From: a bacterium
Lineage (GTDB): Bacteria; Hydrothermota; UBA3073; JACQXS01; JAQTXJ01
NCBI GenBank assembly: GCA_041649255.1
Contig: JBAZNK010000004.1
Span: forward strand, 28,647-92,646
Direction of reading: 5' to 3'
Length of the DNA: 64,000 nt
The notes under the pieces are model-generated. The model had not been told where the DNA came from, searched no databases, and saw only the letters and a list, made by a program, of their open reading frames with translations. Positions within the stretch are counted from its first letter, which is position 1. Each line of letters begins with the position of its first letter. Shown one piece after another: positions 1 to 64,000 of this stretch. The translations under genes were made by a program, and so were the position numbers.

Positions 1-545
1 CTTAAAGTCATATCCAAACTACCACCTACACCGCCGCCTAAAGGTAAGTTAGAGGAATTTAACGTTGAATGTTTTATTTCTATTTTTGAAGAATCTATAG
101 AGATGAATCCAAACTGGTATACATATTCCTGTGGCATTATTAACGTACCACTGTCTATAGAAAATAAAGAATTTTGTATCGAATATATACAACCTTTTAC
201 ACAAAGAGAGCAACTGCGGACTATAAGCTGTCCGTTCCCAATTAACACAATATTGTTATTAATTGTAGTATCATGCGTGATTAAAAAAGATGAACTAATC
301 ACCCAGTCTCCTTTATTAAATTTGAATTCGGCTAAGTTCTTATTTTTTAATTCCATATCTTTAATAAAGGCGAAAGGACTCGTATGAATTGGCATATTTA
401 ATTTTGTTCCCGGGGCACTTAATCCCATAGCTTGTGGACCATACTGCTTAATTCCCCGACGCAGTACATCCAGTTGATTTGCATTCGTAATTCCGCCCAA
501 TAAAACAAATAAAAAGATTATAAAAATTATGGTAATATGTTTTTT
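1..545 (-). CDS. Secreted hypothetical protein, C-terminus beyond the left edge of the window. The 5' end is disrupted: with the A7 run at 540-546 read as A6 the ORF begins MKKHITIIFIIFLFVLLGGITNA, a clean signal peptide. As written, the ATG at 547-549 is out of frame.
   Basis: My manual reverse-complement translation gives one open minus-strand frame from ~545 to 1 (...QYGPQAMGLSAPGTKLNMPIHTSPFAFIKDMELKNKNLAEFKFNKGDWVISSSF...LPLGGGVGGSLDMTL). Hydrophobic N-terminus but no in-frame ATG. The plus-strand track ORF 103..387 is its antisense shadow. Confidence 0.35.
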
Positions 546-591
546 CATATTTTTTATTTTTAGTATTCAAAAAATTTCATACTTTCGCGCT

Positions 592-1998
592 TCATTCTTT
601 TTTCTTACAGCGCATTCCTTCCGGGGTATCTTCGAGGATATAACCAGAACTTTCAATCTGTTTTCTTAACGCATCCGATTTTGCCCAGTCTTTGCTCTTT
701 CTTGCGTTTTCCCTTTCAGCAATCAATGTTTTAATTTCATCCGGCAACTCTTTTTTTGTAGATTCTCTTTTTTCTTTTATTCTTATGCCTAAAACTTTAT
801 CAAAATCTAATAATGTCTCATAAACCCTGAAATGCTTACGTTTATAGGCTTCCTGAATAATTTCCAGAACTACAGCCACCGCCTGCGGAGTATTTAAATC
901 ATCATTTATTGCTTCAAGAAATTTCTCTTTATAGCCCTTAACCCAATCTTCATCACCAGTTTGGATGACGTCATCCAAACTACCCATTTGAGTAACAAAA
1001 TTATAAATATATTCTAATACCGTTTTTGCAGCCGTTAAAGCTTCATCCGTAAAACTCAATTCTGCCCTGTATTTAGCCATTAAAACAAACATTTTAAAAA
1101 CCATCGGGTCAAACCCCATATTCTTTAAATCCTGTAGTGTATAAAAATTAGCCAGGCTTTTACTCATCTTCGTATCTTTAATCTGCAAGAAATTTGCGTG
1201 AACCCAGTAATTAACGAACTTTTTCCCGGTAGCGCCTTCAGATTGGGCTATTTCATTGGTATGATGTACCGGAATATGGTCTATCCCGCCGGAATGAATA
1301 TCAAATGTTTCGCCAAGATATTTCATAGACATCGCCGAACACTCAATATGCCATCCCGGGAACCCTCTCCCCCACGGACTATCCCACTGCATAATATGAT
1401 TCGGCTGGTTTATTTTCCACAAAGCAAAATCAAACGGATTTCTTTTCTCCGGCTCAACTTCCACTCTTGCACCTGAGTTTTGACCATCAAGGTTTAGCCG
1501 CGCAAGTTTCCCGTAATCTTTGAATTTTGAAGTATCATAGTAAACGGCATTTTTAGTAACATATGCGTAACCTTTATTTACAAGTTTTTCTATCAATGCA
1601 ATCATATCGGGTATATGTTCGGTAGCTTTGCACATCAATTTGGGTTTTTTAATATTCAATTCTTCCATATCTTTAAGAAACGCCTGTGTATAGAACTCTG
1701 CAATTTCGTAAGGAGATTTTTTAGTTTTTTGGGCTTCCCTATCTATTTTATCTTCTCCTTCATCCTGGTCAGAAGCCAGATGTCCGACATCCGTAATATT
1801 CATTATATGGTTAACTTCGTAACCGTTATATTCGAGGACTCTGCGTAAAGTATCCGTAAAAATATAAGTTCTTAAATTTCCGATATGCGCATAATTATAA
1901 ACGGTCAAGCCACAGGAATAATACCCAACTTTTTTTGCAACTATAGGGATAAACTCATCCTTTTGTCTGGTTAACGTATTAAAAAGTTTTAGGCTCAT
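592..1998 (-). CDS. cysS: Cysteine--tRNA ligase (class I aaRS)
   Basis: 468 aa; HIGH-type motif (YAHIGNLRTY), KMSKS motif, Zn-binding Cys near the N-terminus, anticodon-binding C-terminal helices typical of CysRS. Confidence 0.9.
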   Translation of the reverse strand: MSLKLFNTLTRQKDEFIPIVAKKVGYYSCGLTVYNYAHIGNLRTYIFTDTLRRVLEYNGYEVNHIMNITDVGHLASDQDEGEDKIDREAQKTKKSPYEIAEFYTQAFLKDMEELNIKKPKLMCKATEHIPDMIALIEKLVNKGYAYVTKNAVYYDTSKFKDYGKLARLNLDGQNSGARVEVEPEKRNPFDFALWKINQPNHIMQWDSPWGRGFPGWHIECSAMSMKYLGETFDIHSGGIDHIPVHHTNEIAQSEGATGKKFVNYWVHANFLQIKDTKMSKSLANFYTLQDLKNMGFDPMVFKMFVLMAKYRAELSFTDEALTAAKTVLEYIYNFVTQMGSLDDVIQTGDEDWVKGYKEKFLEAINDDLNTPQAVAVVLEIIQEAYKRKHFRVYETLLDFDKVLGIRIKEKRESTKKELPDEIKTLIAERENARKSKDWAKSDALRKQIESSGYILEDTPEGMRCKKKE

Positions 1999-2033
1999 TC
2001 TGGAATATATCGTCCTGCTATTGTTTCAAGTGT

Positions 2034-3245
2034 TTACTTATTTTCCGTCTGATATTTTTTAATACCTTCGCGTAGAATTCTCATTGCATCACGCAGTTCT
2101 TTTTCTTTCAAAACGTACGCAATTCGTGCCTCATTTCTACCCCTGCCAGGCGTAACGTAGAACCCTTCACCCGGGGCAATCATAGTAGTTTTTCCATCCA
2201 CGCTAAAATCCGTCAGCATCCACTGGGTAAACTTTTCCGCATCTTCTACCGGCAACCTGCAAGTCATATAAAATGCGCCTTCCGGCAAAGTAGCGAACGC
2301 GCCCGGAATTTTCTGTATTTCTTCATAAACGACATTTCGACGCAATTCATATTCTTTCATCATTTCCGGTATAATATCATCCATTCTTCCGTATAATTCA
2401 ACCATACCAACCTGTTCAATCGTCGGGGGACAAAGTCTCGACATACTGCATCTCATAATTCCTTTTAAGATATTTTCATTCGTAGAAACTACGCAACCAA
2501 TTCTTGCTCCGCAAGCGCTAAAACGCTTTGAAACGGAATCAATCACGATTTTATATTCATCCTCGCCCGGCAAATTAAATACGCTTGTATGTTTCCTGCC
2601 ATCGAATAAAAATTCCCGGTAAACTTCATCGGATATCAGGTAAATATTATGTTTTTCCGCTATTCTAGCAACACGCATCATTTCATCTTTTGAATATATC
2701 GTTCCTGTAGGATTATTCGGCGTACATATTATAATTCCTTTTGTTTTTGGAGTTATCAGTTTTTCAATTTCTTCTTCTTCCGGCAAATGGAAACCCTCTT
2801 CTACTTTCGTAAGTATAGGAACCAATTTCACTTCTGCTATTGCCGCAAGGGATATGTAATTTGCATAACAAGGGTCAGGGATGAGAAACTCATCTCCTTT
2901 ATCTGCAAGAATTATATAAACAAACAATATTGCTTCAGAGCCACCTGTAGTTATAGAAACATTAGCTGTCGTTATATTTTTTGCTCCGAATGAATTATAG
3001 TAAGTTGCAATTGCTTTTCTTAATGCCAATAACCCATTAGACGGTCCATAAGCAAGGACTTTTTCTCCATATCCCTGTATAGCTCTCCAGAAATACGAGG
3101 GAGTTTGAATATCGGGCTGTCCGATATTCAAATGATAAACTTCTATACCCCTTGATTTTGCCTCGTCTGCACAAGGAATGAGTTTCCTTATAGGAGAAGC
3201 AGGTATAACACTTCCTCTATTAGAGATTAATAAGTTTTTGTTCAT
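2034..3245 (-). CDS. PLP-dependent aminotransferase, class I/II (aspartate/aromatic aminotransferase-like)
   Basis: 403 aa; SVSKRFSACGARIG PLP-lysine motif, NPTG motif, typical fold-type I layout. Confidence 0.85.
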   Translation of the reverse strand: MNKNLLISNRGSVIPASPIRKLIPCADEAKSRGIEVYHLNIGQPDIQTPSYFWRAIQGYGEKVLAYGPSNGLLALRKAIATYYNSFGAKNITTANVSITTGGSEAILFVYIILADKGDEFLIPDPCYANYISLAAIAEVKLVPILTKVEEGFHLPEEEEIEKLITPKTKGIIICTPNNPTGTIYSKDEMMRVARIAEKHNIYLISDEVYREFLFDGRKHTSVFNLPGEDEYKIVIDSVSKRFSACGARIGCVVSTNENILKGIMRCSMSRLCPPTIEQVGMVELYGRMDDIIPEMMKEYELRRNVVYEEIQKIPGAFATLPEGAFYMTCRLPVEDAEKFTQWMLTDFSVDGKTTMIAPGEGFYVTPGRGRNEARIAYVLKEKELRDAMRILREGIKKYQTENK

Positions 3246-4257
3246 TTGCGCACCTTATTTCACATTGTTTATCGTTTATAACTTTAAATTCTATCGGTAA
3301 ATTAATATTGTCCTCTATTACGGTTTCACCTATTTTAGCAGGGGTAAATACCCAATTTTTAACTAAAGCCTTTACATGAGGTTGGTCATATGTTATATCC
3401 GAAGGTAAAAACTTTACATCTTCCACTTCTCCTTTTTTATTTATATGAAGTCTTAGATTTATTCTCCCTTCCGAGCCTTTTAAGCTTGATTCCGAAGCAG
3501 GATAATCGGGCAATGTTATACTTTTAATTGTCGGCGCAGTATATATAGCGCATACGGGGTCGCCCTTACATATAATCTGTAATTCGGCATAATTTTTAGG
3601 TTCAATTCTTATACTTCTGATTTTATCTCCAACCCGGATTCCTTTTACTTCATCCATTCCTCTGATTATCTGTCCAAAAACGGTATATCTATTCCCGGTA
3701 GCATCCAATGACGGTATCGCCTGCAAGCAAACATAAAATTGTGATGAGGCGGAATTCGGGTCTTCTGCCCTTGCCATAGCTACCGTTCCCAAAATATGCC
3801 GTCTTGAATTAAATTCGGCTTTAATATTATACCCTGCGCCACCCGTACCATTTCCTGCGGGATCTCCACCTTGCACTAAAAATCCCGGTTCAACACGATG
3901 AAACGTTAACCCATCATAAAAATTAAGGTTTGCAAGCATAATAAAATTCTTTACGGTATTCGGAGCATCTTCAGGAAAAAATTTCATATAAATCTTATCG
4001 CCGTTTCCCATAGTAATAGTGGCTATTTCCGAACCATCTACTTTTAGAGTATCAAGTATTGATTTTTTAAGTTTTTGTGTTATTTGCACTCTCTTAGCGG
4101 GAGCTTCCTCTGTTGTACCATCAATATTAATTGTTTTTTCGACTACTTTCTTTTCGATTGGAGAAGAAGGTTCAATAACTATTTTATCTTCACCGACTAA
4201 ACTTCCAACTAATCCTATTAGCAAAACGACACAGGATATTCCCACAAATCTTTTCAT
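3220..4257 (-). CDS. Cyclophilin-type peptidyl-prolyl cis-trans isomerase with N-terminal signal/anchor and a C-terminal TonB_C-like domain
   Basis: 345 aa; cyclophilin core (FHRVEPGFLVQGGDP...GNGTGG...FGQII); hydrophobic N-terminus; C-terminal ~80 aa resemble the TonB C-terminal fold (RINLRLHINKKGEVEDVKFL...). Overlaps the aminotransferase stop by 26 nt. Confidence 0.65.
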   Translation of the reverse strand: MKRFVGISCVVLLIGLVGSLVGEDKIVIEPSSPIEKKVVEKTINIDGTTEEAPAKRVQITQKLKKSILDTLKVDGSEIATITMGNGDKIYMKFFPEDAPNTVKNFIMLANLNFYDGLTFHRVEPGFLVQGGDPAGNGTGGAGYNIKAEFNSRRHILGTVAMARAEDPNSASSQFYVCLQAIPSLDATGNRYTVFGQIIRGMDEVKGIRVGDKIRSIRIEPKNYAELQIICKGDPVCAIYTAPTIKSITLPDYPASESSLKGSEGRINLRLHINKKGEVEDVKFLPSDITYDQPHVKALVKNWVFTPAKIGETVIEDNINLPIEFKVINDKQCEIRCANEQKLINL

Positions 4258-4267
4258 TTATTCCCCC

Positions 4268-4744
4268 TTATTTCACTTCGTATTCTTTCAATCTGTCATA
4301 AAGCGAGTAATAAAACTTGTCCGCAAGTTCAGTATCATCTTCCGTATCTTTCCATGCTTTATACTCAAGATGATAACTCGTTTTAGTAGTATCAGGAACT
4401 TTTTCCATTGTTTTCGACTCTTTCTGGCGTGGACACCGAATCGCTACACGATAAAGACTGTCCCCTAAAACTTCTACGATAACTCTAACTCTTTGTTGTA
4501 TATTTACAGGTTTATAATCGGCTTCTATATGTCCTTCCGTCTCTTTCGTAATGGAAAACTGTTCCGCAACTATCGAATAAACGGCATTCCTAACCTCTTT
4601 ATAAGCACATCTGTAACGAGCCGCTCTTACTTTGTAAACGCTATTATCGTAAGTTTTCTTATGAGTTCCTTCCTGTGATAATTTAGAAGAACATCCTAAA
4701 AAAGAAACTATTATACCTACAACTAACAAAACACTTCTTCCCAT
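4268..4744 (-). CDS. Hypothetical lipoprotein
   Basis: 158 aa; signal peptide with lipobox (VSFLGC|SS); no recognisable catalytic motif. Confidence 0.5.
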   Translation of the reverse strand: MGRSVLLVVGIIVSFLGCSSKLSQEGTHKKTYDNSVYKVRAARYRCAYKEVRNAVYSIVAEQFSITKETEGHIEADYKPVNIQQRVRVIVEVLGDSLYRVAIRCPRQKESKTMEKVPDTTKTSYHLEYKAWKDTEDDTELADKFYYSLYDRLKEYEVK

Positions 4745-4783
4745 ATTTCTCCTTAAAACATTATTTACTACGCGATATTTTAC

Positions 4784-5839
4784 TTACGGTATAAAATTCG
4801 TTTTCTCGTCTATCCGCATTATAAACCCGGTCAATAATTTAACTATGTTTTCGATATCATTAAGAGATACGAGTTCTACCGGGCTGTGCATATACCTATT
4901 TGGTATGGAAACAAGTCCCGCTGCCACACCTTCTTTTGTCAATTGAATTGCGTTGGCATCCGTTCCCGTACCTCTTGGTGCTGCATCTATCTGGTATGGT
5001 ATTTTTTCTTTCTTAGCAACATCAACGAGTATTTCAAAAACTTTATGATTTATGTTGGGACCTCTAGATATAACTGGCCCTTTACCGATTTTTATATCCC
5101 CATTTTTTTCTTCCGTTCCGGGATAATCAGAAGCAAATGTAACATCTATTGCTATGCCGACATCCGGTGATACACGGAAAGCAGAAGTCGTTGCTCCTCT
5201 TAAACCAATCTCTTCCTGAACAGTTGCAACTCCAAAAACGCTTGATTTTATTTTCTTTTTTGAAAGATTTCTTAAAACCTCTGATACGATAAATGCTCCA
5301 CCTTTATCGTCAAATCCTCTTGCGACAACTCTATCTTTATTCAACACTTCGAATTCCACCGCCGGAACCGCAGGGTCACCGATACTAACCAATTTTTCTG
5401 CTTCCGCTTTTGTTTTTACTCCTATATCTATAAATAAATCTCCGATATCGGCTATTTTCTTTCTTTGTTCTTCTTTTAATAAATGAATGGGTGGTCTTCC
5501 GATTACGCCAAGTATTTTACCTTTGCTTGTATTAATCCATACTCTTTCACCAGGTAACAAATGAAGGTCAAATCCACCTATTAAAGAGAAATATATGAAT
5601 CCATCTTTGTTTATATATTTTACCATATATCCGATTTCATCCATATGCCCGGCAAGCATTATTCTTGGTTTTCCAGTCTTATTTAATACTCCCATCGCAT
5701 TTCCGTGAACATCCGTAAATACTTCATCCGTAAATTTTTTAGTTCTGTCTTTCCATATTTTCCGAGCTTCCCCTTCAAAACCTGAAGGGCTGACCGAATT
5801 TATAAAACTCCTTAAAAAATCTAAACTCTCTTTTTCCAT
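4784..5839 (-). CDS. M42 family metallopeptidase (glutamyl aminopeptidase / FrvX-like)
   Basis: 351 aa; M42 hallmarks (HMDEIG metal-binding motif, GG...D.G...E layout) and typical length. Confidence 0.8.
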   Translation of the reverse strand: MEKESLDFLRSFINSVSPSGFEGEARKIWKDRTKKFTDEVFTDVHGNAMGVLNKTGKPRIMLAGHMDEIGYMVKYINKDGFIYFSLIGGFDLHLLPGERVWINTSKGKILGVIGRPPIHLLKEEQRKKIADIGDLFIDIGVKTKAEAEKLVSIGDPAVPAVEFEVLNKDRVVARGFDDKGGAFIVSEVLRNLSKKKIKSSVFGVATVQEEIGLRGATTSAFRVSPDVGIAIDVTFASDYPGTEEKNGDIKIGKGPVISRGPNINHKVFEILVDVAKKEKIPYQIDAAPRGTGTDANAIQLTKEGVAAGLVSIPNRYMHSPVELVSLNDIENIVKLLTGFIMRIDEKTNFIP

Positions 5840-5916
5840 TTTTCCCCCTTTAAATTATTTAAGTCTATTTTTTACACAAATAATCTTACTGTCAACTAAT
5901 TTATAAAAAAATTGTA

Positions 5917-6258
5917 TTATATTTCATCTTCTTCTACTGCTCCTACTACTGAATCAACTTTCAATGTAATTATTTTCCCTACTCCTTTTTTCTCAAAGTC
6001 CAATCCAACTGCTCTTAAAATTCCCGTTATTTCTTTTGCAACATCAGGAATATCCGTTAATGCATAAATCGTTTTTGAACCCGGTTTATCTTTTGCTCCC
6101 ATTTTAAACATTGCAAATATTGGAACTTCCTGAGCAAGAACATCCTTCATCTGCTTTATGTCCCCTACAAAAGCAGACTCAACTCCGACTTCTACAAGAC
6201 ACGAAAGCAAATCGTCAAGCCACTGTTCTTTGTGTAAAATTATAATCAATAACCACAT
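5917..6258 (-). CDS. Small hypothetical protein, possibly PII-like/alpha-beta fold
   Basis: 113 aa ORF, acidic C-terminus; no motif I can name with confidence. Confidence 0.35.
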   Translation of the reverse strand: MWLLIIILHKEQWLDDLLSCLVEVGVESAFVGDIKQMKDVLAQEVPIFAMFKMGAKDKPGSKTIYALTDIPDVAKEITGILRAVGLDFEKKGVGKIITLKVDSVVGAVEEDEI

Positions 6259-6260
6259 CT

Positions 6261-6776
6261 CTATTTGTTGTTATAAACTACTTTTCCCCCTTGAGTCTGC
6301 ACTTCCAGACTTTCCGGTAATATGTTATCAAATTCTTTTATCACATCCATAATCTTTTCCGGGCTGCTTGCTTTTATTAATGCCTGCCGAATAGTATTTG
6401 ATTTTAACAACCTTGATATTTTCGCTACAGCTTGTAAATATGTTTTACCGATATCTTCCGGTGCCGCAATCATAAAAATTATATGCACGGGATTGTTGTC
6501 CAACGAGTTGTAAGATATCCCTTCCGGAGATATCCCAATTGCAACTTTTAATACTTTCACACCAGTGGTTCTTGCATGAGGAATGGCTATACCATCGCCA
6601 ATACCGGTTGTTTCTAATTGTTCCCGGGTTTCAATGGCTTTAATAAAATCTTCTGGATTCGTTAAAAAACCAGTTTTTACAAACGTATCCGTGAGTTCTT
6701 TTATTGCTTTAGATTTGTCTTTTTGTTGTAATTTACAATTTATGAATTCAATGCCCGTTAATTCCTGTAATAACAT
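6261..6776 (-). CDS. ptsN: PTS EIIA type-2 domain protein (PtsN / EIIA-Ntr-like)
   Basis: 171 aa; EIIA-2 motif around the phospho-His (GIAIPHART), typical length. Consistent with an RpoN-containing organism. Confidence 0.7.
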   Translation of the reverse strand: MLLQELTGIEFINCKLQQKDKSKAIKELTDTFVKTGFLTNPEDFIKAIETREQLETTGIGDGIAIPHARTTGVKVLKVAIGISPEGISYNSLDNNPVHIIFMIAAPEDIGKTYLQAVAKISRLLKSNTIRQALIKASSPEKIMDVIKEFDNILPESLEVQTQGGKVVYNNK

Positions 6777-6837
6777 AACATCCTCCCCGTTTCTCTAATT
6801 AAAATTAAATAAAGAGGAACTTTTTATGTAGTAGACG

Positions 6838-7512
6838 CTATTTTCGTCGAGCAGAAGAAGATTGTGGAGCTTTTGCAACGTCCTGCTTTGGCGGAATTAT
6901 TTTATTCTTTCGAGGAATTACAAGGACATAAGAATTTTTAGCTCCGGGTATTGCCCCACGAATAAAAAGTAAATTTTTAGGCTCATCAATTTTCACAAGT
7001 TTCAGATTGGCAGTAGTCTGATTCTCATTACCCATTCTTCCCGGTAATGGATGCCCTTTTACTGTCTCCCCCGGTTCTGCTGTTCCTACTGACCCAGGTC
7101 TACGATGAAACTTAGAACCATGACCATCAGGTCCACCCTTCCATCCATATCGTTTCATCCCACCCGCAAAACCTTTTCCGATTGAACAGCCTTCAACGTT
7201 CACCCTTTGAGTGCCCGAAAAAACCGTTACGCCAAGCTGACTACCTATTACCCAATCTTCAGGTGCATTCCTAACTTCATAAAGAACTTGCGTCGGTTTA
7301 ATATTAAGAGCTTTAAACTCTCCTGCATAAGGTTTATTAGGATGTTTCTTTTCTCCATACCCTAATACACACGCATTATAGCCTTCTTTCTGAGCTGTCT
7401 TGCGATAAATCACCGTATTGGGCTTCATTTCAACAACGCTTACGGGAACAACAGTACCATCTTCTTCAAAAATTTGAGTCATTCCGACTTTCTTTCCCAT
7501 TATTCTGACCAT
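6838..7512 (-). CDS. rplC: 50S ribosomal protein L3 (isolated copy, not in an S10 operon context)
   Basis: 224 aa; MGKKVGMTQIF..., GKGFAGGMKRYGW, basic C-terminal extension. The true start is possibly the internal Met (MGKK) at 7500. Confidence 0.88.
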   Translation of the reverse strand: MVRIMGKKVGMTQIFEEDGTVVPVSVVEMKPNTVIYRKTAQKEGYNACVLGYGEKKHPNKPYAGEFKALNIKPTQVLYEVRNAPEDWVIGSQLGVTVFSGTQRVNVEGCSIGKGFAGGMKRYGWKGGPDGHGSKFHRRPGSVGTAEPGETVKGHPLPGRMGNENQTTANLKLVKIDEPKNLLFIRGAIPGAKNSYVLVIPRKNKIIPPKQDVAKAPQSSSARRK

Positions 7513-7680
7513 ATTGTCGTTTAATATCTTATACTTACTATTTTGTCAACAAGAATTTCAACTATTATTAAATATCCTTGAATAAAGTTCTATTATTGTC
7601 ATAATTTGTATAAGGGGATGCTACAAAATATATCAAAGATCTATATAGAATAGATTCGATTTTTCAATACCTTATTTATG

Positions 7681-7875
7681 TTATGCATCCAGAGGAAACA
7701 TCTTTTTCATACTATCAGCAAGTCTTTCTTTCCTTGCAATATCCTCTTCTGATGGGACTTGTTTAACCACTTCATGAGTCTTTGGATCCTTAATCTTATA
7801 AACCGGAATTTCTCTCCCATTTGAATGGATTCCTGGAACTACCACATAAAAAGTAGGAGAAGTGTTTATTTCCAT
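7681..7875 (-). CDS. Small conserved hypothetical protein (64 aa), tandem paralog 1 downstream of fliD
   Basis: Starts MEINTSPTFYVVVPG...; preceded by GGAGGGG RBS. ~70% identical to the 8035..8229 ORF. Confidence 0.5.
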   Translation of the reverse strand: MEINTSPTFYVVVPGIHSNGREIPVYKIKDPKTHEVVKQVPSEEDIARKERLADSMKKMFPLDA

Positions 7876-8034
7876 TTCTATCCCCTCCAAGTTATAAACT
7901 CTTTTGACCTAAATTCTACCCTGACAGAACTACTTCTCTTCATTATTTAATTATTCCTGCTTTATATATATAATAAACTAAAAAATTATCTACATATCTA
8001 TAATTCCAAATATTATAACACTTTATTATATATA

Positions 8035-8229
8035 TTAAGCATCCACGGGAAACATCTTTGTCATGCTATTCGCAAGTCTTTCTTTCCTTGCAATATCCTC
8101 TTCCGATGGAATTTGTTTAACTATTTCACCGGTTTTAGAGTCTTGAATCCTATAAACTGGAATTTCTCTCCCATTTGAATGCATACCCGGAGACACTATA
8201 TAAAAAGTGGGGGACGTATTTATTTCCAT
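8035..8229 (-). CDS. Small conserved hypothetical protein (64 aa), tandem paralog 2 downstream of fliD
   Basis: MEINTSPTFYIVSPGMHSNGREIPVYRIQD...; GGAGGAG RBS 8 nt upstream; paralog of 7681..7875. Confidence 0.5.
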   Translation of the reverse strand: MEINTSPTFYIVSPGMHSNGREIPVYRIQDSKTGEIVKQIPSEEDIARKERLANSMTKMFPVDA

Positions 8230-8278
8230 TTTCTCTCCTCCTTCATTACAAGAAGTTCCTTGGGCTTTAGCCCTTAGA

Positions 8279-10186
8279 TTAAACTGTTGCAGCGCTTAAA
8301 AACGACTGCATAGATAAATATTGGCTCTGGTATTGAGTCATCATAACTTGCATTTGTGCAAGTTGTTTTGTATATGCCTCTACTCTCTTATCTATTCTTG
8401 ATTGCATTGACGTAATTCTAATATCAAGGTAGTTACTTTTACTATCCTGACCACTTATACTTTTTCCTACATAACCACCACTCTTAACATAATTATCAAC
8501 ATAATCATACAATTTTGATGCTTTTCCATATCCGGTATCCCCGGTAATTAATTGAAATAATTCTGATACATTGGAAGCTTTATTTGCAAGAGCATTTTCA
8601 AATTTATTAGTATCCGAAATCGAGTAATTCCCATTTGAATCGGCGGTTATACCTATTTGAGGAAGTTGTTCATAACCGGTATTAGCCACGCCGACAACTT
8701 TTTCTGACATATATCTCCTCAAATTTGAATACAACATTCTATAAATAGAGTTGTCGGAAAGCGGACCTTTGTCATATTCTCCTTCAGTTAATTTACGAGT
8801 CTTTGTTACTTCATCCAGATAATTAACCACATTATTATATGCACTTAGAAATGCTTGAACTTCTGCTTTTACTGATTCGGTATCGGAACCAACCGTAATA
8901 GTTACCGTTGGTGAAGTCTGAACCTTTATTAAATTCAATGTTAGTCCCGTAACTGCATCCGTAACCGTATTTGATTGCCGTTCCATAGATTCCGTATTAA
9001 TAATAAATTTAGAATTAAGTTCATCTTCTGCGTACACATAACCGCCTTCTCCATCTATCGCATCTTTTTTGGTTATCCTATTAAGTCCGGTAGTATTCGG
9101 GGAACCATCCCCAACAAGATTTCCTGTCACATCCTGGAGAGTAACGGTATAATTATTACCTGTTTCTTTACTCATAATTGTAAGTCTTGCTGTATCAGAG
9201 GTCGGATGAACGACAGTCGCAGTAACTCCTGAATCTGCATATCCGGCGCCACCTGCTGTATCTGTCTTTTGTGTTGTCCTGCCAAGTCCGGTAGTATTAT
9301 GTGAACTACTCCCAACAAGGTTCCCTGTTACATCTTCAAGAGTAACGGTATAATCATTACCTGTTTCTTTACTCATAACTGTAATTCTTGATGTCCCGGA
9401 AGTAGGATGCGTCACAGTCGCAGTAACCCTTGTGTCTGCAGCATTTATAGCCGCTGCCATATTGTCCATAATTGTATCGTTTGTATCGCTTGCAGAAACG
9501 TTTACCGCAATATCACTACTTGCAACTCCTTCTACAAGCACTTTAAACTTATATTCCCCGACATCTCCAGGGTTTTCTCCATATGTTTCATTCGCATCTA
9601 AATCTAAAGCCTCCCATATATCCGTTTCTGTACTTGTAAACCTGTCTGATGCCTGAATTGAATTCTGAGCTGCATTTATAGCAGTTGCCATATTTGTCAG
9701 AATTGTTTCATTTGTATCGCTCGCTGCAACGGTTACTGCAATATTGCCACTTGCAACACCTTCTTTAAGCACGTTAAATTTATATGTCCCGGCACCTAAA
9801 CTTAAATTTCCCCATATATCTGTTGCCGTATTTGTGAATTTATCCGATACCTGAATTGAATTTTTGGCTAACTGGGATATTGAAGTGTTATAATTCCCGG
9901 CCACTGCGGTACTCCCGGCAGATGCAGTAACAACATCAGTATCCGAAGAATTTGCTGATTTGCTATTAAAAGAATTAGCTCCTTCAGTAGTATTTTTTAT
10001 AGCATATGCCTGACTTTTTAATACATTTAATTTAGAAAGCAAGCTTGATAAAACTGAATTTGTAGATTGAATTACTGATTTTTGCGCCTTCAGTAAAGTA
10101 AGAGGTTGCTCAAGCTGTGTTCTGTAAGTTTGAATCATACTATCCAGAGCACTTGAGACAGAACCAGTCGACGATGTGCTTGCCAT
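8279..10186 (-). CDS. fliD: Flagellar filament capping protein FliD (hook-associated protein 2)
   Basis: 635 aa; FliD N-terminal and C-terminal coiled-coil domains around an internally duplicated Thr/Ser/Asn-rich central region. Confidence 0.85.
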   Translation of the reverse strand: MASTSSTGSVSSALDSMIQTYRTQLEQPLTLLKAQKSVIQSTNSVLSSLLSKLNVLKSQAYAIKNTTEGANSFNSKSANSSDTDVVTASAGSTAVAGNYNTSISQLAKNSIQVSDKFTNTATDIWGNLSLGAGTYKFNVLKEGVASGNIAVTVAASDTNETILTNMATAINAAQNSIQASDRFTSTETDIWEALDLDANETYGENPGDVGEYKFKVLVEGVASSDIAVNVSASDTNDTIMDNMAAAINAADTRVTATVTHPTSGTSRITVMSKETGNDYTVTLEDVTGNLVGSSSHNTTGLGRTTQKTDTAGGAGYADSGVTATVVHPTSDTARLTIMSKETGNNYTVTLQDVTGNLVGDGSPNTTGLNRITKKDAIDGEGGYVYAEDELNSKFIINTESMERQSNTVTDAVTGLTLNLIKVQTSPTVTITVGSDTESVKAEVQAFLSAYNNVVNYLDEVTKTRKLTEGEYDKGPLSDNSIYRMLYSNLRRYMSEKVVGVANTGYEQLPQIGITADSNGNYSISDTNKFENALANKASNVSELFQLITGDTGYGKASKLYDYVDNYVKSGGYVGKSISGQDSKSNYLDIRITSMQSRIDKRVEAYTKQLAQMQVMMTQYQSQYLSMQSFLSAATV

Positions 10187-10266
10187 TTTTTCCTTATTAC
10201 CTCATTTTTTTTAATCTGTCAATTTTTTATTATGTAGGGACTTGATTTTCCAAGTCCATTATTTTT

Positions 10267-10599
10267 TTATAGTCCTTCGCTAAATTTTTGAAGATTAAAA
10301 GCCTTGATCCATGACTCTTTAAGTCCTTGTAATATATGCATTGGTTCACCGAAATGACCTTTTCTCGCTTCCGCCATAGCATATTGATAAAGTCTAAAAA
10401 GTCTTGCAGGTATTTCTCCGTGGTCAAAATTTAAAGAATCTATAAGTTCGGCAATTACTGCCAAAGTTTTTCCTTTATCTTTCGCTATACATGCTGATAC
10501 TCCTATATCATATAATTTTGCTATCAACTCTTCTTTTGATAACCCCATAATTTCTTCTTTCAGAAAAGTGTCTGACGCATAACCTGGCATTGTTCTCAT
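10267..10599 (-). CDS. fliS: Flagellar export chaperone FliS
   Basis: 110 aa helical protein immediately upstream of fliD in transcription order; FliS-like motifs (KLYDIGVSACIAKDKG, LYQYAMAEA). Confidence 0.75.
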   Translation of the reverse strand: MRTMPGYASDTFLKEEIMGLSKEELIAKLYDIGVSACIAKDKGKTLAVIAELIDSLNFDHGEIPARLFRLYQYAMAEARKGHFGEPMHILQGLKESWIKAFNLQKFSEGL

Positions 10600-10674
10600 T
10601 TTTTCTCCTTTATCCCGCCTTGGACGGGATTATCCCAAATTTGTGCTGGGGGACAAATCCTTTGTCCTCTAACC

Positions 10675-10723
10675 AAAAAACAATGCTACAGGGGAAGAAG
10701 AAATCCTCTCCACCTGTAGCAAT
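10675..10723 (-). terminator. Probable intrinsic terminator/attenuator downstream of flagellin
   Basis: Inverted repeat CTACAGG...CCTGTAG (10690-10723) followed on the minus strand by CAUUGUUUUUUGG. Two more hairpins lie before fliS (10645-10661 GGACAAAtccTTTGTCC; 10606-10626 ATCCCG..CGGGAT). Confidence 0.45.
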
Positions 10724-10747
10724 TGTTTTATTGTTTTTCATTGTCCT

Positions 10748-11620
10748 TTATTTACCAAGCAATCCGAGTACGAATGAAGGCGCTGTATTCGCCTGTGCAA
10801 GTCCGGCTATTGCAGATTGCTGCAATATTGTATACTTCGTTACAGCCAACTGTTCCTCAGCCATGTCAGCGTTCATTATTCTTGAATAAGTTGCCCAAAC
10901 ATCTGATTCATGCTGAGCAATTCTTCCTTCCTTCACTAATAGACGCTCTTCATAAGTTCCGATGATATTAACAGCGGACTTATCTACTTTTGCAACAGCG
11001 GTTATAAGTGACGCAAGTAATGAACTTGCTGCCGTAATAGTAGAAACGCTCATCGTAGTAATAGAGGCAACTCCCGTTAACTGTTTGAAAGTTAGTCCAC
11101 TTGCTAAATTGTGAACCGTGAATGAGAGTTTGCTTGTCGCTGAATCGCTCGTTGTACCAACCCATGTTGACCTGTTGGTAGAATAGCTACCTTTCAACAG
11201 ATGCAAGCCTCTATACTGAGTCTGTTCTACAGTCTGGTTTATTTCATTTGCAAGAGATTTGAGTTCAGCCAGGACATTTGCTCTGTCAGTTGTTGACAGC
11301 AAGTCAGATGCTGCCCCTTCTGCAAGGACTGACATCTGAGTAAGCATATCCTTAATCGCTACTGCACCTGTTTCTGCAGTAATAAAAAGATTTTGGGTGT
11401 CTTGCACGTTTGTAAGTGCTTTGTGCCACCTCAATGCTGTTCCCTCTAACTCTTTTGCAATAGAAAATTCTGCCGGACCTTCGCCTGCTGAGTTTAACCT
11501 TTTGCCTGTGGCAATTCTGAGTTGGTGAGTACCTAACTCACGGTTAACTGCATTCAAGGCGTTTGATGCATTCATCGCACCCATATTGGTGCGGATTCTC
11601 GCTAAGTCTCCGAATGGCAT
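10748..11620 (-). CDS. fliC: Flagellin (short, 290 aa; N- and C-terminal D0/D1 helices, small variable region)
   Basis: N-terminus (LRIATGKRLNSAGEGPAEFSIAKEL) and C-terminus (IMNADMAEEQLAVTKYTILQQSAIAGLAQAN) match conserved flagellin domains; GGAGG RBS at 11635-11640. Confidence 0.85.
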   Translation of the reverse strand: MPFGDLARIRTNMGAMNASNALNAVNRELGTHQLRIATGKRLNSAGEGPAEFSIAKELEGTALRWHKALTNVQDTQNLFITAETGAVAIKDMLTQMSVLAEGAASDLLSTTDRANVLAELKSLANEINQTVEQTQYRGLHLLKGSYSTNRSTWVGTTSDSATSKLSFTVHNLASGLTFKQLTGVASITTMSVSTITAASSLLASLITAVAKVDKSAVNIIGTYEERLLVKEGRIAQHESDVWATYSRIMNADMAEEQLAVTKYTILQQSAIAGLAQANTAPSFVLGLLGK

Positions 11621-11646
11621 TTAATTTTCCATCACCTCCTGAATTG

Positions 11647-11674
11647 ATTATCGCTTACTTTCCCCAAAACTTTA
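11647..11674 (-). promoter_or_regulatory. Sigma-28 (FliA)-like promoter for flagellin
   Basis: Minus strand reads cTAAAGTTT-N12-GCGATAAt, close to the TAAAGTTT-N11-GCCGATAA consensus; ~15 nt upstream of the RBS. Confidence 0.45.
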
Positions 11675-11782
11675 GAAAAAAATTAAAAAACCTTAAATTA
11701 TTTTTTCATACCCGAAAATAAATAACCGGAAACCTGTATATAAATGCGACTTAACGGGTATGTGCAGAACTATTATATAATT

Positions 11783-11813
11783 TGTAGGGAACGCATATAT
11801 GCGTTCCCTACAA
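11783..11813. promoter_or_regulatory. Perfect 13-bp-arm palindrome TAGGGAACGCATA|TATGCGTTCCCTA between the island and the flagellin promoter (operator or terminator)
   Basis: Directly visible in sequence; loop-less and without a flanking U-tract, which favours a dimeric protein-binding site over a terminator. Confidence 0.5.
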
Positions 11814-11905
11814 ATTGATATTCAATTCTTCATTGAACTTGTGTGCCGGATACTCACTTAGCTGGGCCAGATGAGGGATTTCTTACCAGCTCTTGGATGT
11901 AATCC

Positions 11906-13405
11906 TTAGAGTTTGTTATCCACCTCTGCTGGAGCATCCCCTTGTCTATTTACTTTCCCCTTCTCTATTCCCTTAACTTTTGTAAATATTTCTATCGCTT
12001 TATTCTCATTTCCGGATTTCTGGTAACATAGAGCAAGATTTTTTAATGCAGGAACAAATTCGGGATTCAATTTAAGCGCCTCTTCCAATTGAAAAATTGC
12101 TTTATCATACAATCCTTTTAACATATAACCGAATCCGAGTTTATTACATATTTCACAATCCTTTTGTCCGAGTAGAATCGCCTTTTCAAAACAATCACAT
12201 GCTTCGTCTACATTTAGAATCTTCAACAATAATTCTCCCAACAAAACATACAAAACAGGATTATCCGGTTGGATACTTATTGCGTTTTTATAAGATTCCA
12301 TTGCTTTTTCTAATTCATCTTGCTGTTCATAAATCCTGCTTAATTTAAGATACGGCACAACATAATTTTTATCCGTTTCTATTGCCTCATTATAATAAAA
12401 GATAGCTTTATCATTCAATCCTGCTGATTCATAAACTTCCCCAAGCATCTCATATATTACCTGCGGCGTCATTTTTATATAAAATAATCTATGTTGAATG
12501 AGTTGACATTTCTTTAACGCAATTTTTAACTCTTTTACCGCATCAATATATTCTTCCTTTATTGAATAAGAGTGAGCAGCATGAACATTAAACATGCACT
12601 CATCGGGATACAACTTAATTGACTTGCTACACCATTCCAATGCCTTATCCGGCTCCTTTTTTCCATTATACGCATCTATTATATATATATGTGTGAATAA
12701 TCGAAAATGTGGAGATGAAACATCAGAACTAATAACCTTATGGAAATGCTTTATTGCCGAATTTTCATCCCCCATCGCGTGGTATTTCGAACCAAGATAA
12801 AAATTAACAACAGGGGAATCAGGATCTTTTTTATACCATTCTTTTAATATTTTTAGACGTCCTTCCTTCTTTTTTAATTCTCCGGAAAGATAACCCACAT
12901 GATATATAAATATATCCATTATTTTTACTTTAATTTTAAGTTTTTGCATAGATTCTTCCAGATCATTGTGAATCACACCACTATAACAAATCCCGGGAAT
13001 ATTTTTAAAAAGCCTTATTAATATGTTAACATCAAAAGCAGGAGAATAGGGGATAAAAAAATTCCTCGTACTAATTGCATACGCATCATATTCAGGATTC
13101 TGCAGCAATGTTTCTATTTTTTTTCTATTCTCTTCATCTATATACTCATCCGCATCTATAATTAGTATCCATTCTTTTGTAACATATTTTAATGACTCAT
13201 TCCTCGCTGCCGAAAAATCATCGCACCACTTAAAATAATATACTTTTGCCCCGTATGATTTGGCTATTTCTACCGTTTTATCACTTGAACCGGTATCTAC
13301 TACTATTATCTCATCTACTAAGTCCTTAAAACTATCCAGACATCTTGGTAAATTCTTTTCCTCATCTTTTACAATCATACATAGGGATATGCTTTGTTTT
13401 TTCAT
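11906..13405 (-). CDS. GT2 family glycosyltransferase fused to C-terminal TPR repeats (GmaR-like architecture), paralog 1
   Basis: 499 aa; N-terminal GT-A fold (ISLCMIVKDEEKNL...IVVDTGSSD...DADE DxD-type motif); C-terminal half TPR-like. Confidence 0.75.
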   Translation of the reverse strand: MKKQSISLCMIVKDEEKNLPRCLDSFKDLVDEIIVVDTGSSDKTVEIAKSYGAKVYYFKWCDDFSAARNESLKYVTKEWILIIDADEYIDEENRKKIETLLQNPEYDAYAISTRNFFIPYSPAFDVNILIRLFKNIPGICYSGVIHNDLEESMQKLKIKVKIMDIFIYHVGYLSGELKKKEGRLKILKEWYKKDPDSPVVNFYLGSKYHAMGDENSAIKHFHKVISSDVSSPHFRLFTHIYIIDAYNGKKEPDKALEWCSKSIKLYPDECMFNVHAAHSYSIKEEYIDAVKELKIALKKCQLIQHRLFYIKMTPQVIYEMLGEVYESAGLNDKAIFYYNEAIETDKNYVVPYLKLSRIYEQQDELEKAMESYKNAISIQPDNPVLYVLLGELLLKILNVDEACDCFEKAILLGQKDCEICNKLGFGYMLKGLYDKAIFQLEEALKLNPEFVPALKNLALCYQKSGNENKAIEIFTKVKGIEKGKVNRQGDAPAEVDNKL

Positions 13406-13542
13406 ATAAAAGTTCCCCTTGCTTATTCTTCAATATCAACTTCTATTCTTCTTTTGTTCCCGAGCCTTTAGCTTGCTTAGAACTGGTTTCCCACCCTTAC
13501 TCGTCATTCCCGTGTAAGCGGGAATCCAGTATTTTTGCTGTT

Positions 13543-14520
13543 TTATTTTCTTATCAAATCCTCTACAAGTTTATTTACAGTTTTCAATTGCTTCTCTGAT
13601 GAATAATGTTCATCAATAAATTCTTTATATTCTATTGATTTATAATCTTTCGAAAACACCAATTTTCTAAATTTTTCAGGTGTTTCAAATAAATATTTCT
13701 CAGGATAAATCTCATTTGCCCCCGGGAAATAGTGAATAATAGGTTTTATCCCTCTTGCCATAGCTTCCATTATTCCCATTCCCTGGCTTTCTCGGATACT
13801 TGTAGAAATAATAAAGTTTTTGTCTTCTAACCAGTTATTTATATCTTTTATAAACCCATAAAAAGTTATGTTCTTTTCCAAATGCCACAACTTAATTATA
13901 TGGTCGAAATAATCTTTTATTTCAAGTGCAGGAGGATAATCATCATTGCATCGTCCGACAATATGTAATTTATATTTTGGGTTCAGGTTAACTATTTCCT
14001 TAAAACACTGTAATAACAAGGGAATGTTTTTCGCGGGACGGAAATCTCCGATAAATGCAATATTATATCCCGGTTTTCTATCTTTAAATGCAAAATTATC
14101 CACGTCCACTCCATTAGGAATGACAACAGTGTCGACTTTTTCTTCAAGAAAAGGCACTAATCTTTTCGTTTTTTCTTTTATATGATTGGCAACAAAGATC
14201 AACCTATCAACTCCTCCCCATCTCACCATTGAAGGCGTTCCCGTATACGTTTCATAACTGTGCAACCGGCAAACAACCTTACATATTTTAGGTCTCTGTG
14301 TCACATAAGCCAAAATAGGTTTACACCATTCAAACCAGGAAACATCACTCCATTGCATAATATCGTACAATTCTTCCGCCGTATTCCCGGAAAACACTTT
14401 TGTTTCATACCTTACAGATAAATTTTTAATAATTGGATCTAAAAAAGAAAATTCTCCGGGTTCAGCAATAAAAGCAATACGAGGTTTCCCGGAAGTATTT
14501 TTAATGCCTACACCCATCAT
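13543..14520 (-). CDS. Glycosyltransferase, GT1/GT4-like (GT-B fold)
   Basis: 325 aa; C-terminal EGFG-like nucleotide-sugar binding region (RESQGMGIMEAMARGIKPI). Confidence 0.6.
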   Translation of the reverse strand: MMGVGIKNTSGKPRIAFIAEPGEFSFLDPIIKNLSVRYETKVFSGNTAEELYDIMQWSDVSWFEWCKPILAYVTQRPKICKVVCRLHSYETYTGTPSMVRWGGVDRLIFVANHIKEKTKRLVPFLEEKVDTVVIPNGVDVDNFAFKDRKPGYNIAFIGDFRPAKNIPLLLQCFKEIVNLNPKYKLHIVGRCNDDYPPALEIKDYFDHIIKLWHLEKNITFYGFIKDINNWLEDKNFIISTSIRESQGMGIMEAMARGIKPIIHYFPGANEIYPEKYLFETPEKFRKLVFSKDYKSIEYKEFIDEHYSSEKQLKTVNKLVEDLIRK

Positions 14521-14726
14521 TTATCTCCTCTTTTCTGCACCTGTCTGCCATTTTTTGACAGATATTCCCCATGTTTTATTTCTAATATATATATTTGATA
14601 TTTAATTTTTTTACAGACTCTTTGGTAATAACCATTAGAGCTCGTTATCCCGTTCCAGCGGGGGATTTTTAATTTATCTCTCATTATGCATGCCCATTTC
14701 TCACCCACTACTCATATCTCTTTCTC

Positions 14727-16223
14727 TCACCGTTTCTCCAGCCTTCTCACTTTCGTAAATACCTCTACCGCTTTATTCTCGTCCCCGACTTTCTGATAAC
14801 ATAGAGCAAGGTTTTTTAATGCAGGAACAAATTCGGAATTCAATTTAAGCGCCTCTTCCAATTGAAAAATTGCTTTATCATACAAGCCTTTTAACATATA
14901 ACCGAATCCGAGTTTATTACATATTTCACAAGTCTTTTGTCCGAGTAGAATCGCTTTTTCAAAACAATTACATGCTTCATCTACATTTAGAGTTTTTAAT
15001 AATAGCCCTCCAAATAAAACATATAAAACAGGATTATCGGGCTGAATACTTATTGCGTTTTTATAAGATTCCATTGCTTTTTCCAATTCATTTTGCTGCT
15101 CATAAATCCTGCTTAATTTAAGATACGGCACAATATAATTCCTATCCGTTTCTATCGTCTTGTTATAATAAAATATAGCTTTATCTTTCAATCCTGCTGA
15201 CTCATAAACTTCTCCAAGCATCTCATATATTACCTGCGGTGTCATTTCCATATAAAATAATCGTCGCTGAACCAGCTGACATTTCTTTAGTGCAATTTTT
15301 AACTCTCTTACCGCATCAATATATTCATCCTTTAATGAATAGGAATGAGCCGCATGAACGTTAAACATACATTCATCGGGATATAACTTAATTGACTTGC
15401 TACACCATTCCAACGCATTATCTGGATCTTTTTTCCCATTATACGCATCTATTATATATATATATGAGAATAATCGAAAATGTGCATACGGCGTATCCGA
15501 ATCAATAACTTTACGGAAATGTTTTATTGCCGAACTTTCATACCCCATTGCGTGGTATTTTGAAGCAAGATAAAAATTAATAATGGGCGAATCAGGCTCT
15601 TTTTTATGCCATTCTCTTAATATTTTCAAACGACCTTTTTTCTTTTTCAATTCTCCGGGAAGATAACCTGTATGATATATAAATATATCTGTAATTTTTA
15701 CTCTTAATTTAAGTTTGCGTATAGATTCCTCTATGTCATTATGAATTACACCACTATAATATAAGCCATGGGTATTTTTATAAAGACGGATTAACACATT
15801 AATATCATAAGCAGGAGAATGTGCTATATAAAAGTTCTTGATATTAATCCCATATGCATCATAGTCTGCACTCTGGAGCAAAACTCTAATTTTAGCCTTA
15901 TTTTCTTCATCTATATATTCATCCGCATCTATACTAAATATCCATTCTTTCGTTGCATATTTCAATGTTTCATTCCGTGCTTTTGAAAAATCATCGCACC
16001 AGTTAAAATAATATATTTTTGCCCCGTATGATTTGGCTATTTCTACCGTTCTATCACTTGACCCGGTATCCACTATTATTATTTCATCTGCTAAGTCCTT
16101 TACGCTTTCCAGACATTTCGACAAGTTTTTTTCTTCGTTCTTTACCATCATACATAATGAAATAGTTGGAACTCTATGATCAACCGTCTGTAATTTTTTA
16201 ATTTCACTATTGTTTTTATTCAT
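14727..16223 (-). CDS. GT2 family glycosyltransferase fused to TPR repeats (GmaR-like), paralog 2
   Basis: 498 aa; same architecture as 11906..13405. The 3' two-thirds are near-identical at DNA level; the antisense shadow ORFs 12097..12348 and 14870..15121 are homologous. Confidence 0.75.
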   Translation of the reverse strand: MNKNNSEIKKLQTVDHRVPTISLCMMVKNEEKNLSKCLESVKDLADEIIIVDTGSSDRTVEIAKSYGAKIYYFNWCDDFSKARNETLKYATKEWIFSIDADEYIDEENKAKIRVLLQSADYDAYGINIKNFYIAHSPAYDINVLIRLYKNTHGLYYSGVIHNDIEESIRKLKLRVKITDIFIYHTGYLPGELKKKKGRLKILREWHKKEPDSPIINFYLASKYHAMGYESSAIKHFRKVIDSDTPYAHFRLFSYIYIIDAYNGKKDPDNALEWCSKSIKLYPDECMFNVHAAHSYSLKDEYIDAVRELKIALKKCQLVQRRLFYMEMTPQVIYEMLGEVYESAGLKDKAIFYYNKTIETDRNYIVPYLKLSRIYEQQNELEKAMESYKNAISIQPDNPVLYVLFGGLLLKTLNVDEACNCFEKAILLGQKTCEICNKLGFGYMLKGLYDKAIFQLEEALKLNSEFVPALKNLALCYQKVGDENKAVEVFTKVRRLEKR

Positions 16224-18423
16224 CTTTTTCTAAAAGCTCCTTTAAAACTGCTTGTCGAAAACTATCAACACTATTTGTAACTTGTCCCCGTTTGTCAAAC
16301 ATAATCCCAAGACTGGAGTCATATTCCTGGAGATTTAAAATTGGAACGCACCAATTCCCGGAGACTATACTTAATATTTTTTCACATCTATCCACATATC
16401 TATAATGTTGATGGACTAATTGGTACCCTGCTTTTGCTATATGCTCCCTTTCATCTTCATTTTCTAAATAATATTTAATTTTTTTCACCAGATCATCAAA
16501 ATCGTGCACTTTCCAATAAATCAGATGCTTTCCGTTTGCAAACATATCCGGCATTGAAATCTCTTCTGTAAGTGCAAAAGTCCCTGTTCCAAGAATTTCA
16601 TGCAGCCGTGTCTCTGTATTTAACAACTCTGTAAAGTGAAGGTTGAGAAAAATCTTACATTGATTGATAAAACAATTTAATTCTTCTCCATATACGCTTT
16701 TATAAACTATGTTAATTCCTTCTTTCTGGAGAGAATTCAATATTTCTTGCCTGCGAGGGGAAATAAGTCCTGAAAAGCCAATATCATATATTTTAGGGGT
16801 ATCTATCTTTTTATGTATTTTAGGATTTACTCCTGAGGTACTTACCCAAAATACATTCTTTCCACCGAGTTCTCTTATTTCATTAAGTGCGCTATAGTCG
16901 TGATGAAAGAACATATCAAAAGCTGATATATTTTGTTTAAGGTTTTCTGCGTTTATTTTTGACCTCCAGTCAGCAATTTCAGAACGCTGGTGAATTAATT
17001 CACCATACCATACAACAGTAGGTTTTGGGAAGAATTTGATCACCCCCGGGGGAATACCGTGTCCCTGTAATACTATTGTTATATCGGCAGATGAATAAAT
17101 AACATTTGAAAGACTTTCTTTACGGGAATCAAAAGTCTTTATTTCATACCCAAGCTGTTGAAATGCATCTAAAACATGATATTCGACTCCCCATTTGTTA
17201 CTAAAAACACCAACAAGATTTATCTTTTTTATCGGATATTCCAAATTTTCTTTTTTTGAATGCAATGCCACAATTTCTCTAATTTGACAAGTTGAATCCG
17301 TCTCGGACAGACTCGCCTCAACCTTTTCCCCTTTTCCGTACCTACCTGCCAATTCACTTTGCAGGTCTCCATCTCCCAAAACTTTCAAAACTTCCAACCA
17401 ACGTTTTTCCCATGTATGTTCTCTAAGCGCCCTTTTTCTCGCATTAATACCAATCCTTATAGTTTCTTCGGGATGGGCAATATAATACTTTACTCTCTTT
17501 AGAAGTTCTTTTTCATTTCGATAAAAAAGAATTTCTTTGTCCAGTTCAAAATAATTGGATAATTCTTCATTATAAGTGGTTAAATATGCAACTCCGGTCA
17601 TTGGAACCTCAAAGTCTCTGCCTTTCATTGCTTTTGCATCTTTCGTATATCCAAATCCTAAAGTAATAAATGAATTATGATAAATTCTAATCATTTCTTC
17701 TTGTGAAACCTCACCTTCAGGCCACTCCTTGCCTCTTGCATAAACAGGGATTCCATTCTTTTTTAGCATTTCAATAATCCCGGTACGGATACCGTAGTTT
17801 TGTCCTATAAAACTAACGGGTATATTTTTTTGAATTGTTCTTCTCTCTTTCCCAAAAACCTTCTCATTTGCCCCGGGAGGAACAAATAAAGGTGTCGCGC
17901 CAACTGACAAATATTTTTCCACATCCTTCCTACTCTGTGCAGTAATACAAACATCAAAAATAGAGGCTATTTCTCCATTTCCACTCCACCCTGTTGTTTC
18001 TTTCTTGCCCCAAAAACAACTCGTATCATCAAAACCAAAATTTATCGTTATTATACCCATTTCATTTATCTGTTGTATGGTTTCTCTAAAAACCCATCTA
18101 CCGGAAAGATACCCAAAAAAAATATGGATTGGCTTTTGCAAATGCGCTTCTTTCACTTTTTCTAACAATATATTATTAAACTCATTTTTTTTAATAGTAT
18201 GCCAATCTAAGGAATATTGATTATATTCTTCTCCCCAATCATAATGGACAACATCCGCAATCTTATTCCATGAATCCACTAAACCGGCTTTTTCCCAATT
18301 AATGTTTTTTACGGCAATAAAAATTCTTGGACGGGTATTATAAGGTATTTTTTTGTTCTGCTGTTTCAATTTATTTCTGATTGACCTTACCAAATCCTTG
18401 TCTTTTATAAAACTCTTATCCAT
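16216..18423 (-). CDS. Protein with two tandem CgeB-like (DUF3880 + Glyco_trans_1_2-type) glycosyltransferase-like domains
   Basis: 735 aa; two repeats each ending in the CgeB-family motif (...ARKRALREHTWEKR... and ...AKAGYQLVHQHYRYVDR...). Confidence 0.5.
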   Translation of the reverse strand: MDKSFIKDKDLVRSIRNKLKQQNKKIPYNTRPRIFIAVKNINWEKAGLVDSWNKIADVVHYDWGEEYNQYSLDWHTIKKNEFNNILLEKVKEAHLQKPIHIFFGYLSGRWVFRETIQQINEMGIITINFGFDDTSCFWGKKETTGWSGNGEIASIFDVCITAQSRKDVEKYLSVGATPLFVPPGANEKVFGKERRTIQKNIPVSFIGQNYGIRTGIIEMLKKNGIPVYARGKEWPEGEVSQEEMIRIYHNSFITLGFGYTKDAKAMKGRDFEVPMTGVAYLTTYNEELSNYFELDKEILFYRNEKELLKRVKYYIAHPEETIRIGINARKRALREHTWEKRWLEVLKVLGDGDLQSELAGRYGKGEKVEASLSETDSTCQIREIVALHSKKENLEYPIKKINLVGVFSNKWGVEYHVLDAFQQLGYEIKTFDSRKESLSNVIYSSADITIVLQGHGIPPGVIKFFPKPTVVWYGELIHQRSEIADWRSKINAENLKQNISAFDMFFHHDYSALNEIRELGGKNVFWVSTSGVNPKIHKKIDTPKIYDIGFSGLISPRRQEILNSLQKEGINIVYKSVYGEELNCFINQCKIFLNLHFTELLNTETRLHEILGTGTFALTEEISMPDMFANGKHLIYWKVHDFDDLVKKIKYYLENEDEREHIAKAGYQLVHQHYRYVDRCEKILSIVSGNWCVPILNLQEYDSSLGIMFDKRGQVTNSVDSFRQAVLKELLEKDE

Positions 18424-18484
18424 AATTATTTCTATAAACTATATTTTTTTAATATTATTTTTCTTACATTTACACTAATCACTT

Positions 18485-20368
18485 TTATTTCTCGGGCAAG
18501 GGTTTTACAGCAACTACCCTGAGGAAGTGGTCCAGACTTTTCCCCTCTTTCAGAGCCACATCAGTATGGTAATCTCGTGGTATTTCTTCAACAATATTCT
18601 CAAACCCACTTTCTTTAAGAAAACGGGATAACCTCTCAAAATTATACCCTGCTAAATGACAATCCGCTCTGCTACGTTGCCCGCCAAAAATCATCGTCAT
18701 ATTATGGTCTGTTGGGGCATTCATATAATCTTCAATACATTTATCCCCATTTGGACATTCAATAATCAGCTTCCCCCCGGGTTGAAGCACCCTGAACCAT
18801 TCTTTCAACATTTGTTTAGCTTCCGGTATTAAAACATGTTCTATCATATGATATGATTCTACCAGTTCCGCGCTATTACCCTGGAATCCTAAGCTACATG
18901 CATCCATTATTACATCTGCAAACGAATTCTTGTAAAGGTCAATATTAACGTATCCTTTTTTATATACTTTACCACAGCCAATATGTAACCTTAGCTTGTT
19001 ATCACAAACCTGTACTAACGGCGCATAATCATTTAATTCTTCTTTCATCACCCTTAATAAATTTCGTTTCAGGGTATTAAAATCAAACTTTTCACATACC
19101 AACTTTCTTGCATTTTTACTCATTTTTTCCACTAACCGTGGATTATTGGCCAAAAAATTCATTTTTATTGCCAGGTCATTTAGATTAACAATTTCCTCTG
19201 GGAAAGCAATATTATCTTCCCTCACTACTTTATTTGCAACCTCTACCAATAATCCATTATGTTTATTTTTAACAAACTCATTCATAGGAGGAGCATTTGT
19301 AGTGATTGCCGGCAAACCACAAGCTAAGGCTTCTATCAAACTCAAGCCCAATCCATCTAATTTGGACGGGTAAACATAAATTAATCCTTTATGGTAGAGT
19401 CCAGGTAGAGGAATTGTTCCCACACAATAAGTAATTCTTTCATTCTTTTGGACAATCCCAACAATTTCTAACGGTAGTTTTTCCAATCCAATCTGGGAAT
19501 GAATTAAAAGAGAGAAATGAGGATTATATTTTGATATCGCATCAAAAGCCAGTATAACCGCAGGAGTCATCTTACGATAATTTATTCCCACCCATCCCGC
19601 ATTATGGAAAAAAGTATATTGAGCTTTTTCTTTTTTAGGCATAAAAAGCTCGGTATCTGTTCCCCAACCAATATAATGAGCATTGCAAAAATCTTTAACA
19701 AGGTCAAAAGTTCTTTTCGTAGAACACAATACCATATCATACAGTTTCATATAAGGCTTCCAATCTTCCTTATAATAATCAAGATAAGTTATGATTTTTA
19801 CTCCTTTTTGTTTACAAAAAATAATTAGATTCCAATCATACTCTTCATTAAATATAATCATACCTATATTGTTATCGTCAATCCATTTTGCAATTATATT
19901 GTGTGGGATAAGATACTGATTAAAAGTTGTAAGGTTCGAAACTTCCCATTCTCCCTTTGTTTTTAAAGAAGGATTCTCAGGCGTTCCTCCATTCCTTGCA
20001 AAAACAAAAGTATTGTATTCTTCGGACAGCGCATCTCTTATTGTTTTTGTGACATACGCCTGACCTCTTTCAAACCACAAACTTATAAATCCAATATTAA
20101 GTTTATTAGAACATTTTTTTCCCTTTCTTGCTTGGAGTTTTGCTTCGCCAGAAACATTAGTGCAAGTTATCCTGCTCCGCCGTGCTTGCTTACAAAGTCT
20201 ATATATAGAAGAATAACGTTCTTTTACTTCAGGATGTGCTTCTGTTATTGCATCTAACCTAAGCATTGCTTCTTCTGTTTTCCCGCACTTAATTAATGCC
20301 CGGATACGAACTATTTTATCATCAAAATTCATATTCCTCAATTGCCACTCTAATCCCGAGTTTGCCAC
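18485..20368 (-). CDS. Bifunctional protein: N-terminal TPR-like helical module + GT-B glycosyltransferase + C-terminal class I SAM-dependent methyltransferase
   Basis: 627 aa; GT-B motif (GLGLSLIEALACGLPAITT); C-terminal MTase motifs (LHIGCGKVYKKGYVNIDL motif I; LQPGGKLIIECPN). Confidence 0.65.
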   Translation of the reverse strand: MANSGLEWQLRNMNFDDKIVRIRALIKCGKTEEAMLRLDAITEAHPEVKERYSSIYRLCKQARRSRITCTNVSGEAKLQARKGKKCSNKLNIGFISLWFERGQAYVTKTIRDALSEEYNTFVFARNGGTPENPSLKTKGEWEVSNLTTFNQYLIPHNIIAKWIDDNNIGMIIFNEEYDWNLIIFCKQKGVKIITYLDYYKEDWKPYMKLYDMVLCSTKRTFDLVKDFCNAHYIGWGTDTELFMPKKEKAQYTFFHNAGWVGINYRKMTPAVILAFDAISKYNPHFSLLIHSQIGLEKLPLEIVGIVQKNERITYCVGTIPLPGLYHKGLIYVYPSKLDGLGLSLIEALACGLPAITTNAPPMNEFVKNKHNGLLVEVANKVVREDNIAFPEEIVNLNDLAIKMNFLANNPRLVEKMSKNARKLVCEKFDFNTLKRNLLRVMKEELNDYAPLVQVCDNKLRLHIGCGKVYKKGYVNIDLYKNSFADVIMDACSLGFQGNSAELVESYHMIEHVLIPEAKQMLKEWFRVLQPGGKLIIECPNGDKCIEDYMNAPTDHNMTMIFGGQRSRADCHLAGYNFERLSRFLKESGFENIVEEIPRDYHTDVALKEGKSLDHFLRVVAVKPLPEK

Positions 20369-20514
20369 GGGATATGTATATTTATTTTATATAACAAAAA
20401 ACTAAGCTTTGTCAATGCTAATTTTTCAACAAATTCTTAGCTGCTTAGAGTTTGTTATCCTTAATAGAGTGAAGAATTACAAGTTTTTATCTGTCTGCAT
20501 TAGTCTAAGTGGTT

Positions 20515-21708
20515 TTAATCGAATTCTTTTTTAATCAAAAATAATTTTTCAAGATGCCCCGACAACCCATACCCTGGTTCAATTTTTATAGCTCTTTGTA
20601 AATATTCTATCGCGTTGTCAATTTCGTTTTCTTCTTCGTATAATTTTACTAATTTAAGATATGGAGTAAGGTAATCTGGAGTAATTTCAATCGCTTTTTT
20701 ATAATAAAAAATAGCTTTTTCAATAATCCCAAGACACTCATAATTTGCACCTATCATTCCATATATTACGGACGGGGATACTTCCATATTAAATAATGAC
20801 TCGGTATTCCGTTTATTTAATTTTTTCATCCCATTTTTCAATTCTTTGATACTTTCTAAATATTCTTTTTTCAAATTATACGATTGTGACGCCATAATAT
20901 GTAACATAAAGTCATCCGGATATACCCTTAATGTCTTTCTAAACCATTTTAATGCCTCGTCCGGTAATTCTTTTTTATTATAAATATCAATTATATGAAG
21001 CATCCCCGGTAAAAAAATGGCTGATATTTGTGAAACAACTGCTTTCTTAAAATGCTCAATAGCTGTATCATAGTTACTCATAGATTCATATTTTTCACCA
21101 AGATAGAAATTAACAAGAGGGTCCGTTGGTGTTTCTTTATAACATTCTTTTAGCATATTAATTCTTTCTCCGTCATTTTTGTCCTTAGCTAAATATCCTG
21201 TATGGTATATGAAGATGTCTGTAATTCCTATTTTCACCCCTAACTTTTTAATGGAAGACTCTATCTGATTATGTATTTTTCCATTATAACAAATGCCGGG
21301 AATTTTTTTATAAAGTCTTATTAAAGTATTCACTGCAAATATAGGACTGTAAGGGGCAAGAAAATTTTTAGTGTTAATACTGTACGCACTGCACACCGGA
21401 TTTTGAAGAACTTGTTTGATTTTTTCTTTATTCCCAGAATCTATATATTCATCCGCATCTATAATCAGTATCCATTCTTTTGTTGCATATTTTAATGACT
21501 CATTCCTCGCTGCCGAAAAATCATCGCACCACTTAAAATAATATACTTTTGCTCCATATGACTTGGCTATTTCTACCGTTCTATCGGTTGAACCGGTATC
21601 TACTACTATTATCTCATCTACTAAGTCCTTAAAACTATCCAGACATCTTGGTAAATTCTTTTCCTCATCTTTTACAATCATACATAGGGATATGCTTTGT
21701 TTTTTCAT
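20515..21708 (-). CDS. GT2 family glycosyltransferase fused to TPR repeats (GmaR-like), paralog 3 (shorter, 397 aa)
   Basis: The first ~95 codons are near-identical in DNA to paralog 1 (21451-21708 vs 13141-13405); the remainder has diverged. Confidence 0.75.
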   Translation of the reverse strand: MKKQSISLCMIVKDEEKNLPRCLDSFKDLVDEIIVVDTGSTDRTVEIAKSYGAKVYYFKWCDDFSAARNESLKYATKEWILIIDADEYIDSGNKEKIKQVLQNPVCSAYSINTKNFLAPYSPIFAVNTLIRLYKKIPGICYNGKIHNQIESSIKKLGVKIGITDIFIYHTGYLAKDKNDGERINMLKECYKETPTDPLVNFYLGEKYESMSNYDTAIEHFKKAVVSQISAIFLPGMLHIIDIYNKKELPDEALKWFRKTLRVYPDDFMLHIMASQSYNLKKEYLESIKELKNGMKKLNKRNTESLFNMEVSPSVIYGMIGANYECLGIIEKAIFYYKKAIEITPDYLTPYLKLVKLYEEENEIDNAIEYLQRAIKIEPGYGLSGHLEKLFLIKKEFD

Positions 21709-21923
21709 AATTATTAATTTCCCTAATGTGAATTATTTCCCATAAACTCTGCCAAAAGTTGCTTTTGAAATAACCATTGGATTTTTTTATACGATAGGTA
21801 TCGGGACTTGATTTTACACTTCGGGACCCCGCTATGACAGCCGCATCAAGTCCATTTTCATCGACATCGGACATCATCAACGATGTTCCTACATCTCATT
21901 TATAACTATTCTTAATTACTTAT

Positions 21924-22538
21924 TTACTTTTCCAATTCTTTATTAACTATTTTAAGATTTTCTTTAGCTGTTTTATTATCCGGTTCAACTTTTAAAACTT
22001 TCTCATACCCTATTTTAGCTGATTCGTATTTACCCATCTTAAAATAACAATTAGCAAGCGCTATTAATGACCCAACTTCGGGTTGTTTTAATAATCCCGC
22101 CTCATAAAGAGGAATTGCCTGTTCATATTTACCGAGTTCAAAATACACATCTGCAAGGTTTTTCTTTGCACATATATTATTATCATCCATAGCAATTGCA
22201 GAGTGGAAAAAATTCTCAGCTTTTTTCTTATCTCCTCGGATAAAATATAAAGCTCCGATATTGCTATACACCTCTGTTGAAGGCTCAATATCAAGTGCCT
22301 TTTGATAAAATTCAATTGCTTTTTTAGAATCCTTTTTTATTGAATATATATTACCAAGGCCTATATACGGTTGGACAATGTCAGGATATTCCTTACTTAT
22401 CTCCTTGAATTTTTTTTCTGCCTCGTCAACTTTTCCGGTTTTTAAGAGTTTTATAGCTTGTTCAATTATTTTGTCCGGTTTTTCAAAATTTGTGTTAGGC
22501 ATTTGTTTCTTTGAAGATTTACTTTTTTTTGTATCCAT
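21924..22538 (-). CDS. TPR repeat protein with Lys-rich N-terminus
   Basis: 204 aa; 4-5 TPR units (AIEFYQKALDIEP, YEQAIPLYEAGL...). Confidence 0.65.
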   Translation of the reverse strand: MDTKKSKSSKKQMPNTNFEKPDKIIEQAIKLLKTGKVDEAEKKFKEISKEYPDIVQPYIGLGNIYSIKKDSKKAIEFYQKALDIEPSTEVYSNIGALYFIRGDKKKAENFFHSAIAMDDNNICAKKNLADVYFELGKYEQAIPLYEAGLLKQPEVGSLIALANCYFKMGKYESAKIGYEKVLKVEPDNKTAKENLKIVNKELEK

Positions 22539-22922
22539 TCTACCTCCTTCACTTCATTCGGGATATTTACCAGCCATTACCCAAAAGCTTCTAATCCCTT
22601 ACTCCATTTATTTTAAGAATTCCCTTCTTAAAACCATTGCTATGTTTCTTGCTATTTCATCTATTTCAGATGTATTATATAAATCAGTTACTGATTTATT
22701 CTGAATCGTTTTACACCTCTTTGCTACTTTTTTACCGTATTTCTTTTCTCTTTTTTTGTTTCCGTTCATAAATCCTCCATAGCTAAATATCTATATGTAT
22801 TATAGTATAGCAAATTCCGTGTCAAATGTAAAACTCTATAATTCATAGGGATTTCGACAATATATGCAATATGAGATATGAACATTCCCTCCTATTACAG
22901 CTAATTTTCTGCCCATTGTTTA

Positions 22923-25900
22923 TTAGTTATCATTTTTTAAAGTTTTATTTTCTTTAATAATCTTTACTTCTCTATTCAATCTTTCCGATTCCTGTGCAAA
23001 TCTAATAGATTTATCTTTTTCCCCTATTACTCTATAGCAAGTGCTTAAAATTTTATATGCAATCACCTTTTTAAATGCCTCTGTAAGCCTTCCTTCCGAT
23101 ATTAACTTTTCAAGTATCTTAATCGGCTTATTAAAGTTCTTTTGCTGCATAAAAACCATAGCAAGTTGGAAATAATAATACGCCTCTTCTTCTTGAGGTA
23201 GAATAATTACTTCCGGATAAAGTGTGCCTATTCTTTCAATCCCATTTTTAAAAGAGTTTTCTGCCTCTTGATACTTTTCAAGTTTTAAATAATATTCTCC
23301 AAGAAAATAGTACGGCAATGGAGAATTTGGAATAAGCTTGCTCGCAAAAATTACATTTTCAATAGCCTTTTTGAACCCTACTTCTCCTGCACTAACAGCG
23401 CTTTCTATAAGATATTTCAATGCATCATTTTCTTTGTTTATTTTTTCCACTTTCATTTCTTTTTCTTCAATAAACTTTTTTATCCAATCTTTTCCTTCAT
23501 ACCAGCTAATAACCCCATCAATCCCTTTTGCATAATAATAATTTAAAATAAGGGCGTAGCAAGTCTCTAAAAGCGGATCCCTGCTGAACTTGTAACTTTC
23601 TAATTCTTTTTCTGATAACTGCTCCAGTTTGGATACAAGATTTTCGGTATATTTTACTAATTCTTCCCTGTTATAAAAATCACATAAACATCTTCTTTTC
23701 GCTTCTTCCAGACTCCACATATCGGTATGCGGACATTTATAAGACAAAATGCCAAAACTCTCCCCTACTTTTACCTGTCTTTGAATATAACTTTTCAACT
23801 CCTGTTTATGATAATGATAAACGATAGCATCGGCATTATAAACTATTCTGTATTTATTTAGGGTTAATCTTAAACCTAATTCCGAATCCTGCCATCCATA
23901 TTTTAGGCTCTCATCAAACAGACCCGCTTCTTCAAAAGCGCTTCTTCTTAATGATATATTCGGGGCATAAAAATATCTAAATTCAACGTTGTCAGGAGAT
24001 TCAATACTCTCATAAGCAAACTGGATATCCCTGTTTTCTATATAGTTTATAAAATGCGATTTTTCTATTTCAGAAGGCCTTTGAATATACCCTAATACCA
24101 CTGTATTCTCATCCCCTTGTTGATGAGTATTTAAATGCTGCTTTATTAAATCTTTTTTTGCAATTACATCCTGACACGAAAGCAAAATGAATTTTCCCTT
24201 AGCTTCCTGTATCCCCTTATTTGTAGCAGCAGATTGACCTTTATGGGATTGTACATACTGCTTAAATTCACATGGGGCTTTTAATCCTTTAATGGCATCA
24301 ATAGTCCCATCCGTAGAACCATCGTCAACTACGATAATTTCCAAATCATCGGCATTAATACCATCCTGGTTGGCAAACGAATCAATACATTTAAGTAAAA
24401 TTTCTTTGTTATTATAAGAAGGAATAACTACCGATAATAGTTTTTCCTCGGGATACGTAAACTTAACTTTAATTTTATCCATTAAATCGGGTTTTATATG
24501 CCATACGGCAGTATCTTTAGCTTCTATAATCTTATATCCTTTGTTTATTATGCCCAATATAATTTCTTGCAAATTCTTACATTCCTTTGGTATAATTTCC
24601 TTTTTAATAATCATACAAGGAACATTTATGTTCTGAACTACAGTTTTTTCATTTCTGTATTTCTTATAATTTTCCCATACATCATTTTCAAATTCATATA
24701 TAAAATTATACTTAAAGGGCAAACTACTAGGAATAACTATTCCAGCGTCTTTCTTCCTATTTAGGTGACTCATTAAATGTTTATCCCATCGCAATGAGAC
24801 AACAACCCCACTATCCAGTATAGCAATATACTTACCCGAAGAATTTTGAATTATGTAATTTGTAATGTTTTCAAGTTCTTGCTCGTTTTCATATTTAATA
24901 TAAAACTTAAAATTTCGCTCCAATTCTCTGGCAATTTTATCACTTTTTGTCGCAATTAGTATGTCTGATAATTTCTCATCCGTATTAATTACCAAATTTT
25001 CTATAGAAGTTTTCGATATTTCCGTATCCTCCGTTACAATAAAAATTATAGTAAGTTCATTTAACAAATGAGACAACAAAGAAGAATCATAAGAAACTTT
25101 AAACCTTTCCGGGTATTTTTCTTTCGGCTCGGGTAATGTATTCCCAAGGTGAATTAACCTTTTTTCTACCATTTCGACGCTATAATTATCTTTAATAAGA
25201 GCTTTCCCATTTCGAGATAGTCTTTCCCACAATTCTTTATCATTATATACTTTAATTACCTCATTAGCAAAACTCTCAGGCGTATCTGCAATTAATCCGT
25301 GTTTGCCATTTTCTATTCCAATTCCTTCCGCTCCAATTGATGTGGTAACCACCGGAATGCCATTTGCAAGCGCTTCGGTCACTTTTCCTTTCATCCCCGC
25401 CCCATAAGTCAAAGGCGCAACCGAAATGCAACAGGAGTCAAGATATACATTAGTGTCGGGTACATACCCCGTTACGATAATGTCTTCAGACTCAAAAGCT
25501 CTAACTTCCGGAGGAGGAGCATTGCCAACTATAAAAAACTTTATATCCGGTAATTTTTTCTTAATTAAAGGAAATATCTCTTTACAAAAATATAACACCG
25601 CGTCTACATTAGGAGTATGTAAAAAACCTCCTACAAACAAAATATCTCCCCTGTTTTCCCTGCCAATAAAGTCTTCCGTGATTTTATGCGTATTGGGCAA
25701 AATTCTTATATCCAAATTGGGAGATTCCTTTAAAAGCGCTTCTCTATCCGTTTCGCAAACGGTTGTGACTACATCCATTTTTTCATAAGTTGCCAACTCT
25801 TTAATTTTATTATATGTAACTTTTCTAAAAAGAGATGGAATTCCTAAAATTTCTGCTTCTCGGAGTTCTCTCATAAAATGCACATCGTGACTATCCAGCA

Positions 25901-27050
25901 CCGTAACACTTTGTGGAGAAAATTTCCTTATAAAATCTATCCACCTGTCTGCAATATTATAAAATTCCAGAGAAACCAACTTAAATTTATTAAAGGTAAG
26001 CAATGCTTCAATTCCTTCGGGAAAAAGAGGATCATAAATTCCACTAATATGCCGCTTTAAATCACAATGAAAAACTGCTACATCCAATTCTTCCAATTTA
26101 TCTACATATTTTTCATACCCGAGTAAATCTTCCACTATAAACACAACATCATAATATTTCTTTAATATATTTATTTTTTGATACAGTCTCAATCCACCAG
26201 ATGAAGCGTCATACCAGGGAGGATATTCGGCAATTATTAATATTTGTTCTTTTTCTGACGGAACTTTATAAAAAGCGCTCTTATAATTACTTAAAACTTT
26301 TTCCCATTTATTAATAAACTTTTCCCTGTTAACTTCCTGGTGTTTTTTCATCCCGGATTTCACGTCCGTTCCTGCTGTTCCCCCTTCTATATGAGTAACC
26401 AGGCTTTTAGGTTGATACATTACCCTAAGTCCCGCTTCTCTACTTCTAAAACACAAATCAACATCTTCAAAATAGCAGGGACAAAACAATTCATCAAACT
26501 CACCGGTTCTATCTAAAGTACTTCGTTTAATATACATACAAGCGCCTGAAGAATAATCAATCTCTCTCTGATGATTATATTTTGGCTTATCGGGATTATC
26601 TCCCCTGCCGATATTTCGTGTTGCCCCATATCTAAAAATATTTCCTCCCCCTGCTTCATTTATAACACCGGTAGGATAAATAAACTTTGGGGCGACGATA
26701 CCAATATCTTCGGAACTATAAGCGCATTCAATTAATCCTTCAAGCCATCCGTTATGAACTAATGTATCATTATTTAATAACAATATGTCATTCTTTGCAT
26801 AAGTCCTCATAACCTGATTCATAGATAATACAAAACCTACATTCTCAGGGCTATTGATAACATCAACTTTATTTTCTAAACTTTCCAAATATTCTTTAGT
26901 CCCATCCGTACTCGCCTGGTCAAATACGCATATTCTATAATAAGGAGTTTTGGTATTCTTAAAAATACTTTCAATGCAATTCTTTAATAAATCAGCCCTA
27001 TTCCAGGTTGGAATAGTGATTATAACCGGTCTGTTTTTATCTGGTTTCAT
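22923..27050 (-). CDS. Giant multidomain glycosyltransferase: GT2 (GT-A) + GT1/GT4 (GT-B) + second GT2 + C-terminal TPR repeats
   Basis: 1375 aa. N-terminal GT-A (PVIITIPTWNRADLL...DQASTDGT...EDVDLCFR). Central GT-B (LFVGGFLHTPNVDAV...GMKGKVTEALANGIPVVTT). Third domain GT-A (LSVVIPSYNNKEIL...VVDDGSTDGT). C-terminal TPR. Confidence 0.7.
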   Translation of the reverse strand: MKPDKNRPVIITIPTWNRADLLKNCIESIFKNTKTPYYRICVFDQASTDGTKEYLESLENKVDVINSPENVGFVLSMNQVMRTYAKNDILLLNNDTLVHNGWLEGLIECAYSSEDIGIVAPKFIYPTGVINEAGGGNIFRYGATRNIGRGDNPDKPKYNHQREIDYSSGACMYIKRSTLDRTGEFDELFCPCYFEDVDLCFRSREAGLRVMYQPKSLVTHIEGGTAGTDVKSGMKKHQEVNREKFINKWEKVLSNYKSAFYKVPSEKEQILIIAEYPPWYDASSGGLRLYQKINILKKYYDVVFIVEDLLGYEKYVDKLEELDVAVFHCDLKRHISGIYDPLFPEGIEALLTFNKFKLVSLEFYNIADRWIDFIRKFSPQSVTVLDSHDVHFMRELREAEILGIPSLFRKVTYNKIKELATYEKMDVVTTVCETDREALLKESPNLDIRILPNTHKITEDFIGRENRGDILFVGGFLHTPNVDAVLYFCKEIFPLIKKKLPDIKFFIVGNAPPPEVRAFESEDIIVTGYVPDTNVYLDSCCISVAPLTYGAGMKGKVTEALANGIPVVTTSIGAEGIGIENGKHGLIADTPESFANEVIKVYNDKELWERLSRNGKALIKDNYSVEMVEKRLIHLGNTLPEPKEKYPERFKVSYDSSLLSHLLNELTIIFIVTEDTEISKTSIENLVINTDEKLSDILIATKSDKIARELERNFKFYIKYENEQELENITNYIIQNSSGKYIAILDSGVVVSLRWDKHLMSHLNRKKDAGIVIPSSLPFKYNFIYEFENDVWENYKKYRNEKTVVQNINVPCMIIKKEIIPKECKNLQEIILGIINKGYKIIEAKDTAVWHIKPDLMDKIKVKFTYPEEKLLSVVIPSYNNKEILLKCIDSFANQDGINADDLEIIVVDDGSTDGTIDAIKGLKAPCEFKQYVQSHKGQSAATNKGIQEAKGKFILLSCQDVIAKKDLIKQHLNTHQQGDENTVVLGYIQRPSEIEKSHFINYIENRDIQFAYESIESPDNVEFRYFYAPNISLRRSAFEEAGLFDESLKYGWQDSELGLRLTLNKYRIVYNADAIVYHYHKQELKSYIQRQVKVGESFGILSYKCPHTDMWSLEEAKRRCLCDFYNREELVKYTENLVSKLEQLSEKELESYKFSRDPLLETCYALILNYYYAKGIDGVISWYEGKDWIKKFIEEKEMKVEKINKENDALKYLIESAVSAGEVGFKKAIENVIFASKLIPNSPLPYYFLGEYYLKLEKYQEAENSFKNGIERIGTLYPEVIILPQEEEAYYYFQLAMVFMQQKNFNKPIKILEKLISEGRLTEAFKKVIAYKILSTCYRVIGEKDKSIRFAQESERLNREVKIIKENKTLKNDN

Positions 27051-27061
27051 ATAATTCTGCC

Positions 27062-27092
27062 CTTTTTATTAAGCCACAGAATTCACAGAAGG
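27062..27092. repeat. Left arm of an imperfect inverted repeat (CACAGAA units) flanking the GxxExxY gene
   Basis: AGCCACAGAATTCACAGAAGGACACAGAAAA here; its reverse complement TTCTGTGATTTCTGTGTCATTCTGTGGCT lies at 27611-27640. Confidence 0.55.
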
Positions 27093-27143
27093 ACACAGAA
27101 AATTCCCTCGTTTATTTCTGTGAATTTCTATCTTCCGCATCTC

Positions 27144-27527
27144 TCAATACACCATCCTTTTTACTTCACACTTTTTCTCTCCAAAATTTAAAAGAAGTCC
27201 TACTTTTACGTTTGTAGTCTTAAGGTAATTTGATAGTTGAGATTCATTTTTGGAATTGTACTCTTTGTCTACTTTGAGTTCTACCAATACTTTTTCCTCG
27301 ACATAAATGTCACAAGCAAAATCTCCAACAGGTTCTCCTTTATAATGAACACTTATAGAGAATTCACTTTTGGCTTCTATGCCTCTTAATCTAAGTTCCA
27401 CAAGTAATGCATTTTTATATACCTTTTCTAAAAAGCCATATCCCAAGTTTTTGTAAACCTCAAAAGCAGCCCCAATTATCTTCTCTGTTAACTCTTTGTA
27501 TAAAAATTCCTCTGATTTCTGCGTCAT
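27144..27527 (-). CDS. GxxExxY family protein (PD-(D/E)XK-like; family typically found in rRNA intervening sequences)
   Basis: 127 aa; family signature LTEKIIGAAFEVYKNLGYGFLEKVYKNAL...; flanked by inverted repeats. Confidence 0.8.
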   Translation of the reverse strand: MTQKSEEFLYKELTEKIIGAAFEVYKNLGYGFLEKVYKNALLVELRLRGIEAKSEFSISVHYKGEPVGDFACDIYVEEKVLVELKVDKEYNSKNESQLSNYLKTTNVKVGLLLNFGEKKCEVKRMVY

Positions 27528-27610
27528 TCTTTAACTATAAGTTTTATTGGTTTTTTATTTGTTTAACTTTATTCATTATTATATTCTCTATTAACTTTTT
27601 GTATAAGACA

Positions 27611-27640
27611 TTTCTGTGATTTCTGTGTCATTCTGTGGCT
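27611..27640. repeat. Right arm of the inverted repeat flanking the GxxExxY gene; additional CTGTG units follow up to 27720
   Basis: See left arm; extra TCTGTGACTA, ATCTGTGTGCTA and TTTCTGTTTTTG units plus the hairpin CCTGCCTGACGGCAGGCAGG at 27681-27700. Confidence 0.55.
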
Positions 27641-27758
27641 ATAATTTTTATCTGTGACTATCCTTCTACTCCCTGCCTGACGGCAGGCAGGTGTGCAAAT
27701 CTGTGTGCTAATTTTTCTGTTTTTGTTTTTCTTTTCCATTTTCTCTTTGGTCCACTCC

Positions 27759-28805
27759 CTATAATTTTATACACTTCTCAAGAACTTTTTCCGGCAAAAT
27801 AATTGACATACAATCCTTTTCGCATTTACTTTTATAGCACCCCAAACAATCCAATTCAGGTTCAATAATCTCTCCAAGCCCATATAATTCAAACTCATTT
27901 CTGTTGAAAATATTATTCAGAAGTATTATTTTCTTTTCAAATCCTATCGCTATATGTAAAGCCATAGTGACCTGTGTAACCACAACTTCGCACACATTTA
28001 CGACCCAAAGAAAATCCTTTAAACTGAAAGTCCCCCAGTATTCTGCTCCGCTTTTTGTTTTTATCCTTTTGTTTTTTTCGTCTTCCTGCGGTCCTCCCAA
28101 AAGAAGCGGAATAAAACCGGCGCTTTTTAATTTTTTAGCTAATGTTACCCAGTTTTCTTCGCTCCAGTTACGAGTTTCCCATCTCCCCCCGCATCCCGTA
28201 TTTAATCCTACTATGCGACCTTTTAATTTTGGGAGTTCCGGGGACTTACCTTTAAGTTCAAGAATATATTTTTCGCCTGAGAAATTAAATCCGCAAACTT
28301 CAAATATTTCCTCAACATAATGTTTTTTATTAGCTTTTTCTATATCATCCCATAATCCCGTTAAAAACTTATGTTCGGCATCTTTATCAATAGAACTGCA
28401 TTTGCCGTCTTTAAGAATAAAACCCTTTTTTATATCCGCAGAAATAAGCCTTGCAAGGGAACAAGTTTCCTTGTCTTTATCAAGATTGTAAAGTATGTCA
28501 AACTTATCTCCTAAAAGAGATACGACGTTTGAAAGCTCAAACTTCATAGGATAATCTACGATAGAAGGCAAAAGTTCCGGGAATATGCTTAACCATGTAA
28601 TCTCGCTATCGGGATATATCTCTTTGAGTCTTCTTAAAATTGGAGTTGTTCTTATAACGTCTCCTGCTGCGCCAAATTTTATTATTAGAATTCTTTTTGA
28701 CACCTCTTTATAATATTCACAATTGTCACAATGAACTCCCTTTTCTTTATGGAATTTACAAGGAATATCCCCTTTGTAAAACCTGCAATTAGTTTTAATT
28801 TTCAT
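27759..28805 (-). CDS. GT9 family glycosyltransferase (heptosyltransferase-like) with N-terminal Cys4 zinc-ribbon-like motif
   Basis: 348 aa; GT9 motif (ILIIKFGAAGDVIRTTPILRRL); N-terminal C-x7-C-x9-C-x2-C; overlaps the start of the upstream radical-SAM gene by 11 nt (translational coupling). Confidence 0.6.
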   Translation of the reverse strand: MKIKTNCRFYKGDIPCKFHKEKGVHCDNCEYYKEVSKRILIIKFGAAGDVIRTTPILRRLKEIYPDSEITWLSIFPELLPSIVDYPMKFELSNVVSLLGDKFDILYNLDKDKETCSLARLISADIKKGFILKDGKCSSIDKDAEHKFLTGLWDDIEKANKKHYVEEIFEVCGFNFSGEKYILELKGKSPELPKLKGRIVGLNTGCGGRWETRNWSEENWVTLAKKLKSAGFIPLLLGGPQEDEKNKRIKTKSGAEYWGTFSLKDFLWVVNVCEVVVTQVTMALHIAIGFEKKIILLNNIFNRNEFELYGLGEIIEPELDCLGCYKSKCEKDCMSIILPEKVLEKCIKL

Positions 28806-31800
28806 TGCCCCTTCCTTTTAGAAATGCTTCTCCTATTTGTGGCATAATGGTGCATAAAAGCCAGCAATGGCATTTCCCGCTGTTCATAAAATCCCGAATC
28901 TTAGTTGCTTTGGACGATTCCCATAATTTATCAAAAGGAGTATCTTTAACATTCCCAACTAACATCTGTTTATTCATCGGACAGAAAAAAAGGTCTCCTT
29001 GAGGATTAAACATAGCAAAATGCACTCCTGCCATACACTTCTTAAAAACTCTGGTAGGATGTAATTGATATTCAACTAAATTCGACCAGAAATATAATTG
29101 CGCAAGTAACCCTATATCGCTTGTAATTGATGTCGTTCTTTTTGCATCAATCATTTTTTTAAGTATTATTTCGATAATGCCTTGAACTTCCAATAACTTT
29201 TCCTTGCTCCATTTCGGGTCCGGCGGTAATACAAATTGAGCCGAAAATATACAATTAAGCCTATTTACAAATTCATAAACAGGCAATAGTTCCGTATAAT
29301 TGTCAGGAGTAACTGTAAAATTAATATTGTAATGAATGTCTTCAAACTCTTTCTGCACTTGAGTTATTGTTCGGACTAAATTATTAAATGCATCCTTTCT
29401 GCCCCTGATTTCATTATGCTTTTCAAATAAGCCGTCAAGAGAAGACCCCAGCCAGATAGATTTTGGCTCATACTTCCTTTTTACCTCCATAAGTTTTTTT
29501 ATCGTTAAATTCGCATCCATACTATTTGTCAAAATTCCAATACTCGCTTCCGGCAACTGTTCTGTTAAGCAACCGCATATTTCTACAAAATCTTTTCTCA
29601 AAAAAGGTTCTCCACCGGAAAGGACTATAGATTTAACATTTTTAAGATATTTGGAATCTCCGATAAACTTCTGAATTTCTTCAAGTGTTAATTGTTTTTT
29701 CTCTAACTCCGGGAATTTGCTGTATTTATCCCACAAATCACAAAAAGTGCATTTACAATTACACCTGTAAGTTAATTCCATATGTAGTTCTTCAGGCCCC
29801 TTCCCTAAATTTATTGCATTATCTATTTTTGGAATTCCTTTTTGAATAGTGTGGTTAATGCTCTCTAAAAGATACTTAAATGGATATCCCTTAATATTAT
29901 GCTCTCTGTACAAGTCCTCTATTTCATAATACAGATTTATTAGAGAAGGGTCTATCTCTTGCGCTTTACGCAGATATGCAATTGCTTCATCTATCTTGCC
30001 TTGCATTTTGCATAAGTATCCCATATTAACGTATGCATCAATATAATCCGGTTTAATTGAAATGGATTTTTTGAAACAACTTTCCCCGTCCTGAAGCTTG
30101 CCAACAGAAACCATTGACACCCCTGTAATATCCCAGATTTCATAATCATCCGGCACGCAAGATAACAATTTTACAAATAGTAAACAGGCTTCTTGTAATT
30201 GTTGGTTAGAAGCCCATTTTTTCCCGAGTTCCAAAACCCATTTTTTTAAATCCGGGTCAATGCTTAATGCTTTTTGAAGCAACTCTTTAGGAAAATCTAA
30301 CTTCCCGGTATTAAAATATAATTTACATAGAATAGAATAAACTTTTGTTGACTCAGGATGCGCTGATAAAACACTTTCCAATTTTAAAATCGCATTCTTG
30401 TAATCTCCTGAATTTATAAAGTTTTCTGCTTCATTTATTTCTTTATCAACTCCCCTTACAGACGGAACTTTTTCGTTAGCTTTTGTATCTTTCCCCGTTC
30501 CCCATTCTTTAATTTCCTTTAAACATTCTTCGTATAAATCCTGTAATCCGATTTTTTGATAGCAGAACGCAAGGTTTTGAATAATAGAGATATTGCGGGA
30601 TTCTTTTTCTATGGAGTTAATAAAATATGGAATTGCTTTTTCAGGTTCTCCTGTATTAAAATAATAATTACCTATGAGATTATTTCTGTTCAGTAATCTT
30701 GGAGCAGGGTAAACACTTGGAACTTTCAAATCCCACGCAAGTTGGCAGAACTCTTCAAATCTTCTTAAACGCACTAAATAAGTATTAGAGCCATCTTTTG
30801 ATTCCCAATACTCTCCTCCTTTACTAAAATCAATGTCAAATTCTTCCTGATGGTCATAAGCATAAGTCCCGGGAGCAAAGCTGCAAAATGCAGGGCAGGG
30901 ATTGACAGTCCCAATATAATCTTTATTTCTTCTTAAAAACTTAAGCGTCTCTCTGAAATCTTCTTCTGTTTCCCCAGGCAAACCAAACATAAAATTAACG
31001 GCACAACTAAGGCCGGCTTTACAACCATCTCTTACTATTTTCTCAGGGTTAATATCTTTTGCCAACAATTTTCCTGCCTTTAACATTAAAGGAACTGAAG
31101 CAGTTTCCATTCCGTATCCTAATGCTACACACCCTGATTGTTTTAATTTAAGTAAAAGTTCATAAGTCATATCCTTTCTCATAATTGCCTGACCGCTCCA
31201 CTGGATTTTCAGCCCATCTTTTACTATGAAATCAGCAAGTTTTTCTAACTCCTTAACACTTCCATTGACCAAACTATCCTGAAAATCAAAGAAACTTCCT
31301 TTTGGATGTTTTTTCAATTGATACAACATTTCCTTATACATATTTTCTGCCGTTCTGAATCGAAATCTTTTCCAGAAAGGACGTTCATTGCAATACACAC
31401 ATTTATTACAGCATCCCCTGCTTGAGATAATTGGAATTTTAAATGGTTCTTTATAATCATTGAAATCGTAATCCGAAAAATCCGGCATTGGCAAAGAATT
31501 AACGTCTTTAATTAACTCTCTATCCCCGCAATCAACCACTTCGCCATTTTTACATATAAGCGTCCCTGCACAAAAATCTACTTTCGGATTTTTAACAATT
31601 TCTTCTAAAGTAACTTCTCCTTCCCCCTGGACAATAAAGTCTACGTTTTCATCTTTAATAATTGCTTTTCCTGCTAAGTCCCTGCTTACATGGGGACCAC
31701 CAAATACAATAATTATTTTGCTGTTTTTTTTCTTAATTTGTTTTGCCAGGTAAAGACTAATATATAAAGAAGAAAAATATATTGAAAATCCAACAACTTT

Positions 31801-33768
31801 TGCTCCACTGCCTAATATTATATCTACATAGTCATTTAAATAATTCTTATGATATTCTATAAACTCATCTACCACGGATGGATTATTCCAGAATGCAAGT
31901 GATTTTTCTAACTCCCAGACATCAGTGTATTTACCTCTTCTCAATTTATAGAGTTCTATATTCAAATCTAAGGAAAGAACTTCATACCCCTGATGTCTCA
32001 CATAAGCAGTCAAACTGGCTAATGCCAGAGGCGGAGTGCTTATTCCCCATGCCGGAGCTTGAACAAGCACAACATCTGCATTCGTAATTTTATTTTTAAT
32101 GTTTGCGTCCGATAAAGACGGAAAATGTTTTTTCATAATATTTTTTACCTCTATTTTCTGGTTATTATCTTTAATTTTACCGCTTTTTTCAAGTTTAAGG
32201 TATTTATCTATAATTTTATTTTTTTTGTTAAGTTCCGCATACAAGGCAGAAAGTTTATCAAATATTTCAGTATTAAACGTTTCTTTAACTAAAGACCTTT
32301 CATAATATTTAGTCGCTTCTTGATATTTCTTTTCATAAAGATAATAATCGCCTATGAGTTTATTCTCGTTAGGTAATTGTTTGAAACCCAATACTATACC
32401 TAATGACTCTAAATGATTAGTAAATTTTTGAAATCTATTTAAACGAATTACATAATTATTTTTTCCGTCTTTACTTTTCCAGTAAACAGCATTATCGTTT
32501 ACTTCTATATTAAATTCTTCCGGGTGAGAATATGCATAACAGCCGGTTGTAAACCCACAAAATCCGGCGCTTGGATTAACTGAGCAATGAGGTCGTAGAT
32601 AGTCAGCATTTCTTGTGAAGAAATCCAAATCGGCTTGAAAATCTTCTTCCGTATCTCCCGGGAAACCGAACATCCAATTCAATCCTATACCTAATTGCGC
32701 TTTATAGCAATCTTTGATAAACTTATCAAAATCGGCATTTTTACACAATAGTTTCCCCATTTTAAGTAATTGTCCTTTTGAAGAATGTTCCATTCCAAAA
32801 CAAAGATGAAAACAGCCAGAATTATGAATTTTCTGCAATAATTCAAATGTCATTTCCGGACGAACGGTCGCTTGCCCCATCCATTCAATACCAAGATTGC
32901 TTTCTATCGCAAGGTCACAAAATTTTTCAAGGGCTTTAACATTACCATTTACCAAAGAATCAGTAAATTCAATTTTTTTTATGTTATATTTAGAAACCTG
33001 GTATTTTACTTCTTCAAAAATTTTCTCCCCTGTTCTGCTTCTAAATTTATACCAAAACACTTTTTCATCGCAATAAATACAATTATTAGGACACCCTCTT
33101 GAAGTTGTAGCCGGTAACATTACAGGCTCTTTATATAATTCAAAAGGAAAATCAGAAAAATCGGCATAAGGCAAAGAATTAAGGTCTGCGATTAATGGTC
33201 TGTCTCCACCGTAATAAATTTTTCCATTTCTGGAAAATAACACGCCTTTTATTGGGTCAAATTCTTCTCCTTTTTCAATAGCTTTGACCAATTCATATAA
33301 AGTTTCTTCCCCTTCCCCGTGAACTACGAAATCTACTTCATTTCTTAAAACAAATTCTTCTCCTTTTATGCCTCTTGCCGCATGGGGACCACCAAAAACG
33401 ATAATCCTGCTCGGGTCTTTCTTTTTAATTTCGGACGCCAATACCAAACTCATTTGTTCCGTAGACCATAGTATTGTAAAACCGATTATTTTAGAGCCGG
33501 AATTTAAAATCTCATCTACGTATCTATCTATTAATTTCTTATGTGCCTTTACAAAATTGCTTACCGCTTGAATATCGCCCCAGAATCCTTCGTTTAATGT
33601 CCACGCATTTGCATATTTAGTATCCTTGAATTCATTATACAATTCAATATTAATGTCCCTCTTGTAAACTTCATAACCGTAAGATTTTAAATAAGCAGAT
33701 AAACAAGCTATAGCAAAAGGAGGGCTTTGTCTTCCCCATGCAGGTGTCTGGATTAATGCTATTTTCAT
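28795..33768 (-). CDS. Giant tri-radical-SAM protein: two tandem B12-binding (class B) radical-SAM domains, TPR linkers, and a C-terminal SPASM/twitch-type radical-SAM domain
   Basis: 1657 aa. Domain 1 (KIALIQTPAWG...TSRGCPNNCIYCDE: CxxxCxxC). Domain 2 (VVLVQAPAWGISTPP...SSRGCCNKCVYCNE). TPR region ~aa 1000-1290. Domain 3 (MELTYRCNCKCTFCD plus C-terminal Cys-rich CMAGVHFAMFNPQGDLFFCP...GKCHCWLLC). Confidence 0.8.
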   Translation of the reverse strand: MKIALIQTPAWGRQSPPFAIACLSAYLKSYGYEVYKRDINIELYNEFKDTKYANAWTLNEGFWGDIQAVSNFVKAHKKLIDRYVDEILNSGSKIIGFTILWSTEQMSLVLASEIKKKDPSRIIVFGGPHAARGIKGEEFVLRNEVDFVVHGEGEETLYELVKAIEKGEEFDPIKGVLFSRNGKIYYGGDRPLIADLNSLPYADFSDFPFELYKEPVMLPATTSRGCPNNCIYCDEKVFWYKFRSRTGEKIFEEVKYQVSKYNIKKIEFTDSLVNGNVKALEKFCDLAIESNLGIEWMGQATVRPEMTFELLQKIHNSGCFHLCFGMEHSSKGQLLKMGKLLCKNADFDKFIKDCYKAQLGIGLNWMFGFPGDTEEDFQADLDFFTRNADYLRPHCSVNPSAGFCGFTTGCYAYSHPEEFNIEVNDNAVYWKSKDGKNNYVIRLNRFQKFTNHLESLGIVLGFKQLPNENKLIGDYYLYEKKYQEATKYYERSLVKETFNTEIFDKLSALYAELNKKNKIIDKYLKLEKSGKIKDNNQKIEVKNIMKKHFPSLSDANIKNKITNADVVLVQAPAWGISTPPLALASLTAYVRHQGYEVLSLDLNIELYKLRRGKYTDVWELEKSLAFWNNPSVVDEFIEYHKNYLNDYVDIILGSGAKVVGFSIYFSSLYISLYLAKQIKKKNSKIIIVFGGPHVSRDLAGKAIIKDENVDFIVQGEGEVTLEEIVKNPKVDFCAGTLICKNGEVVDCGDRELIKDVNSLPMPDFSDYDFNDYKEPFKIPIISSRGCCNKCVYCNERPFWKRFRFRTAENMYKEMLYQLKKHPKGSFFDFQDSLVNGSVKELEKLADFIVKDGLKIQWSGQAIMRKDMTYELLLKLKQSGCVALGYGMETASVPLMLKAGKLLAKDINPEKIVRDGCKAGLSCAVNFMFGLPGETEEDFRETLKFLRRNKDYIGTVNPCPAFCSFAPGTYAYDHQEEFDIDFSKGGEYWESKDGSNTYLVRLRRFEEFCQLAWDLKVPSVYPAPRLLNRNNLIGNYYFNTGEPEKAIPYFINSIEKESRNISIIQNLAFCYQKIGLQDLYEECLKEIKEWGTGKDTKANEKVPSVRGVDKEINEAENFINSGDYKNAILKLESVLSAHPESTKVYSILCKLYFNTGKLDFPKELLQKALSIDPDLKKWVLELGKKWASNQQLQEACLLFVKLLSCVPDDYEIWDITGVSMVSVGKLQDGESCFKKSISIKPDYIDAYVNMGYLCKMQGKIDEAIAYLRKAQEIDPSLINLYYEIEDLYREHNIKGYPFKYLLESINHTIQKGIPKIDNAINLGKGPEELHMELTYRCNCKCTFCDLWDKYSKFPELEKKQLTLEEIQKFIGDSKYLKNVKSIVLSGGEPFLRKDFVEICGCLTEQLPEASIGILTNSMDANLTIKKLMEVKRKYEPKSIWLGSSLDGLFEKHNEIRGRKDAFNNLVRTITQVQKEFEDIHYNINFTVTPDNYTELLPVYEFVNRLNCIFSAQFVLPPDPKWSKEKLLEVQGIIEIILKKMIDAKRTTSITSDIGLLAQLYFWSNLVEYQLHPTRVFKKCMAGVHFAMFNPQGDLFFCPMNKQMLVGNVKDTPFDKLWESSKATKIRDFMNSGKCHCWLLCTIMPQIGEAFLKGRGNEN

Positions 33769-34916
33769 ATTTTTTTTGCAACAACAACCATTTCAGGTCC
33801 TATGTTAATGTCAAGGTTATCTAAATATTCTATAACTTGCAAAGCAATTTTTTTGTCCTCTAGGAATAATCGTTCTTGAATAAGATTAATACAAGTCTTA
33901 AGGGGACCTCCAGTGCTTCTGGTATACAATTTCAGGATTTCAAAACCTGCTTTCTCCAGATATTTACGCATAGTATCCGGAGTAAAGTAATATAAATGAT
34001 TAGGCCATGCCTTCCATTCCCATATTTTCCCCTGCGCCTTTGCCATAAAAGAATCAAAGTTAAGCGTGGTAAGCCACAACAGCCCATCGGATTTAATCGT
34101 TCTTTGCATTTCTTTTAATATCAATAATGGGTCTTTAAGATGTTCAATCACACATTGTATAGCAATTACGTCAAATTCATTAGCAGGAAACCTTGCGTCA
34201 ACAAAGTTATCTCCAATAGTTATATCTAATCCAAGTTTTTCAATGGCATAATTTGCAGTTTCAGGACAGGTTTCAAAACCTTTTACTTTCCAACCTTCTT
34301 CCTGGGCGGCTTTTAAAAACTCACCATTTGCACAACCTATATCTAAAATTTTTCCTTTATGAGTTATATATTTTTCAATTTCTCTTAATTCTCCCTTTCT
34401 GGCCAAAATTCTTGTTAAAATATTATTAGATATATTTTCCATAGTCTCATCATTGAAAACACTGTAATAGCTATTCAATTCATCGTCAGATGGTAGAGGG
34501 TTATAAGCCACAAGCCCGCAAGTTTTACATCTCACTAGATTAGAAGGATTTTCTTGATATACTATTTCATAATTATTTCCCCCACAAAGATTGCAATCAC
34601 TATATTCAATTTTTGCTAAATGAGACTCTTCCGTACACTCAATGTCCGGAGTTTGGCTCATTTTATTAAGCCAGTTTTCAAAATCTTTGTCAACTTTTGT
34701 TGCTCTCATTATCCATTCCGGTGGAACATCTGCCTTACCTACTTTAATACAAAGCTTACATAACATAGGGTACAACTCGTCCGTTTCAGGATATATTTCT
34801 ATTAAACTTTCTAATCTAAGTATCGCTTCTGTAGAGTTCCCATTTTTCTCTAATTGGCGGATATGGTCTATTTTATCAGAGAGTGCCATAGCAAGCCTCC
34901 TTATAGTTTGTAACAC
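33765..34916 (-). CDS. TPR-like N-terminal module + Cys4 zinc ribbon + class I SAM-dependent methyltransferase
   Basis: 383 aa; CNLCGG...CKTCG zinc ribbon; MTase motif I (ILDIGCANGEF); post-II/III motifs (VIAIQCVIEHLKDP...IKSDGLLWLTT). Confidence 0.7.
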   Translation of the reverse strand: MLQTIRRLAMALSDKIDHIRQLEKNGNSTEAILRLESLIEIYPETDELYPMLCKLCIKVGKADVPPEWIMRATKVDKDFENWLNKMSQTPDIECTEESHLAKIEYSDCNLCGGNNYEIVYQENPSNLVRCKTCGLVAYNPLPSDDELNSYYSVFNDETMENISNNILTRILARKGELREIEKYITHKGKILDIGCANGEFLKAAQEEGWKVKGFETCPETANYAIEKLGLDITIGDNFVDARFPANEFDVIAIQCVIEHLKDPLLILKEMQRTIKSDGLLWLTTLNFDSFMAKAQGKIWEWKAWPNHLYYFTPDTMRKYLEKAGFEILKLYTRSTGGPLKTCINLIQERLFLEDKKIALQVIEYLDNLDINIGPEMVVVAKKI

Positions 34917-34928
34917 ATTTCTTTTTCA

Positions 34929-35969
34929 TTATTTATTTCTAATTTCTTGCTCCAACAATGTTATTTGTTTTTCATATAATTCTTTTAATTTTTTGATATA
35001 TGTTTGAAATTTTGCCGAAGTATCCAACTCGTTCTGTATTATCTTTCTTCCGCTTTCTCGCCATTTTTCAATTTCGCAAGCAACTTCAGAATTTACAAGG
35101 ACTGGAGAACCATTAGCAATATGATTTCGCAACATTTTTACTTCATCAATTAAAAGTTGATTTAGGTCAAACGGGACTTTTTCTTTCTTATCCGCTTTTT
35201 CTTTCTTATCCGCTTTGACTTTATTTTCTACCTCAACTTGATTTTTATACAGAATCAAAATATATTTTTCTTCTTCCCTTGCAAACTTACACATAAACCC
35301 CAAAATTTCAGCCATTACATCAAAAGTCTTTTTTGAATAGAATGAAACATGTCCGGATTTTACCACAATATAATCCCAATCTTTGCCAACTTTTTTAAAA
35401 TCCCCATACTCTTGAGTTGCAGTATTTATTAAAAGTGTCCCCCGTGGTTTCACTATCCGTAATAATTCTCTAAATTCTTTCATAGGATTGGTCAAATGCT
35501 CAGCTACTTCAACACTCAATACCGCATCAAAATAATTATCAGGGAAATGCTTCTCTACCAAAGAACTCTTGAACAGGTAATTATTTTCTTGTAGACAGGA
35601 TGAGATATCAACCCCAACCATATCCAAACCGGCTTTTCTTCCAATTTTTACTGTCTCTCCTAATCCACATCCAAAATCTAAAACTTTGTGCACAGGAGCG
35701 ATAGATTCTAACAATAGGTCTTTCAATCTAAGAACACAGTCCCTCGTGGTTCTCTCAAACCACGGTTCCCCATTCCAATATGCCTGACTGTAGAACTTAC
35801 TTAAAGCTTCAACATCAAGATTATCTATGTAATCAGTAAACAGAAACTCACAATTTGGACACTGATAAAATCTTGCTCCTTCTTTCTCAAAGACAAAGGA
35901 TGCTGTTTTTTTGCATATTTTACAGGTTTTCTCCATAGATTCAGTTCTCTTTGACATAACTTTTTTCAA
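34929..35969 (-). CDS. Zinc-ribbon + class I SAM-dependent methyltransferase with C-terminal coiled-coil tail module
   Basis: 346 aa; CKICKK...CPNCEF; VLDFGCGLGE motif I; KADKKEKADKKEK repeat; last ~45 aa homologous to the tail of 37237..39333. Confidence 0.7.
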   Translation of the reverse strand: MKKVMSKRTESMEKTCKICKKTASFVFEKEGARFYQCPNCEFLFTDYIDNLDVEALSKFYSQAYWNGEPWFERTTRDCVLRLKDLLLESIAPVHKVLDFGCGLGETVKIGRKAGLDMVGVDISSCLQENNYLFKSSLVEKHFPDNYFDAVLSVEVAEHLTNPMKEFRELLRIVKPRGTLLINTATQEYGDFKKVGKDWDYIVVKSGHVSFYSKKTFDVMAEILGFMCKFAREEEKYILILYKNQVEVENKVKADKKEKADKKEKVPFDLNQLLIDEVKMLRNHIANGSPVLVNSEVACEIEKWRESGRKIIQNELDTSAKFQTYIKKLKELYEKQITLLEQEIRNK

Positions 35970-36013
35970 GCCAATAATTCTAGTAAAATTTTATCTATTG
36001 ATAATTATTACCA

Positions 36014-37240
36014 TTACTTACTGCATATAATAAAATGTTGTTTGGAAATCTTATGTTCTTTGATTTCGCTTTTTTTATAATCTACAGAAAAACCAAATTT
36101 TTTAAGTTTTTCCAATAAATCCATTCCATAATCTCTATAAACTAATGTGTGCCCGCCATGATATACAGGCGGTAAAAGATAAACGTCTTTTTCTCCTTCC
36201 GGTTTGACTCTTATAGTTGTGATTTTTGCGGGACTTTCTATCGGTATCGGTAGCGAAAGGAAAAATTTACCAGACCGTTTAAGCACTCTAAATATCTCTC
36301 TATATCCCTTATTGTCCAATCTAACATGTTCAAAAACATCTGCCGCGATAACAATATCAAAAGAATTTGAAGCAAACGGTAGATTCTGAACATTCACATA
36401 TTTACAGGAATCTATATTCTCATCAACTTTTTCAGGTATATACTCCGTATCTAAATAATCAAACTTTTGCTCTAAAATTTTACAACGGGGTCTTCCACCG
36501 CTTATTTCAAGGATTTTAAGTTTTTTATTTGACTCCCAGAATATCATCGGTTTATTTCCTTTGTCCAAACATTGAGCAAGTTGATATACAAGCATCCTAT
36601 CCCTACTATGAGAACTACAATTTAAACAATTTAATCCCTGTCGCCGATATTCCAGCAGCTTAGCTTTATTGTTATACTCACAACATACAGTATTGATAAG
36701 CTCTTTTAGTACAAGGTCAGAATCTAAGAACCCTTTTGGACTACCGCAAACATTACAATAAGGCGTTTTATTCGTTTTATAATTTGTTTTAAGACAATCT
36801 ATGGCTTTTTCTATCTTATTGGTATGAACATAAAGTCCGTATAAAATAATATACAATTCTTTTTGTTCAGGATAGTTAACGCAAAGGGATTTTAATCTTG
36901 TTATAGCTTCTTCTATATTGTTTTTTTCTATCAGTTGTTGAACTATAATTATTCTTTTTGAAAGTCCCATATTTCCACATTCATTATAGCCAAAATTTTT
37001 CAATACATCTTCTAATCCCGTCTCGACTTCAATCGCTTTTTTTACCCATTCTGTTGGAATATCAAACTTTTTAACGTTAATGTAAAGTTTACATATCATT
37101 GGATAGAGTTCTTTAATATCCGGGTACAATTTTAGAAGGGTTTCTAAGTTAAATACTGCCTCTTCTGATTTTCCGGTTGTAATTAATTGACGGATTTTAG
37201 TTATTTCCTCAGAAAATGTCATTGAAATATTCCTTTTCAT
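36014..37240 (-). CDS. TPR-like N-terminal module + zinc ribbon + class I SAM-dependent methyltransferase
   Basis: 408 aa; N-terminal module homologous to those of 33765..34916 and 18485..20368; MTase motifs (IVIAADVFEHV...LKRSGKFFLSLP). Confidence 0.7.
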   Translation of the reverse strand: MKRNISMTFSEEITKIRQLITTGKSEEAVFNLETLLKLYPDIKELYPMICKLYINVKKFDIPTEWVKKAIEVETGLEDVLKNFGYNECGNMGLSKRIIIVQQLIEKNNIEEAITRLKSLCVNYPEQKELYIILYGLYVHTNKIEKAIDCLKTNYKTNKTPYCNVCGSPKGFLDSDLVLKELINTVCCEYNNKAKLLEYRRQGLNCLNCSSHSRDRMLVYQLAQCLDKGNKPMIFWESNKKLKILEISGGRPRCKILEQKFDYLDTEYIPEKVDENIDSCKYVNVQNLPFASNSFDIVIAADVFEHVRLDNKGYREIFRVLKRSGKFFLSLPIPIESPAKITTIRVKPEGEKDVYLLPPVYHGGHTLVYRDYGMDLLEKLKKFGFSVDYKKSEIKEHKISKQHFIICSK

Positions 37241-39333
37241 TTCTTATTCTTAATTTCTTCCTCTAACAATCTTATTTGTTTTTCGTATAATTCCTTCAAT
37301 CTTTTGATATATGATTGAAATTTCGCCGTAGTATCAAATTCGTTCTGTATAGTTTCCCTTCCCTTTATTTTTAGTTCTTCAATAAGCTTGTCTTTTTCCT
37401 TAATAATACTTTCTTTCGCTTGAATAATGTTTTCTTTTTCCTGAATAATTCTATCTTTCCCTTGGAAAGATTCATTTCTAAGTTTTTTTTCATTATTATT
37501 TTTTTCTTCTAAATACTTTATTGGAAAACCATATATTAAATGATTCATTGGAACATTTTGTTTTTCAACTTTCCCGCATACAGCGATAATATAAATAAAT
37601 TTTTCAAATACTTGAAAATTCTCAGATGAATCCTTCCAGGTAGGTTGTGTATGGATCGGAAGAACCTTAAAATCTGTTGTTTGTTCTCTCTTGTTTTTTT
37701 CTAAAAACTGTTTTTCTATAATCATACCTTCAAAGTAGTCCTGCCCCCAAAAAGTTATTTCGGAAAAATATTTTTTTAGAAAAACATCAAATTCGTCAAT
37801 ATAATACTCATGAATATGAAAAGGATTTTTCCAGTCTTCAACGGCATCCGTATAAATTTTCTTATTAGGAGTAGAAATTATTAATATCCCATCCGTTTTT
37901 AATACTCTTTTTATTTCTGATAAATACATTTCAGGGTTTTGTAGATGCTCTACTACTTCAAAAGACACCACAACATCAAATACTTTGTCCGGGAAAGATA
38001 ATTTTTCAGCATTCATTACCTTAAATTCCAGGTTTTTATTTTCATAATTAGATTTGCAATACTCTATTGTTTCTTTGGAAATATCAATTCCTGTAACTTT
38101 TTTCGCACCACTTTTCAAGAGATGATAAGAACCATATCCACACCCACAACCTGCATCAAAAACTATTTTATCTTTTACATATTGACTGGCAAACATATAC
38201 CGCGTAATATGTTCAAGAAATAAACTTTCTCTCTCTGGGTTATCCGGAACCAATCTTTCTCCTGTAGATTCCATTTTTAACTTATTTTGCACTCCTTTTT
38301 GTTTAATTTTATAAGTTGCCTGACCTGCATCATTACCCTTTTCACAATTTTGTAGTGCTTGCTCGTTTTTGGTTTTTTGTAAGTTATTTACCAATTCATC
38401 ATATTCTTCCATCAACCCGGGTATCTGGCAGCTATAAGAACTCACACCGTAAGATATGCAGGATGAACATATAGGATTAGATATCCGCTTTTTTGCTATC
38501 TCGTCTGTATTCATATCAAGATAATTTCCAACTATGCCTTCCGGCTCAAAAGTTCCACAACACTGAAGAACCTCGCCTTTGTAAGTAAACGCAATTTGAT
38601 TGTAAAGTAAAGGACAAGGCATCCTGTATTTTTTCGCAATCTCCATAGCGGGCAACACAGGTAATAAATATTCAGAGGTTATGAATTCATCTTTATTTTT
38701 CCCCATAAAGTTATCAGCAAGAGCTATAAGCTCCTCAAATACCATATGTTTTGCATAATAGGTCGCAAAGCCAAAGCCCAAATCTTTCGCATATTTCTCC
38801 ATCAATTTCATCTCCATGAGATTAGTTTTATATTTATGATAATAGATATATACATTAGTAGTTGCCCCTGTTTGTTCTTTTGCTAAGGATAAAAGGTGCA
38901 TATTCATTTTCACTTTTTCAATATTTCCTCCCGCGTGAAAACGATTGTAAGTATTTTGGTACCACCCCGAAAGACTTATACAGAAGTTTTTGGGATTATA
39001 TTGCATAATTTCGTAAAAATCAACCGTCTTATTTAAGTTGCTGCTAATATTAACCTCAAATTGTAAAGATTTTGCAAAACTAATCAACTCAACAAGATTT
39101 GGATGCAAGAGTGGCTCACCCCAATTATATATGTCAATATCCTTAACTTGCGGGTAGTCATTTCTAAGTTTGGAAACTATCTTTCTGAATAAATTTAGAC
39201 TCATAAATGGTAACGTTTTATCATTTATTATTTTCCCTTTTCCTCTTGGGCAGGAAGGACAACGTAAGTTACAGTTTCCAACTATATCCATATGAACGGT
39301 TTTGATGTTCATAGGAGTAAAAGGTTCTTGCAT
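37237..39333 (-). CDS. Radical-SAM (CxxxCxxC, possible SPASM-like Cys cluster) fused to class I SAM-dependent methyltransferase and C-terminal coiled-coil tail
   Basis: 698 aa; VGNCNLRCPSCPRG radical-SAM motif; later Cys cluster PCPLLYNQ...QCCGTF; MTase motif I VFDAGCGCGYGS, VVSFEVVEHLQNP, DGILIISTPN; tail ...FQSYIKRLKELYEKQIRLLEEEIKNKK. Confidence 0.75.
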   Translation of the reverse strand: MQEPFTPMNIKTVHMDIVGNCNLRCPSCPRGKGKIINDKTLPFMSLNLFRKIVSKLRNDYPQVKDIDIYNWGEPLLHPNLVELISFAKSLQFEVNISSNLNKTVDFYEIMQYNPKNFCISLSGWYQNTYNRFHAGGNIEKVKMNMHLLSLAKEQTGATTNVYIYYHKYKTNLMEMKLMEKYAKDLGFGFATYYAKHMVFEELIALADNFMGKNKDEFITSEYLLPVLPAMEIAKKYRMPCPLLYNQIAFTYKGEVLQCCGTFEPEGIVGNYLDMNTDEIAKKRISNPICSSCISYGVSSYSCQIPGLMEEYDELVNNLQKTKNEQALQNCEKGNDAGQATYKIKQKGVQNKLKMESTGERLVPDNPERESLFLEHITRYMFASQYVKDKIVFDAGCGCGYGSYHLLKSGAKKVTGIDISKETIEYCKSNYENKNLEFKVMNAEKLSFPDKVFDVVVSFEVVEHLQNPEMYLSEIKRVLKTDGILIISTPNKKIYTDAVEDWKNPFHIHEYYIDEFDVFLKKYFSEITFWGQDYFEGMIIEKQFLEKNKREQTTDFKVLPIHTQPTWKDSSENFQVFEKFIYIIAVCGKVEKQNVPMNHLIYGFPIKYLEEKNNNEKKLRNESFQGKDRIIQEKENIIQAKESIIKEKDKLIEELKIKGRETIQNEFDTTAKFQSYIKRLKELYEKQIRLLEEEIKNKK

Positions 39334-39474
39334 TTTAAGTTGCCTCCCGCAACAGTCTCAACTACTAAAAAAGCAGGAAAATTAGGAATTTCCACTCTTT
39401 TTTATTTTCTAATTTTGACATAAAATTTTATTTATCTATATCTTTTTTATTATCGTCAAATTTTCCTTAAAACT

Positions 39475-40683
39475 TTAACTTACATATGCTTCTTTATTCC
39501 ACTCCCGCATAGTTTCTATTATACTGCTTGCGCGATGGACATAAGTATGTTCCTGTAAAACTCTTTGTCTTGCTTTTTTTGCAATCTTTTTTCTTTCGGT
39601 TGAATGCTGAAGATAAAAGTTAACCAGTTCTTTTAATTCTTCCTTATCCTTGAAAGTTATTACCTCTTCTTTTGGAATAAACAAATCAATCAAAGTCTTA
39701 CGTTCATCCGTAATAAGAAACCCGCCCGCAGCAGGAACATCAAATACCCTTTGATTACATCCCTCCGGCATTTGAAAACTTGTAATATTTAAATTTATTT
39801 CACTCCCGTTATAAACCAAAGGCAATTGAGTGTAATAGTTTACGGCAGGCAACAATGTTACGTTCTTGAAAAGTTTATGCCAACCCGTATCTCCATATAT
39901 TCTTAATCCACAAGATAAAATATTCTCCAAGACTTCTTGTCTTTTGTTAAACGTAGCTTTTAATGCAATATAAGACTCAAGTTCAGTTAATTTTCCATTA
40001 TCAATCGGCAATTTTAATTCCAGAGTTTCAGATATTTTTTTCAATGCTTTGCCTGAGAAAATTCCACTTTTATTATGTAATAATTTTAAGGTTTCATCAG
40101 ATAGTTTTTCCCATTCATTAATATTAGAGACTTTCTTTTTCCACTTATCAACTGATTCTATCATAGAATCTCCAACAAAGCTTATATCCGTTACATATTT
40201 ACCGGGTATATTTTCCATTAGTTTAAATATTTCCGGGTCAGTTCCAAGAGGTAAATACTTAACTTTTTTAAATCCTGATTCTTGAAGTTCAGAAACATAC
40301 AAAGGGTCCCACACAAATACGTTGGCATAAGGAGAAACGTTTTCTTTGTCATAACCTTCAAGAATATATCTAGGGGAATCTACATACCATATTGCATACG
40401 GAATCTTTAACTCGGTTAACAATCCCGTAATTTTCCCTTCACAGTCAAACCCCTCGTGGTTTACGGTGAATATGAAATCCGGTTGAAATTCACATAACGT
40501 AACCAGAAGTTCTTTTAGGAAGGTATCTTTCTTGTTAACAGTTATTTTACGAACTTCGCAGCCAAGTCTTTCAAATGCAGTAGCGCATTCTTTGACAATA
40601 TAATAATCCCATTCAAATATAACTATCCTTGTCTTATTTCTTTTGAATTTTGCATAAGATGTTGCGGATTTAATCTTTTGCAT
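39475..40683 (-). CDS. CgeB-like (DUF3880/Glyco_trans_1_2) glycosyltransferase-like protein
   Basis: 402 aa; C-terminal motif KIAKKARQRVLQEHTYVHR typical of CgeB-family proteins. Confidence 0.5.
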   Translation of the reverse strand: MQKIKSATSYAKFKRNKTRIVIFEWDYYIVKECATAFERLGCEVRKITVNKKDTFLKELLVTLCEFQPDFIFTVNHEGFDCEGKITGLLTELKIPYAIWYVDSPRYILEGYDKENVSPYANVFVWDPLYVSELQESGFKKVKYLPLGTDPEIFKLMENIPGKYVTDISFVGDSMIESVDKWKKKVSNINEWEKLSDETLKLLHNKSGIFSGKALKKISETLELKLPIDNGKLTELESYIALKATFNKRQEVLENILSCGLRIYGDTGWHKLFKNVTLLPAVNYYTQLPLVYNGSEINLNITSFQMPEGCNQRVFDVPAAGGFLITDERKTLIDLFIPKEEVITFKDKEELKELVNFYLQHSTERKKIAKKARQRVLQEHTYVHRASSIIETMREWNKEAYVS

Positions 40684-40693
40684 CGCTCATATT

Positions 40694-41752
40694 TCAGACT
40701 TTGCAGGAAATTCCGACTTTACTTATTACTGCTCTCAGTTTTTGAAATTCCTTTTTAGGATTGAAATGTGTTTTTATATAAATCTTACCATCTTCTACTA
40801 ATTCTCTCCTTAGGTTCTCATCATTCAAAACTCTTTTTATCTCTTTTACCCATTTATCCGGATTTAAGAAATCATCTATTAATATGGCGCCCGGTCCAGC
40901 AGCTTCAGGGATTCCACCTATTCTTCCTGCAACTACAGGTATTCCATTAAGCAAAGCTTCTACAATTATCATACCAAAAGTTTCTCCTATTACTGAAGGG
41001 ACAACTAATAATTTAGTAGTAGAATAAAAATATTTCGGAGGAGTATATCCCATATATCTTACATTTGGAAGTTTAAGTTTTATTCCATGTCCTACAGTTA
41101 AAAACTGTTCTTCCGGCATTAATCTGGCAATTTCACAAAAAGTTAAAATACCTTTACGGACTTCAGGCTGATACATAGTAATATACTTCTGAGGTACAAA
41201 TATCTCCTCGCATATGATTTCATCATAGTTGATAAACGGATAAATCACTTCCGAATCCATATTTGTAAACTCTTTTAACACCTGTCTTGTATATTCGGAA
41301 TTTGATATAATAGCATCTGCCTGTTGAAGCATCTCACGATTTCTTACAAGCGTAGTTTCATACAAATTGTAATAATTACAGTTTTTACAATTTCTGTCAC
41401 ATATTTCTGCATATAAGGGCACATGACAGAAATAATCCATACCATGAACAAAAAGAACTACCGGAATGTTTAACCTTTTGGCGATACTGACTGCAAAGGG
41501 AGCAAGATCAAACTGCGTAAATATGACATCCGGCAATAAAGTTTCTATACTTTTTGTAAGACTTAGCAATTCGCTAAAAGTATTTACTGTTACACCATTT
41601 TTTTCCACTTTTCTGCTTCTATTCTTTTCAATACAAAAAGCATAGGTATCAAATCCTTCCTCGCTTAAATGCTCAAGCAATGTTAAACTACTTTTTTCTG
41701 CACCTCTTAAAGGAGGATACAAATCGTGTGCTATGAATAATATTTTTTTCAT
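40694..41752 (-). CDS. GT4 family glycosyltransferase (GT-B)
   Basis: 352 aa; GETFGMIIVEALLNGIPVVAGRIGGIPE nucleotide-sugar binding motif. Confidence 0.75.
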   Translation of the reverse strand: MKKILFIAHDLYPPLRGAEKSSLTLLEHLSEEGFDTYAFCIEKNRSRKVEKNGVTVNTFSELLSLTKSIETLLPDVIFTQFDLAPFAVSIAKRLNIPVVLFVHGMDYFCHVPLYAEICDRNCKNCNYYNLYETTLVRNREMLQQADAIISNSEYTRQVLKEFTNMDSEVIYPFINYDEIICEEIFVPQKYITMYQPEVRKGILTFCEIARLMPEEQFLTVGHGIKLKLPNVRYMGYTPPKYFYSTTKLLVVPSVIGETFGMIIVEALLNGIPVVAGRIGGIPEAAGPGAILIDDFLNPDKWVKEIKRVLNDENLRRELVEDGKIYIKTHFNPKKEFQKLRAVISKVGISCKV

Positions 41753-41938
41753 TTATTCCTAATGCCTTTTTTAAATCAGCAAGTTCCGTGTCATTTATTA
41801 AAATATTCTGAACTCTCTTATATCATAAACATTTAAAGCTTTATTTAAAATACAAAAATATTTTCAATGTGGAAAATATTTCCTATCTAATAGGCAAAGA
41901 ACTAACTATTTTTTAATCACAAGAATGGATTATTAAAA

Positions 41939-42208
41939 ATGCTTGACTTTTTAAATATTAAGATTAATTGTTTTAACAGAATGGCGATTATCAAGAGAGA
42001 TAAGATTATAATTGAAGGTGAAGAAAATATAGGACTATCTCCTTCTCAACAGTCTATTCCTGTAGATACCCCGAATAATACAGAGTTAAAGGAGCCCGGG
42101 ATAAGTATAAACAAAGCAAATGGCATAGTTAACAGTATAGACATATTATGTACTTGTGGGCGTAAGATTCATATAGATTGTGAATACGAGGAAAAACCAA
42201 AAGCATAA
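41939..42208 (+). CDS. Small hypothetical protein with C-terminal Cys/His cluster, divergent from the modification island
   Basis: 89 aa ORF; ...ILCTCGRKIHIDCEYEE; no family assignment possible by eye. Confidence 0.3.
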   Translation: MLDFLNIKINCFNRMAIIKRDKIIIEGEENIGLSPSQQSIPVDTPNNTELKEPGISINKANGIVNSIDILCTCGRKIHIDCEYEEKPKA

Positions 42209-42263
42209 TTAGAAAATAGAAAAATAGGACATCCCGCTTTGACGGGTATCTGATAAATCCTTT

Positions 42264-43520
42264 ATGAATAATAATTATAAAGTTCTTGTTTATGATTCCT
42301 CTTACGAAGTATGCAACACGCTAAAGAATATTCTAAAAGATTTTAATTTCGAAATAGTAGAGTGTACAAATGTAAAAGATTTTTTTAAGTTTCTTGAAAG
42401 TATATTTTTTAATATCGCCTTTTTTGACACAGAAAACAAAGATAAAATCGAGATAGATATTTTTCAGAAATTTAAGATGGCTATGAATCCTGATATAAAT
42501 ATTATTTTAACATCTACAGTTCCCAAAGTTGAAATTGCAATTCGCGGCATTAAGTTCGGAATTTTAGATTATTTAACAAAACCTCTTAATAAGAAAGAAG
42601 TGTTGGAAAGCGTAAATAAAGTAGTGAACAAAGAACAGCCTTTTGAGAGAACCGGGTTGGGTTTATTAATAGGAGTTTCTCCAAAAATGCAACAACTTTA
42701 TTCTGAAATCTTAAATGTCGCTCCAACAAACTCCACAGTATGCATTCAAGGAGAAAACGGGACCGGCAAAGAATTGATAGCCCAAACCATTCATAATCTT
42801 TCCCTTCGTAAAGACGCGAACTTTATACCTGTAAATTGCAGTGCCATTCCTGAAAGCCTGCTCGAGACAGAATTATTTGGTCACGTAAAAGGCGCATATT
42901 CCGGAGCATCTCGCGATAATCCTGGCATTTTCAGGGCAGCCGAAAAAGGAACCATATTTCTTGATGAAATAGCAGAAATACCACACAGCATTCAGATAAA
43001 ACTCCTAAGGGTTCTTGAAGAAAAAGAAGTCAGATCTATTGGAAGCGCCCAGAATTATAAAATTGATTGTCGCATTATTACAGCTACAAACAAAGATCTT
43101 GAAAGAGCCGTTTTACAAGGAAAAATAAGAGAAGATTTTTTCCATAGACTGTTTGTCGTTTCTATAATAGTCCCTCCGCTTAGAGAAAGAAGAGAAGACA
43201 TTCCCCTTCTAATTGAACACTTCTTAATTTTAACCAAGGGACAAAATAAAAAACAGATTTCGGACGAAGTTCTTGAAGCTTTATGCTCTTATGATTGGCC
43301 CGGAAACGTCAGAGAATTAGAAAACGTGATAGAAAGCGCTTGCGTTACAAGCAGCAGTAATAGTTTAATCAAACTAACCGATATTCCCTTAAAAATAAGA
43401 GGAAGCAAAGGATTCATGCCAAATCGAAAATCTGTTTTATGGGATGACACACAAAAAAGCCTCATTCAAAGGACACTTGCCCAAACAGGCACAACAAACT
43501 CAAAACTGCAAAACTACTAG
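42264..43520 (+). CDS. Sigma-54-dependent response regulator (REC + AAA+ sigma-54 activator; NtrC/FlgR/FlrC-like); the C-terminal Fis-type HTH is in another frame (43490-43606)
   Basis: REC residues (D10, D55, T/S ~82, K ~104); Walker A GENGTGKEL; GAFTGA-type motif (GHVKGAYSGA); ESELFGH-like; the ORF stops just before the HTH NKLKTAKLLGIDRKTLYRKLKRYKI, which is readable in the frame offset by 2. Confidence 0.8.
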   Translation: MNNNYKVLVYDSSYEVCNTLKNILKDFNFEIVECTNVKDFFKFLESIFFNIAFFDTENKDKIEIDIFQKFKMAMNPDINIILTSTVPKVEIAIRGIKFGILDYLTKPLNKKEVLESVNKVVNKEQPFERTGLGLLIGVSPKMQQLYSEILNVAPTNSTVCIQGENGTGKELIAQTIHNLSLRKDANFIPVNCSAIPESLLETELFGHVKGAYSGASRDNPGIFRAAEKGTIFLDEIAEIPHSIQIKLLRVLEEKEVRSIGSAQNYKIDCRIITATNKDLERAVLQGKIREDFFHRLFVVSIIVPPLRERREDIPLLIEHFLILTKGQNKKQISDEVLEALCSYDWPGNVRELENVIESACVTSSSNSLIKLTDIPLKIRGSKGFMPNRKSVLWDDTQKSLIQRTLAQTGTTNSKLQNY

Positions 43521-43792
43521 GCATAGATCGCAAAACATTATACAGAAAACTCAAAAGATATAAAATAGTATCTCCATCACCCCAGACACAAGACACAACA
43601 CAATAAACCAGCACAAAAACAAAACAACCCAATCAAAATAAACTACACATTAAACACACTCAAAATACCCCAACACAAACAAAATCAACCACAATAGTGT
43701 AGCATAAAACTACACCCCAAAACCCCTAACCAACAACACAAAACAACACAGCGTCAATTCGCTACACCACACTGTCGCTCAATGCCTCAGTG

Positions 43793-44005
43793 TGGCAAAT
43801 TGACATATAGGAACAAAATGCCACATTGTAACATAAGGCAAAAAGCCACACCTCGGGATTATTTATCATCACAGTAAAATAACTCAGGGGTATATTGCTA
43901 CACTAGACTGTGGCTAAATAGAACATTGGGGCAAATTGACATATGAGAACAAAAGCCACACCGCAAAGTAAGGCAAAAAGCCACACCTCGAGACTGTTTA
44001 TTATC
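43793..44005. repeat. Two ~75-bp direct repeats (period ~138 bp) with recurring GCCACA/TGTGGC motifs inside a CA-only intergenic region; candidate enhancer (UAS) elements
   Basis: GGCAAATTGACATAT[A/G]GGAACAAAA..GCCACA...TAAGGCAAAAAGCCACACCTCG[G/A]GA.T.TTTAT at 43795-43870 and 43933-44008; long-range inverted repeat GGGGCAAATTGACA (43935) / TGTCAATTTGCCCC (44052). Confidence 0.6.
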
Positions 44006-44150
44006 CTATTAATACAACTTAGGGGTAAATCGCCACATATAGTTGTGTCAATTTGCCCCTGTGGTTATTTAGGACATACTGATTTGTATGATGATGTAAC
44101 TATTTGTTGGGTGTGGGTTTTAGGGTATTAGTGTGAATAATTTTGTATAT

Positions 44151-44165
44151 TGGCACATTTGTTGC
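44151..44165 (+). promoter_or_regulatory. Sigma-54 promoter (TGGCAC-N5-TTGC) upstream of the second activator gene
   Basis: TGGCACatttgTTGCTATTATAATAT; exact -24/-12 consensus; lies inside the track ORF start (44143), so the real start is ATG 44182. Confidence 0.55.
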
Positions 44166-44181
44166 TATTATAATATCTACT

Positions 44182-45231
44182 ATGGCAAAATTAACGGAAT
44201 TATTTTCTGAATTTAACGTTGCTGCAGAACGATTAGAAGGGGCTTACAAGGTTTTACAGGAGAAGGTTGAGCGTGCAAACCTATCCTACGGTTTTGGACC
44301 TCTTGTTGGAAGAACTGAAGGGATGAAGGAAATATACGAGATAATTCGTGCAGTTGCAAAGAGTAGAGCTTCGGTTTTGGTATATGGGGAGTCCGGGACC
44401 GGAAAAGAACTTGTATCAAGAGCAATACACTACGAGAGTAATTGCAAAGATAAACCTTTTATTTCCATAAATTGTGCGGCTATTTCCGAGGGGTTGTTAG
44501 AAAGCGAGCTTTTTGGTCATGAGAAAGGAGCTTTTACCGGAGCATTAGAAAAAAGAAAAGGGAAATTTGAACTTGCCAATGGAGGGACATTACTTCTTGA
44601 TGAAATTTCAGAGATGGGACTTATGCTCCAGGCGAAATTACTTCGTGTATTACAGGAATTTAGGTTTTTTAGAGTAGGCGGTTCCGAAGAAATAAAAGTA
44701 GATGTGAGGATAATTGCCACAACAAACCTTAATCCAAAAGAAGCTATTGAAAAACAAAAACTCAGAGAAGACCTTTTTTACAGGTTAAACGTAGTGAGCG
44801 TTAATATTCCACCATTGAGAGAAAGAAAAGAGGATATTCCTGTTCTTGCGGCTTATTTTTTAAGGAAATATTCCACTTTTTACAATAAACAGGTAAATTC
44901 CATCTCAACAGATGCATTAAAAATTCTTTTAAATTATAACTGGCCTGGAAATGTAAGAGAACTTGAAAATGTAATAGAGAGGGCAGTGATTCTTAATTCT
45001 TCTCCCTCGGTTCTCACTTCACATCTCAATCTTTCCAATAACTCAAATGATGTGCAATTAAACGGACTTATTGGATTATCTTTAGATGAAATAGAAAAGA
45101 AAGTTATTATTGAAACATTAAAAAAGAATAATGGGAACCGGACAAATACTGCTAAAATGTTAAAAGTAAGTATCCGGACAATAAGAGAAAAAATCAGGCA
45201 ATATAAAAAAGATGGGGAAATAATTGACTAA
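44182..45231 (+). CDS. Sigma-54-dependent transcriptional activator lacking any receiver/sensor domain (PspF-like: ~40-aa N-terminal helix + AAA+ + Fis HTH)
   Basis: GESGTGKELVSRAIH Walker A; GAFTGA (EKGAFTGAL); ESELFGH; intact C-terminal HTH (NRTNTAKMLKVSIRTIREKIRQY). Confidence 0.8.
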   Translation: MAKLTELFSEFNVAAERLEGAYKVLQEKVERANLSYGFGPLVGRTEGMKEIYEIIRAVAKSRASVLVYGESGTGKELVSRAIHYESNCKDKPFISINCAAISEGLLESELFGHEKGAFTGALEKRKGKFELANGGTLLLDEISEMGLMLQAKLLRVLQEFRFFRVGGSEEIKVDVRIIATTNLNPKEAIEKQKLREDLFYRLNVVSVNIPPLRERKEDIPVLAAYFLRKYSTFYNKQVNSISTDALKILLNYNWPGNVRELENVIERAVILNSSPSVLTSHLNLSNNSNDVQLNGLIGLSLDEIEKKVIIETLKKNNGNRTNTAKMLKVSIRTIREKIRQYKKDGEIID

Positions 45232-45315
45232 TAGGTGGAGTTTTTTGCCTATTGTAAAAAAAAGTAGTTTTATGAATTTATTATTTTATATACCTATTAT
45301 AGGTAGTGTTAATTT

Positions 45316-45330
45316 TGGCACGAAATTTGC
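45316..45330 (+). promoter_or_regulatory. Sigma-54 promoter (TGGCAC-N5-TTGC) of the flgB operon
   Basis: TGGCACgaaatTTGCTATTATAAATAT, 19 nt upstream of the flgB ATG; same downstream TATTATAA(A)TAT box as the 44151 promoter. Confidence 0.6.
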
Positions 45331-45348
45331 TATTATAAATATATTACA

Positions 45349-45759
45349 ATGAATAGTATTTTTAACGATATGGGTTTTGGCGCTACAAAAAAAGGGTTGG
45401 ATGTTAGCGCTTTGAGAAACAAGGTAATTGCCCAGAATATTTCAAATGTCTCAACGCCGGGATATTCTTCGTCAAAAGTAAAGTTTGAAGAGCTTCTTGA
45501 CGAAAAACTCGGGTTCAAATTATCCGGGACACGCACAAATCAAAGTCATCTACCCGTTGGCAGGGCAAATAACGAAATTAACAACGTAAATCCCTTAGTT
45601 GAAACATCAACTGATCCGATTCCGGCTGGGAAAGTCAACAACATAGAGATAGACAAAGAAATAGTTTCGCTTGCAAAAAATTCTTTAGATTGGGATACGT
45701 ATGTTAATTTGATTTCTTTCAAATATAGGCTTTTAACGCTAAGTATAAGAAGACAATAA
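45349..45759 (+). CDS. flgB: Flagellar basal-body rod protein FlgB
   Basis: 136 aa; N-terminal rod motif (LDVSALRNKVIAQNISNVSTPGY). Confidence 0.85.
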   Translation: MNSIFNDMGFGATKKGLDVSALRNKVIAQNISNVSTPGYSSSKVKFEELLDEKLGFKLSGTRTNQSHLPVGRANNEINNVNPLVETSTDPIPAGKVNNIEIDKEIVSLAKNSLDWDTYVNLISFKYRLLTLSIRRQ

Positions 45760-45783
45760 CAAAAATAAAACGGAGGTTATTAT

Positions 45784-46287
45784 ATGGGATGGTTTCCGGG
45801 AATTGACATAAGCGCGTCCGGGCTTTATGCGCAGCGTGTCAAACTAAATCAAGTAGCAAACAATATTGCAAATATAAATACGACCCGTAGTTTTTCGGGT
45901 GGACCTTATCGCAGACACGAGGTTTTATTGAAATCGGAAGATAATTTTTCGCAGCATCTTAGTGGACTGGAAGCTACACAAACGCCTCTTTCTTTGACAC
46001 ATCCTCGTCATATGCCATCGCTTGACGCTATGGGATCAGAATCCACACGGCAAAGACAAGGCGTAGCAGTAGATGAAGTAACTGAAGATACCGTAACTCC
46101 CTTTAAGACGGTATATAATCCTTCTCATCCGGATGCAGATAAGGATGGTTACGTAAAATTACCGAATGTAGACATTACTAAAGAACTTACGGATATGGTA
46201 ATAGCCAAAAGGGCTTACGAAGCAAATGTTGCATCAATTAATGCGAGTAAATCAATGGCAAGAACAGCACTTGACATAGGGAGATAA
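45784..46287 (+). CDS. flgC: Flagellar basal-body rod protein FlgC
   Basis: 167 aa; SASGLYAQRVKLNQVANNIANINTTRS N-terminus and conserved C-terminus (IAKRAYEANVASINASKSMARTALDI). Confidence 0.85.
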   Translation: MGWFPGIDISASGLYAQRVKLNQVANNIANINTTRSFSGGPYRRHEVLLKSEDNFSQHLSGLEATQTPLSLTHPRHMPSLDAMGSESTRQRQGVAVDEVTEDTVTPFKTVYNPSHPDADKDGYVKLPNVDITKELTDMVIAKRAYEANVASINASKSMARTALDIGR

Positions 46288-46394
46288 AAAGAAATGCAAA
46301 TTTTAGATTCTAGACTTTGCCTGCCTGCCGGTAGGCAGGGATTTGGGATAAGTACGATCTCGGCATCCACCTTAGGTGGAGATAGGAGGGTTAA

Positions 46395-46681
46395 TGGATA
46401 AAATTAGTAGAATTCAATTCGAAGCTCTTGCAAAATTAGAAGCGGCAAAATCAGACAAATCCGTTGATTTTAAATCCGTTTTAGAGAATTTTGTTAAAGA
46501 GGTTAATGACTTACAAAAGGAAGCAGACAATTCCATAGAGAAATTTACTTCAGGAAAAGAGGTAGACATTCATAAGGTAATGATAGCGACTCAAGAGGCA
46601 CAAATAAGCTTCCAACTTATGCTTGAACTTCGTAATAGATTGCAGACGGCTTACGAAGAAGTAATGCGCACGCAGATATAA
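46395..46681 (+). CDS. fliE: Flagellar hook-basal body protein FliE
   Basis: 95 aa from the ATG preceded by AGGAGGG (the track ORF starts upstream at 46376); C-terminus NRLQTAYEEVMRTQI typical of FliE. Confidence 0.75.
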
Positions 46682-46747
46682 TATTTAAAGTATACTAATA
46701 TGAACAATATAATATAATGAGGGAGATATTTTATTTAAAATAATCCT

Positions 46748-48226
46748 ATGAAATTCTGGAGCAAGCTTGGAATATTACAGAAAATTCTTTTTATTGGGAT
46801 AATCATAACAGCGATAGCGTCTTTTATGATTGTTCCAACTATGAAGAGCAAAAATGAAAAATTTGTCACTCTTTATTCTGAACTCAGTTTAAAAGAAGCA
46901 GGCGAGATAACAAAAAACCTTAAAGAGCTTAGCATTCCTTACAAAATAACGGATGGTGGCACAAAAATTCTTGTTCCTGAACTTCAAGTTTATGAGTCCA
47001 GACTAAATTTAGCATCTAAAGGAATTCCCAAGGGTGGAACGGTCGGCTATGAAATATTTGACAAAAACAATCTTGGGACAACGGCATTTGTAGAAGAAAT
47101 AAATTATAAACGTGCACTTGAGGGAGAACTTGTGCGAACTATTCAGAGCATAGAAGAAGTCAGCAGTGTAAGGGTTCACCTTGTTACACCAAAGGAACGA
47201 TTATTTAAAGAAGACCAAAAATCACCGAGTGCATCAGTAGTATTAAGATTAAAAAGTCCTCTTGCCGAGTCACAAATAAAGGGCATTGCTCATCTTATTG
47301 CCTCATCCGTAGAAGGTTTAGAGGCACAAAATGTAACTATACTTGATTATTCCGGAGAACTTTTACACGGTGGGGTTGGCGGGGAAGCGGACAACATTGC
47401 CATTTTATCAGGCAATCAATTAGAAACAAAACGCGATGTAGAGCGTTATCTTGCGCAAAAAGCTCAAGCCTTACTTGAAAAAGCAGTAGGTTATAGCAAT
47501 GTAATCGTAAAAGTAAATGCAGACATTAATTTTACCAATATAGTCGAGACTAACGAAAAATATGACCCGGAAGGACAGGTAGTAAGAAGTGAGGAAAAAC
47601 GTTCCGGCGGACAAAGTGGTGAAAAAAGTTCTGTAACTAATTATGAGATAACAAAAAGTGTTCAGCAGGTAATCAATCGTGCCGGCACCATAAACAGGCT
47701 TTCTGTTTCGGCTTTAATAAATGGGACATACGATCTTATAGAAGAAAACGGGAAGAAATCTTATAAATATACTCCTCGTAGTGAAACCGATTTAATGAAG
47801 TTTCAATCGCTTGTAAAAAATGCAGTAGGATATACATTAACAAGGGGAGATTCTATAGAAGTCACTTCCGTTCCTTTCGGAGCGCCTGTTATTGACACAC
47901 AGAAACCGGAAAAAGAAGGGATACCTATTTTAGTTATAATACAACCACTTATAACACCTATAGTGACCGGAATAGTAATTATTATAGTTCTTATGTTTTT
48001 AATACGGTTATTAGGTTCTATGCCTTCCGCTGCCGGTCGCCCTGTCAATCGTTCTGCCGCTCCCGGACAAACTGCTGCAAACGCTCAGACATCTCCAGAT
48101 AGAGCAACAGAAAGTACAAAGGGAGAAGAAAAAACAGATTTCAATAAACTAAAAGAAGACTTTTCAAAGACCGTAGCTGAGAACCCAAATATGCTTGCGG
48201 GAGTAATAAAAAGATTACTGAAATAA
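46748..48226 (+). CDS. fliF: Flagellar M-ring protein FliF
   Basis: 492 aa; N-terminal TM, conserved periplasmic region (ELQVYESRLNLASKGIP), second TM and cytoplasmic tail. Confidence 0.85.
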   Translation: MKFWSKLGILQKILFIGIIITAIASFMIVPTMKSKNEKFVTLYSELSLKEAGEITKNLKELSIPYKITDGGTKILVPELQVYESRLNLASKGIPKGGTVGYEIFDKNNLGTTAFVEEINYKRALEGELVRTIQSIEEVSSVRVHLVTPKERLFKEDQKSPSASVVLRLKSPLAESQIKGIAHLIASSVEGLEAQNVTILDYSGELLHGGVGGEADNIAILSGNQLETKRDVERYLAQKAQALLEKAVGYSNVIVKVNADINFTNIVETNEKYDPEGQVVRSEEKRSGGQSGEKSSVTNYEITKSVQQVINRAGTINRLSVSALINGTYDLIEENGKKSYKYTPRSETDLMKFQSLVKNAVGYTLTRGDSIEVTSVPFGAPVIDTQKPEKEGIPILVIIQPLITPIVTGIVIIIVLMFLIRLLGSMPSAAGRPVNRSAAPGQTAANAQTSPDRATESTKGEEKTDFNKLKEDFSKTVAENPNMLAGVIKRLLK

Positions 48227-48281
48227 AAACAAGATAACGAGTTCTAATGGCTATCGCCAAAGAACTTGTAATAAATAATAC

Positions 48282-49265
48282 ATGGCAGAAGAACTATCAG
48301 GACCACAAAAAGCAGCAGTTATTATCGCATGGCTTGATGATACTCTTGCAGTTGAAGTTTTAAAACAATTATCTCCTGAAGAAATAAAATCAGTAGCAAA
48401 AGAAATAGCCCAACTTGGAAATATTCCACCAAGGGCAGTAAAAAATGTATTATCTGAATTTAATGAATTAATGACAGAACAACCTATTGTAGGCAACCAG
48501 ACAAGGGCAACTGCACTTCTAAATCAGGTAATGGGAAATTTGGAATATTCAGAAATAGTAGGGGATTATGGCGGAGAAAGCGACAAAAAGGCATTGGAAA
48601 TTCTCCAGAATGCAGATCCTTTTGCTCTTCTTGATGCAATAAAAAATGACCAGCCACAAACTATAGCAATAACGTTAAGGACCATTCCCCCGGCAAAAGC
48701 ATCAATGATTTTAAGAGACTTGCCTCCCGAAACAATGGAGGAAGTCATAAAAAAAATGACCAAACTTGATAACGTTTCTTCGGAAACAGTTAATATAATA
48801 GCACAAAGTTTAAGGATGAAACTACGATTAGCGACATCCAAAGAAGAGATTCGTCGTTCAAGCGGAATTGGTATTGCATCTACAATTGTATCTTATATTG
48901 GTGGAGCAGATGCTCAAAATATATTAAAGTCTATAGGGGAAAAAGATTCGGATACGGCAAACAGGATGAAAGATTTAATATTCACATTTGATGATATAGC
49001 AGATATGGAAGACAAAGCGCTCCAGCAGATTATTCGTGAGATAGACAGGCATACTCTTGTTGTAGCATTAAAAGGTGCCAATGAGAAGATAAAAAATAAG
49101 ATTTTATCCAACGTATCAGAAAGGGCAAAAGAAGAGTTGATGGAAGAATTTGAAACGCTTGGTGCTTTGAGATTAGCGGAAATAGAAGAATCTCAAAGAA
49201 AAGTTGTAGAAATAATACGAAGGCTTGATGAAGAAGGCAAGGTTACGTTACAAAAGAAACAATAA
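48282..49265 (+). CDS. fliG: Flagellar motor switch protein FliG
   Basis: 327 aa; FliG N-terminal, middle and C-terminal domains (LSGPQKAAVII...; MEDKALQQIIREID). Confidence 0.85.
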   Translation: MAEELSGPQKAAVIIAWLDDTLAVEVLKQLSPEEIKSVAKEIAQLGNIPPRAVKNVLSEFNELMTEQPIVGNQTRATALLNQVMGNLEYSEIVGDYGGESDKKALEILQNADPFALLDAIKNDQPQTIAITLRTIPPAKASMILRDLPPETMEEVIKKMTKLDNVSSETVNIIAQSLRMKLRLATSKEEIRRSSGIGIASTIVSYIGGADAQNILKSIGEKDSDTANRMKDLIFTFDDIADMEDKALQQIIREIDRHTLVVALKGANEKIKNKILSNVSERAKEELMEEFETLGALRLAEIEESQRKVVEIIRRLDEEGKVTLQKKQ

Positions 49266-49271
49266 TAATTT

Positions 49272-49847
49272 ATGGAATATACAATAAAGACGAGCATGCC
49301 ATTAAAAGATATATCTTTTCGGCAGGCTACGCAAAATACATGCGAACATCTAGATTTCTGGAATAAAGTTTACGGGGAAGGGTTTAAAGATGGTAGCCTA
49401 AAAGGCACAGAAAAAGGGCTAACAATGGCAAAGAACGAGTTGCAAAATACTAAAGAGAAGTTAGAATTTTTAGTTCATTCTTTTTTAGAGGAAAAAGAGA
49501 AACTTTTAAAATCATCGGAAACAACCATATTTCAATTAGTAAAAGAGATAGCCAAAAAAGTTATAGAGATTGAGATAAACGAAAACCCTAAAGTAATTGT
49601 TGATACTGTAGGCGAAGCAATAAAGCGGATAAGAGAAGAAGAAAGGGTTATAATTAAAGTTAATCCCGTAGATTTTGACATTATAAAATCAAAAGAAAGC
49701 GAATGGGTAGCTTCTCTTCCTTATGTTTCAAAGTTTCAAATAACAGCCGACGAAAATATATCCCGGGGAGGTTGTTTAATAGAAACCAGTGTTGGGAAAA
49801 TAGATGCCACTATTGAGTCCAAGTTTAAGAAATTAGAAGAGCTCTAA
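49272..49847 (+). CDS. fliH: Flagellar assembly protein FliH
   Basis: 191 aa; position between fliG and fliI; FliH/YscL-like C-terminal region. Confidence 0.7.
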   Translation: MEYTIKTSMPLKDISFRQATQNTCEHLDFWNKVYGEGFKDGSLKGTEKGLTMAKNELQNTKEKLEFLVHSFLEEKEKLLKSSETTIFQLVKEIAKKVIEIEINENPKVIVDTVGEAIKRIREEERVIIKVNPVDFDIIKSKESEWVASLPYVSKFQITADENISRGGCLIETSVGKIDATIESKFKKLEEL

Positions 49848-49857
49848 TAAACAAACT

Positions 49858-51177
49858 ATGACAGAACTTATATTGGATAAATATTTAACAAAAATAGAGA
49901 ATACGGACTTTATATCTCATAGCGGTAAAGTTACGGGTGTAACAGGACTTATAATTGAAGCACGTGGACTTCATGCAGCAATTGGGGAAGTTTGCAATCT
50001 AATAAATAATAACAATCCCCACGAAAGCATAAAAACTGAAGTAGTTGGTTTCAAGGGCGACAATACACTTCTTATGCCACTTGGTTCAATGGATGGTATT
50101 TCTCCCGACACTGAAGTTATTACAACAGGCAAGCCATTGGAAATACCTGTCAGCAATGCTCTTCTTGGAAGGGTATTAGACGGGCTTGGGAATCCAATAG
50201 ACGACAAGGGACCTCTTTTAAGTTCCGAAAACAGGTGTGTATATAATGTAGCGCCTCATCCTTTAAAACGTTCAAGAGTAAAAGAGGTTTTACCTACCGG
50301 GATAAAGGCAATAGATGGTTTTTTAACTTGCGGAAAAGGCCAAAGGATAGGAATATTTTCCGGAAGCGGCATAGGGAAGAGTACATTAATGGGTATGATT
50401 GCGAGGTATTGCAAAGCCGATATAAACGTAATTGGACTGACAGGGGAAAGGGGAAGGGAAGTTAAAGACTTCATCGAAAAAGATTTAAAAGAAGGTATTA
50501 GCAAATCGGTCGTAGTGGTTTCCACTTCCGAACAACCTGCTCTTATAAGGTTAAAAGGAGCATTTACGGCTACTACGATAGCAGAATATTTCAGAGATAA
50601 GGGTTATAACGTATTATTATTATTGGATTCCATAACTCGTATAGCAATAGCACAAAGAGAGGTAGGGTTATCCATTGGGGAACCGCCAACAACAAAAGGA
50701 TTTACTCCTTCGGTTTTTGCGCTTTTACCAAAACTTCTTGAGCGTTCGGGAATGTCTGATACCGGTAGTATTACAGGTTTTTACACCGTTCTTGTCGAAC
50801 AGGGAGATATGGATGAGCCAATATCGGATGCCGTAAGAGCAATTCTTGATGGACACATCGTTCTTTCAAGAAAACTTGCCCATGCAAATCATTATCCTGC
50901 GATAGACATTCTTTCGAGTATTTCAAGACTAATGATAGACATTGTCCCCAAAGAACACAATAATGCAGCAAGGTTAACGAGAGACATTCTTGCATTACAT
51001 AGAGAAACAGAAGACCTTATAAATATTGGGGCATATGTCAGACATTCCAACCCCAAAATAGACCACGCAATAGATATGATTGATAAAATTAACGATTTTG
51101 CAGAACAAGAAATCGATTTAAAAGCAGAGTATAAGCAAACCATTCAACAATTAATTGAGCTTAGCAAGTCCGCCTGA
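49858..51177 (+). CDS. fliI: Flagellum-specific ATPase FliI
   Basis: 439 aa; Walker A GSGIGKST, Walker B LLLLDSITR, T3SS ATPase signature. Confidence 0.9.
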   Translation: MTELILDKYLTKIENTDFISHSGKVTGVTGLIIEARGLHAAIGEVCNLINNNNPHESIKTEVVGFKGDNTLLMPLGSMDGISPDTEVITTGKPLEIPVSNALLGRVLDGLGNPIDDKGPLLSSENRCVYNVAPHPLKRSRVKEVLPTGIKAIDGFLTCGKGQRIGIFSGSGIGKSTLMGMIARYCKADINVIGLTGERGREVKDFIEKDLKEGISKSVVVVSTSEQPALIRLKGAFTATTIAEYFRDKGYNVLLLLDSITRIAIAQREVGLSIGEPPTTKGFTPSVFALLPKLLERSGMSDTGSITGFYTVLVEQGDMDEPISDAVRAILDGHIVLSRKLAHANHYPAIDILSSISRLMIDIVPKEHNNAARLTRDILALHRETEDLINIGAYVRHSNPKIDHAIDMIDKINDFAEQEIDLKAEYKQTIQQLIELSKSA

Positions 51178-51194
51178 GGCGGAGTTGATAAAAA

Positions 51195-51641
51195 ATGAAA
51201 AGATTTGAATTTAGGCTTGATAAAGTTATGAATTATAAAAAAAATATAGAAGAGATGAAGAAACAAGAACTTGCACAAGCTATGAGATTGCTTCTTGAAG
51301 CTCAAATAAAAGCTTCCCAGTTGAAAAAATATAAATCCTGCCAGCTTAAAGAGATGACTGAGATCCAGGAAGATGATATATATACAAGATTATTGTATGA
51401 TAAGTATATATTAGCTTTAAATTTTCACATAAAAATGGCTGAAAAATTAATAGCAGAAAGAATCCTTTTAAGCGAACAAAAAAGACTTGAAGTTGTTGAG
51501 GCATCTAAAGCCCGACGTATCTTTGAAAAATTAAAGGAGAAAAAAATAGAAGAATTTAATTACGAGCGAAATAAATGGGAACAAGGCGTTGAAGATGAAT
51601 GTGCTAAATACGTTCATAATAATCAGAGTACGATAAGATAA
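51195..51641 (+). CDS. fliJ: Flagellar export protein FliJ
   Basis: 148 aa coiled-coil protein directly after fliI. Confidence 0.65.
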   Translation: MKRFEFRLDKVMNYKKNIEEMKKQELAQAMRLLLEAQIKASQLKKYKSCQLKEMTEIQEDDIYTRLLYDKYILALNFHIKMAEKLIAERILLSEQKRLEVVEASKARRIFEKLKEKKIEEFNYERNKWEQGVEDECAKYVHNNQSTIR

Positions 51642-51673
51642 TCCGCCAAGGCGGGACTAAAAAAAATATAATT

Positions 51674-52465
51674 ATGGCTGACGAAGAACAAAAACAAGAG
51701 TTAACTAACTCTGAATCCACTGCTCCGGATAACAAGGCAGGGAAAAAAACAAAGCCTAAAAAAGGTGGGTTTTCGATTAAATTCCCTAAAAAAGCTTCGG
51801 GCGGTAAAAAAAATAAATCCAGAGACGAAAGAGATGATAGAGACAAGGAAAAGAAAACAGATGGGAAAGATGCTCCAAAAGAAGGGACCGGGAAAAAGCC
51901 CCCCAAAAAAATGTTATTATTAATAATTATAGGTGCCGCTGTTATTATTATTGCAGCAGCAGGATTTTTTGTCTTAAAACCGAAGCTCGCATCAAAAAAA
52001 AACATAGCAGAACAAGCAGATTCTTCAAAAGTTGCTTTGGCAGATACATTCAAAACCGATTCTTTACTTACAGATACATCTTCTTACAGTCTTTCTAATG
52101 CCGACACCAACAAATTAAATGCCGACTCTATTCTTGCTCAAGATGAAACAACTCAAAATTCTAATTCTTCACAACTTGATGTCGCTATAAAACAAGCGGA
52201 AGACAAGACAATACTCGAAAAACAATTATTAGAAACAAAACGTGTAAATGACAGCATCGTCAAAGAATCCGAACGTAAACTTACCAAGACTCTGGAATCT
52301 ATGGAACCTGAGGGCATGAGCGCCATTATGGATAGTCTTGATGATAATACCGTTATTGATTTATTATCAAAAATGAAACCTAAGAATGTTTCCGAGATAT
52401 TAAGCGTTATGAATCCGGGCAGGGCGGCTAAACTTATAAGAGACATTAACTCTAGAAACAAATGA
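51674..52465 (+). CDS. YlxF/MotE-family flagellar protein (Lys-rich N-terminus, one TM, C-terminal MgtE_N-like domain)
   Basis: 263 aa; C-terminus SAIMDSLDDNTVIDLLSKMKPKNVSEILSVMNPGRAAKLI resembles the MgtE N domain; same position as ylxF in the B. subtilis fla/che operon. Confidence 0.55.
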   Translation: MADEEQKQELTNSESTAPDNKAGKKTKPKKGGFSIKFPKKASGGKKNKSRDERDDRDKEKKTDGKDAPKEGTGKKPPKKMLLLIIIGAAVIIIAAAGFFVLKPKLASKKNIAEQADSSKVALADTFKTDSLLTDTSSYSLSNADTNKLNADSILAQDETTQNSNSSQLDVAIKQAEDKTILEKQLLETKRVNDSIVKESERKLTKTLESMEPEGMSAIMDSLDDNTVIDLLSKMKPKNVSEILSVMNPGRAAKLIRDINSRNK

Positions 52466-54957
52466 ATAATAATACTAATATAATTTCTAAAAACTGTCTA
52501 CCTGTTTCAAAAGGGAAGACAAAAACTGCTTTACTTAAAAATACCCAATTTAACTCTCTTAATAATCTAAAAGGGGAAAAATATCAGGACAATAGAGCAA
52601 GTTTTAATGATGAACTATTTAAGGTCTTAACTGTTCCGGGTATGTCTTCCCTTAAAGAATCTTCGATGAAAATATCTACACCCAACAATACTACTTCTAA
52701 CCGGTTGAATTCAAATTCTTCTTCCACCTCATTAAACAATACGGCAACCCGTCTTACATCCTCAACTGCCAAGGAGACAGAAACTACGAGCACCGCCAAG
52801 AATATTTCTACCAAGTTAAATACAAATTCAAATTCTTCTTCCACCTCATTAAACAATACAACAACCCGTCTTACATCCTCAACTGCCAAGGAGACAGGAA
52901 CTACGAGCACCGCCAAGAATATTTCTACCAAGTTAAATACAAATTCAAATTCTTTTTCCACCTCATTAAACAATACAGCAACCCGTCTTACGTCCTCAAC
53001 TGTCAAGGAGACAGGAACTACGAGCACCGCCAAGAAAGAGACTACGACATTGGGGATTGATAAATCGCCAAGCATATCTATTCCGGAAGCCTTGAAGACA
53101 AATAAACCGGATTCCAGTTCTCTCCCTACCTACGTCAGGCAGGCAGGGAATAATAACCCTATCGCTACACCTATTAATCTTTCCGAAACAAACAAACAAA
53201 CAACTTCAGTATTTTTTAATAAAAATATAAAATTGACTGTCACAGCTGAACATCCTATATCATATGATAAAAACACCGCGAATCAAATTCAGTCACAGTC
53301 TAATTCTGACTTAGCAAGCAAAGTATCTGATAAGACAAACAAACAAACTGAACCAACAAGTAATAACACAATCCCGGGGCATCAAATTTCCGCTTCAAAA
53401 ATAATTACAACAAGTACTTCTATACCTACCGGATTAAAAGCAGGTTCAAATTCTTCCCCATCTTCATATTTAAATGACGCCTCTACCGCAAAAGCACCGG
53501 TTACTTCTAAAACACTTTTTCTTAAGGAATCTACGACAGTACATCAGAAAACAGACAAAAACATAACAACTAAACTTTTATCCTTAAATGACAAAGAAAC
53601 AGGGACTACGCCCACTACAAAGGTAGGGGCTACGACATTAGGAATTGATAAATCGCCGAGCATATCCATTTCGGAAGTCCTGAAGACAAATAAATCTGAT
53701 GCTATCAATACCCGCCAAGACAGGATAAGGAATTTATCATCTACGATAAATTCTTCCCGCGTTAAGTTTGATAATTTATCAAGTTCCACGCCTATTAATA
53801 TTTCCGACTTAAACAAGCAAATATCTACAGTATTTTCCAATAAAAATACTGCAAGTCAAATTCAGCCAGAATCTCGTTCTGACTTAGCAAATAAGGTATC
53901 TGACAAACCAAAAGAGAAAACAAAACCAATAAACAGTAAAGCAATTTCGGGTTCTGTTACAAGCGAACTTTCCGTTCAACCGCGTTCAGAGGAAATACCT
54001 GTCATTCGCCTCAAGCAAACCAACAGTACGGTATCTTCTTCGTCCATTTTTCCACCAAAGGCGGATGAGTCCATTCTTCCAACAATACTCCAAACAAAAG
54101 TCGAACAAGTAGCTCAAGGGAGGCTCAATATAAGACACTCTGCTCCGATAGAGAGAACTGATACCGGAACGGATAAAAAAATTAATACTGACAATAACTT
54201 ATCTAAAAATATATTTATTAAAGAGCAGGTTATTCCATTATCTACGCCAAGACAAGATGTTTCATATTCAAAAACCTATTCAAATATGTTCAATACGAAT
54301 GACAGGAATACGGATAACCTTAGCGTTCAAAAGCAATCACAGAAAACCGTTTCCAATGTATCTTTTAATACTGCCGGGTCAGAACCATTATCACCTAACA
54401 ACGACGTAATTAATATTCTCCAGTCAAAGGAAAACGCATCTAAGACTGACATTACGCCTAAAAACACTTCTTTTACAGGGTCTTCTACCACTCAAACAAT
54501 CTTTCAATCTAGTTTTCCCTTCATTTCAAATCATATTAAAACCTCTTTAACGACAACTAAAACAGGAGATTTGATAACAACTACTTTCAATCTCAAACCG
54601 GAGCATTTAGGCAAATTAAAAATAAGTTTAATTTCGCATAATAATTTTACTCAAGACAAAACTTCTATATCAGAGCTCAAACTTGTCGTTGATAACATTG
54701 CGACCAAACAATTATTAGAATCTAATATTTCACAACTTAAATCTGCTCTTCTTTCAGAAGGGGTTATGATTCAAGAATTTAATATTTCTCTTAATCAAGA
54801 TGCGTCTGATAATGCACATCAATCTTTGCCAGGGTACAATCATTCAAAATTATCTACACTATCTTCCATCAAAGACGAGTCTAATTTTGATAGGAATGTA
54901 ATTCCATCGGGTATTAACTTAGCTTATGAAAAAGGAAAAATTGATTTATTTATTTAA
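52462..54957 (+). CDS. fliK: Flagellar hook-length control protein FliK (unusually long, 831 aa, repeat-rich N-terminal ruler region)
   Basis: C-terminal Flg_hook domain (TTFNLKPEHLGKLKISLI...LKLVVDNIATKQLLESNISQLKSALLSEGVMIQEFNIS); Ser/Thr/Asn-rich N-terminal region with tandem repeats. Confidence 0.7.
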   Translation: MNNNTNIISKNCLPVSKGKTKTALLKNTQFNSLNNLKGEKYQDNRASFNDELFKVLTVPGMSSLKESSMKISTPNNTTSNRLNSNSSSTSLNNTATRLTSSTAKETETTSTAKNISTKLNTNSNSSSTSLNNTTTRLTSSTAKETGTTSTAKNISTKLNTNSNSFSTSLNNTATRLTSSTVKETGTTSTAKKETTTLGIDKSPSISIPEALKTNKPDSSSLPTYVRQAGNNNPIATPINLSETNKQTTSVFFNKNIKLTVTAEHPISYDKNTANQIQSQSNSDLASKVSDKTNKQTEPTSNNTIPGHQISASKIITTSTSIPTGLKAGSNSSPSSYLNDASTAKAPVTSKTLFLKESTTVHQKTDKNITTKLLSLNDKETGTTPTTKVGATTLGIDKSPSISISEVLKTNKSDAINTRQDRIRNLSSTINSSRVKFDNLSSSTPINISDLNKQISTVFSNKNTASQIQPESRSDLANKVSDKPKEKTKPINSKAISGSVTSELSVQPRSEEIPVIRLKQTNSTVSSSSIFPPKADESILPTILQTKVEQVAQGRLNIRHSAPIERTDTGTDKKINTDNNLSKNIFIKEQVIPLSTPRQDVSYSKTYSNMFNTNDRNTDNLSVQKQSQKTVSNVSFNTAGSEPLSPNNDVINILQSKENASKTDITPKNTSFTGSSTTQTIFQSSFPFISNHIKTSLTTTKTGDLITTTFNLKPEHLGKLKISLISHNNFTQDKTSISELKLVVDNIATKQLLESNISQLKSALLSEGVMIQEFNISLNQDASDNAHQSLPGYNHSKLSTLSSIKDESNFDRNVIPSGINLAYEKGKIDLFI
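52711..53040 (+). repeat. 2.8 tandem copies of a 117-bp (39-codon) in-frame repeat inside fliK
   Basis: The marker TCAAATTCTT recurs at 52711, 52828 and 52945; unit encodes NSNSSSTSLNNTATRLTSSTAKETETTSTAKNISTKLNT; a diverged larger-scale copy lies at ~53590-53900. Confidence 0.8.
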
Positions 54958-55009
54958 GTCCGGGTTCCGGGCTCCCGAACATTTTCGGGGAAATGAAGGA
55001 GGTGATTAA

Positions 55010-55669
55010 ATGATAACGAATATACAGAGCCTTAATTACACAACTACTAGCGCTACAGCATCTACTGCTTCTACTGACATTACAGGTAAAGATGAATTTT
55101 TAAAACTTCTTACAACTCAACTCAAATACCAGGATCCTACTGCTCCTATGGATAACAAAGATTTTCTTGCACAGCTTGCACAGTTTTCGAGTTTAGAGCA
55201 ACTTCTTAACGTCAACGGAAATCTTCAGGCAAATTTTCTTGCTCTCCAATCTCTAAACAATTCTTCCGCGACTGATTTTATCGGAAAAACCGTTAAGGCC
55301 ACAGGTAATTCTGTTTCTCTTGTTGAAAACGCATCGGTTCCTATTAGTTATTCTCTTGCCGGGGCTGCTGAAGCAACAGTAAGTATTTACGATTCCAACG
55401 GAAATTTAGTCCGCACTTTAGATTCTGAATGGCAAAGTTCGGGTGACAATCAAATGTTATGGGATGGAAAAGATTCTTCGGGCAATGCTTTGGCGCCGGG
55501 GAAATATACTTTTTCGGTTTCAGCAAAGGATACTGATGATAATTCCGTAACAGCTACAGGATACCTCAGCGGTAAAATAACGGGAGTAAAGTTCGTCAAC
55601 GGTAATCCTGTACTTATGATGGGTGACACAGAAATATCTTTTAGTGATATTTACGAGATAAATGGTTAA
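55010..55669 (+). CDS. flgD: Flagellar hook capping (scaffolding) protein FlgD
   Basis: 219 aa; DEFLKLLTTQLKYQDPTAPMDNKDFLAQLAQFSSLEQL signature; AGGAGG RBS. Confidence 0.85.
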   Translation: MITNIQSLNYTTTSATASTASTDITGKDEFLKLLTTQLKYQDPTAPMDNKDFLAQLAQFSSLEQLLNVNGNLQANFLALQSLNNSSATDFIGKTVKATGNSVSLVENASVPISYSLAGAAEATVSIYDSNGNLVRTLDSEWQSSGDNQMLWDGKDSSGNALAPGKYTFSVSAKDTDDNSVTATGYLSGKITGVKFVNGNPVLMMGDTEISFSDIYEING

Positions 55670-55684
55670 TAAGGAGGTGATGAA

Positions 55685-56098
55685 ATGGTAGATAAATTAA
55701 CGGTAACTAATTCTGTTAATACAAAGAGACCAATCACACCCGTATCAGGTGGAATATCTGATAGTAAATCAGGGCAGATACAAGGGGCAGGTTCAACCAG
55801 TTTTGCCGAACTGTTAAGAGAAAAAGGGATTCAACTTTCAAATCATGCCAACACGAGAATACAGTCCAGAAATATTCCAACCAGCACAGAGAATGTTTCG
55901 AGACTGCAGTCTGCAATAGACAAAGCCAGTGCCAAGGGTGCAAAAGAATGCCTTGTTCTTATGGACAACACTGCATATTTGGTCGCTCTAAAACATTTGC
56001 CTGACGGGAAAGCAAGTCAGACAGTAGTTACTGTTATAAGTAAAGATGAGCTTCAACAGCGCATTTTTACTTCTATAGATTCGGTTGTAATTGCTTGA
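55685..56098 (+). CDS. Flagellar operon protein (TIGR02530-like ORF conserved between flgD and flgE)
   Basis: 137 aa; the call is positional and by size, in the known flgD-X-flgE arrangement of Firmicutes and spirochaetes. Confidence 0.45.
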   Translation: MVDKLTVTNSVNTKRPITPVSGGISDSKSGQIQGAGSTSFAELLREKGIQLSNHANTRIQSRNIPTSTENVSRLQSAIDKASAKGAKECLVLMDNTAYLVALKHLPDGKASQTVVTVISKDELQQRIFTSIDSVVIA

Positions 56099-56217
56099 GG
56101 CCGGACCTTGCCATAGTGGCAAGGAAGCCTCTTTATGTCGCTGAATGACTGATGCGGCATACTTTCCGCCCGAAAGGCGGAAAGTCTCGCCAAGGCGGGA
56201 CAAGGAGGAGGGGGAAA

Positions 56218-58263
56218 ATGATAGGATCATTATATACAGGAGCGAGTGGGCTTAGAGCTCATCTCCTGAGACTTGACGTAGTTAGTAACAATCTTGCAAA
56301 TGTTAACACAATTGGTTTTAAGGCAGGCAGAACGACTTTTGAAGAAGCTTTATCACGTTTCATATCTTCCGCTCGCAGGGCTGATGACGATATGGGAGGT
56401 ATAAACCCGGCTCAAATCGGGACAGGTGTTAATGTTTCTTCTATTGATAATATCTTTACACAGGGGGGATTATCCTCTACGGGTGTAACTACTGACCTTG
56501 CTATACAGGGAAATGGATTTTTTACGGTAAAGGATAATTCCGGCGCAAATTATTATACAAGAGCCGGTATGTTCAGACTTGATTCTTTAGGACATTTAGT
56601 AACCCCGGATGGTCTCAGACTTCAGGGTAAAATGGCAGACAGCGAAGGGACTATCGCATCCGGAACAAGCATAGAAGACCTGATACTTCCACTCGGTGTA
56701 AAAGTTCCTGCAAAAGCAACGACAGAAGCGAAATTTACTTGCAACCTTAATATGGCAGAGAATCCATTAGAGACAATTCTAAATTCACAAAGAATGTTGG
56801 GAGATGCTATATCCACAGACGCATTAAGTGGACTCACTGACGGTTCAGGTTCAAGAATGACTTTAGACGCCAATGATAACGTAACATTCACAGTCGGGGC
56901 ATCATCGACCATTTTATCTTATGACATAAGCAGTGACGGAGCAGCTTCAGACAACAAGTTTCATACATTAGCCGGGCTTGCGGCAGAACTACAAAGCTTT
57001 GTGACAGGGTTAGCGGGACACGCTGCAGATACCGTAACAGTGGTTGCTGGGACAGGAGCCGGGGCACAAACCCAGATAAGATGGGCCAATAGCGCCGGAG
57101 CAACAGCTACGTTTGATTCTAATAATGCAGTATTAAAGGATATGTTTTCTTCATATAGCGGAACAGTATTAGCCGGGAATATAGATTCGGATAATTTCTT
57201 ACATAACGCAACCGGTGCGGACAGACTTGAGGACTTATATTCGTCATCAGGGACAAATTTAGGGTTAACAGCCGGTGACACTTTGATATTTTCAGGAACA
57301 AATGGAACTAGCGCAGTAAATACGACACATGCGATGATTGCAGCAGATACCTTAGATACTTTATGCGGTTGGTTAGAGACAGATTTTTCAATAGCAACCG
57401 GGGAAGCAAAAATGGATTCTGACGGCAAACTTGTAATTGAAGGAGATAAAGGGACAGCCAATGCATTAACAGCATCCATCACAGAAGCAGGTAATACGAT
57501 ATTTAACGGTTCAATGGGACTCGCGGAATCGCAAGCAGCGACAGACATAACACATTCAACATCATTCTCGGTTTATGATTCACTTGGCGTAACTCACACG
57601 GTAACAGTAAAGTTCCAGAAAGATGAAATAACATCAAATTTATGGCATTGGACTACAACTCTTGATAGAGGAACAATATTAAACGGAGGAAGCGGGGATG
57701 TAAGTTTCAATAGCGATGGCAGTTTAGCATCTTTTGGATATACAGGAGGCGTAAGTGCGTTTTCGTTCGATCCTGAAGATGGTGCTACAAATCCGGTAAA
57801 TATTGATTTTAATGCAGGTACAATAAATGCATTCGACGGGATAACTCAGTTATCAGGGGCAACTACAACAATTATGTCTCACCAGAACGGTTATGCAATG
57901 GGAAGATTGTCAACCATAGCAGTAAATGGTAACGGAGAAATTACAGGTAGTTTCACAAATGGTATAACGAGAACATTAGCTGAGGTATCGCTTGCAACAT
58001 TCACTAATCCTGCCGGATTAAAGAAAGCGGGTAATTCGTTATGGCAGGAGGATGTAAACTCAGGGACAGCAGTTCTTGGAAAAGCAGGAACAACTTTACC
58101 TGATACAAGCATATCCGCAGGATATCTTGAGCAATCCAATGTAGACATGGCAAATGAATTTATAGAAATGATTATCGCACAGAGGGGATTCCAAGCAAAT
58201 TCAAAAACCATAGCATTGGGAGACCAAATGCTGGCAGAATTAGCGGCATTAAAACGAATATAG
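56218..58263 (+). CDS. flgE: Flagellar hook protein FlgE (large, 682 aa)
   Basis: Start MIGSLYTGASGLRAH... after AGGAGGAGGGGG RBS (the track ORF start 56152 reads through an upstream hairpin region); conserved C-terminus (GYLEQSNVDMANEFIEMIIAQRGFQANSKTI). Confidence 0.85.
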   Translation: MIGSLYTGASGLRAHLLRLDVVSNNLANVNTIGFKAGRTTFEEALSRFISSARRADDDMGGINPAQIGTGVNVSSIDNIFTQGGLSSTGVTTDLAIQGNGFFTVKDNSGANYYTRAGMFRLDSLGHLVTPDGLRLQGKMADSEGTIASGTSIEDLILPLGVKVPAKATTEAKFTCNLNMAENPLETILNSQRMLGDAISTDALSGLTDGSGSRMTLDANDNVTFTVGASSTILSYDISSDGAASDNKFHTLAGLAAELQSFVTGLAGHAADTVTVVAGTGAGAQTQIRWANSAGATATFDSNNAVLKDMFSSYSGTVLAGNIDSDNFLHNATGADRLEDLYSSSGTNLGLTAGDTLIFSGTNGTSAVNTTHAMIAADTLDTLCGWLETDFSIATGEAKMDSDGKLVIEGDKGTANALTASITEAGNTIFNGSMGLAESQAATDITHSTSFSVYDSLGVTHTVTVKFQKDEITSNLWHWTTTLDRGTILNGGSGDVSFNSDGSLASFGYTGGVSAFSFDPEDGATNPVNIDFNAGTINAFDGITQLSGATTTIMSHQNGYAMGRLSTIAVNGNGEITGSFTNGITRTLAEVSLATFTNPAGLKKAGNSLWQEDVNSGTAVLGKAGTTLPDTSISAGYLEQSNVDMANEFIEMIIAQRGFQANSKTIALGDQMLAELAALKRI

Positions 58264-58353
58264 GAATAAGTAGAGAGCAGTAAGTTAAGGTAGAGAGTTA
58301 ATTATTCCGCTTCAGGCGGATAAGAGTTAAGTCCGTCTGAAGCGGATAAGAAT

Positions 58354-59139
58354 ATGGATATAACAACGATTGCAGGCGTAGCGATAGGGTTTTACCTATT
58401 ATTCACTGCTATATTGCAGGGAGGATCGGCCAAAATTTTTATTGATATTCCTGCAATAATGATTACCGGAGGCGGTACACTTGCAGCCGTGCTTATTAAT
58501 TACCAATTTACGGATGTTATCAGGATACTCAAAGTTACTGCAAAAGCTTTTATACATAAACCTATTGCACCCGTAAAAACAATTAATCTTTTATTAGAGA
58601 TGAGTAAAAAAGCTCGTAGAGACGGGTTTATTGCACTTGAAGAAGATTTAAAAAAAGTTGAAGATAAATTTTTAAGGGTTGCCCTCAGGTGTGTAGTTGA
58701 CGGCAGCCCGCTTGACAGGACTCAGAAACTATTAGAAACAGAAGTAGAGAATTTAGAGTTAAGACATAGCAAAGGGATAGGAATATTTAAAGCCGGGGGG
58801 AAATTTGCGCCGGCTTTTGGGTTACTTGGAACGTTAATCGGGCTGGTTCAAATTGGACGAGTCGTAAACGAGCCATCTGCAATTGTTTCAAGCATAGCAG
58901 TAGCATTTGTGTCGACTTTTTACGGAGTAATACTTTCGAATTTAATTTTTCTCCCCATAGCAGGTAAATTAGATGGATTAACGCAAGAGGAGACATTAGA
59001 GAAGAGGCTTATAATAGAAGGAATTCTATCAATACAGTCCGGAGAACCGACACTTGTAATAGAAGACCAATTAATAGCATTTTTGCCTCCGGAAGAAAGA
59101 GAAAAAAGAATAAAAATAAAAATGGAAGAGGAAGAGTAA
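58354..59139 (+). CDS. motA: Flagellar motor stator protein MotA (no motB follows)
   Basis: 261 aa; MotA/TolQ/ExbB channel motifs (AFGLLGTLIGLVQIG; ILSNLIFLPIAGKL). Confidence 0.8.
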   Translation: MDITTIAGVAIGFYLLFTAILQGGSAKIFIDIPAIMITGGGTLAAVLINYQFTDVIRILKVTAKAFIHKPIAPVKTINLLLEMSKKARRDGFIALEEDLKKVEDKFLRVALRCVVDGSPLDRTQKLLETEVENLELRHSKGIGIFKAGGKFAPAFGLLGTLIGLVQIGRVVNEPSAIVSSIAVAFVSTFYGVILSNLIFLPIAGKLDGLTQEETLEKRLIIEGILSIQSGEPTLVIEDQLIAFLPPEEREKRIKIKMEEEE

Positions 59140-59159
59140 AGAAGGCAGGCACGTAAAAA

Positions 59160-60122
59160 ATGGAAGAAAGAATATTGTCTCAGGAAGAAATTTCCACTTT
59201 GTTAAAAACCGTTCCTAAAAGTAATGAAGATACTCCTTCTAAAGAAAAAAAGATAGAAGAATACGACATCAAGAGATATGTAGGAATTACAAGGGAACAT
59301 TTCCCGATATTTAAAGAAATTAATGAATATTTCGACTTTCTTTTTGAACAATCGGTTGCCACGAGAACGGGAAACTTCATCAATATGATAACTTCTGAGC
59401 CGGAAATCAGCACTCTTGGTGAATTCATTTCTTCGGCATCCAATCCCACTTATATCATTATGTTCAAACTTGACCCTGCGGTTGGCGATGTGTATATGGA
59501 TATTTCGCCTTCGTTTGTACACTCGCTTGTAGATATGGAATTTGGAGGAACCGGCAGAATCAATAAAAATCCACCTGACATCACCATAATTGAACGTGCA
59601 GCTATGCCTAAAATTGCCAGAGCATTACTTGGTGAACTTGAAAAAGCATGGGGAAAATATGTTGCAGTATCTTCAAAAATAGTATCCCAGCAAACCAATC
59701 CATTAACTATAGCTCCACCGGAATCTGTAGTTCCAATTCTCAGTATTTCTTTTACCTTAACAATTGACGATATTCCTATGTCTCTACGAATTGCTTATTC
59801 TTCGGAAATCGCAAGGGCTCTTGCTGCCGAGGTTATAACTCACGAGCGTGTAACGAGAAAAACAGCCAATGCTGAGCTCCAGGAAAAAATCAAGCAGATA
59901 TTAATGCATGCAAGAGTAAATGTTTATGCTGAGCTTGGACGTTCAGGCATTTTTGTTTCTGATTTATTAGAATTGAAAGCAGGTGATATAATCCCTTTAA
60001 ACCTTCATACAGACAGTGAAATAATTGTTTACGTGGAAGATAAAAAGAAGTGGTTTGCCAAAGCAGGCGTTTATAAAATGAGAATGGCATCTAAAATTAC
60101 GCGTCCATACAAAAGGAGGTAA
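59160..60122 (+). CDS. fliM: Flagellar motor switch protein FliM
   Basis: 320 aa; N-terminal LSQEEISTLL CheY-P-binding-like motif, FliM middle domain, C-terminal FliN-like domain. Confidence 0.8.
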   Translation: MEERILSQEEISTLLKTVPKSNEDTPSKEKKIEEYDIKRYVGITREHFPIFKEINEYFDFLFEQSVATRTGNFINMITSEPEISTLGEFISSASNPTYIIMFKLDPAVGDVYMDISPSFVHSLVDMEFGGTGRINKNPPDITIIERAAMPKIARALLGELEKAWGKYVAVSSKIVSQQTNPLTIAPPESVVPILSISFTLTIDDIPMSLRIAYSSEIARALAAEVITHERVTRKTANAELQEKIKQILMHARVNVYAELGRSGIFVSDLLELKAGDIIPLNLHTDSEIIVYVEDKKKWFAKAGVYKMRMASKITRPYKRR

Positions 60123-60126
60123 AAAA

Positions 60127-60516
60127 ATGTGTCCAAAAGAAGATAATGTTCAGGAAGATAAACTTGCCGTATCGCCGGAAAAGAAAGTAACTGCGAAAAA
60201 GGCAAAGTTTGAAGAAGTTACCCCTGAAGAGAATATGCCCCCCAAAGTATCTAACATTGAGGGCATTTTAGACGTTCCGATGGAAGTTTCCGTAAGACTT
60301 GGGAAAACAACTCTTTCCATACAGGAACTTTTGAATACCGGGCCCGGTTCAATTGTAGAACTGGATAGTATTGCTGGTGGAACAGTAGATATTCTTATTA
60401 ACAACAGAATATTCGCCAGGGGTGAAATTATAGTTATTGAAGAAAGATTTGGAGTTCGTATAACAGCTCTTATAAACCCGGAAGAAAGAATTCAACAATT
60501 GGGAAAACAAGCATGA
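60127..60516 (+). CDS. fliN: Flagellar motor switch protein FliN
   Basis: 129 aa; SpoA/FliN domain (VPMEVSVRLGKTTLSIQELLNTGPGSIVELDSIAGGTVDILINNRIFARGEIIVI). Confidence 0.8.
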   Translation: MCPKEDNVQEDKLAVSPEKKVTAKKAKFEEVTPEENMPPKVSNIEGILDVPMEVSVRLGKTTLSIQELLNTGPGSIVELDSIAGGTVDILINNRIFARGEIIVIEERFGVRITALINPEERIQQLGKQA

Positions 60517-60541
60517 TAAAAACGAGAAGTGAGAGAAAAAG

Positions 60542-61108
60542 ATGAATAACTTAATATTTTTTTTATTAAACCAGTCCGCCTCAGGCGGAACTGACAGGCA
60601 AATGATAAGCGATTCTTCTGCTGCACCCGTATATAAAACTTTACTTGTCCCGACAAATGCAGCAGGTTCATTTTCCAGCATGATTTTTAGAGCCATTGGG
60701 AGTCTTATTGTTGTAATTGCCATAATGTTTGTAATTATATGGCTTCTGCGTAAATTTTCCAGCAAAAATGGATTATTGGGAAAAAGTGGGGGCGAAAAAA
60801 TTATTAATGTAATTGCTAAATCCGCACTTAACTCAAAGCAGGCTATTTATGTAGTTGAGGTTCCGGAACGGATACTTATATTAGGAGTAAGCGGCGACAA
60901 TATAAATATATTATCAGAAATAAAAGAGCCCTCTACAATAAAATCTCTTAAAGAAGGCTCAAAAGAAGGTATATTTGCCCAATACTTAAAGGGATTTACT
61001 TTAAGAGGCAGATCCGCTCCCAATGTGAAAAACAATGCATCGCAGTTGACCGATAAAGAGGCAACATCAGACAGAAGGGATAAACGTGGGTCCGGGTTAT
61101 TGGGATAA
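60542..61108 (+). CDS. fliO: Flagellar biosynthesis protein FliO/FliZ
   Basis: 188 aa; single TM (LIVVIAIMFVIIWLL) followed by a FliO-like region; immediately upstream of fliP. Confidence 0.6.
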   Translation: MNNLIFFLLNQSASGGTDRQMISDSSAAPVYKTLLVPTNAAGSFSSMIFRAIGSLIVVIAIMFVIIWLLRKFSSKNGLLGKSGGEKIINVIAKSALNSKQAIYVVEVPERILILGVSGDNINILSEIKEPSTIKSLKEGSKEGIFAQYLKGFTLRGRSAPNVKNNASQLTDKEATSDRRDKRGSGLLG

Positions 61109-61110
61109 AA

Positions 61111-61875
61111 ATGAAGAAACTACTATTAAAAATACAGAACAAGATTCTTTCCTATCCTCATTATCCGTATATATTAACACCTGTTTTATTTATTTTTTTA
61201 CTGTTCATAGCACAACCGCTTTTAGCGGCGAAAACGGTTAGTTTTGATACGCTAACTCCACCAATACAAATTGCGATAGCATTAACGCTTATCCCGTTGA
61301 TTCCTTTTTTACTTTTAACACTCACTTCTTTCACTCGCATAATCATTGTTTTTTCAATGCTTAGAAACGCATTAACGACTCGTTCAGTTCCTCCGAACCA
61401 GGTATTAATAGCGCTTGCATTATTTATGACTTTTTACATAATGAGACCTACTTTTGAAACAATATATAACGATGCGATTAGTCCTTATATTAACAAAGAC
61501 ATCTCTTCGAAAGAAGCAATAGAGAAAGGTATCGCACCTCTCCGCACTTTTATGTTAAAGCAGGTGAGGGAAGAGGATTTAGCTTTATTCGTTCATTTTT
61601 CGGAAGGGAAGAAGCCAACAACCGTAGCCGAAATTCCATTTACTACAATTATGCCGGCTTTTATTACTTCCGAATTAAGAATTTCATTTGAAATGGGATT
61701 TTTAATATACTTACCTTTTTTAATCATAGATTTAGTTTTAGCATCAATATTATTATCTATGGGGATGTTTATGGTTCCGCCTATGATGATTTCAGCACCT
61801 TTAAAATTATTATTATTCATTCTTGTTAACGGTTGGGATTTAATCGTAAAATCTTTAATTACGAGTTTTAGATAA
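61111..61875 (+). CDS. fliP: Flagellar export apparatus protein FliP
   Basis: 254 aa; signal/TM plus conserved FliP motifs (RIIIVFSMLRNALTT; PFLIIDLVLASILLSMGMFMVPP). Confidence 0.9.
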   Translation: MKKLLLKIQNKILSYPHYPYILTPVLFIFLLFIAQPLLAAKTVSFDTLTPPIQIAIALTLIPLIPFLLLTLTSFTRIIIVFSMLRNALTTRSVPPNQVLIALALFMTFYIMRPTFETIYNDAISPYINKDISSKEAIEKGIAPLRTFMLKQVREEDLALFVHFSEGKKPTTVAEIPFTTIMPAFITSELRISFEMGFLIYLPFLIIDLVLASILLSMGMFMVPPMMISAPLKLLLFILVNGWDLIVKSLITSFR

Positions 61876-61877
61876 CT

Positions 61878-62147
61878 ATGGATCAAGGAATGGCAATTTC
61901 TATTTTTAAGGATACTTTAATAACAACGCTTGTTTTATCTTTACCAATGTTGCTTGCAGGATTGGTAATAGGCGTTCTTATATCTATTTTTCAGGCTGTT
62001 ACTGCAATAAAAGAAATGACATTATCTTTTGTACCTAAGATTCTGGCAGTGGGCGCCGTAATGTATTTTACTTTACCGTGGATGCTAACAAAGATGGTAG
62101 AATTTACAGCAAGAATGTTTGCCCAGATGGAACATCTAGTTAAATAA
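61878..62147 (+). CDS. fliQ: Flagellar export apparatus protein FliQ
   Basis: 89 aa, two TM helices; typical FliQ sequence. Confidence 0.85.
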   Translation: MDQGMAISIFKDTLITTLVLSLPMLLAGLVIGVLISIFQAVTAIKEMTLSFVPKILAVGAVMYFTLPWMLTKMVEFTARMFAQMEHLVK

Positions 62148-62149
62148 CT

Positions 62150-62908
62150 ATGATACTAGAGCTAACTCTTATGAAAGGCATTTTTATATTTTTCAGGACT
62201 CTTGGAGTTATTATTACTTCTCCTATTCTTGGCGATAGGGGTTTTCCTGCCACTGCAAAAATAGCGCTTGCCCTATCAATTGCTTTTTTACTTACGCCGG
62301 TTCTCAATATAGAAGTGCCGAATCCTGATTCTATTATTACATTAATTCTTATTATCTCAAGAGAAATATTAATAGGCGTAGCTATTGGTTCGGTAGTACT
62401 TTTCATTTTTATGGGCGTGCAATTAGCAGGTTCCATTATGGGTTTCCAGATGGGAATGTGGTTAGCCGAAATGGTTGATCCTACTTTTGGGATAGAGATA
62501 CCTGTTATTGCTCAATTTAATTATTTATTTGCCATTATGATTTTTATTTGTGTAAACGGGCATCTTATCGTTTTAAACGCGGTAAGGCAAACTTTCAAAT
62601 TGCTACCTCTCGGGACTTTTTCGTTAAGCAATTCTTTTATGGAACAATTTGTTGCGACGGGAAGCAGCATTTTTAGAGTAGGTTTTGAAATAGGGGCACC
62701 GATTATTGGTGTTTTGTTATTAATCTCTATTGCCCTTGGTCTTATTTCCCGTGCTATTCCTGAATTTGACGTTCTTATGGCTTCAATTCCACTTACCATT
62801 GGCGTCGGGTTATGGCTTATGGCAGCATCTCTACCTTACATAGCCGTAACCGTTATAAAGATGATTAATAAATTAGAACCAACCATATATAATCTATTCA
62901 GACCTTAA
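62150..62908 (+). CDS. fliR: Flagellar export apparatus protein FliR
   Basis: 252 aa polytopic membrane protein following fliQ; FliR-like. Confidence 0.85.
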   Translation: MILELTLMKGIFIFFRTLGVIITSPILGDRGFPATAKIALALSIAFLLTPVLNIEVPNPDSIITLILIISREILIGVAIGSVVLFIFMGVQLAGSIMGFQMGMWLAEMVDPTFGIEIPVIAQFNYLFAIMIFICVNGHLIVLNAVRQTFKLLPLGTFSLSNSFMEQFVATGSSIFRVGFEIGAPIIGVLLLISIALGLISRAIPEFDVLMASIPLTIGVGLWLMAASLPYIAVTVIKMINKLEPTIYNLFRP

Positions 62909-62999
62909 AATATGAAAAGCATAACGATTAATAAAGAGTCCGGAGTTAAATATTGGACAAACAATTATCCCGTCAGGACGGGAATGAAGGAAACAAATT

Positions 63000-64000
63000 A
63001 TGGACGAAGATAGGACACTGCCGGCGACCGGGATGCGTCGCGGGAAAGAAAGACAAAAAGGAAATGTCCCCAGAAGCTCAGAAGCGAGTACTGTTTTGCT
63101 TTTAATAGTTAGCTTATTTTTATTTCCTGTTATTGGAGGAAAACTTGCAGGTGGTATTACTAACATAACGAAATATTTTTTCGGTAGTGGGATGCTTATG
63201 TCTATCAATGAAAAAACTACTTTATCTATAATTGCTTTTTCCATTAAGAATTTATTACCTTTCCTTATTCCTTTTTTTGCCATTCTTATTGTCGTTGATA
63301 TCCTTGGTTCTATTATTCTTGGTGGATGGGTATATGCACCTGAAGCGCTTGCTGTTAAGTGGGGAGCCATAAATCCAGCACAGGGAGCCAAAAACTTATT
63401 TAGCCCAAGTGCTTACTTTACTTTACTTAAGTCTCTGTTAAAATTAACTCTCATTGGAACCGTTATTTTTGTTGGGATAAAAGGAATCATAGCTCCAATG
63501 TTAGCGCTTACTAATTCTTCTGCTGAAGCCCAGTCAAGTTTTTTAGTTGCAACTATATTCAAGTTACTTCTTAATACTATTCTTGTATTTTTAGTTATCG
63601 CAGTATCAGATTATATTTTCCAGAAATGGACTTATGAAAAAAGTATACGGATGACTTCCCAGGAAGTAAAAGAGGAGACAAGACAAACAGAAGGGCCTCC
63701 TGAGATCAGAAGCAGGATTAGAGCAAAGCAACGAGAGTTATCAAGACGAAGAATGATGCGAGAGGTTCCAAAGGCAACCGTTATTATAACAAACCCAACA
63801 GAACTTGCCATTGCCATAAGATATGAACAGCCTAAAGATTCGGCACCGGTTATAGTTGCAAAAGGAGGCGGAGATGTAGCCAAGAAAATCAGAGAAATTG
63901 CAAACAAACATAACATTCCTATTGTTGAAAACAAGCCTCTTGCGAGGTTATTATTTACTACCTGTGATATAGACGATCAAATTCCGGTTAAATTATACCA
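63000..64000 (+). CDS. flhB: Flagellar export apparatus protein FlhB (partial, C-terminus beyond the window)
   Basis: Start MDEDRTLPATGMRRGKERQKGNVPRSSE...; four TM region; conserved EVKEETRQTEGPPEIRSRIRAKQRE and ...PTELAIAIRYEQ (NPTH-like autocleavage region reads NPTE). Not in the ORF track because no stop falls within the window. Confidence 0.8.
   Translation, partial: MDEDRTLPATGMRRGKERQKGNVPRSSEASTVLLLIVSLFLFPVIGGKLAGGITNITKYFFGSGMLMSINEKTTLSIIAFSIKNLLPFLIPFFAILIVVDILGSIILGGWVYAPEALAVKWGAINPAQGAKNLFSPSAYFTLLKSLLKLTLIGTVIFVGIKGIIAPMLALTNSSAEAQSSFLVATIFKLLLNTILVFLVIAVSDYIFQKWTYEKSIRMTSQEVKEETRQTEGPPEIRSRIRAKQRELSRRRMMREVPKATVIITNPTELAIAIRYEQPKDSAPVIVAKGGGDVAKKIREIANKHNIPIVENKPLARLLFTTCDIDDQIPVKLY

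Follow-up and report, generated by a model that had tools for sequence, protein, structure and literature searches.

Domain-limited concerted evolution of GT2+TPR glycosyltransferase paralogs in a predicted flagellin glycosylation island, consistent with recurrent gene conversion

The window, that is the whole stretch of 64,000 nucleotides analysed here, contains three paralogous GT2+TPR glycosyltransferase genes, g1, g2 and g3, of which g1 and g3 share a nearly identical 5' segment. Judged from sequence comparison with two related genomes, this pattern is one of recurrent ectopic gene conversion, which bears out an original prediction that had read the patchwork of identities among the three genes as a signature of recombination. 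We consider it highly probable that the g1 and g3 modules of a flagellin glycosylation island were repeatedly converted, with concerted evolution of the donor-binding module and no new variants as the net outcome.

All three paralogs were found as minus-strand ORFs exactly where they had been predicted, each with Pfam Glycos_transf_2 at the N-terminus and TPR families at the C-terminus (Table 1). They are not strictly tandem as had been supposed, since other GT genes lie between them. At its N-terminus g2 has an extension of 15 codons, which overlaps the neighboring upstream gene by 8 nt. Database proteins P0001 and P0002 are identical to g2 and g3, respectively; the exact g1 protein was not found in the protein collection, though g2, g3 and CysRS from the same contig are present there. 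Orthologs of g3 in the two other MAGs measure 396-405 aa. The anticipated flagellar context is real: flagellin, FliS-like and FliD genes lie directly downstream of g1, and past the island follow FleQ-like regulators, a rod protein, FliF/G/H/I, FliK, FlgD/E, MotA and FliM. Two transcription regulators were found in the window, both sigma-54 activators. GT, methyltransferase and radical-SAM genes (11906-41752) adjoin flagellin and flagellar genes, and by this gene content the region of about 30 kb, bordered by flagellin-fliS-fliD on one side and by flagellar regulators and basal-body genes on the other, is a predicted flagellin glycosylation island. The flagellin with its Ser/Thr-rich middle is the presumed acceptor, and we infer that g1, g2 and g3 most likely glycosylate it.

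Table 1. Positions of the genes and sequence segments discussed in the text (window coordinates)
Feature	Position	Strand	Description
FliD filament cap gene	8279-10186	-	Downstream of g1, with flagellin and FliS-like gene
FliS-like gene	10267-10599	-	Downstream of g1, beyond flagellin
Flagellin	10748..11620	-	290 aa; Pfam Flagellin_N/C; central segment rich in Ser/Thr
g1	11906..13405	-	Intact ORF of 499 aa; paralog with GT2 (GT-A) and TPR domains, predicted protein glycosyltransferase; immediately precedes flagellin
g1 3' part	12002..12958	-	g2 of the window closer than the STD1_36 g1 ortholog (triplet test, Fisher p=2e-6)
Recent g1/g2 exchange patch	12017..12196	-	180 nt; 95.6% to g2 14790-14969; pS 0.11
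Divergent block just after DxD	12959..13132	-	g1 vs g2 70.1%; g1 vs g3 ~63%
Conversion tract in g1	13136..13406	-	Codons 1-90; start codon to just past DADEYID (DxD) motif
Longest g1/g3 exact run	13285..13406 / 21588-21709	-	122 nt, from 1 nt before ATG
GT1/GT4-family glycosyltransferase	13543..14520	-	Between g1 and g2
g2	14727..16223	-	Intact ORF; GT2+TPR paralog; 498 aa
Glyco_trans_1_2 protein	16216-18423	-	735 aa; between g2 and g3
GT1+methyltransferase fusion	18485-20368	-	Between g2 and g3
g3	20515..21708	-	Intact ORF; shorter GT2+TPR paralog; 397 aa; without last ~100 aa of TPRs
Conversion tract in g3	21439..21709	-	Partner of g1 13136-13406
TPR-only protein	21924..22538	-	204 aa; upstream of g3; kept in both relatives
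Remaining island	22923..41752	-	1375-aa multi-GT protein, GT9-like protein, two more GTs, 1657-aa B12/radical-SAM/TPR protein, four methyltransferases

Over nucleotides 1-270 of the coding sequence (13136-13405 and 21439-21708) g1 and g3 are 96.3% identical with 10 mismatches, confirming the expected near-identity of their 5' ends. Just past the tract 12 mismatches occur within 30 nt, and identity thereafter is about 55-65%. A common upstream leader, which had also been proposed, does not exist: the upstream regions are unrelated and identity starts 1 nt before the ATG. The longest exact run probably represents the most recent g1/g3 event. Alignment showed that divergence is not uniform across the genes. 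Considering the window only, sites at which g1 equals g3 and sites at which g1 equals g2 are partitioned very differently between the tract and the rest (Fisher p=2e-17), and with MaxChi on the window paralogs 0 of 1000 permutations were as high as the observed value.

We compared the window with two related MAGs, STC_131 and STD1_36. No other outgroup genomes exist, and because there are only these two the number and direction of conversion events are poorly resolved. The window genome and both relatives were assembled from metagenomes at low coverage (contig names give 4.5x and 8.7x). STC_131 is collinear with the window from 26137 to 12897 at 94-97% DNA identity, spanning g3, g2 and the 5' end of g1; its contig stops inside g1, so that comparisons with this g1 cover the 5' part only. 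In STD1_36 g1 and g3 are about 80 kb apart and inverted, and the flagellin locus is without g2 and the 735-aa GT. Window, STC_131 and STD1_36 agree in the tract boundaries. In the quartet W_g1, W_g3, STD_g1 and STD_g3, the tract has 27 informative sites grouping the paralogs by genome and 1 grouping them by orthology, whereas downstream of the tract the numbers are 11 and 202 (Fisher p=8e-26). In line with this, pS between g1 and g3 in the tract is 0.14 within the window, 0.04 within STC_131 and 0.22 within STD1_36, as compared to 0.55-0.59 between orthologs in the tract and about 0.7 downstream.

STC_131 and the window each carry private tract substitutions that are common to both paralogs. 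Three sites are common to both STC_131 paralogs and not to those of the window, versus 0 of 64 downstream (p=4e-4); the recent signals comprise 3 and 10 sites, and a strain-chimeric consensus could mimic them. At the level of these sequences they show conversion that apparently still occurred after the window split from its relative STC_131. The start of g3 in STC_131 differs (MNKG...), which suggests a g1-to-g3 direction in the window lineage; the 122-nt event may thus have copied g1 onto g3 there. dN/dS between orthologs is 0.08-0.13, so all genes appear functional. A similarly raised 5' identity was observed for tandem Clostridium paralogs (C. muellerianum, C. aestuarii; 7:1 versus 34:67, p=0.004).

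The g1/g2 pair forms a second mosaic. The 3' part of g1 had been called near-identical to that of g2. It is indeed much closer to g2 than to g3, but identity between g1 12002-12958 and g2 14775-15731 is 87.9% over 957 nt, with a longest exact run of 48 nt. The 180-nt patch within this part also stood out when tested against g2 of STC_131 (p=4.5e-4). A differing 5' end of g2 was correctly noted as far as its first 15 codons are concerned, which are unrelated to g1; the g2 module retains 83.5% identity to g1, and the most divergent block is located further in. This block of g1 groups with the STD1_36 ortholog of g1. Over successive zones pS between g1 and g2 is 0.64, 0.38 and 0.11. In g1, a module resembling that of g3 and a 3' part resembling that of g2 enclose a block of its own, making the gene a three-part chimera. 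The 70% block past the DxD motif predates the split from STD1_36, and the 3' segment of about 960 nt at 88%, holding the recent patch at 96%, postdates it.

In an AF2 model of g1 (pLDDT 93.9) residues 1-90 form beta1-alpha1-beta2-alpha2-beta3-alpha3-beta4-DxD, and residues 176 to 490 are helical-repeat except for a short strand at 308-311. According to this model the tract accounts for that half of the GT-A fold which binds the nucleotide sugar, reaching to the DxD motif. The regions past DxD and the TPRs likely set acceptor and sugar specificity; outside the tract, where the acceptor-side half of GT-A and the TPRs are encoded, g1 and g3 are about 60% identical, follow orthology and are under purifying selection. 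A family alignment of 40 sequences has 14 invariant columns, 11 of which fall inside residues 1-90. Judged by these alignments conservation in the protein is highest in the tract, where it stays strong across phyla, and it is there that conversion appears to homogenise the paralogs. The proposal that recombination diversifies flagellin modification is therefore not upheld: the exchange makes the paralogs more alike.

Such conservation raises the question whether strong purifying selection on the nucleotide-binding module, perhaps with codon bias, could produce the 5' similarity with no recombination at all. Apart from the concentration of invariant columns, the module shares 76-85% amino-acid identity with Clostridium and WOR-3 homologs, as this explanation expects. 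Third-position identity, however, is about 50% in these distant homologs versus 91% between g1 and g3, so that protein-level constraint alone is insufficient. For the same codons pS is 0.04-0.22 inside genomes as against about 0.56 between orthologs, the tract paralogs group by genome 27:1, and g2 carries the same module without being homogenised (pS ~0.5). We regard this explanation as extremely improbable. We attach just as little credence to a single ancient chimeric event that joined a g3 module to a g2-like body in g1, exchange having ended since. One inherited junction would give the same boundaries in all three genomes, as observed, but it predicts that the tract groups by orthology, in conflict with the 27:1 grouping by genome. 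It is also at odds with pS values inside genomes far below those of orthologs and with the private substitutions common to both paralogs in STC_131 and in the window.

Repeat collapse or mis-joins in metagenome assembly might likewise create near-identical segments. The window comes from a MAG and the relatives have low coverage; contigs end within g1 (STC_131) or at the palindrome just downstream of it (a Logan contig), and bubble-popping could raise the apparent identity of already similar copies. Nevertheless three independent assemblies from different samples give the same tract and boundaries, each with its own lineage-specific substitutions common to both paralogs, and gene order from g3 through g2 into the 5' end of g1 is the same in the window and in STC_131. 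The 10 mismatches persisting in the tract indicate that the copies were not collapsed, and a rise from 60% to 96% identity is beyond the reach of collapse; an artefact is thus very unlikely. Somewhat less remote, though still improbable, is adaptive diversification, in which paralog segments are shuffled for new specificities and the flagellar glycan is varied like a contingency system. Flagellar glycans are exposed on the surface, a setting with known selection for variation. The chimeric build of g1 and the variable island content among relatives, including the reduced STD1_36 flagellin locus, would fit. Against it, the best-supported tract is the least variable, specificity-neutral module, and the regions on the specificity side group by orthology (202:11), with dN/dS of 0.08-0.28 indicating purifying selection. 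Silent cassettes, a nearby invertase or recombinase and G8/C8 tracts (the latter sought across the entire window) were all not found, nor did a search of metagenome collections yield the alternative recombinant forms that had been envisaged. Recurrent gene conversion remains our preferred reading.

Kinship with Listeria monocytogenes GmaR, as anticipated, holds at the domain level. PDB 22ao (GmaR GT domain) matches g1 residues 5-187 (E=2e-37, 132 bits), and 7X9R, which comprises GmaR 141-637 (PMC9638930), matches g1 143-370 over chain 8-241, ending at 241 of 503 chain residues. Common to both systems are a homologous N-terminal GT-A domain followed by TPRs, a flagellar locus and a short flagellin (~290 aa). 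GmaR, a flagellin O-GlcNAc transferase that also acts as anti-repressor by binding MogR, is a 637-aa protein with a C-terminal linker and anti-repressor domain (PMC9638930), whereas g1-g3 of 397-499 aa have neither, and nothing in them matches these domains; an anti-repressor role of the GmaR type is not supported. Among the 39 window ORFs scanned no MogR domain was found. GmaR is also single in Listeria, while here three paralogs occur in an unrelated Gram-negative-type host with sigma-54 regulators. The closest structural match to the whole architecture of g1 is provided by the glycocin S-glycosyltransferases SunS/ThuS (7MSN, 7MSK, 7MSP), which combine GT-A with a helical TPR-like acceptor-binding domain (Foldseek E~4e-16 over 300-396 columns; sequence match E=9e-25). 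Scores against NCBIfam TIGR04195 are 87-101 bits, well below the 350-bit cut-off for SunS equivalogs, and unlike SunS/ThuS the genes have a flagellar context and no glycocin peptide gene.

Other relatives share the architecture or the mode of evolution. Paralogs evolving in concert by gene conversion are familiar from Campylobacter flaA/flaB and Helicobacter pylori babA/babB or futA/futB. The likeness lies in partial, recurrent, non-reciprocal exchange, after which paralogs of one genome group together over part of the gene; unlike in those surface paralogs, the converted segment here is the catalytic donor-binding module of cytoplasmic enzymes, neither exposed nor antigenic, and a role in phase variation is not evident. 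Clostridium flagellar glycosylation islands contain putative flagellin glycosyltransferases of the same GT2+TPR architecture beside flagellin genes, often in two copies per island (PMC13317340); these proteins belong to another phylum (53-56% identity over the GT domain), and gene conversion does not appear in that article as far as a term search reached. Caulobacter FlmG and Maf proteins recognise flagellin through a TPR domain and transfer the sugar by means of another, catalytic domain, and Maf occurs as several paralogs with differing site specificity (PMC7591256; bioRxiv 10.1101/2023.12.03.569772). This modular logic is common to g1-g3, but the FlmG TPRs are N-terminal with another GT domain and Maf is a separate family (MAF_flag10). 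Pfam matches to MAF_flag10 (DUF115) are absent from the island proteins scanned, and with the lack of G8/C8 tracts the suggested analogy to Campylobacter maf variation is not supported.

We propose that non-reciprocal homologous recombination has repeatedly replaced the initial ~270 nt of g1 by g3 sequence or those of g3 by g1 sequence. Such replacement took place separately in no fewer than two lineages, window/STC_131 and STD1_36, and again after the window-STC_131 divergence. Constraint on the module protein may keep enough DNA homology to seed recombination, and swaps inside the module would be nearly neutral. The 5' boundary is presumably fixed by the absence of homology upstream; at the 3' boundary either low homology may halt the heteroduplex or selection may remove convertants that erase specificity differences. 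A farther-reaching idea, which we consider improbable, is that the 270-nt module serves GmaR-like flagellin glycosyltransferases generally as a portable recombination handle, its homology, maintained by conversion, permitting crossovers that reassort acceptor/TPR parts among paralogs. If so, reassortment would extend even over ~80 kb and inverted orientation, perhaps between genomes, rearranging glycosylation islands and producing new enzyme combinations; the Clostridium 5' pattern and the split, inverted STD1_36 island would then both go back to a single general mechanism.

In summary, the g1/g3 exchange is real but ordinary gene conversion and does not reveal a new mechanism. It is a statistically strong, clean example of paralogous bacterial enzymes whose concerted evolution is confined to one domain, the tract from start codon to DxD motif corresponding to a structural unit. 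For GT2+TPR flagellin glycosyltransferases, trees and ortholog calls based on the N-terminal domain will mislead, and assembly may leave contigs broken or collapsed there. The pattern further suggests that the donor-binding module is functionally interchangeable and that the post-DxD region and TPRs carry specificity, a testable design rule for a poorly characterised enzyme family.

The three paralogous genes g1, g2 and g3, which code for putative protein glycosyltransferases of the GT2+TPR type, were compared by pairwise BLASTN and codon-aware alignment. Identity between g1 and g3 starts 1 nt ahead of the ATG; farther upstream the sequences are unrelated, so the shared upstream leader assumed in the original prediction is wrong. 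CDS nt 1–270, referred to here as the tract or module, contain only 10 mismatches (96.3% identity), and an exact run of 122 nt extends over 13285–13406 and 21588–21709. The 30 nt following the tract already contain 12 mismatches and identity then drops to about 55–65%. Compared with g2, whose first 15 codons are an unrelated extension overlapping the gene upstream, g1 shows 83.5% identity in the module, 70.1% in the block right after the DxD motif (g1 12959–13132), 87.9% over the 3’ 957 nt (12002–12958) and 70% in the final 60 nt. The predicted similarity of the 3’ ~1 kb of g1 and g2 is therefore present, but "near-identical" only applies to a 180-nt patch at 12017–12196 (95.6%). Within the window alone, the tract has 38 sites at which g1 agrees with g3 and 8 at which it agrees with g2, compared to 62 and 266 in the remaining sequence (Fisher p=2e-17); 0 of 1000 permutations attained the observed MaxChi value. 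The mosaic identity is thus real and uniform divergence of the three genes can be rejected.

Since the surrounding glycosyltransferase genes are flanked by flagellar genes, g1–g3 belong to a flagellin glycosylation island of ~30 kb within a flagellar cluster. Upstream of the g1–g3 block the island reaches position 41752 and includes a GT9-like gene, a 1657-aa B12/radical-SAM/TPR protein, four methyltransferases and two further glycosyltransferases. Past 41752 two sigma-54 activators, a rod protein, FliF, FliG, FliH and FliI are encoded on the plus strand, in a run that also carries FliK, FlgD, FlgE, MotA and FliM. The middle segment of the flagellin is rich in Ser/Thr.

Gene block containing g1, g2 and g3, listed in order of transcription
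Feature	Coordinates	Strand	Position in block
Multi-glycosyltransferase, 1375 aa	22923–27050	minus	first
TPR-only protein, 204 aa	21924–22538	minus	between 1375-aa multi-glycosyltransferase and g3
g3, 397 aa	20515–21708	minus	between TPR-only gene and GT1+methyltransferase fusion
GT1+methyltransferase fusion	18485–20368	minus	between g3 and Glyco_trans_1_2 gene
Glyco_trans_1_2 protein, 735 aa	16216–18423	minus	immediately before g2
g2, 498 aa	14727–16223	minus	between Glyco_trans_1_2 gene and GT1
GT1	13543–14520	minus	between g2 and g1
g1, 499 aa	11906–13405	minus	followed by flagellin
Flagellin, 290 aa	10748–11620	minus	between g1 and FliS-like gene
FliS-like protein	10267–10599	minus	between flagellin and FliD
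FliD	8279–10186	minus	last

An Rfam scan of the whole window gave zero matches at gathering thresholds, and a promoter and terminator scan of 10000–23200 did not rise above shuffled sequence and permits no statement on operon structure. The spacer from the stop codon of g1 to the start of flagellin holds a near-perfect palindrome of 47 nt (11775–11821; TTTGTAGGGAACGCATA/TATGCGTTCCCTACAAA) with no T-run behind it, in which a 1.8-kb Logan contig with the same flagellin ends. Possible roles are a hairpin at the transcript end, a stabilising hairpin or an operator preceding flagellin. Further repeats were observed in the window. In two different methyltransferase genes of the island, the ~35 C-terminal codons and the stop/start junction are covered by a 121-nt repeat of 86% identity (34919–35039 and 37230–37350), which could be another small patch of conversion or duplication. 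The FliK-like hook-length control gene (52462–54957, 831 aa) contains ~117-nt tandem repeats of 95–97% identity (52708–53036; 53267–53378 vs 53840–53951), and the central part of FliD (9037–9869) internal repeats of ~200 nt with 74–80% identity. Direct repeats are located downstream of FliD (7672–7888 vs 8026–8241, 82%) and between the two sigma-54 activator genes (43740–43902 vs 43876–44037, 76%). A 224-aa ORF at 6838–7512, outside any ribosomal operon and with an EIIA-like gene on one side and flagellar genes on the other, shows a weak partial Ribosomal_L3 match (E=1e-13, profile positions 210–290 of 369).

A scan of species-representative genomes yielded two relatives, the MAGs STC_131 and STD1_36. 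STC_131 (JAQTXJ010000020.1, locus L003) shows 94–97% DNA identity to the window and is collinear with it from 26137 to 12897, its contig stopping ~500 nt into g1. STD1_36 (JAQUPX010000003.1) is 81–92% identical. Its flagellin locus (L002, ~241–262 kb) carries just one GT1 and a single g1 ortholog, and its g3 ortholog (L001/L004, ~321–343 kb) is located on the opposite strand ~80 kb away, beside a TPR-only gene, a 1365-aa glycosyltransferase and a radical-SAM gene. Neither g2 nor the 735-aa glycosyltransferase was found in STD1_36. The g3 part of this split island adjoins genes with T9SS sorting domains (Por_Secre_tail) and carries a small PDDEXK_3 (PD-(D/E)XK nuclease-like) gene between a GT9-like gene and the 1365-aa glycosyltransferase; homology to L001 4076–4459 places its counterpart at ~27145–27528 of the window, where no ORF was called. 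A scan of metagenome_contigs for g1 relatives gave distant homologs only (≤61% identity) and no extra strains or recombinant forms. The g2, g3 and CysRS proteins of the window are identical to proteins of one NCBI contig; CysRS has four close relatives with 62–92% identity, and the next named taxa (≤57%) come from many phyla. These three proteins from the contig of g1 also occur in a collection of 5.8 billion proteins, from which g1 is absent, as is every protein with an identity to it above 81%; g1 may lack an annotation or carry a pseudogene flag in the public record.

We determined the proportion of synonymous differences (pS) over the tract codons SISLCM...DADEYID. Comparing g1 with g3 genome by genome gave pS values of 0.14 for the window, 0.04 for STC_131 and 0.22 for STD1_36; comparing orthologs gave 0.55 (g1) and 0.57 (g3). 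Downstream of the tract g1 vs g3 is saturated at ~0.7, with orthologs at 0.27–0.61. In the quartet of g1 and g3 from the window and STD1_36, informative tract sites favour grouping by genome over grouping by orthology 27:1, while downstream sites support orthology 202:11 (Fisher p=8e-26). Recombination among the paralogs, as originally predicted, is thereby well demonstrated, and a single ancient chimera is rejected by the grouping by genome and by within-genome pS lying below that of orthologs. The nucleotide alignment shows lineage-own tract substitutions common to both paralogs of each lineage, and in all three genomes tract identity stops at the same point, directly after GATGCGGATGA(G/A)TATATAGAT, which encodes DADEYID. 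Private states of STC_131 or the window common to both paralogs were found at 3 of 6 informative tract sites vs 0 of 64 downstream (p=4e-4), hence g1/g3 exchange went on after these two lineages split. The g3 of the window starts with MKKQS as does g1, that of STC_131 with MNKG, which suggests g1 as the donor and g3 as the recipient of the most recent conversion in the window. In STD1_36 conversion between g1 and g3 persists despite the split island.

Similarity of the tract could also reflect purifying selection on the protein. Constraint on this GT-A donor module is indeed unusually strong: its first ~87 residues are 76–85% identical to Clostridium and WOR-3 MAG homologs, and a family alignment of 40 sequences has 14 invariant columns, 11 of which lie in residues 1–90. 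A 34-residue stretch (TVEIAKSYGAKVYYFKWCDDFSAARNESLKYATK) is identical in window 13136–13393 and the homologs at four loci from other genomes (L005, L007, L008, L009); identity of the g1-type glycosyltransferases to Clostridium homologs is 53–56% in the GT domain and 36–39% over the whole protein. At third codon positions, however, distant homologs show only 49–54% identity, compared to 91% for g1 vs g3 and 71% for g1 vs g2, and protein-level constraint alone therefore cannot account for the tract. An assembly artefact was considered as well. The same structure is found in three independent assemblies and 10 tract mismatches are retained, which excludes mis-joins and full repeat collapse. Bubble-popping could have inflated the identity of already similar copies, and a strain-chimeric consensus could affect the small signals of "recent" exchange.

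The history of g1 and g2 was tested with the triplet of both window genes and the STD1_36 g1 ortholog, g3 being saturated and uninformative as an outgroup. The odd one out is g2 in the block following the DxD motif (34 vs 17 sites) and the STD1_36 ortholog over the 3’ part (103 vs 40 sites; Fisher p=2e-6 for the contrast), and pS between g1 and g2 falls along the gene from 0.64 to 0.38 to 0.11. Within the patch at 12017–12196, 10 states are common to window g1 and g2 and absent in STC_131 g2, compared to 5 of the opposite kind; outside the patch the ratio is 19 vs 77 (p=4.5e-4). Judged by these sequence comparisons, g1 is a mosaic in three parts: its module has been exchanged with g3 and its 3’ part with g2, and the block between them is private to g1.

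All three paralogs contain Glycos_transf_2 at the N-terminus and TPRs at the C-terminus. The GT domain of GmaR, the flagellin O-GlcNAc transferase and MogR anti-repressor of Listeria, aligns to g1 residues 5–187 (PDB 22ao, E=2e-37). The structure of GmaR residues 141–637 (PDB 7X9R, PMC9638930) aligns via its TPR part only (chain 8–241 to g1 143–370). As the linker and anti-repressor domains of GmaR are without counterpart in g1–g3, the suggested anti-repressor role finds no support. Among solved structures, the best whole-architecture match of the g1 AlphaFold2 model (pLDDT 93.9, pTM 0.88) are the peptide S-glycosyltransferases SunS/ThuS, built from GT-A and a helical acceptor-binding domain, although SunS-family NCBIfam scores of the paralogs are far under the cut-off. 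A report on Clostridium flagellar glycosylation islands already takes GT2+TPR proteins as candidate flagellin glycosyltransferases (PMC13317340). From the domains, the likeness to GmaR and SunS, the Clostridium candidates and the Ser/Thr-rich flagellin, a role of g1–g3 in flagellin O-glycosylation is a reasonable inference. Ortholog dN/dS of 0.08–0.13 places all three under purifying selection. In the g1 family alignment many members of 700–870 aa seemingly carry two tandem GT2 modules and the block SLCMIVKNEE...DADE appears twice in the consensus, so module duplication seems to occur inside single genes too.

On the g1 model the tract comprises residues 1–90, i.e. beta1, alpha1, beta2, alpha2, beta3, alpha3, beta4 and the DAD motif (84–86), and ends just ahead of helix 91–100. 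In GT-A enzymes the DxD motif has an established role, and the tract corresponds to the predicted nucleotide-sugar-binding half of the GT-A fold. The most economical reading would be recurrent RecA-type ectopic gene conversion between paralogs, seeded in the sole segment where constraint would keep DNA homology. Its upstream limit would be set by absent homology, its downstream limit by ~40% divergence, by selection against loss of specificity differences, or by both. What results is a homogenised donor-binding module. Of the original interpretation recombination holds, but diversification of flagellin modification is unsupported, because post-DxD regions and TPRs track orthology under purifying selection and neither silent cassettes nor recombinase genes were found among the window genes scanned. 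The analogy to Campylobacter maf is likewise unsupported, and a Maf-like contingency locus was rejected, as the island proteins scanned have no Maf domains and the window no G8/C8 homopolymer tracts.

Several of the retrieved flagellar loci contain at least two GmaR-like GT2 genes. Tandem paralogs of Clostridium muellerianum and C. aestuarii are 80–96% identical in the first ~270 nt and ~60–80% thereafter, with a quartet signal in the same direction (7:1 vs 34:67, p=0.004). Our search of the literature on flagellin glycosylation genes gave nothing specific on gene conversion. The process, domain-limited concerted evolution of paralogs, and this kind of locus are already known; the instance is new and well documented. 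To a modest degree the Clostridium data indicate that homogenisation of the 5’ module may be a trait of the GT2+TPR family.

Follow-up and report, generated by a model that had tools for sequence, protein, structure and literature searches.

Genes at the locus

The window, that is, the whole stretch of 64,000 nucleotides that was analyzed, contains a co-oriented island of 17 genes (11906–41752, minus strand; ~30 kb) encoding soluble glycosyltransferases (GTs), TPR proteins, SAM methyltransferases, and radical-SAM enzymes. On one side, the island is flanked by the flagellin gene (10748–11620, minus strand), downstream of which lie fliS (10267–10599, minus strand) and fliD (8279–10186, minus strand), and on the other side by genes for sigma-54 activators, flgB/C, fliE–K, flgD/E, motA, and fliM–R. 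Ser and Thr account for 24 of the 60 residues in the central region (aa 151–210) of the 290-aa flagellin, which is the proposed acceptor. Three minus-strand genes of the island encode GmaR-like GT2-TPR paralogues: paralogue 1 (11906–13405; 499 aa), paralogue 2 (14727–16223; 498 aa), which is 81% identical to paralogue 1, and paralogue 3 (20515–21708; 397 aa), which shows 54–59% identity to the other two. Paralogue 1 is assigned to the NCBIfam SunS family, gives phmmer matches to Listeria GmaR (PDB 22ao; E = 7.3e-37) and to the peptide glycosyltransferase SunS (E = 2.7e-24), and is a candidate initiating flagellin O-glycosyltransferase. None of the 17 island proteins is a multi-pass membrane protein, and each possesses at most one marginal hydrophobic segment; hence, the island encodes no flippase, polymerase, ABC transporter, or polyprenyl-phosphate transferase. 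Neither nucleotide-sugar biosynthesis genes nor nonulosonic-acid genes were found within the window.

Within the island, an uninterrupted minus-strand open reading frame (22923–27050; ATG at 27050, stop codon at 22923–22925) encodes a multi-domain glycosyltransferase of 1375 aa, hereafter the giant, whose exact protein is recorded under accession MFA5032171.1. A GT9-like (heptosyltransferase-like) GT-B gene (27759–28805, minus strand) lies upstream of it, and such a gene is found 1–7 kb upstream in the homologous loci L001, L002, L004–L007, L009, and L010. Orthologues of ~95% identity and 1365–1378 aa occur in other metagenome-assembled genomes (P0001 and P0122) and in a Logan run (P0123), and a homologue of 54% identity shares the domain layout. 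Because orthologues recur in other assemblies, the giant is neither a chance reading frame nor an assembly chimera. Candidate promoters and terminators near the gene were no more numerous than in shuffled sequence, so that the scan was uninformative. For CysS, identity to homologues drops to 52–57%, and these homologues come from unrelated phyla.

Domain architecture of the giant

The order GT-A, GT-B, GT-A, and TPR, which had been proposed in a sequence-only reading, was borne out by Pfam searches on separate segments and by AF2 models, which were confident for both the N-terminal half (pLDDT 91.5, pTM 0.81) and the C-terminal half (pLDDT 84.4). The three GT domains and the TPR tail of that reading were correct, but a fourth, non-catalytic GT-A domain at aa 646–865 had been overlooked. 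The domains are designated D1 to D4 from the N-terminus.

D1 (aa 1–262; 26265–27050, minus strand) is a GT2-type GT-A domain, as indicated by Pfam, AF2, and invariant residues. Its aa 9–223 match the Pfam GT2 family (PF00535) at 65.9 bits (cut-off 23.3), and it is modelled as a GT-A fold with pLDDT >90, for which the Foldseek matches are GT-A enzymes, polypeptide GalNAc-transferases among them. It carries the motifs FDQASTDGT, LLNND (with N93-N94-D95 at the DxD position), and YFEDVDLCF (E195, D196, and D198). The segment L92-N93-N94-D95-T96 as well as D196 and D198 are invariant across 34 aligned homologues; N93-N94-D95 aligns with the DCD motif of K4CP, and the base motif E195-D196 is present.

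D2 (aa 263–645; 25116–26264, minus strand) is a complete two-lobed, GT4-like GT-B domain, as judged from Pfam and Foldseek. Its aa 465–625 match Glyco_trans_1_4 (PF13692) with 98.7 bits against a cut-off of 27, the scores for the PF00534/PF13692 families are 98.7 and 56.4 bits, and the model shows the two Rossmann lobes of GT-B enzymes, with Foldseek TM scores (normalized to the target) of 0.70–0.74 to BshA, PimA, and 6eji and 0.70 to MshA. The motifs are GGFLHTPNVD (H478, P480, N481, and D483), YGAGMKGKVTEALANGIPVV (K554 and K556), and GAEG (E575). Read directly from the sequence, D2 lacks the EX7E motif of GT4 enzymes: the position of the first Glu is occupied by A551, and the second Glu, E559, is replaced by Gln or Lys in some homologues. 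In its place, the family possesses its own invariant residues K554, K556, and E575. Together, D1 and D2 make up a rigid cassette, in which the catalytic residues do not vary among homologues.

D3 (aa 646–865; 24456–25115, minus strand) is a GT-A-like pseudo-glycosyltransferase, as revealed by hhalign, AF2, and alignments. Its Pfam GT2 score of 19.8 bits is below the cut-off of 23.3, and a D1-derived HMM gives 10.7 bits, whereas the intact domain that occupies this position in the main family reaches ~160 bits. Profile–profile comparison with D1 (probability 96.9%, E = 1.7e-10, 188 columns) and the AF2 model (pLDDT 80–90, with the same helix and strand order as D4) support a GT-A fold and GT-A homology. 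In the alignments, the catalytic motifs are absent from D3, with IATKSDK in place of DDGS, D746-S747-G748 in place of DxD, and a deletion of the catalytic-base loop. Reciprocal degeneration of D3 and D4, with D3 as a recent, decayed derivative of the third GT2 domain that is intact in the main family, is less well supported: in an exhaustive search and alignment, D3, D4, the helical region, and the TPR tail emerged as an old module with D3 non-catalytic throughout and equipped with conserved motifs of its own.

D4 (aa 866–1115; 23706–24455, minus strand) is a second GT2-type GT-A domain, of a GT2 subfamily other than that of D1. Its assignment is based on the Pfam GT2 score (91.6 bits over aa 872–1091), the GT-A fold, the DDGS motif (VVDDGSTDGT), and the catalytic-base Asp (GWQ1054-D1055-SELGLRL). 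A canonical DxD motif is absent, with C959-Q960-D961 where relatives have D[SD]D. The helical region (aa 1116–1200; 23451–23705, minus strand), modelled as helices by AF2, belongs to the stand-alone GT2 family of ~300–330 aa from which D4 derives, the stand-alone relatives aligning up to ~aa 1180. The TPR tail (aa 1201–1375; 22926–23450, minus strand) consists of eight helices forming approximately four TPR-like hairpins in a solenoid fold; TPR_2 is matched at aa 1246–1272 with 38.5 bits against a cut-off of 27, followed by weaker TPR matches up to ~1360.

The GT-A domains of the giant resemble K4CP, TarP, RmlT, and SpsA, and not GmaR or SunS; they look like glycan-extending enzymes. Judged by its motifs, the giant is composed of two clearly intact GT domains, one probably intact GT domain, one dead copy, and a putative protein-binding tail. 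A protein with a single functional GT domain and degenerate others was not what was found, as the catalytic residues of D1 and D2 are invariant and D4 is largely intact.

Distribution of the family and homologous loci

A tri-GT fusion of this kind had been regarded as rare. The family of the giant is instead widespread: at least 1296 homologue matches were obtained at E ≤ 1e-10, the GT2–GTB–GT2 order occurs in 79 of 203 collected homologues, and at least 586 stretches in species-representative genomes match the D1–D2 cassette. Only the C-terminal variant with the pseudo-GT-A, a different GT2, the helical region, and TPR is uncommon: a search of 1.84 billion proteins, clustered at 50% identity, yielded ~10 representatives of it. 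Family members occur in Eisenbacteria, Calditrichota, Ignavibacteria, Bacteroidota, Desulfobacterales, Nitrospiraceae, Bacillota, and one deep lineage. No description of the family was found in the literature on multidomain flagellin GTs, radical-SAM islands, and RfbC.

In species-representative genomes, with up to 10 kb fetched on each side, flagellar genes flank 12 of 17 GT2–GTB–GT2 loci versus none of 62 D1–D2-only loci (Fisher p 1e-10, for loci that are phylogenetically non-independent). Homologues of independent lineages are likewise found in flagellar loci: P0011 sits between flgK/flgL/fliW/csrA and flagellin/fliS/fliD, P0005 is near fliS and a Maf_flag10_N protein, and P0009 is near flaG. 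P0005 and P0009 also possess a C-terminal extension that by eye resembles the Maf N-terminus, for which Pfam returned nothing at E ≤ 1, and the likeness was discarded. At many D1–D2 loci, the fetched flank is free of flagellar genes; at L033 (Curvibacter), for instance, the homologue is a solitary gene amid housekeeping genes. The cassette itself is therefore not flagellin-specific. In other phyla, a GmaR-like gene lies at most 300 nt downstream of the giant homologue (12 loci of the genome collection) or is fused to it in frame (L012, Desulfobacterales, and L018, Nitrospiraceae), so that 14 of the 17 tri-domain loci have such a gene next to the giant homologue or as part of it. By gene context, the giant itself is classed as a putative component of a flagellin glycosylation island, as it lies beside flagellin and flagellar genes, is kept across lineages, and is soluble.

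Proposed role in flagellin glycosylation

Based on these findings, the giant is proposed to be a soluble cytoplasmic multi-site glycosyltransferase that extends flagellin O-glycans begun by GmaR-like enzymes, a reading to which a probability of roughly 55% is assigned. The domain folds, motif state, gene context, and conserved pairing with GmaR-like genes are observed, whereas which acceptor and donor sugars are used, in which order the enzymes act, what the TPR tail does, and whether D4 is active are inferred. Flagellin, with its central region of ~40% Ser/Thr, would be synthesized in the cytoplasm, where the GmaR-like GT2-TPR enzymes encoded nearby may put the first sugar on Ser or Thr. The conserved pairing with these protein O-GTs suggests that the giant extends a glycan and does not start one. 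Its C-terminal TPR tail may dock on flagellin or on a flagellin–chaperone complex; the TPR domains of FlmG (PMC7591256) and Maf-1 (bioRxiv 10.1101/2023.12.03.569772) bind flagellin, and TPR–flagellin binding has been proposed for GmaR (PMC9638930). The giant could then add two or three more sugars in differing linkages, with D1 acting as an inverting-type GT-A, D2 as a retaining-type GT4-like GT-B, and D4 as a second inverting-type GT-A. The catalytically dead D3 may serve as a spacer or as a module that holds the acceptor or glycan. The methyltransferases and radical-SAM enzymes of the island could modify the glycan before flagellin exits through the flagellar export apparatus. The narrowness of the flagellar export channel limits glycan size, which argues against a long processive polymer. 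The earlier suggestion that one polypeptide could add several sugars to a protein substrate is supported in outline by several GT active sites, a TPR tail, and a context indicating flagellin.

The proposal is weakened in that neither DxD motif is canonical (NND in D1 and CQD in D4), D2 lacks the first Glu of EX7E, the window is devoid of nucleotide-sugar biosynthesis genes, and the D1–D2 cassette also occurs away from flagellar genes within the fetched flanks. It is possible, at clearly lower odds, that D1 and D2 alone are catalytic and that D4 is a pseudo-enzyme like D3, the C-terminal half (D3, D4, helical region, and TPR tail) being a docking or scaffolding arm. Of 69 stand-alone D4 relatives, 59 have Asp at the first DxD position, and Cys is found there in the query and P0002 only; in alignments of the same module, DDGS, DxD, and the base Asp are all missing from D4 of P0372, P0373, P0375, P0377, P0005, and P0009. 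Since the catalytic residues are gone in most sister lineages of the module, D4 may be inactive here too. In hundreds of genomes, moreover, what is conserved is D1–D2 by itself. Against this, D4 of the giant keeps DDGSTDGT, D961 (the last Asp of DxD), Q1054-D1055, and E1057, with Q1054 being present in 13 of 69 relatives, and is the most conserved domain relative to the 54% homologue (64% identity, versus 59–61% for D1 and D2). The NND motif of D1 also indicates, at the sequence level, that the family may function without the first Asp.

Rather improbable is a self-sufficient giant, in which one of its own domains would start the Ser/Thr glycan and the others extend it, while other sites or other flagellar proteins would be left to the GmaR-like enzymes. 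Such a giant would resemble the autonomous FlmG (PMC7591256) and Maf-1 (bioRxiv 10.1101/2023.12.03.569772) in having its own TPR tail, and the polypeptide GalNAc-transferases among the D1 Foldseek matches would fit an initiating activity, but at E ≤ 1e-3 the giant has no match to GmaR or SunS in any domain, and the adjacency or fusion of GmaR-like genes fits a division of labour. Very improbable is an island that makes a polysaccharide or glycolipid, or glycosylates a cap, hook, pilin, or S-layer protein, in an incidental flagellar neighbourhood: JGI names the D1–D2 homologues P0085 and P0112 "O-antigen biosynthesis protein", the 62 cassette loci have no flagellar gene within the fetched flank, and, among solved GT-A folds, polysaccharide and teichoic-acid enzymes come closest, but the 30-kb island is devoid of a membrane transporter, flippase, and priming phosphoglycosyltransferase, and in several phyla genes of the tri-domain subfamily are tightly associated with flagellin, fliS, and fliD, as they are with GmaR-like protein O-GTs.

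The extension of GmaR-initiated flagellin glycans by the giant could be part of a larger scheme, which is speculative and, taken as a whole, unlikely to hold in every part. The giant and the GmaR-like O-GTs would constitute a conserved, cross-phylum cytoplasmic assembly line for flagellin glycans, in which each enzyme docks on the same unfolded flagellin through its own TPR module. D3 would have taken on a new role as a reader, retaining the nascent glycan or acceptor peptide by analogy with the lectin domain of polypeptide GalNAc-transferases, and would pass the glycan to the three active sites in turn. An unusually large, heavily C- and O-methylated glycan would result in uncultivated lineages.

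Flagellin glycosylation is known mainly from single-sugar or nonulosonic-acid systems (GmaR, Maf, and FlmG) in a few cultured bacteria. The present locus indicates a large, uncharacterized family of multi-site transferases that is coupled, and sometimes fused, to GmaR-like initiators near the flagellin gene. If the proposal is true, complex methylated flagellin oligosaccharides would be common in environmental bacteria, and the family would offer a compact system for studying the ordered action of several glycosyltransfer sites on a protein acceptor, the contribution of a conserved pseudo-glycosyltransferase domain, and the evolutionary swapping or silencing of catalytic domains.

Comparison with known systems

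GmaR of Listeria monocytogenes is a cytoplasmic flagellin O-GlcNAc transferase composed of a GT-A (GT2) domain and TPR repeats, and the three paralogues in the island are homologous to its GT domain (E = 7.3e-37 for paralogue 1). In contrast, the giant shows no significant sequence match to GmaR (E ≤ 1e-3), possesses four GT-fold domains instead of one and a short C-terminal TPR tail, and lacks the antirepressor domain. FlmG of Caulobacter and Maf-1 of Shewanella are likewise soluble, are encoded in flagellar loci, and bind flagellin by TPR (PMC7591256; bioRxiv 10.1101/2023.12.03.569772), a principle that is proposed, by analogy, for the tail of the giant. Unlike the giant, each of them possesses a single catalytic domain, and the sugar transferred is pseudaminic or legionaminic acid. 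Pfam finds neither MAF_flag10 nor DUF115 in the giant at E ≤ 1, which distinguishes it from Maf-type enzymes. It is set apart by layout and gene context from the FlmG type, which combines an N-terminal TPR, a single C-terminal GT-B, and Pse/Leg genes, whereas the giant has a C-terminal TPR and four GT-fold domains, with no nonulosonic-acid genes in the window.

Large fused multi-activity transferases beside fliC are also represented by FgtA of Pseudomonas (PA1091, a GT2 and phosphotransferase fusion) and by Fgt1/Fgt2 of P. syringae, which build short flagellin O-glycans (PMC11833859, PMC3927599). Their domain sets, compared by description only, differ from that of the giant. The RfbC-type (KEGG K20444) and WbdA-like O-antigen GTs are, like the giant's family, fusions of GT2 and GT4 domains with or without a methyltransferase, and JGI gives the O-antigen name to the D1–D2 homologues P0085 and P0112; as no O-antigen context was recovered at the non-flagellar locus L033, only these source-given names provide a link to O-antigen. 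RfbC-type and WbdA-like enzymes act on undecaprenyl-linked acceptors and are encoded beside ABC transporters, whereas the island of the giant contains no transporter. K4CP of E. coli and PmHS2 of Pasteurella combine two active GT-A domains in a single chain, produce free capsule polymers, and lack TPR repeats, whereas in the giant one GT-A is dead, a GT-B is interposed, and a protein is the probable acceptor.

Architecture of the giant glycosyltransferase

The minus strand encodes a 1375-aa glycosyltransferase, termed here the giant, in an unbroken ORF (22923..27050), and the exact protein is record MFA5032171.1. The G+C content of the locus is ~33%, which entails many stop codons, so that an ORF of this length is not a product of chance. 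Orthologues of 1365-1378 aa with ~95% identity were found in other MAGs (P0001 and P0122) and in a Logan run (P0123), and the giant's layout recurs in P0002, a homologue of 54% identity; the presence of orthologues in other assemblies and the matching layout of P0002 together exclude an assembly fusion.

Pfam searches with the full-length protein and with five of its segments assigned GT2 at aa 9-223 (65.9 bits, cut-off 23.3), Glyco_trans_1_4 at aa 465-625 (98.7 bits, cut-off 27), a second GT2 at aa 872-1091 (91.6 bits, cut-off 23.3) and TPR_2 at aa 1246-1272 (38.5 bits, cut-off 27), with weaker TPR matches extending as far as residue ~1360. The order GT-A, GT-B, GT-A, TPR put forward in the sequence-only reading is therefore borne out at all four positions. 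The structure was predicted as two halves with homologue alignments. The N-terminal half (aa 1-650) gave a pLDDT of 91.5 and a pTM of 0.81, so its two domains, D1 and D2, pack together as a single unit, and the C-terminal half (aa 640-1375) gave a pLDDT of 84.4. D1 (aa 1-262) is a GT-A domain with a weak match to an NCBIfam rhamnosyltransferase (E 1e-11, far under the cut-off), and D2 (aa 263-645) has both lobes of a complete GT-B domain, with target TM-scores of 0.70-0.74 to the retaining GT4 enzymes BshA, PimA, and MshA (Foldseek). The three GT domains and TPR tail were correctly recognized in that reading, which overlooked an additional, fourth GT-A-like domain, D3 (aa 646-865). D3 has the same order of helices and strands as the following GT-A domain, D4, in the predicted C-terminal model; it scores 19.8 bits against Pfam GT2, under the cut-off, and its profile aligns with that of D1 over 188 columns (hhalign probability 96.9%, E 1.7e-10).

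State of the catalytic sites

In an alignment of 34 homologues, L92-N93-N94-D95-T96, D196, and D198 of D1 are invariant and E195 is nearly so. Since the invariant NND is aligned to DCD in K4CP, the D1 family may function with the last Asp of DxD alone. The same 34-homologue alignment shows H478, P480, N481, D483, G550, G552, K554, K556, and E575 of D2 to be invariant; read directly from the sequence, D2 has A551 where the GT4 EX7E motif canonically has its first Glu. In D3, DDGS is replaced by IATKSDK and DxD by D746-S-G, and the catalytic-base loop is deleted. As it is still 45% identical to P0002, D3 is a pseudo-enzyme domain that has been conserved, not junk. Throughout the module formed by D3, D4, the helical region, and the TPR tail, catalytic motifs are never present in D3, which has its own conserved P.W..L..H, Y.FE, and A.DT.V.

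D4 and D1 come from different GT2 subfamilies, and the counterparts of D4 plus the helical region after it are stand-alone GT2 proteins about 300-330 aa long. Across 69 aligned sequences, D910-G-S-T-D-G-T, D961, D1055, E1057, and R1061 are essentially invariant and all present in the giant; DxD begins with Asp in 59 of the 69 but with Cys in the giant and P0002. With 64% identity to P0002, D4 is the most similar of the giant's domains. The D4 catalytic residues are lost in six homologues with this module (P0372, P0373, P0375, P0377, P0005, and P0009), and P0005 and P0009 have an extra C-terminal extension of ~160 aa without a Pfam match. Judged by their residues, two of the giant's sites are clearly intact, one is probably intact, and one is dead, which speaks against a single functional GT domain, the outcome named beforehand as counting against a multi-sugar enzyme.

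Distribution of the architecture

A first search returned at least 1296 homologues of the giant at E<=1e-10, many of them 800-2350 aa long and mixing GT2, GT4, TPR, methyltransferase, or radical-SAM domains. When species were scanned at one genome each with patterns taken from the D1-D2 alignment, at least 586 stretches of the D1-D2 cassette were confirmed in many phyla. At one such locus, L033 (Curvibacter microcysteis, 7865-11899), a 1344-aa cassette protein is solitary among housekeeping genes, with PBP1A and a branched-chain amino-acid transporter as neighbours. Among 203 collected homologues, 95 stop after D1-D2 and 79 have an intact-looking GT2 as the third domain; the GT2-GTB-GT2 fusion, taken for rare in the sequence-only reading, is thus common. 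When 1.84 billion cluster representatives were searched exhaustively with phmmer, about ten contained the pseudo-GT-A, D4, helical region, and TPR in one stretch, and D4 alone had 10,154 relatives (E<=1e-10). The C-terminal module of the giant is far less common than the GT2-GTB-GT2 fusion. The family is widespread, and its characterization was not found in the literature searched.

Flagellar context and GmaR-like partners

Three minus-strand genes, fliD (8279-10186), fliS (10267-10599), and flagellin (10748-11620), precede an island of 17 genes in one orientation (11906 to 41752). The central stretch of the flagellin (aa 151-210) contains 24 Ser/Thr among 60 residues. Besides the giant, the island encodes three GT2-TPR paralogues, several GT4 and CgeB-like GTs, a GT9-like GT, a TPR-only protein, four methyltransferases, and a radical-SAM-methyltransferase fusion. 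A 1657-aa protein (28795-33768, minus) contains three radical-SAM cores, two B12-binding domains, TPRs, and a SPASM domain; RiPP and hopanoid C-methyltransferases are the best of its NCBIfam matches, its conservation in the homologous locus L001 is 93%, and its possible role is C-methylation of the glycan or modification of the flagellin peptide itself. The giant and the GT9-like gene are separated by a small PD-(D/E)XK nuclease-family gene (PF13366, PDDEXK_3; 27144-27527, minus) that has the look of a recent insertion; it is missing in the 95%-identical L001, whose GT9-like gene extends over the start codon of the giant. The 17 island proteins have at most one, marginal, hydrophobic segment each and include no flippase, polymerase, transporter, or priming transferase, and the window contains no sugar-nucleotide genes. 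On the opposite strand are two sigma-54 activators followed by flgB/C, fliE-K, flgD/E, motA, and fliM-R. The deep-branching host lineage possesses flagellar regulators of the sigma-54 type as well as a TonB_C-containing protein; the closest named relatives of its CysS (cysS, 592-1998) are 52-57% identical and scattered over unrelated phyla.

The GT2-TPR paralogues (11906-13405, 14727-16223, and 20515-21708, all minus) share mutual identities of 81%, 59%, and 54%, and the three copies in this one island may provide several initiation specificities. The N-terminal GT domain of 11906-13405 matches that of Listeria GmaR (PDB 22ao, E 7.3e-37), a flagellin O-GlcNAc transferase (PMC9638930), and the peptide S-glycosyltransferase SunS (E 2.7e-24); a GmaR/SunS match was sought in the giant itself and none was found. 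At 12 loci retrieved from the genome collection, a GmaR-like gene lies at most 300 nt downstream of the giant's homologue. Gene fusion in some lineages is a classic sign that two proteins cooperate. In-frame fusions that append a GmaR-like module to the C-terminus of the homologue occur in L012 (Desulfobacterales MAG, 6716-14860, 2714 aa) and L018 (Nitrospiraceae MAG, 9644-14779, 1711 aa), which suggests cooperation between the giant and the GmaR-like proteins; other homologues reach 3274 aa (L016).

A GmaR-like gene is present at 14 of 17 tri-domain (GT2-GTB-GT2) loci versus 2 of 62 other loci. When flagellar genes were scored within the fetched flank only of species-representative loci, they occurred at 12/17 tri-domain versus 0/62 D1-D2-only loci (Fisher p 1e-10, the loci being phylogenetically non-independent). 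The D1-D2 cassette has roles beyond flagellar loci too. On one flank of the gene for P0011, which is 40% identical to the giant, are flgK/flgL/fliW/csrA, a GT9-like gene, and a methyltransferase; on the opposite flank are a GT2-TPR gene, flagellin, fliS, and fliD. P0009 lies near flaG, and P0005 near fliS and a Maf_flag10_N protein; the protein adjoining P0005 (L002, 17593-19365) combines Maf_flag10_N with a CgeB-like Glyco_trans_1_2 domain.

Possible mechanism

In the best-supported model, the GmaR-like GT2-TPR enzymes would initiate O-glycans on flagellin Ser/Thr in the cytoplasm, the TPR tail would dock the giant, and D1, D2, and D4 would then attach two or three more sugars. D3 would serve for spacing or holding, and the glycan would finally be decorated by the methyltransferases and radical-SAM enzymes. 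The giant most likely extends rather than starts glycans. The interpretation given in the sequence-only reading is supported in part: the addition of successive sugars to a TPR-bound protein stands as the best reading, with flagellin as the proposed acceptor. Because the flagellar export channel is narrow, an oligosaccharide is favoured over a long polymer, and the description "processive" is doubtful. The TPR domains of FlmG (PMC7591256) and Maf-1 (bioRxiv 10.1101/2023.12.03.569772) bind flagellin, and by analogy the giant's TPR may serve in docking. PA1091 FgtA is a precedent for a fused multi-activity flagellin transferase (PMC11833859). The giant is a variant among enzymes of known kinds, the TPR-bearing flagellin glycosyltransferases and the multi-site GT fusions.

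Follow-up and report, generated by a model that had tools for sequence, protein, structure and literature searches.

The 64-kb stretch of bacterial DNA analysed here (the window) carries, between two glycosyltransferase genes of a protein-coding flagellin-glycosylation operon, a discrete unit bounded by inverted repeats, which we assign with high confidence to a widespread and essentially undescribed family. By our preferred reading this segment is probably, if by no means certainly, one copy of a selfish 'foldback cassette' of ~0.6 kb, and it seems to be a relative, hitherto undescribed, of the intervening sequences (IVSs) of rRNA genes. Two sets of observations carry this view. Arms and gene together are either found or missing as a whole between adjacent genes, and a relative has two copies. 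Furthermore, most genes of this GxxExxY clade are enclosed by arms of this design, which without an ORF also form solo hairpins in many phyla.

The sole ORF of the cassette is a gene of the GxxExxY/PDDEXK_3 nuclease family (27144-27527, minus strand; 127 amino acids), which the earlier note on this DNA had recognized as GxxExxY. Profile searches gave full-length matches to TIGR04256 (GxxExxY; 135.6 bits, cut-off 35) and PF13366 (PDDEXK_3; 134.5 bits, cut-off 22), the eponymous motif is present as G31-F-L-E34-K-V-Y37, and the residues D73, E83 and K85, which form the PD-(D/E)XK catalytic set, are conserved. The AlphaFold model of the protein is of moderate quality (pLDDT 77). A sequence search of the PDB and the PADLOC models of anti-phage defence returned no match, PHROGs returned only a weak 'endonuclease' match, and an HUH-Y1 (IS200-like) transposase domain was absent by profile searches. 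Between the window and a related metagenome-assembled genome (MAG), pN/pS of the ORF is about 0.05 at a pS of 0.26-0.30, which shows that the GxxExxY protein is functional and under strong purifying selection. In the searchable literature the family is almost absent, with GxxExxY mentioned rarely and never as the subject, and no paper was found there that combines any two of six heptamers; PDDEXK_3 has been listed as 'unknown' with 'multiple transfers' (PMC3424549).

The genes around the cassette are all encoded on the minus strand, i.e. the nuclease gene is co-oriented with its host operon. Its upstream neighbour is a GT9-like gene (27759-28805, minus strand) and its downstream neighbour the tri-GT gene (22923-27050, minus strand), which encodes 1375 amino acids with GT2, GT1 and GT2 domains. 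Searches of the 64-kb window revealed neither rRNA nor other Rfam families at gathering thresholds, no tRNA, no further GxxExxY copy (tblastn) and, among the 20 ORFs scanned with Pfam, no transposase, recombinase or integrase.

Each arm is 31 nt long and consists of AGCC plus three CACAGAA units. The left arm AGCCACAGAATTCACAGAAGGACACAGAAAA is located at 27072-27102 and its inverted copy at 27610-27640; the earlier note had quoted both sequences and their mutual inversion correctly and had also placed the right copy properly (at 27611-27640), but its position for the left one (27062-27092) was 10 nt too low. On the mRNA strand, i.e. the minus strand, the upstream arm L1 (27610-27640) thus reads AGCCACAGAAUGACACAGAAAUCACAGAAAU, and the downstream arm R (27072-27102) reads UUUUCUGUGUCCUUCUGUGAAUUCUGUGGCU, with three TTCTGTG units and a terminal GGCT. 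Just past the stop codon lies an inner fourth unit (27114-27126, minus strand; AAUUCACAGAAAU on the mRNA strand), which offers arm R a local pairing partner (11 bp, -17.3 kcal/mol) in place of the long-range stem. This unit is kept in both copies of the cassette in the related MAG (L002 and L003, described below), and a similar one follows the stop codon in a more distant cassette (L124). The right edge of the cassette (27060-27071, minus strand; TAATAAAAAGGG on the mRNA strand) contains stop codons and, 9 nt ahead of the tri-GT start codon (ATG, 27050), a purine-rich stretch resembling a Shine-Dalgarno sequence. It is kept in all three copies, with TAATAAAA(A/G)GGG conserved in the window, L002 and L003, even at the different site of L003, and homology between the paralogous copies stops just past it.

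The upstream side has a more composite structure. A decayed arm copy, L2 (27506-27547, minus strand), overlaps the true start codon (AGUUAAAGA-AUG-ACGCAGAAAUCAGAGGAA) and is 83% identical to 27610-27651. By self-comparison, the 5' end of the gene turned out to be duplicated as a stub (27578-27651, minus strand), a feature missed by the earlier note. The stub, which is found in all three copies, comprises a leader of ~12 nt, the intact arm L1 and about 18 codons; over its ~73 nt it is 83-90% identical to 27475-27547 at an offset of 103-104 nt, and its junction keeps three perfect units (AGCCACAGA-AUG-ACACAGAAAUCACAGAAAU). The stub ORF is out of frame, and the three copies do not agree in its frame. 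A small ORF at 27569-27739 (minus strand) was rejected as a gene, for want of a Pfam match and because relatives do not keep its frame. The stub also contains a promoter-like TATACA-16-TATAAT (27605->27578); promoter-like sites in the region are no commoner than in shuffles, however, and a promoter of its own is therefore left as a possibility only.

Farther out follows a degenerate arm-like region, L0 (27651-27725, minus strand), with TCTGTG at 27651-27656 and 27700-27705, the homologue of which in L002 and L003 is the AACCACAGAA...CACGCAGATTAG region. The GC hairpin CCTGCCTG-ACGG-CAGGCAGG (27672-27691, no strand assigned) is an insertion specific to the window. These TCTGTG units and the hairpin had been pointed out in the earlier note and are indeed present, but as the hairpin is missing from L002 and L003 and occurs once more at 46320-46339, it represents a small repeat in its own right outside of the cassette. 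Its reading as an intrinsic terminator was discarded, as no T-run stands behind it; nor were terminator-like sites found anywhere in 26900-27900.

The arms stand out clearly from the background. Exact CACAGAA occurs 13 times in the 64-kb window, with 5.8 +/- 2.5 expected, and seven of these 13 occurrences fall within 27075-27637; arrays of at least two C[AG]CNGA units are confined to these two in the window, as compared to 0.44 per shuffled window. L1 and R can pair over 11 + 7 + 8 bp with two small internal loops, which arise because the spacers are 3 and 2 nt long in one arm and 2 and 3 nt in the other. The predicted L1:R RNA duplex has -38.1 kcal/mol, whereas 500 shuffles gave a mean of -11.0 and a best value of -21.8; the decayed arm does far less well, with an L2:R duplex of -22.0 kcal/mol, which about equals the best of these L1:R shuffles. 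When the minus-strand RNA of 708 nt is folded as a whole (-139.3 kcal/mol, z = -3.27), the long-range L1:R stem appears in both the minimum free energy (MFE) and the centroid structure. Similarly, at least 15 L:R pairs are retained in the MFE structures of 44 of 51 homologue cassettes, although the arms of these had been chosen for complementarity, so that their survival shows only that local alternatives do not win. In the lineage of the window, the real start codon follows only ~100 nt downstream of the intact arm, which therefore cannot occlude it, a point against the foldback-cassette reading.

An important question is whether arms and gene actually behave as one unit. A metagenomic contig from run SRR8542065 encodes an identical protein within the gene order of the window. 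In the MAG GCA_028716385.1, a 400-kb contig carries two genes for a 97%-identical protein (P0001), at a distance of 13.9 kb: L002 occupies the orthologous site between the GT9 and tri-GT genes, and L003 lies between a GT4 gene and another gene. These two copies are 92.7% identical over 646 nt, with unrelated flanks, and have in common with the window the outer degenerate units, the intact arm, the stub and the decayed arm at the ATG as well as the ORF, the inner unit, the downstream arm and the conserved edge. The site filled by L003 in the MAG is empty in the window. Here the junction of the 352-aa GT4 gene and the next gene (40683-40688, minus strand) reads GTCTGAAATATG-AGCG-ATGCAAAAG, without any arms, and L003 has 655 nt replacing the AGCG. 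The two borders of this insertion are clean to ~25 and ~9 nt, and the conserved adjacent genes around it show no other rearrangement between them. Thus, arms and gene have been gained or lost together between two adjacent co-directional genes. As to a target-site duplication, only a possible 5-nt ATGCA repeat was found, at one site; this repeat at the junctions may or may not be one. The insert extends 25 and 9 nt beyond the shared cassette.

The filled and the empty site provide the comparison of relatives for presence or absence of the cassette that the earlier note had proposed. Together with the two copies in a relative and the similar design in most homologues, they uphold its suggestion that a small cassette, mobile or structured, had inserted between the tri-GT gene and the GT9 gene. 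The converse outcome that it had allowed for, i.e. repeats unique to this locus and relatives with the gene but without repeats, is the opposite of what was found, as the relatives carry the arms.

The ORFs of L002 and L003 differ in their first 93 nt only, which indicates a recent duplication or gene conversion. The arms have changed remarkably little: a manual count on the alignment gave no difference between the window and L002 at the 42 core positions of the two arms, where by our own arithmetic ~11 changes would be expected under neutrality at a pS of 0.26. The cores of arm R are unchanged in L002 and L003, and the few differences within the arms are located in spacers or at the inner arm ends.

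That this architecture is general becomes apparent from 80 metagenomic loci with homologues of 46-66% identity, 65 of which have at least 150 nt on each side of the gene. A flanking inverted repeat above the best of 100 shuffles was found in 51 of these 65 loci, and 39 of the 65 also show at least two recognizable cores per arm. The common build of an arm is an outer (T)TAGC followed by three CAC[A/G]GA[A/T] units with spacers of 2-4 nt, i.e. with a period of 9-11 nt. The left arm ends at a median of 26 nt ahead of the conserved domain and the right arm starts at a median of 6 nt past the stop codon; with a heuristic choice of starts, the likely start codon is inside the left arm or not more than 40 nt away from it in 34 of 46 loci. 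The closest relatives of the window have CACAGAA or CACGGAA units and more distant ones mostly CACGGAT or CACAGAT. Unit type thus tracks relatedness, which indicates that arms and gene diverge together. Extra tandem left arms are common (e.g. in L137, L141, L160 and L176). In a Spirochaetota MAG with a 59%-identical protein, the same junction is found as AGCCACAGA-ATG-ACACAGAAA without the stub, suggesting that the stub in the lineage of the window is secondary.

Among 46 homologue loci, 42 have the upstream neighbour in the orientation of the cassette and 34 have both neighbours so, at gaps of about 90 nt (by crude ORF calling). No rRNA was found in 20 homologue loci searched with Rfam, where a single match represents a group II intron, and the longest ORF-free flank among the 80 loci is 686 nt. 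A single relative was found on viral contigs, and phage carriage is thus no major route. In about 200 fetched loci, no S23p ORF was recognized inside the same arms, and the few non-GxxExxY ORFs noticed within arms were unannotated (L054, L136, L175 and L207).

What is being conserved in the arms can be read from their differences. Mismatches between the two arms of a locus amount to 3.9% in the cores and 19% in the spacers, and spacer lengths agree between the two arms. When units of equal rank in the left and the right arm are compared at the variable core position 4, 82% of them concur, as compared to 70% for units within an arm and 44% between loci. Two features therefore seem to be maintained, the position-by-position complementarity and the core sequence itself, with the conservation of the core across phyla going beyond the needs of a stem alone. 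Transition mismatches show no bias towards G.U on the sense strand (33 G.U-compatible versus 30 of the A.C type), and pairing on the mRNA strand is thus not demonstrably the selected property. Recognition at the DNA level, pairing on either strand or arm-to-arm conversion would fit the pattern of the arms equally well.

Could the gene nevertheless be a passenger, furnished with RNA insulator hairpins but without mobility of its own, the copies of which were placed by homologous recombination or gene conversion in a hypervariable locus? In that case, the arms would have no more than a structural or regulatory role as RNA, for a gene that is exchanged horizontally. The two copies of the MAG are located in one hypervariable glycosylation island, the gene content of which differs between the window and GCA_028716385.1, and in conjunction with their gene-conversion pattern this means that homologous recombination could have moved them. 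Also the strong co-orientation with operons and the stable predicted stems are as this explanation would have them. It does not easily account, however, for a second-site insertion with such clean borders between conserved adjacent genes, for the occurrence of the unit of arms and gene in unrelated operons (hyp in L125) and in many phyla, or for the absence of a sense-strand wobble bias. Overall, we consider it unlikely, even though it fares best among the alternatives to a selfish cassette.

The arms also exist without the gene. A scan for triple CACAGAA in one genome per species (596 Gb) yielded at least 120 loci, with about 4 estimated by chance, in Bacteroidota, Planctomycetota, Acidobacteriota, Chloroflexota, Omnitrophota, Elusimicrobia, Spirochaetota and others. 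Among the 120 matches listed, two have a GxxExxY gene not more than 400 nt away, and about half have an inverted partner array at a distance of 4-280 nt, i.e. they are solo hairpins, several of which directly follow a stop codon (e.g. L020 and L033). Where solo pairs are dispersed within one genome—Brachymonas (L010, with two copies, and L062), Victivallales (L006 and L033) and Sediminibacterium (L031 and L074)—their arms are conserved, their loops divergent and their flanks unrelated. Solo hairpins can also co-occur with cassettes in a genome (L028 with L124, L048 with L050), and in the former case the two are located on one Spirochaetota contig, where the arms of the solo hairpin and of the full cassette have their asymmetries in common. 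The 64-kb window contains neither solo hairpins nor other arrays.

These solo hairpins invite comparison with the REPIN/RAYT systems, in which a nuclease gene is likewise enclosed by a short palindromic repeat in inverted orientation, with further, gene-less copies of this repeat scattered through intergenic DNA as hairpin doublets (PMC3337134). According to a REP/RAYT-like explanation, the system would be largely domesticated: the solo hairpins would be the main elements, tolerated by or useful to the host as mRNA 3' stabilizers or processing sites, and GxxExxY, sitting between two arms as a RAYT does between inverted REPs, would disperse and maintain them. The precedent of the described RAYT/REPIN architecture (PMC3337134), the dispersal of solo pairs within single genomes, the common asymmetries of L028 and L124 and the complete hairpins that flank the gene in L175 all speak for it. 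On the other hand, the window has no solo hairpin, the enzyme is of the PD-(D/E)XK and not the HUH/Y1 type, and the arms are arrays of three units rather than GTAG-headed REPs. The core motif is moreover common to many phyla, unlike the lineage-specific REPs. Finally, RAYTs are usually single-copy per REP family, whereas the GxxExxY gene is widely transferred and multi-copy, with two identical copies in the MAG. We therefore give this explanation somewhat less credit than the passenger gene.

Integron-like cassettes, with palindromic arm pairs serving as sites for a recombinase encoded elsewhere and the ORFs being exchanged, are improbable. Small co-oriented ORFs for which an own promoter is not demonstrated, with imperfect palindromes in between, are reminiscent of attC-bearing cassettes, as are the occasional multi-ORF arrays with non-GxxExxY ORFs between arms, i.e. 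hairpin-ORF-hairpin-ORF-hairpin (L175), L-ORF-L-ORF-R (L207) and L-ORF-R-ORF-R (L136). Yet a reading of the arm sequences, without a full attC model, revealed no attC-type GTTRRRY cores, there is no integrase among the 20 window ORFs scanned, and the half-sites are usually split around the ORF in inverted orientation, which should lead to inversion rather than excision. That an ordinary gene has flanks alike by chance, for which only the short unit length could be adduced, is refuted by the array and duplex statistics and by conservation in relatives and homologues, and we give it practically no weight.

Returning to the selfish foldback cassette, how might such an element operate? We infer both its mobility mechanism and the role of its nuclease. 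The cassette would be transcribed as part of the operon, and its arms would then pair into an interrupted duplex of ~26 bp with the ORF looped out, which corresponds to the geometry of ORF-bearing 23S IVSs. Cleavage of this duplex would free the cassette RNA, limit expression of the nuclease and leave the flanking cistrons functional, with the right edge supplying stop codons and a ribosome-binding-like stretch for the downstream gene. That the arms act in the operon transcript as a processing stem of the RNase III type, as in rRNA IVSs, is plausible, and we rate it as somewhat less than an even prospect. At the DNA level, the arms may represent the ends of the element. The CAC[A/G]GA[A/T] cores could speculatively serve as putative binding sites, most simply for the encoded nuclease, which might promote copying of the cassette. 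Recognition of the conserved cores by the nuclease, driving such copying, is a more tentative idea, and we know of no precedent for a PD-(D/E)XK protein of 127 amino acids acting as the sole transposase.

The closest described architecture is that of the ORF-bearing 23S IVS of Coxiella burnetii, a 428-nt element with a 28-bp terminal stem that is cut by RNase III and a 5' region in which three tandem GACAGAT + GACAGAA directly precede the start of the S23p ORF (PMC4990558). Both are inserts of ~0.4-0.6 kb in a transcribed host unit, with terminal inverted repeats in which a stem of ~26-28 bp loops out a sense ORF of ~120 codons without known function, and both have a 5' arm of heptamers by the start codon (GACAGAT/GACAGAA there, CACAGAA here). 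Whereas 23S IVSs are inserted in helix 9, 25 or 45 of the 23S rRNA, the cassette is flanked by glycosyltransferase genes in a protein-coding operon, with no rRNA in the window according to Rfam, and its ORF encodes a PD-(D/E)XK nuclease instead of the four-helix-bundle protein S23p. Moreover, its units recur every 9-11 nt whereas the tandem heptamers of Coxiella are presumed to be contiguous, and excision by RNase III has been shown in Coxiella and would by inference apply to the cassette. The earlier note had called 23S IVSs the 'classical' location of GxxExxY ORFs; this found no confirmation here, as the IVS ORF in the literature consulted is S23p (PMC4990558) and no rRNA accompanied the gene in 20 loci.

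Similarities also exist to MITEs and other foldback elements, i.e. terminal inverted repeats, ORF-less derivatives, copies at different sites and insertion between operon genes with a hairpin in the transcript. The Correia elements of Neisseria, for instance, are of this foldback/MITE type and are cut by RNase III when transcribed. The cassette differs from such elements in its arms of tandem subrepeats and in having no recognized transposase or proven target-site duplication. Free-standing or intron-loop homing endonuclease genes—among which I-Ssp6803I is a PD-(D/E)XK enzyme—likewise place a small nuclease ORF in a loop and preserve the fold of the element, but there is no sign here of a cleavable empty allele, the empty site of the window being devoid of arms.

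Thus, the cassette displays an IVS-like architecture outside of rRNA, and a cleanly empty site is at hand for it as well as a genome with two copies. Its linkage to a nuclease gene, itself under strong purifying selection, is tight and widespread, and its core motif is kept across phyla. ORF-bearing rRNA IVSs have been regarded as 'selfish elements' since the 1990s, with their mobility mechanism and the function of their ORFs not known (PMC4990558). It is conceivable, if rather doubtful as yet, that GxxExxY nucleases are the dedicated mobility or maintenance enzymes of pan-bacterial foldback repeats (AGCC plus three CAC[A/G]GA[A/T] units), which would constitute a cassette when they enclose the ORF and a solo hairpin when they do not. 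If so, GxxExxY and its repeats would functionally correspond to RAYT-REPIN, though with another nuclease fold, ORF-bearing rRNA IVSs would be elements of this kind that had inserted into rRNA helices by chance, and a first mobility mechanism for IVSs as well as a first function for their ORFs would be at hand.

At the practical level of genome annotation, the arms give rise to many spurious small ORFs and to false N-terminal extensions of GxxExxY genes; such misannotations are exemplified by P0048, P0054 and the 357-aa GT9 call in L002.

The space between the arms can evidently be occupied by ORFs other than the GxxExxY nuclease gene, as is seen in multi-part arrangements at several loci. These arrangements are hairpin–GxxExxY–hairpin–ORF148–hairpin (L175:2405-3480), left arm–GxxExxY–left arm–ORF109–right arm (L207:2440-3370), left arm–ORF152–right arm–GxxExxY–right arm (L136:718-1700) and a 200-aa gene flanked by two solo hairpins, i.e. 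arm pairs without a gene (L054:6998-7790). Moreover, tandem repeats of ~100 nt, each containing one left arm, are found upstream of the GxxExxY genes at L137 (~700-1020), L141, L160 and L176. Since these repeats are similar to the duplicated 5' end of the window's own gene (103 nt), duplication of the arm region seems to be recurrent. In a Victivallales MAG, the loops of solo hairpins (L033:4225-4265 and L006) hold a GC hairpin of their own followed by a T-run, which looks like a terminator.

The related MAG, whose two cassettes reside at L002 and L003, also has, 3' of a 184-aa gene, arms of another type (AGCCACGGAT...CACGGAT) in two direct copies with ~150 nt between them (L002:20130-20310); therefore, several arm families can coexist within one genome. 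As a separate observation, CACAGAA arrays at Bacteroidales-type loci (L005, L012, L021 and L032) are adjoined by tandem-unit repeats of other families, i.e. CACGAAT, CACGGAT and CGCAAAG, in the same intergenic regions. A single hyp operon (L125; hypC-fmdE-hypD-PDDEXK_3-hypE) contains two PDDEXK_3 genes, the first of which (99-473) has CACAGAA arms, whereas the second (2334-2747) has no arms. At another GxxExxY locus, a group II intron (L147:1925-2144; D1-D4, 63 bits) begins ~60 nt past the GxxExxY stop codon and adjoins the expected position of the downstream arm of the cassette.

In the window, the cassette lies in a glycosyltransferase island with flagellar genes on either side (8279-63000). 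FliD (8279-10186) and flagellin (10748-11620) form one flank, and fliF, fliG, fliI, fliK, flgE, fliM and fliR together with two sigma-54 activators (42264-62908) form the other. From this setting, the island seems to serve flagellin glycosylation. In the related MAG (L003), the island additionally contains NeuB, CTP_transf_3, formyltransferase and PIG-L genes. A 1657-aa ORF of the window (28795-33768, minus strand), which is conserved in the related MAG, combines three radical-SAM and two B12-binding domains with TPR repeats and a SPASM-like region. The gene content of the stretch between the two cassette sites is not alike in the window and the related MAG.

The arms can also change the ends or annotations of adjacent ORFs: the GT9 gene call of the relative (L002:8809-9882) extends into the cassette, whose outer part is arm-like there, and comprises 357 aa (ending in ...KKTTEERQNTD) rather than the 348 aa in the window. 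The GC hairpin CCTGCCTG-NNNN-CAGGCAGG occurs twice in the window, at 27672-27691 and, where chance would predict no second copy, at 46320-46339 between two genes of the flagellar cluster, with the similarity between both copies confined to the hairpin itself.
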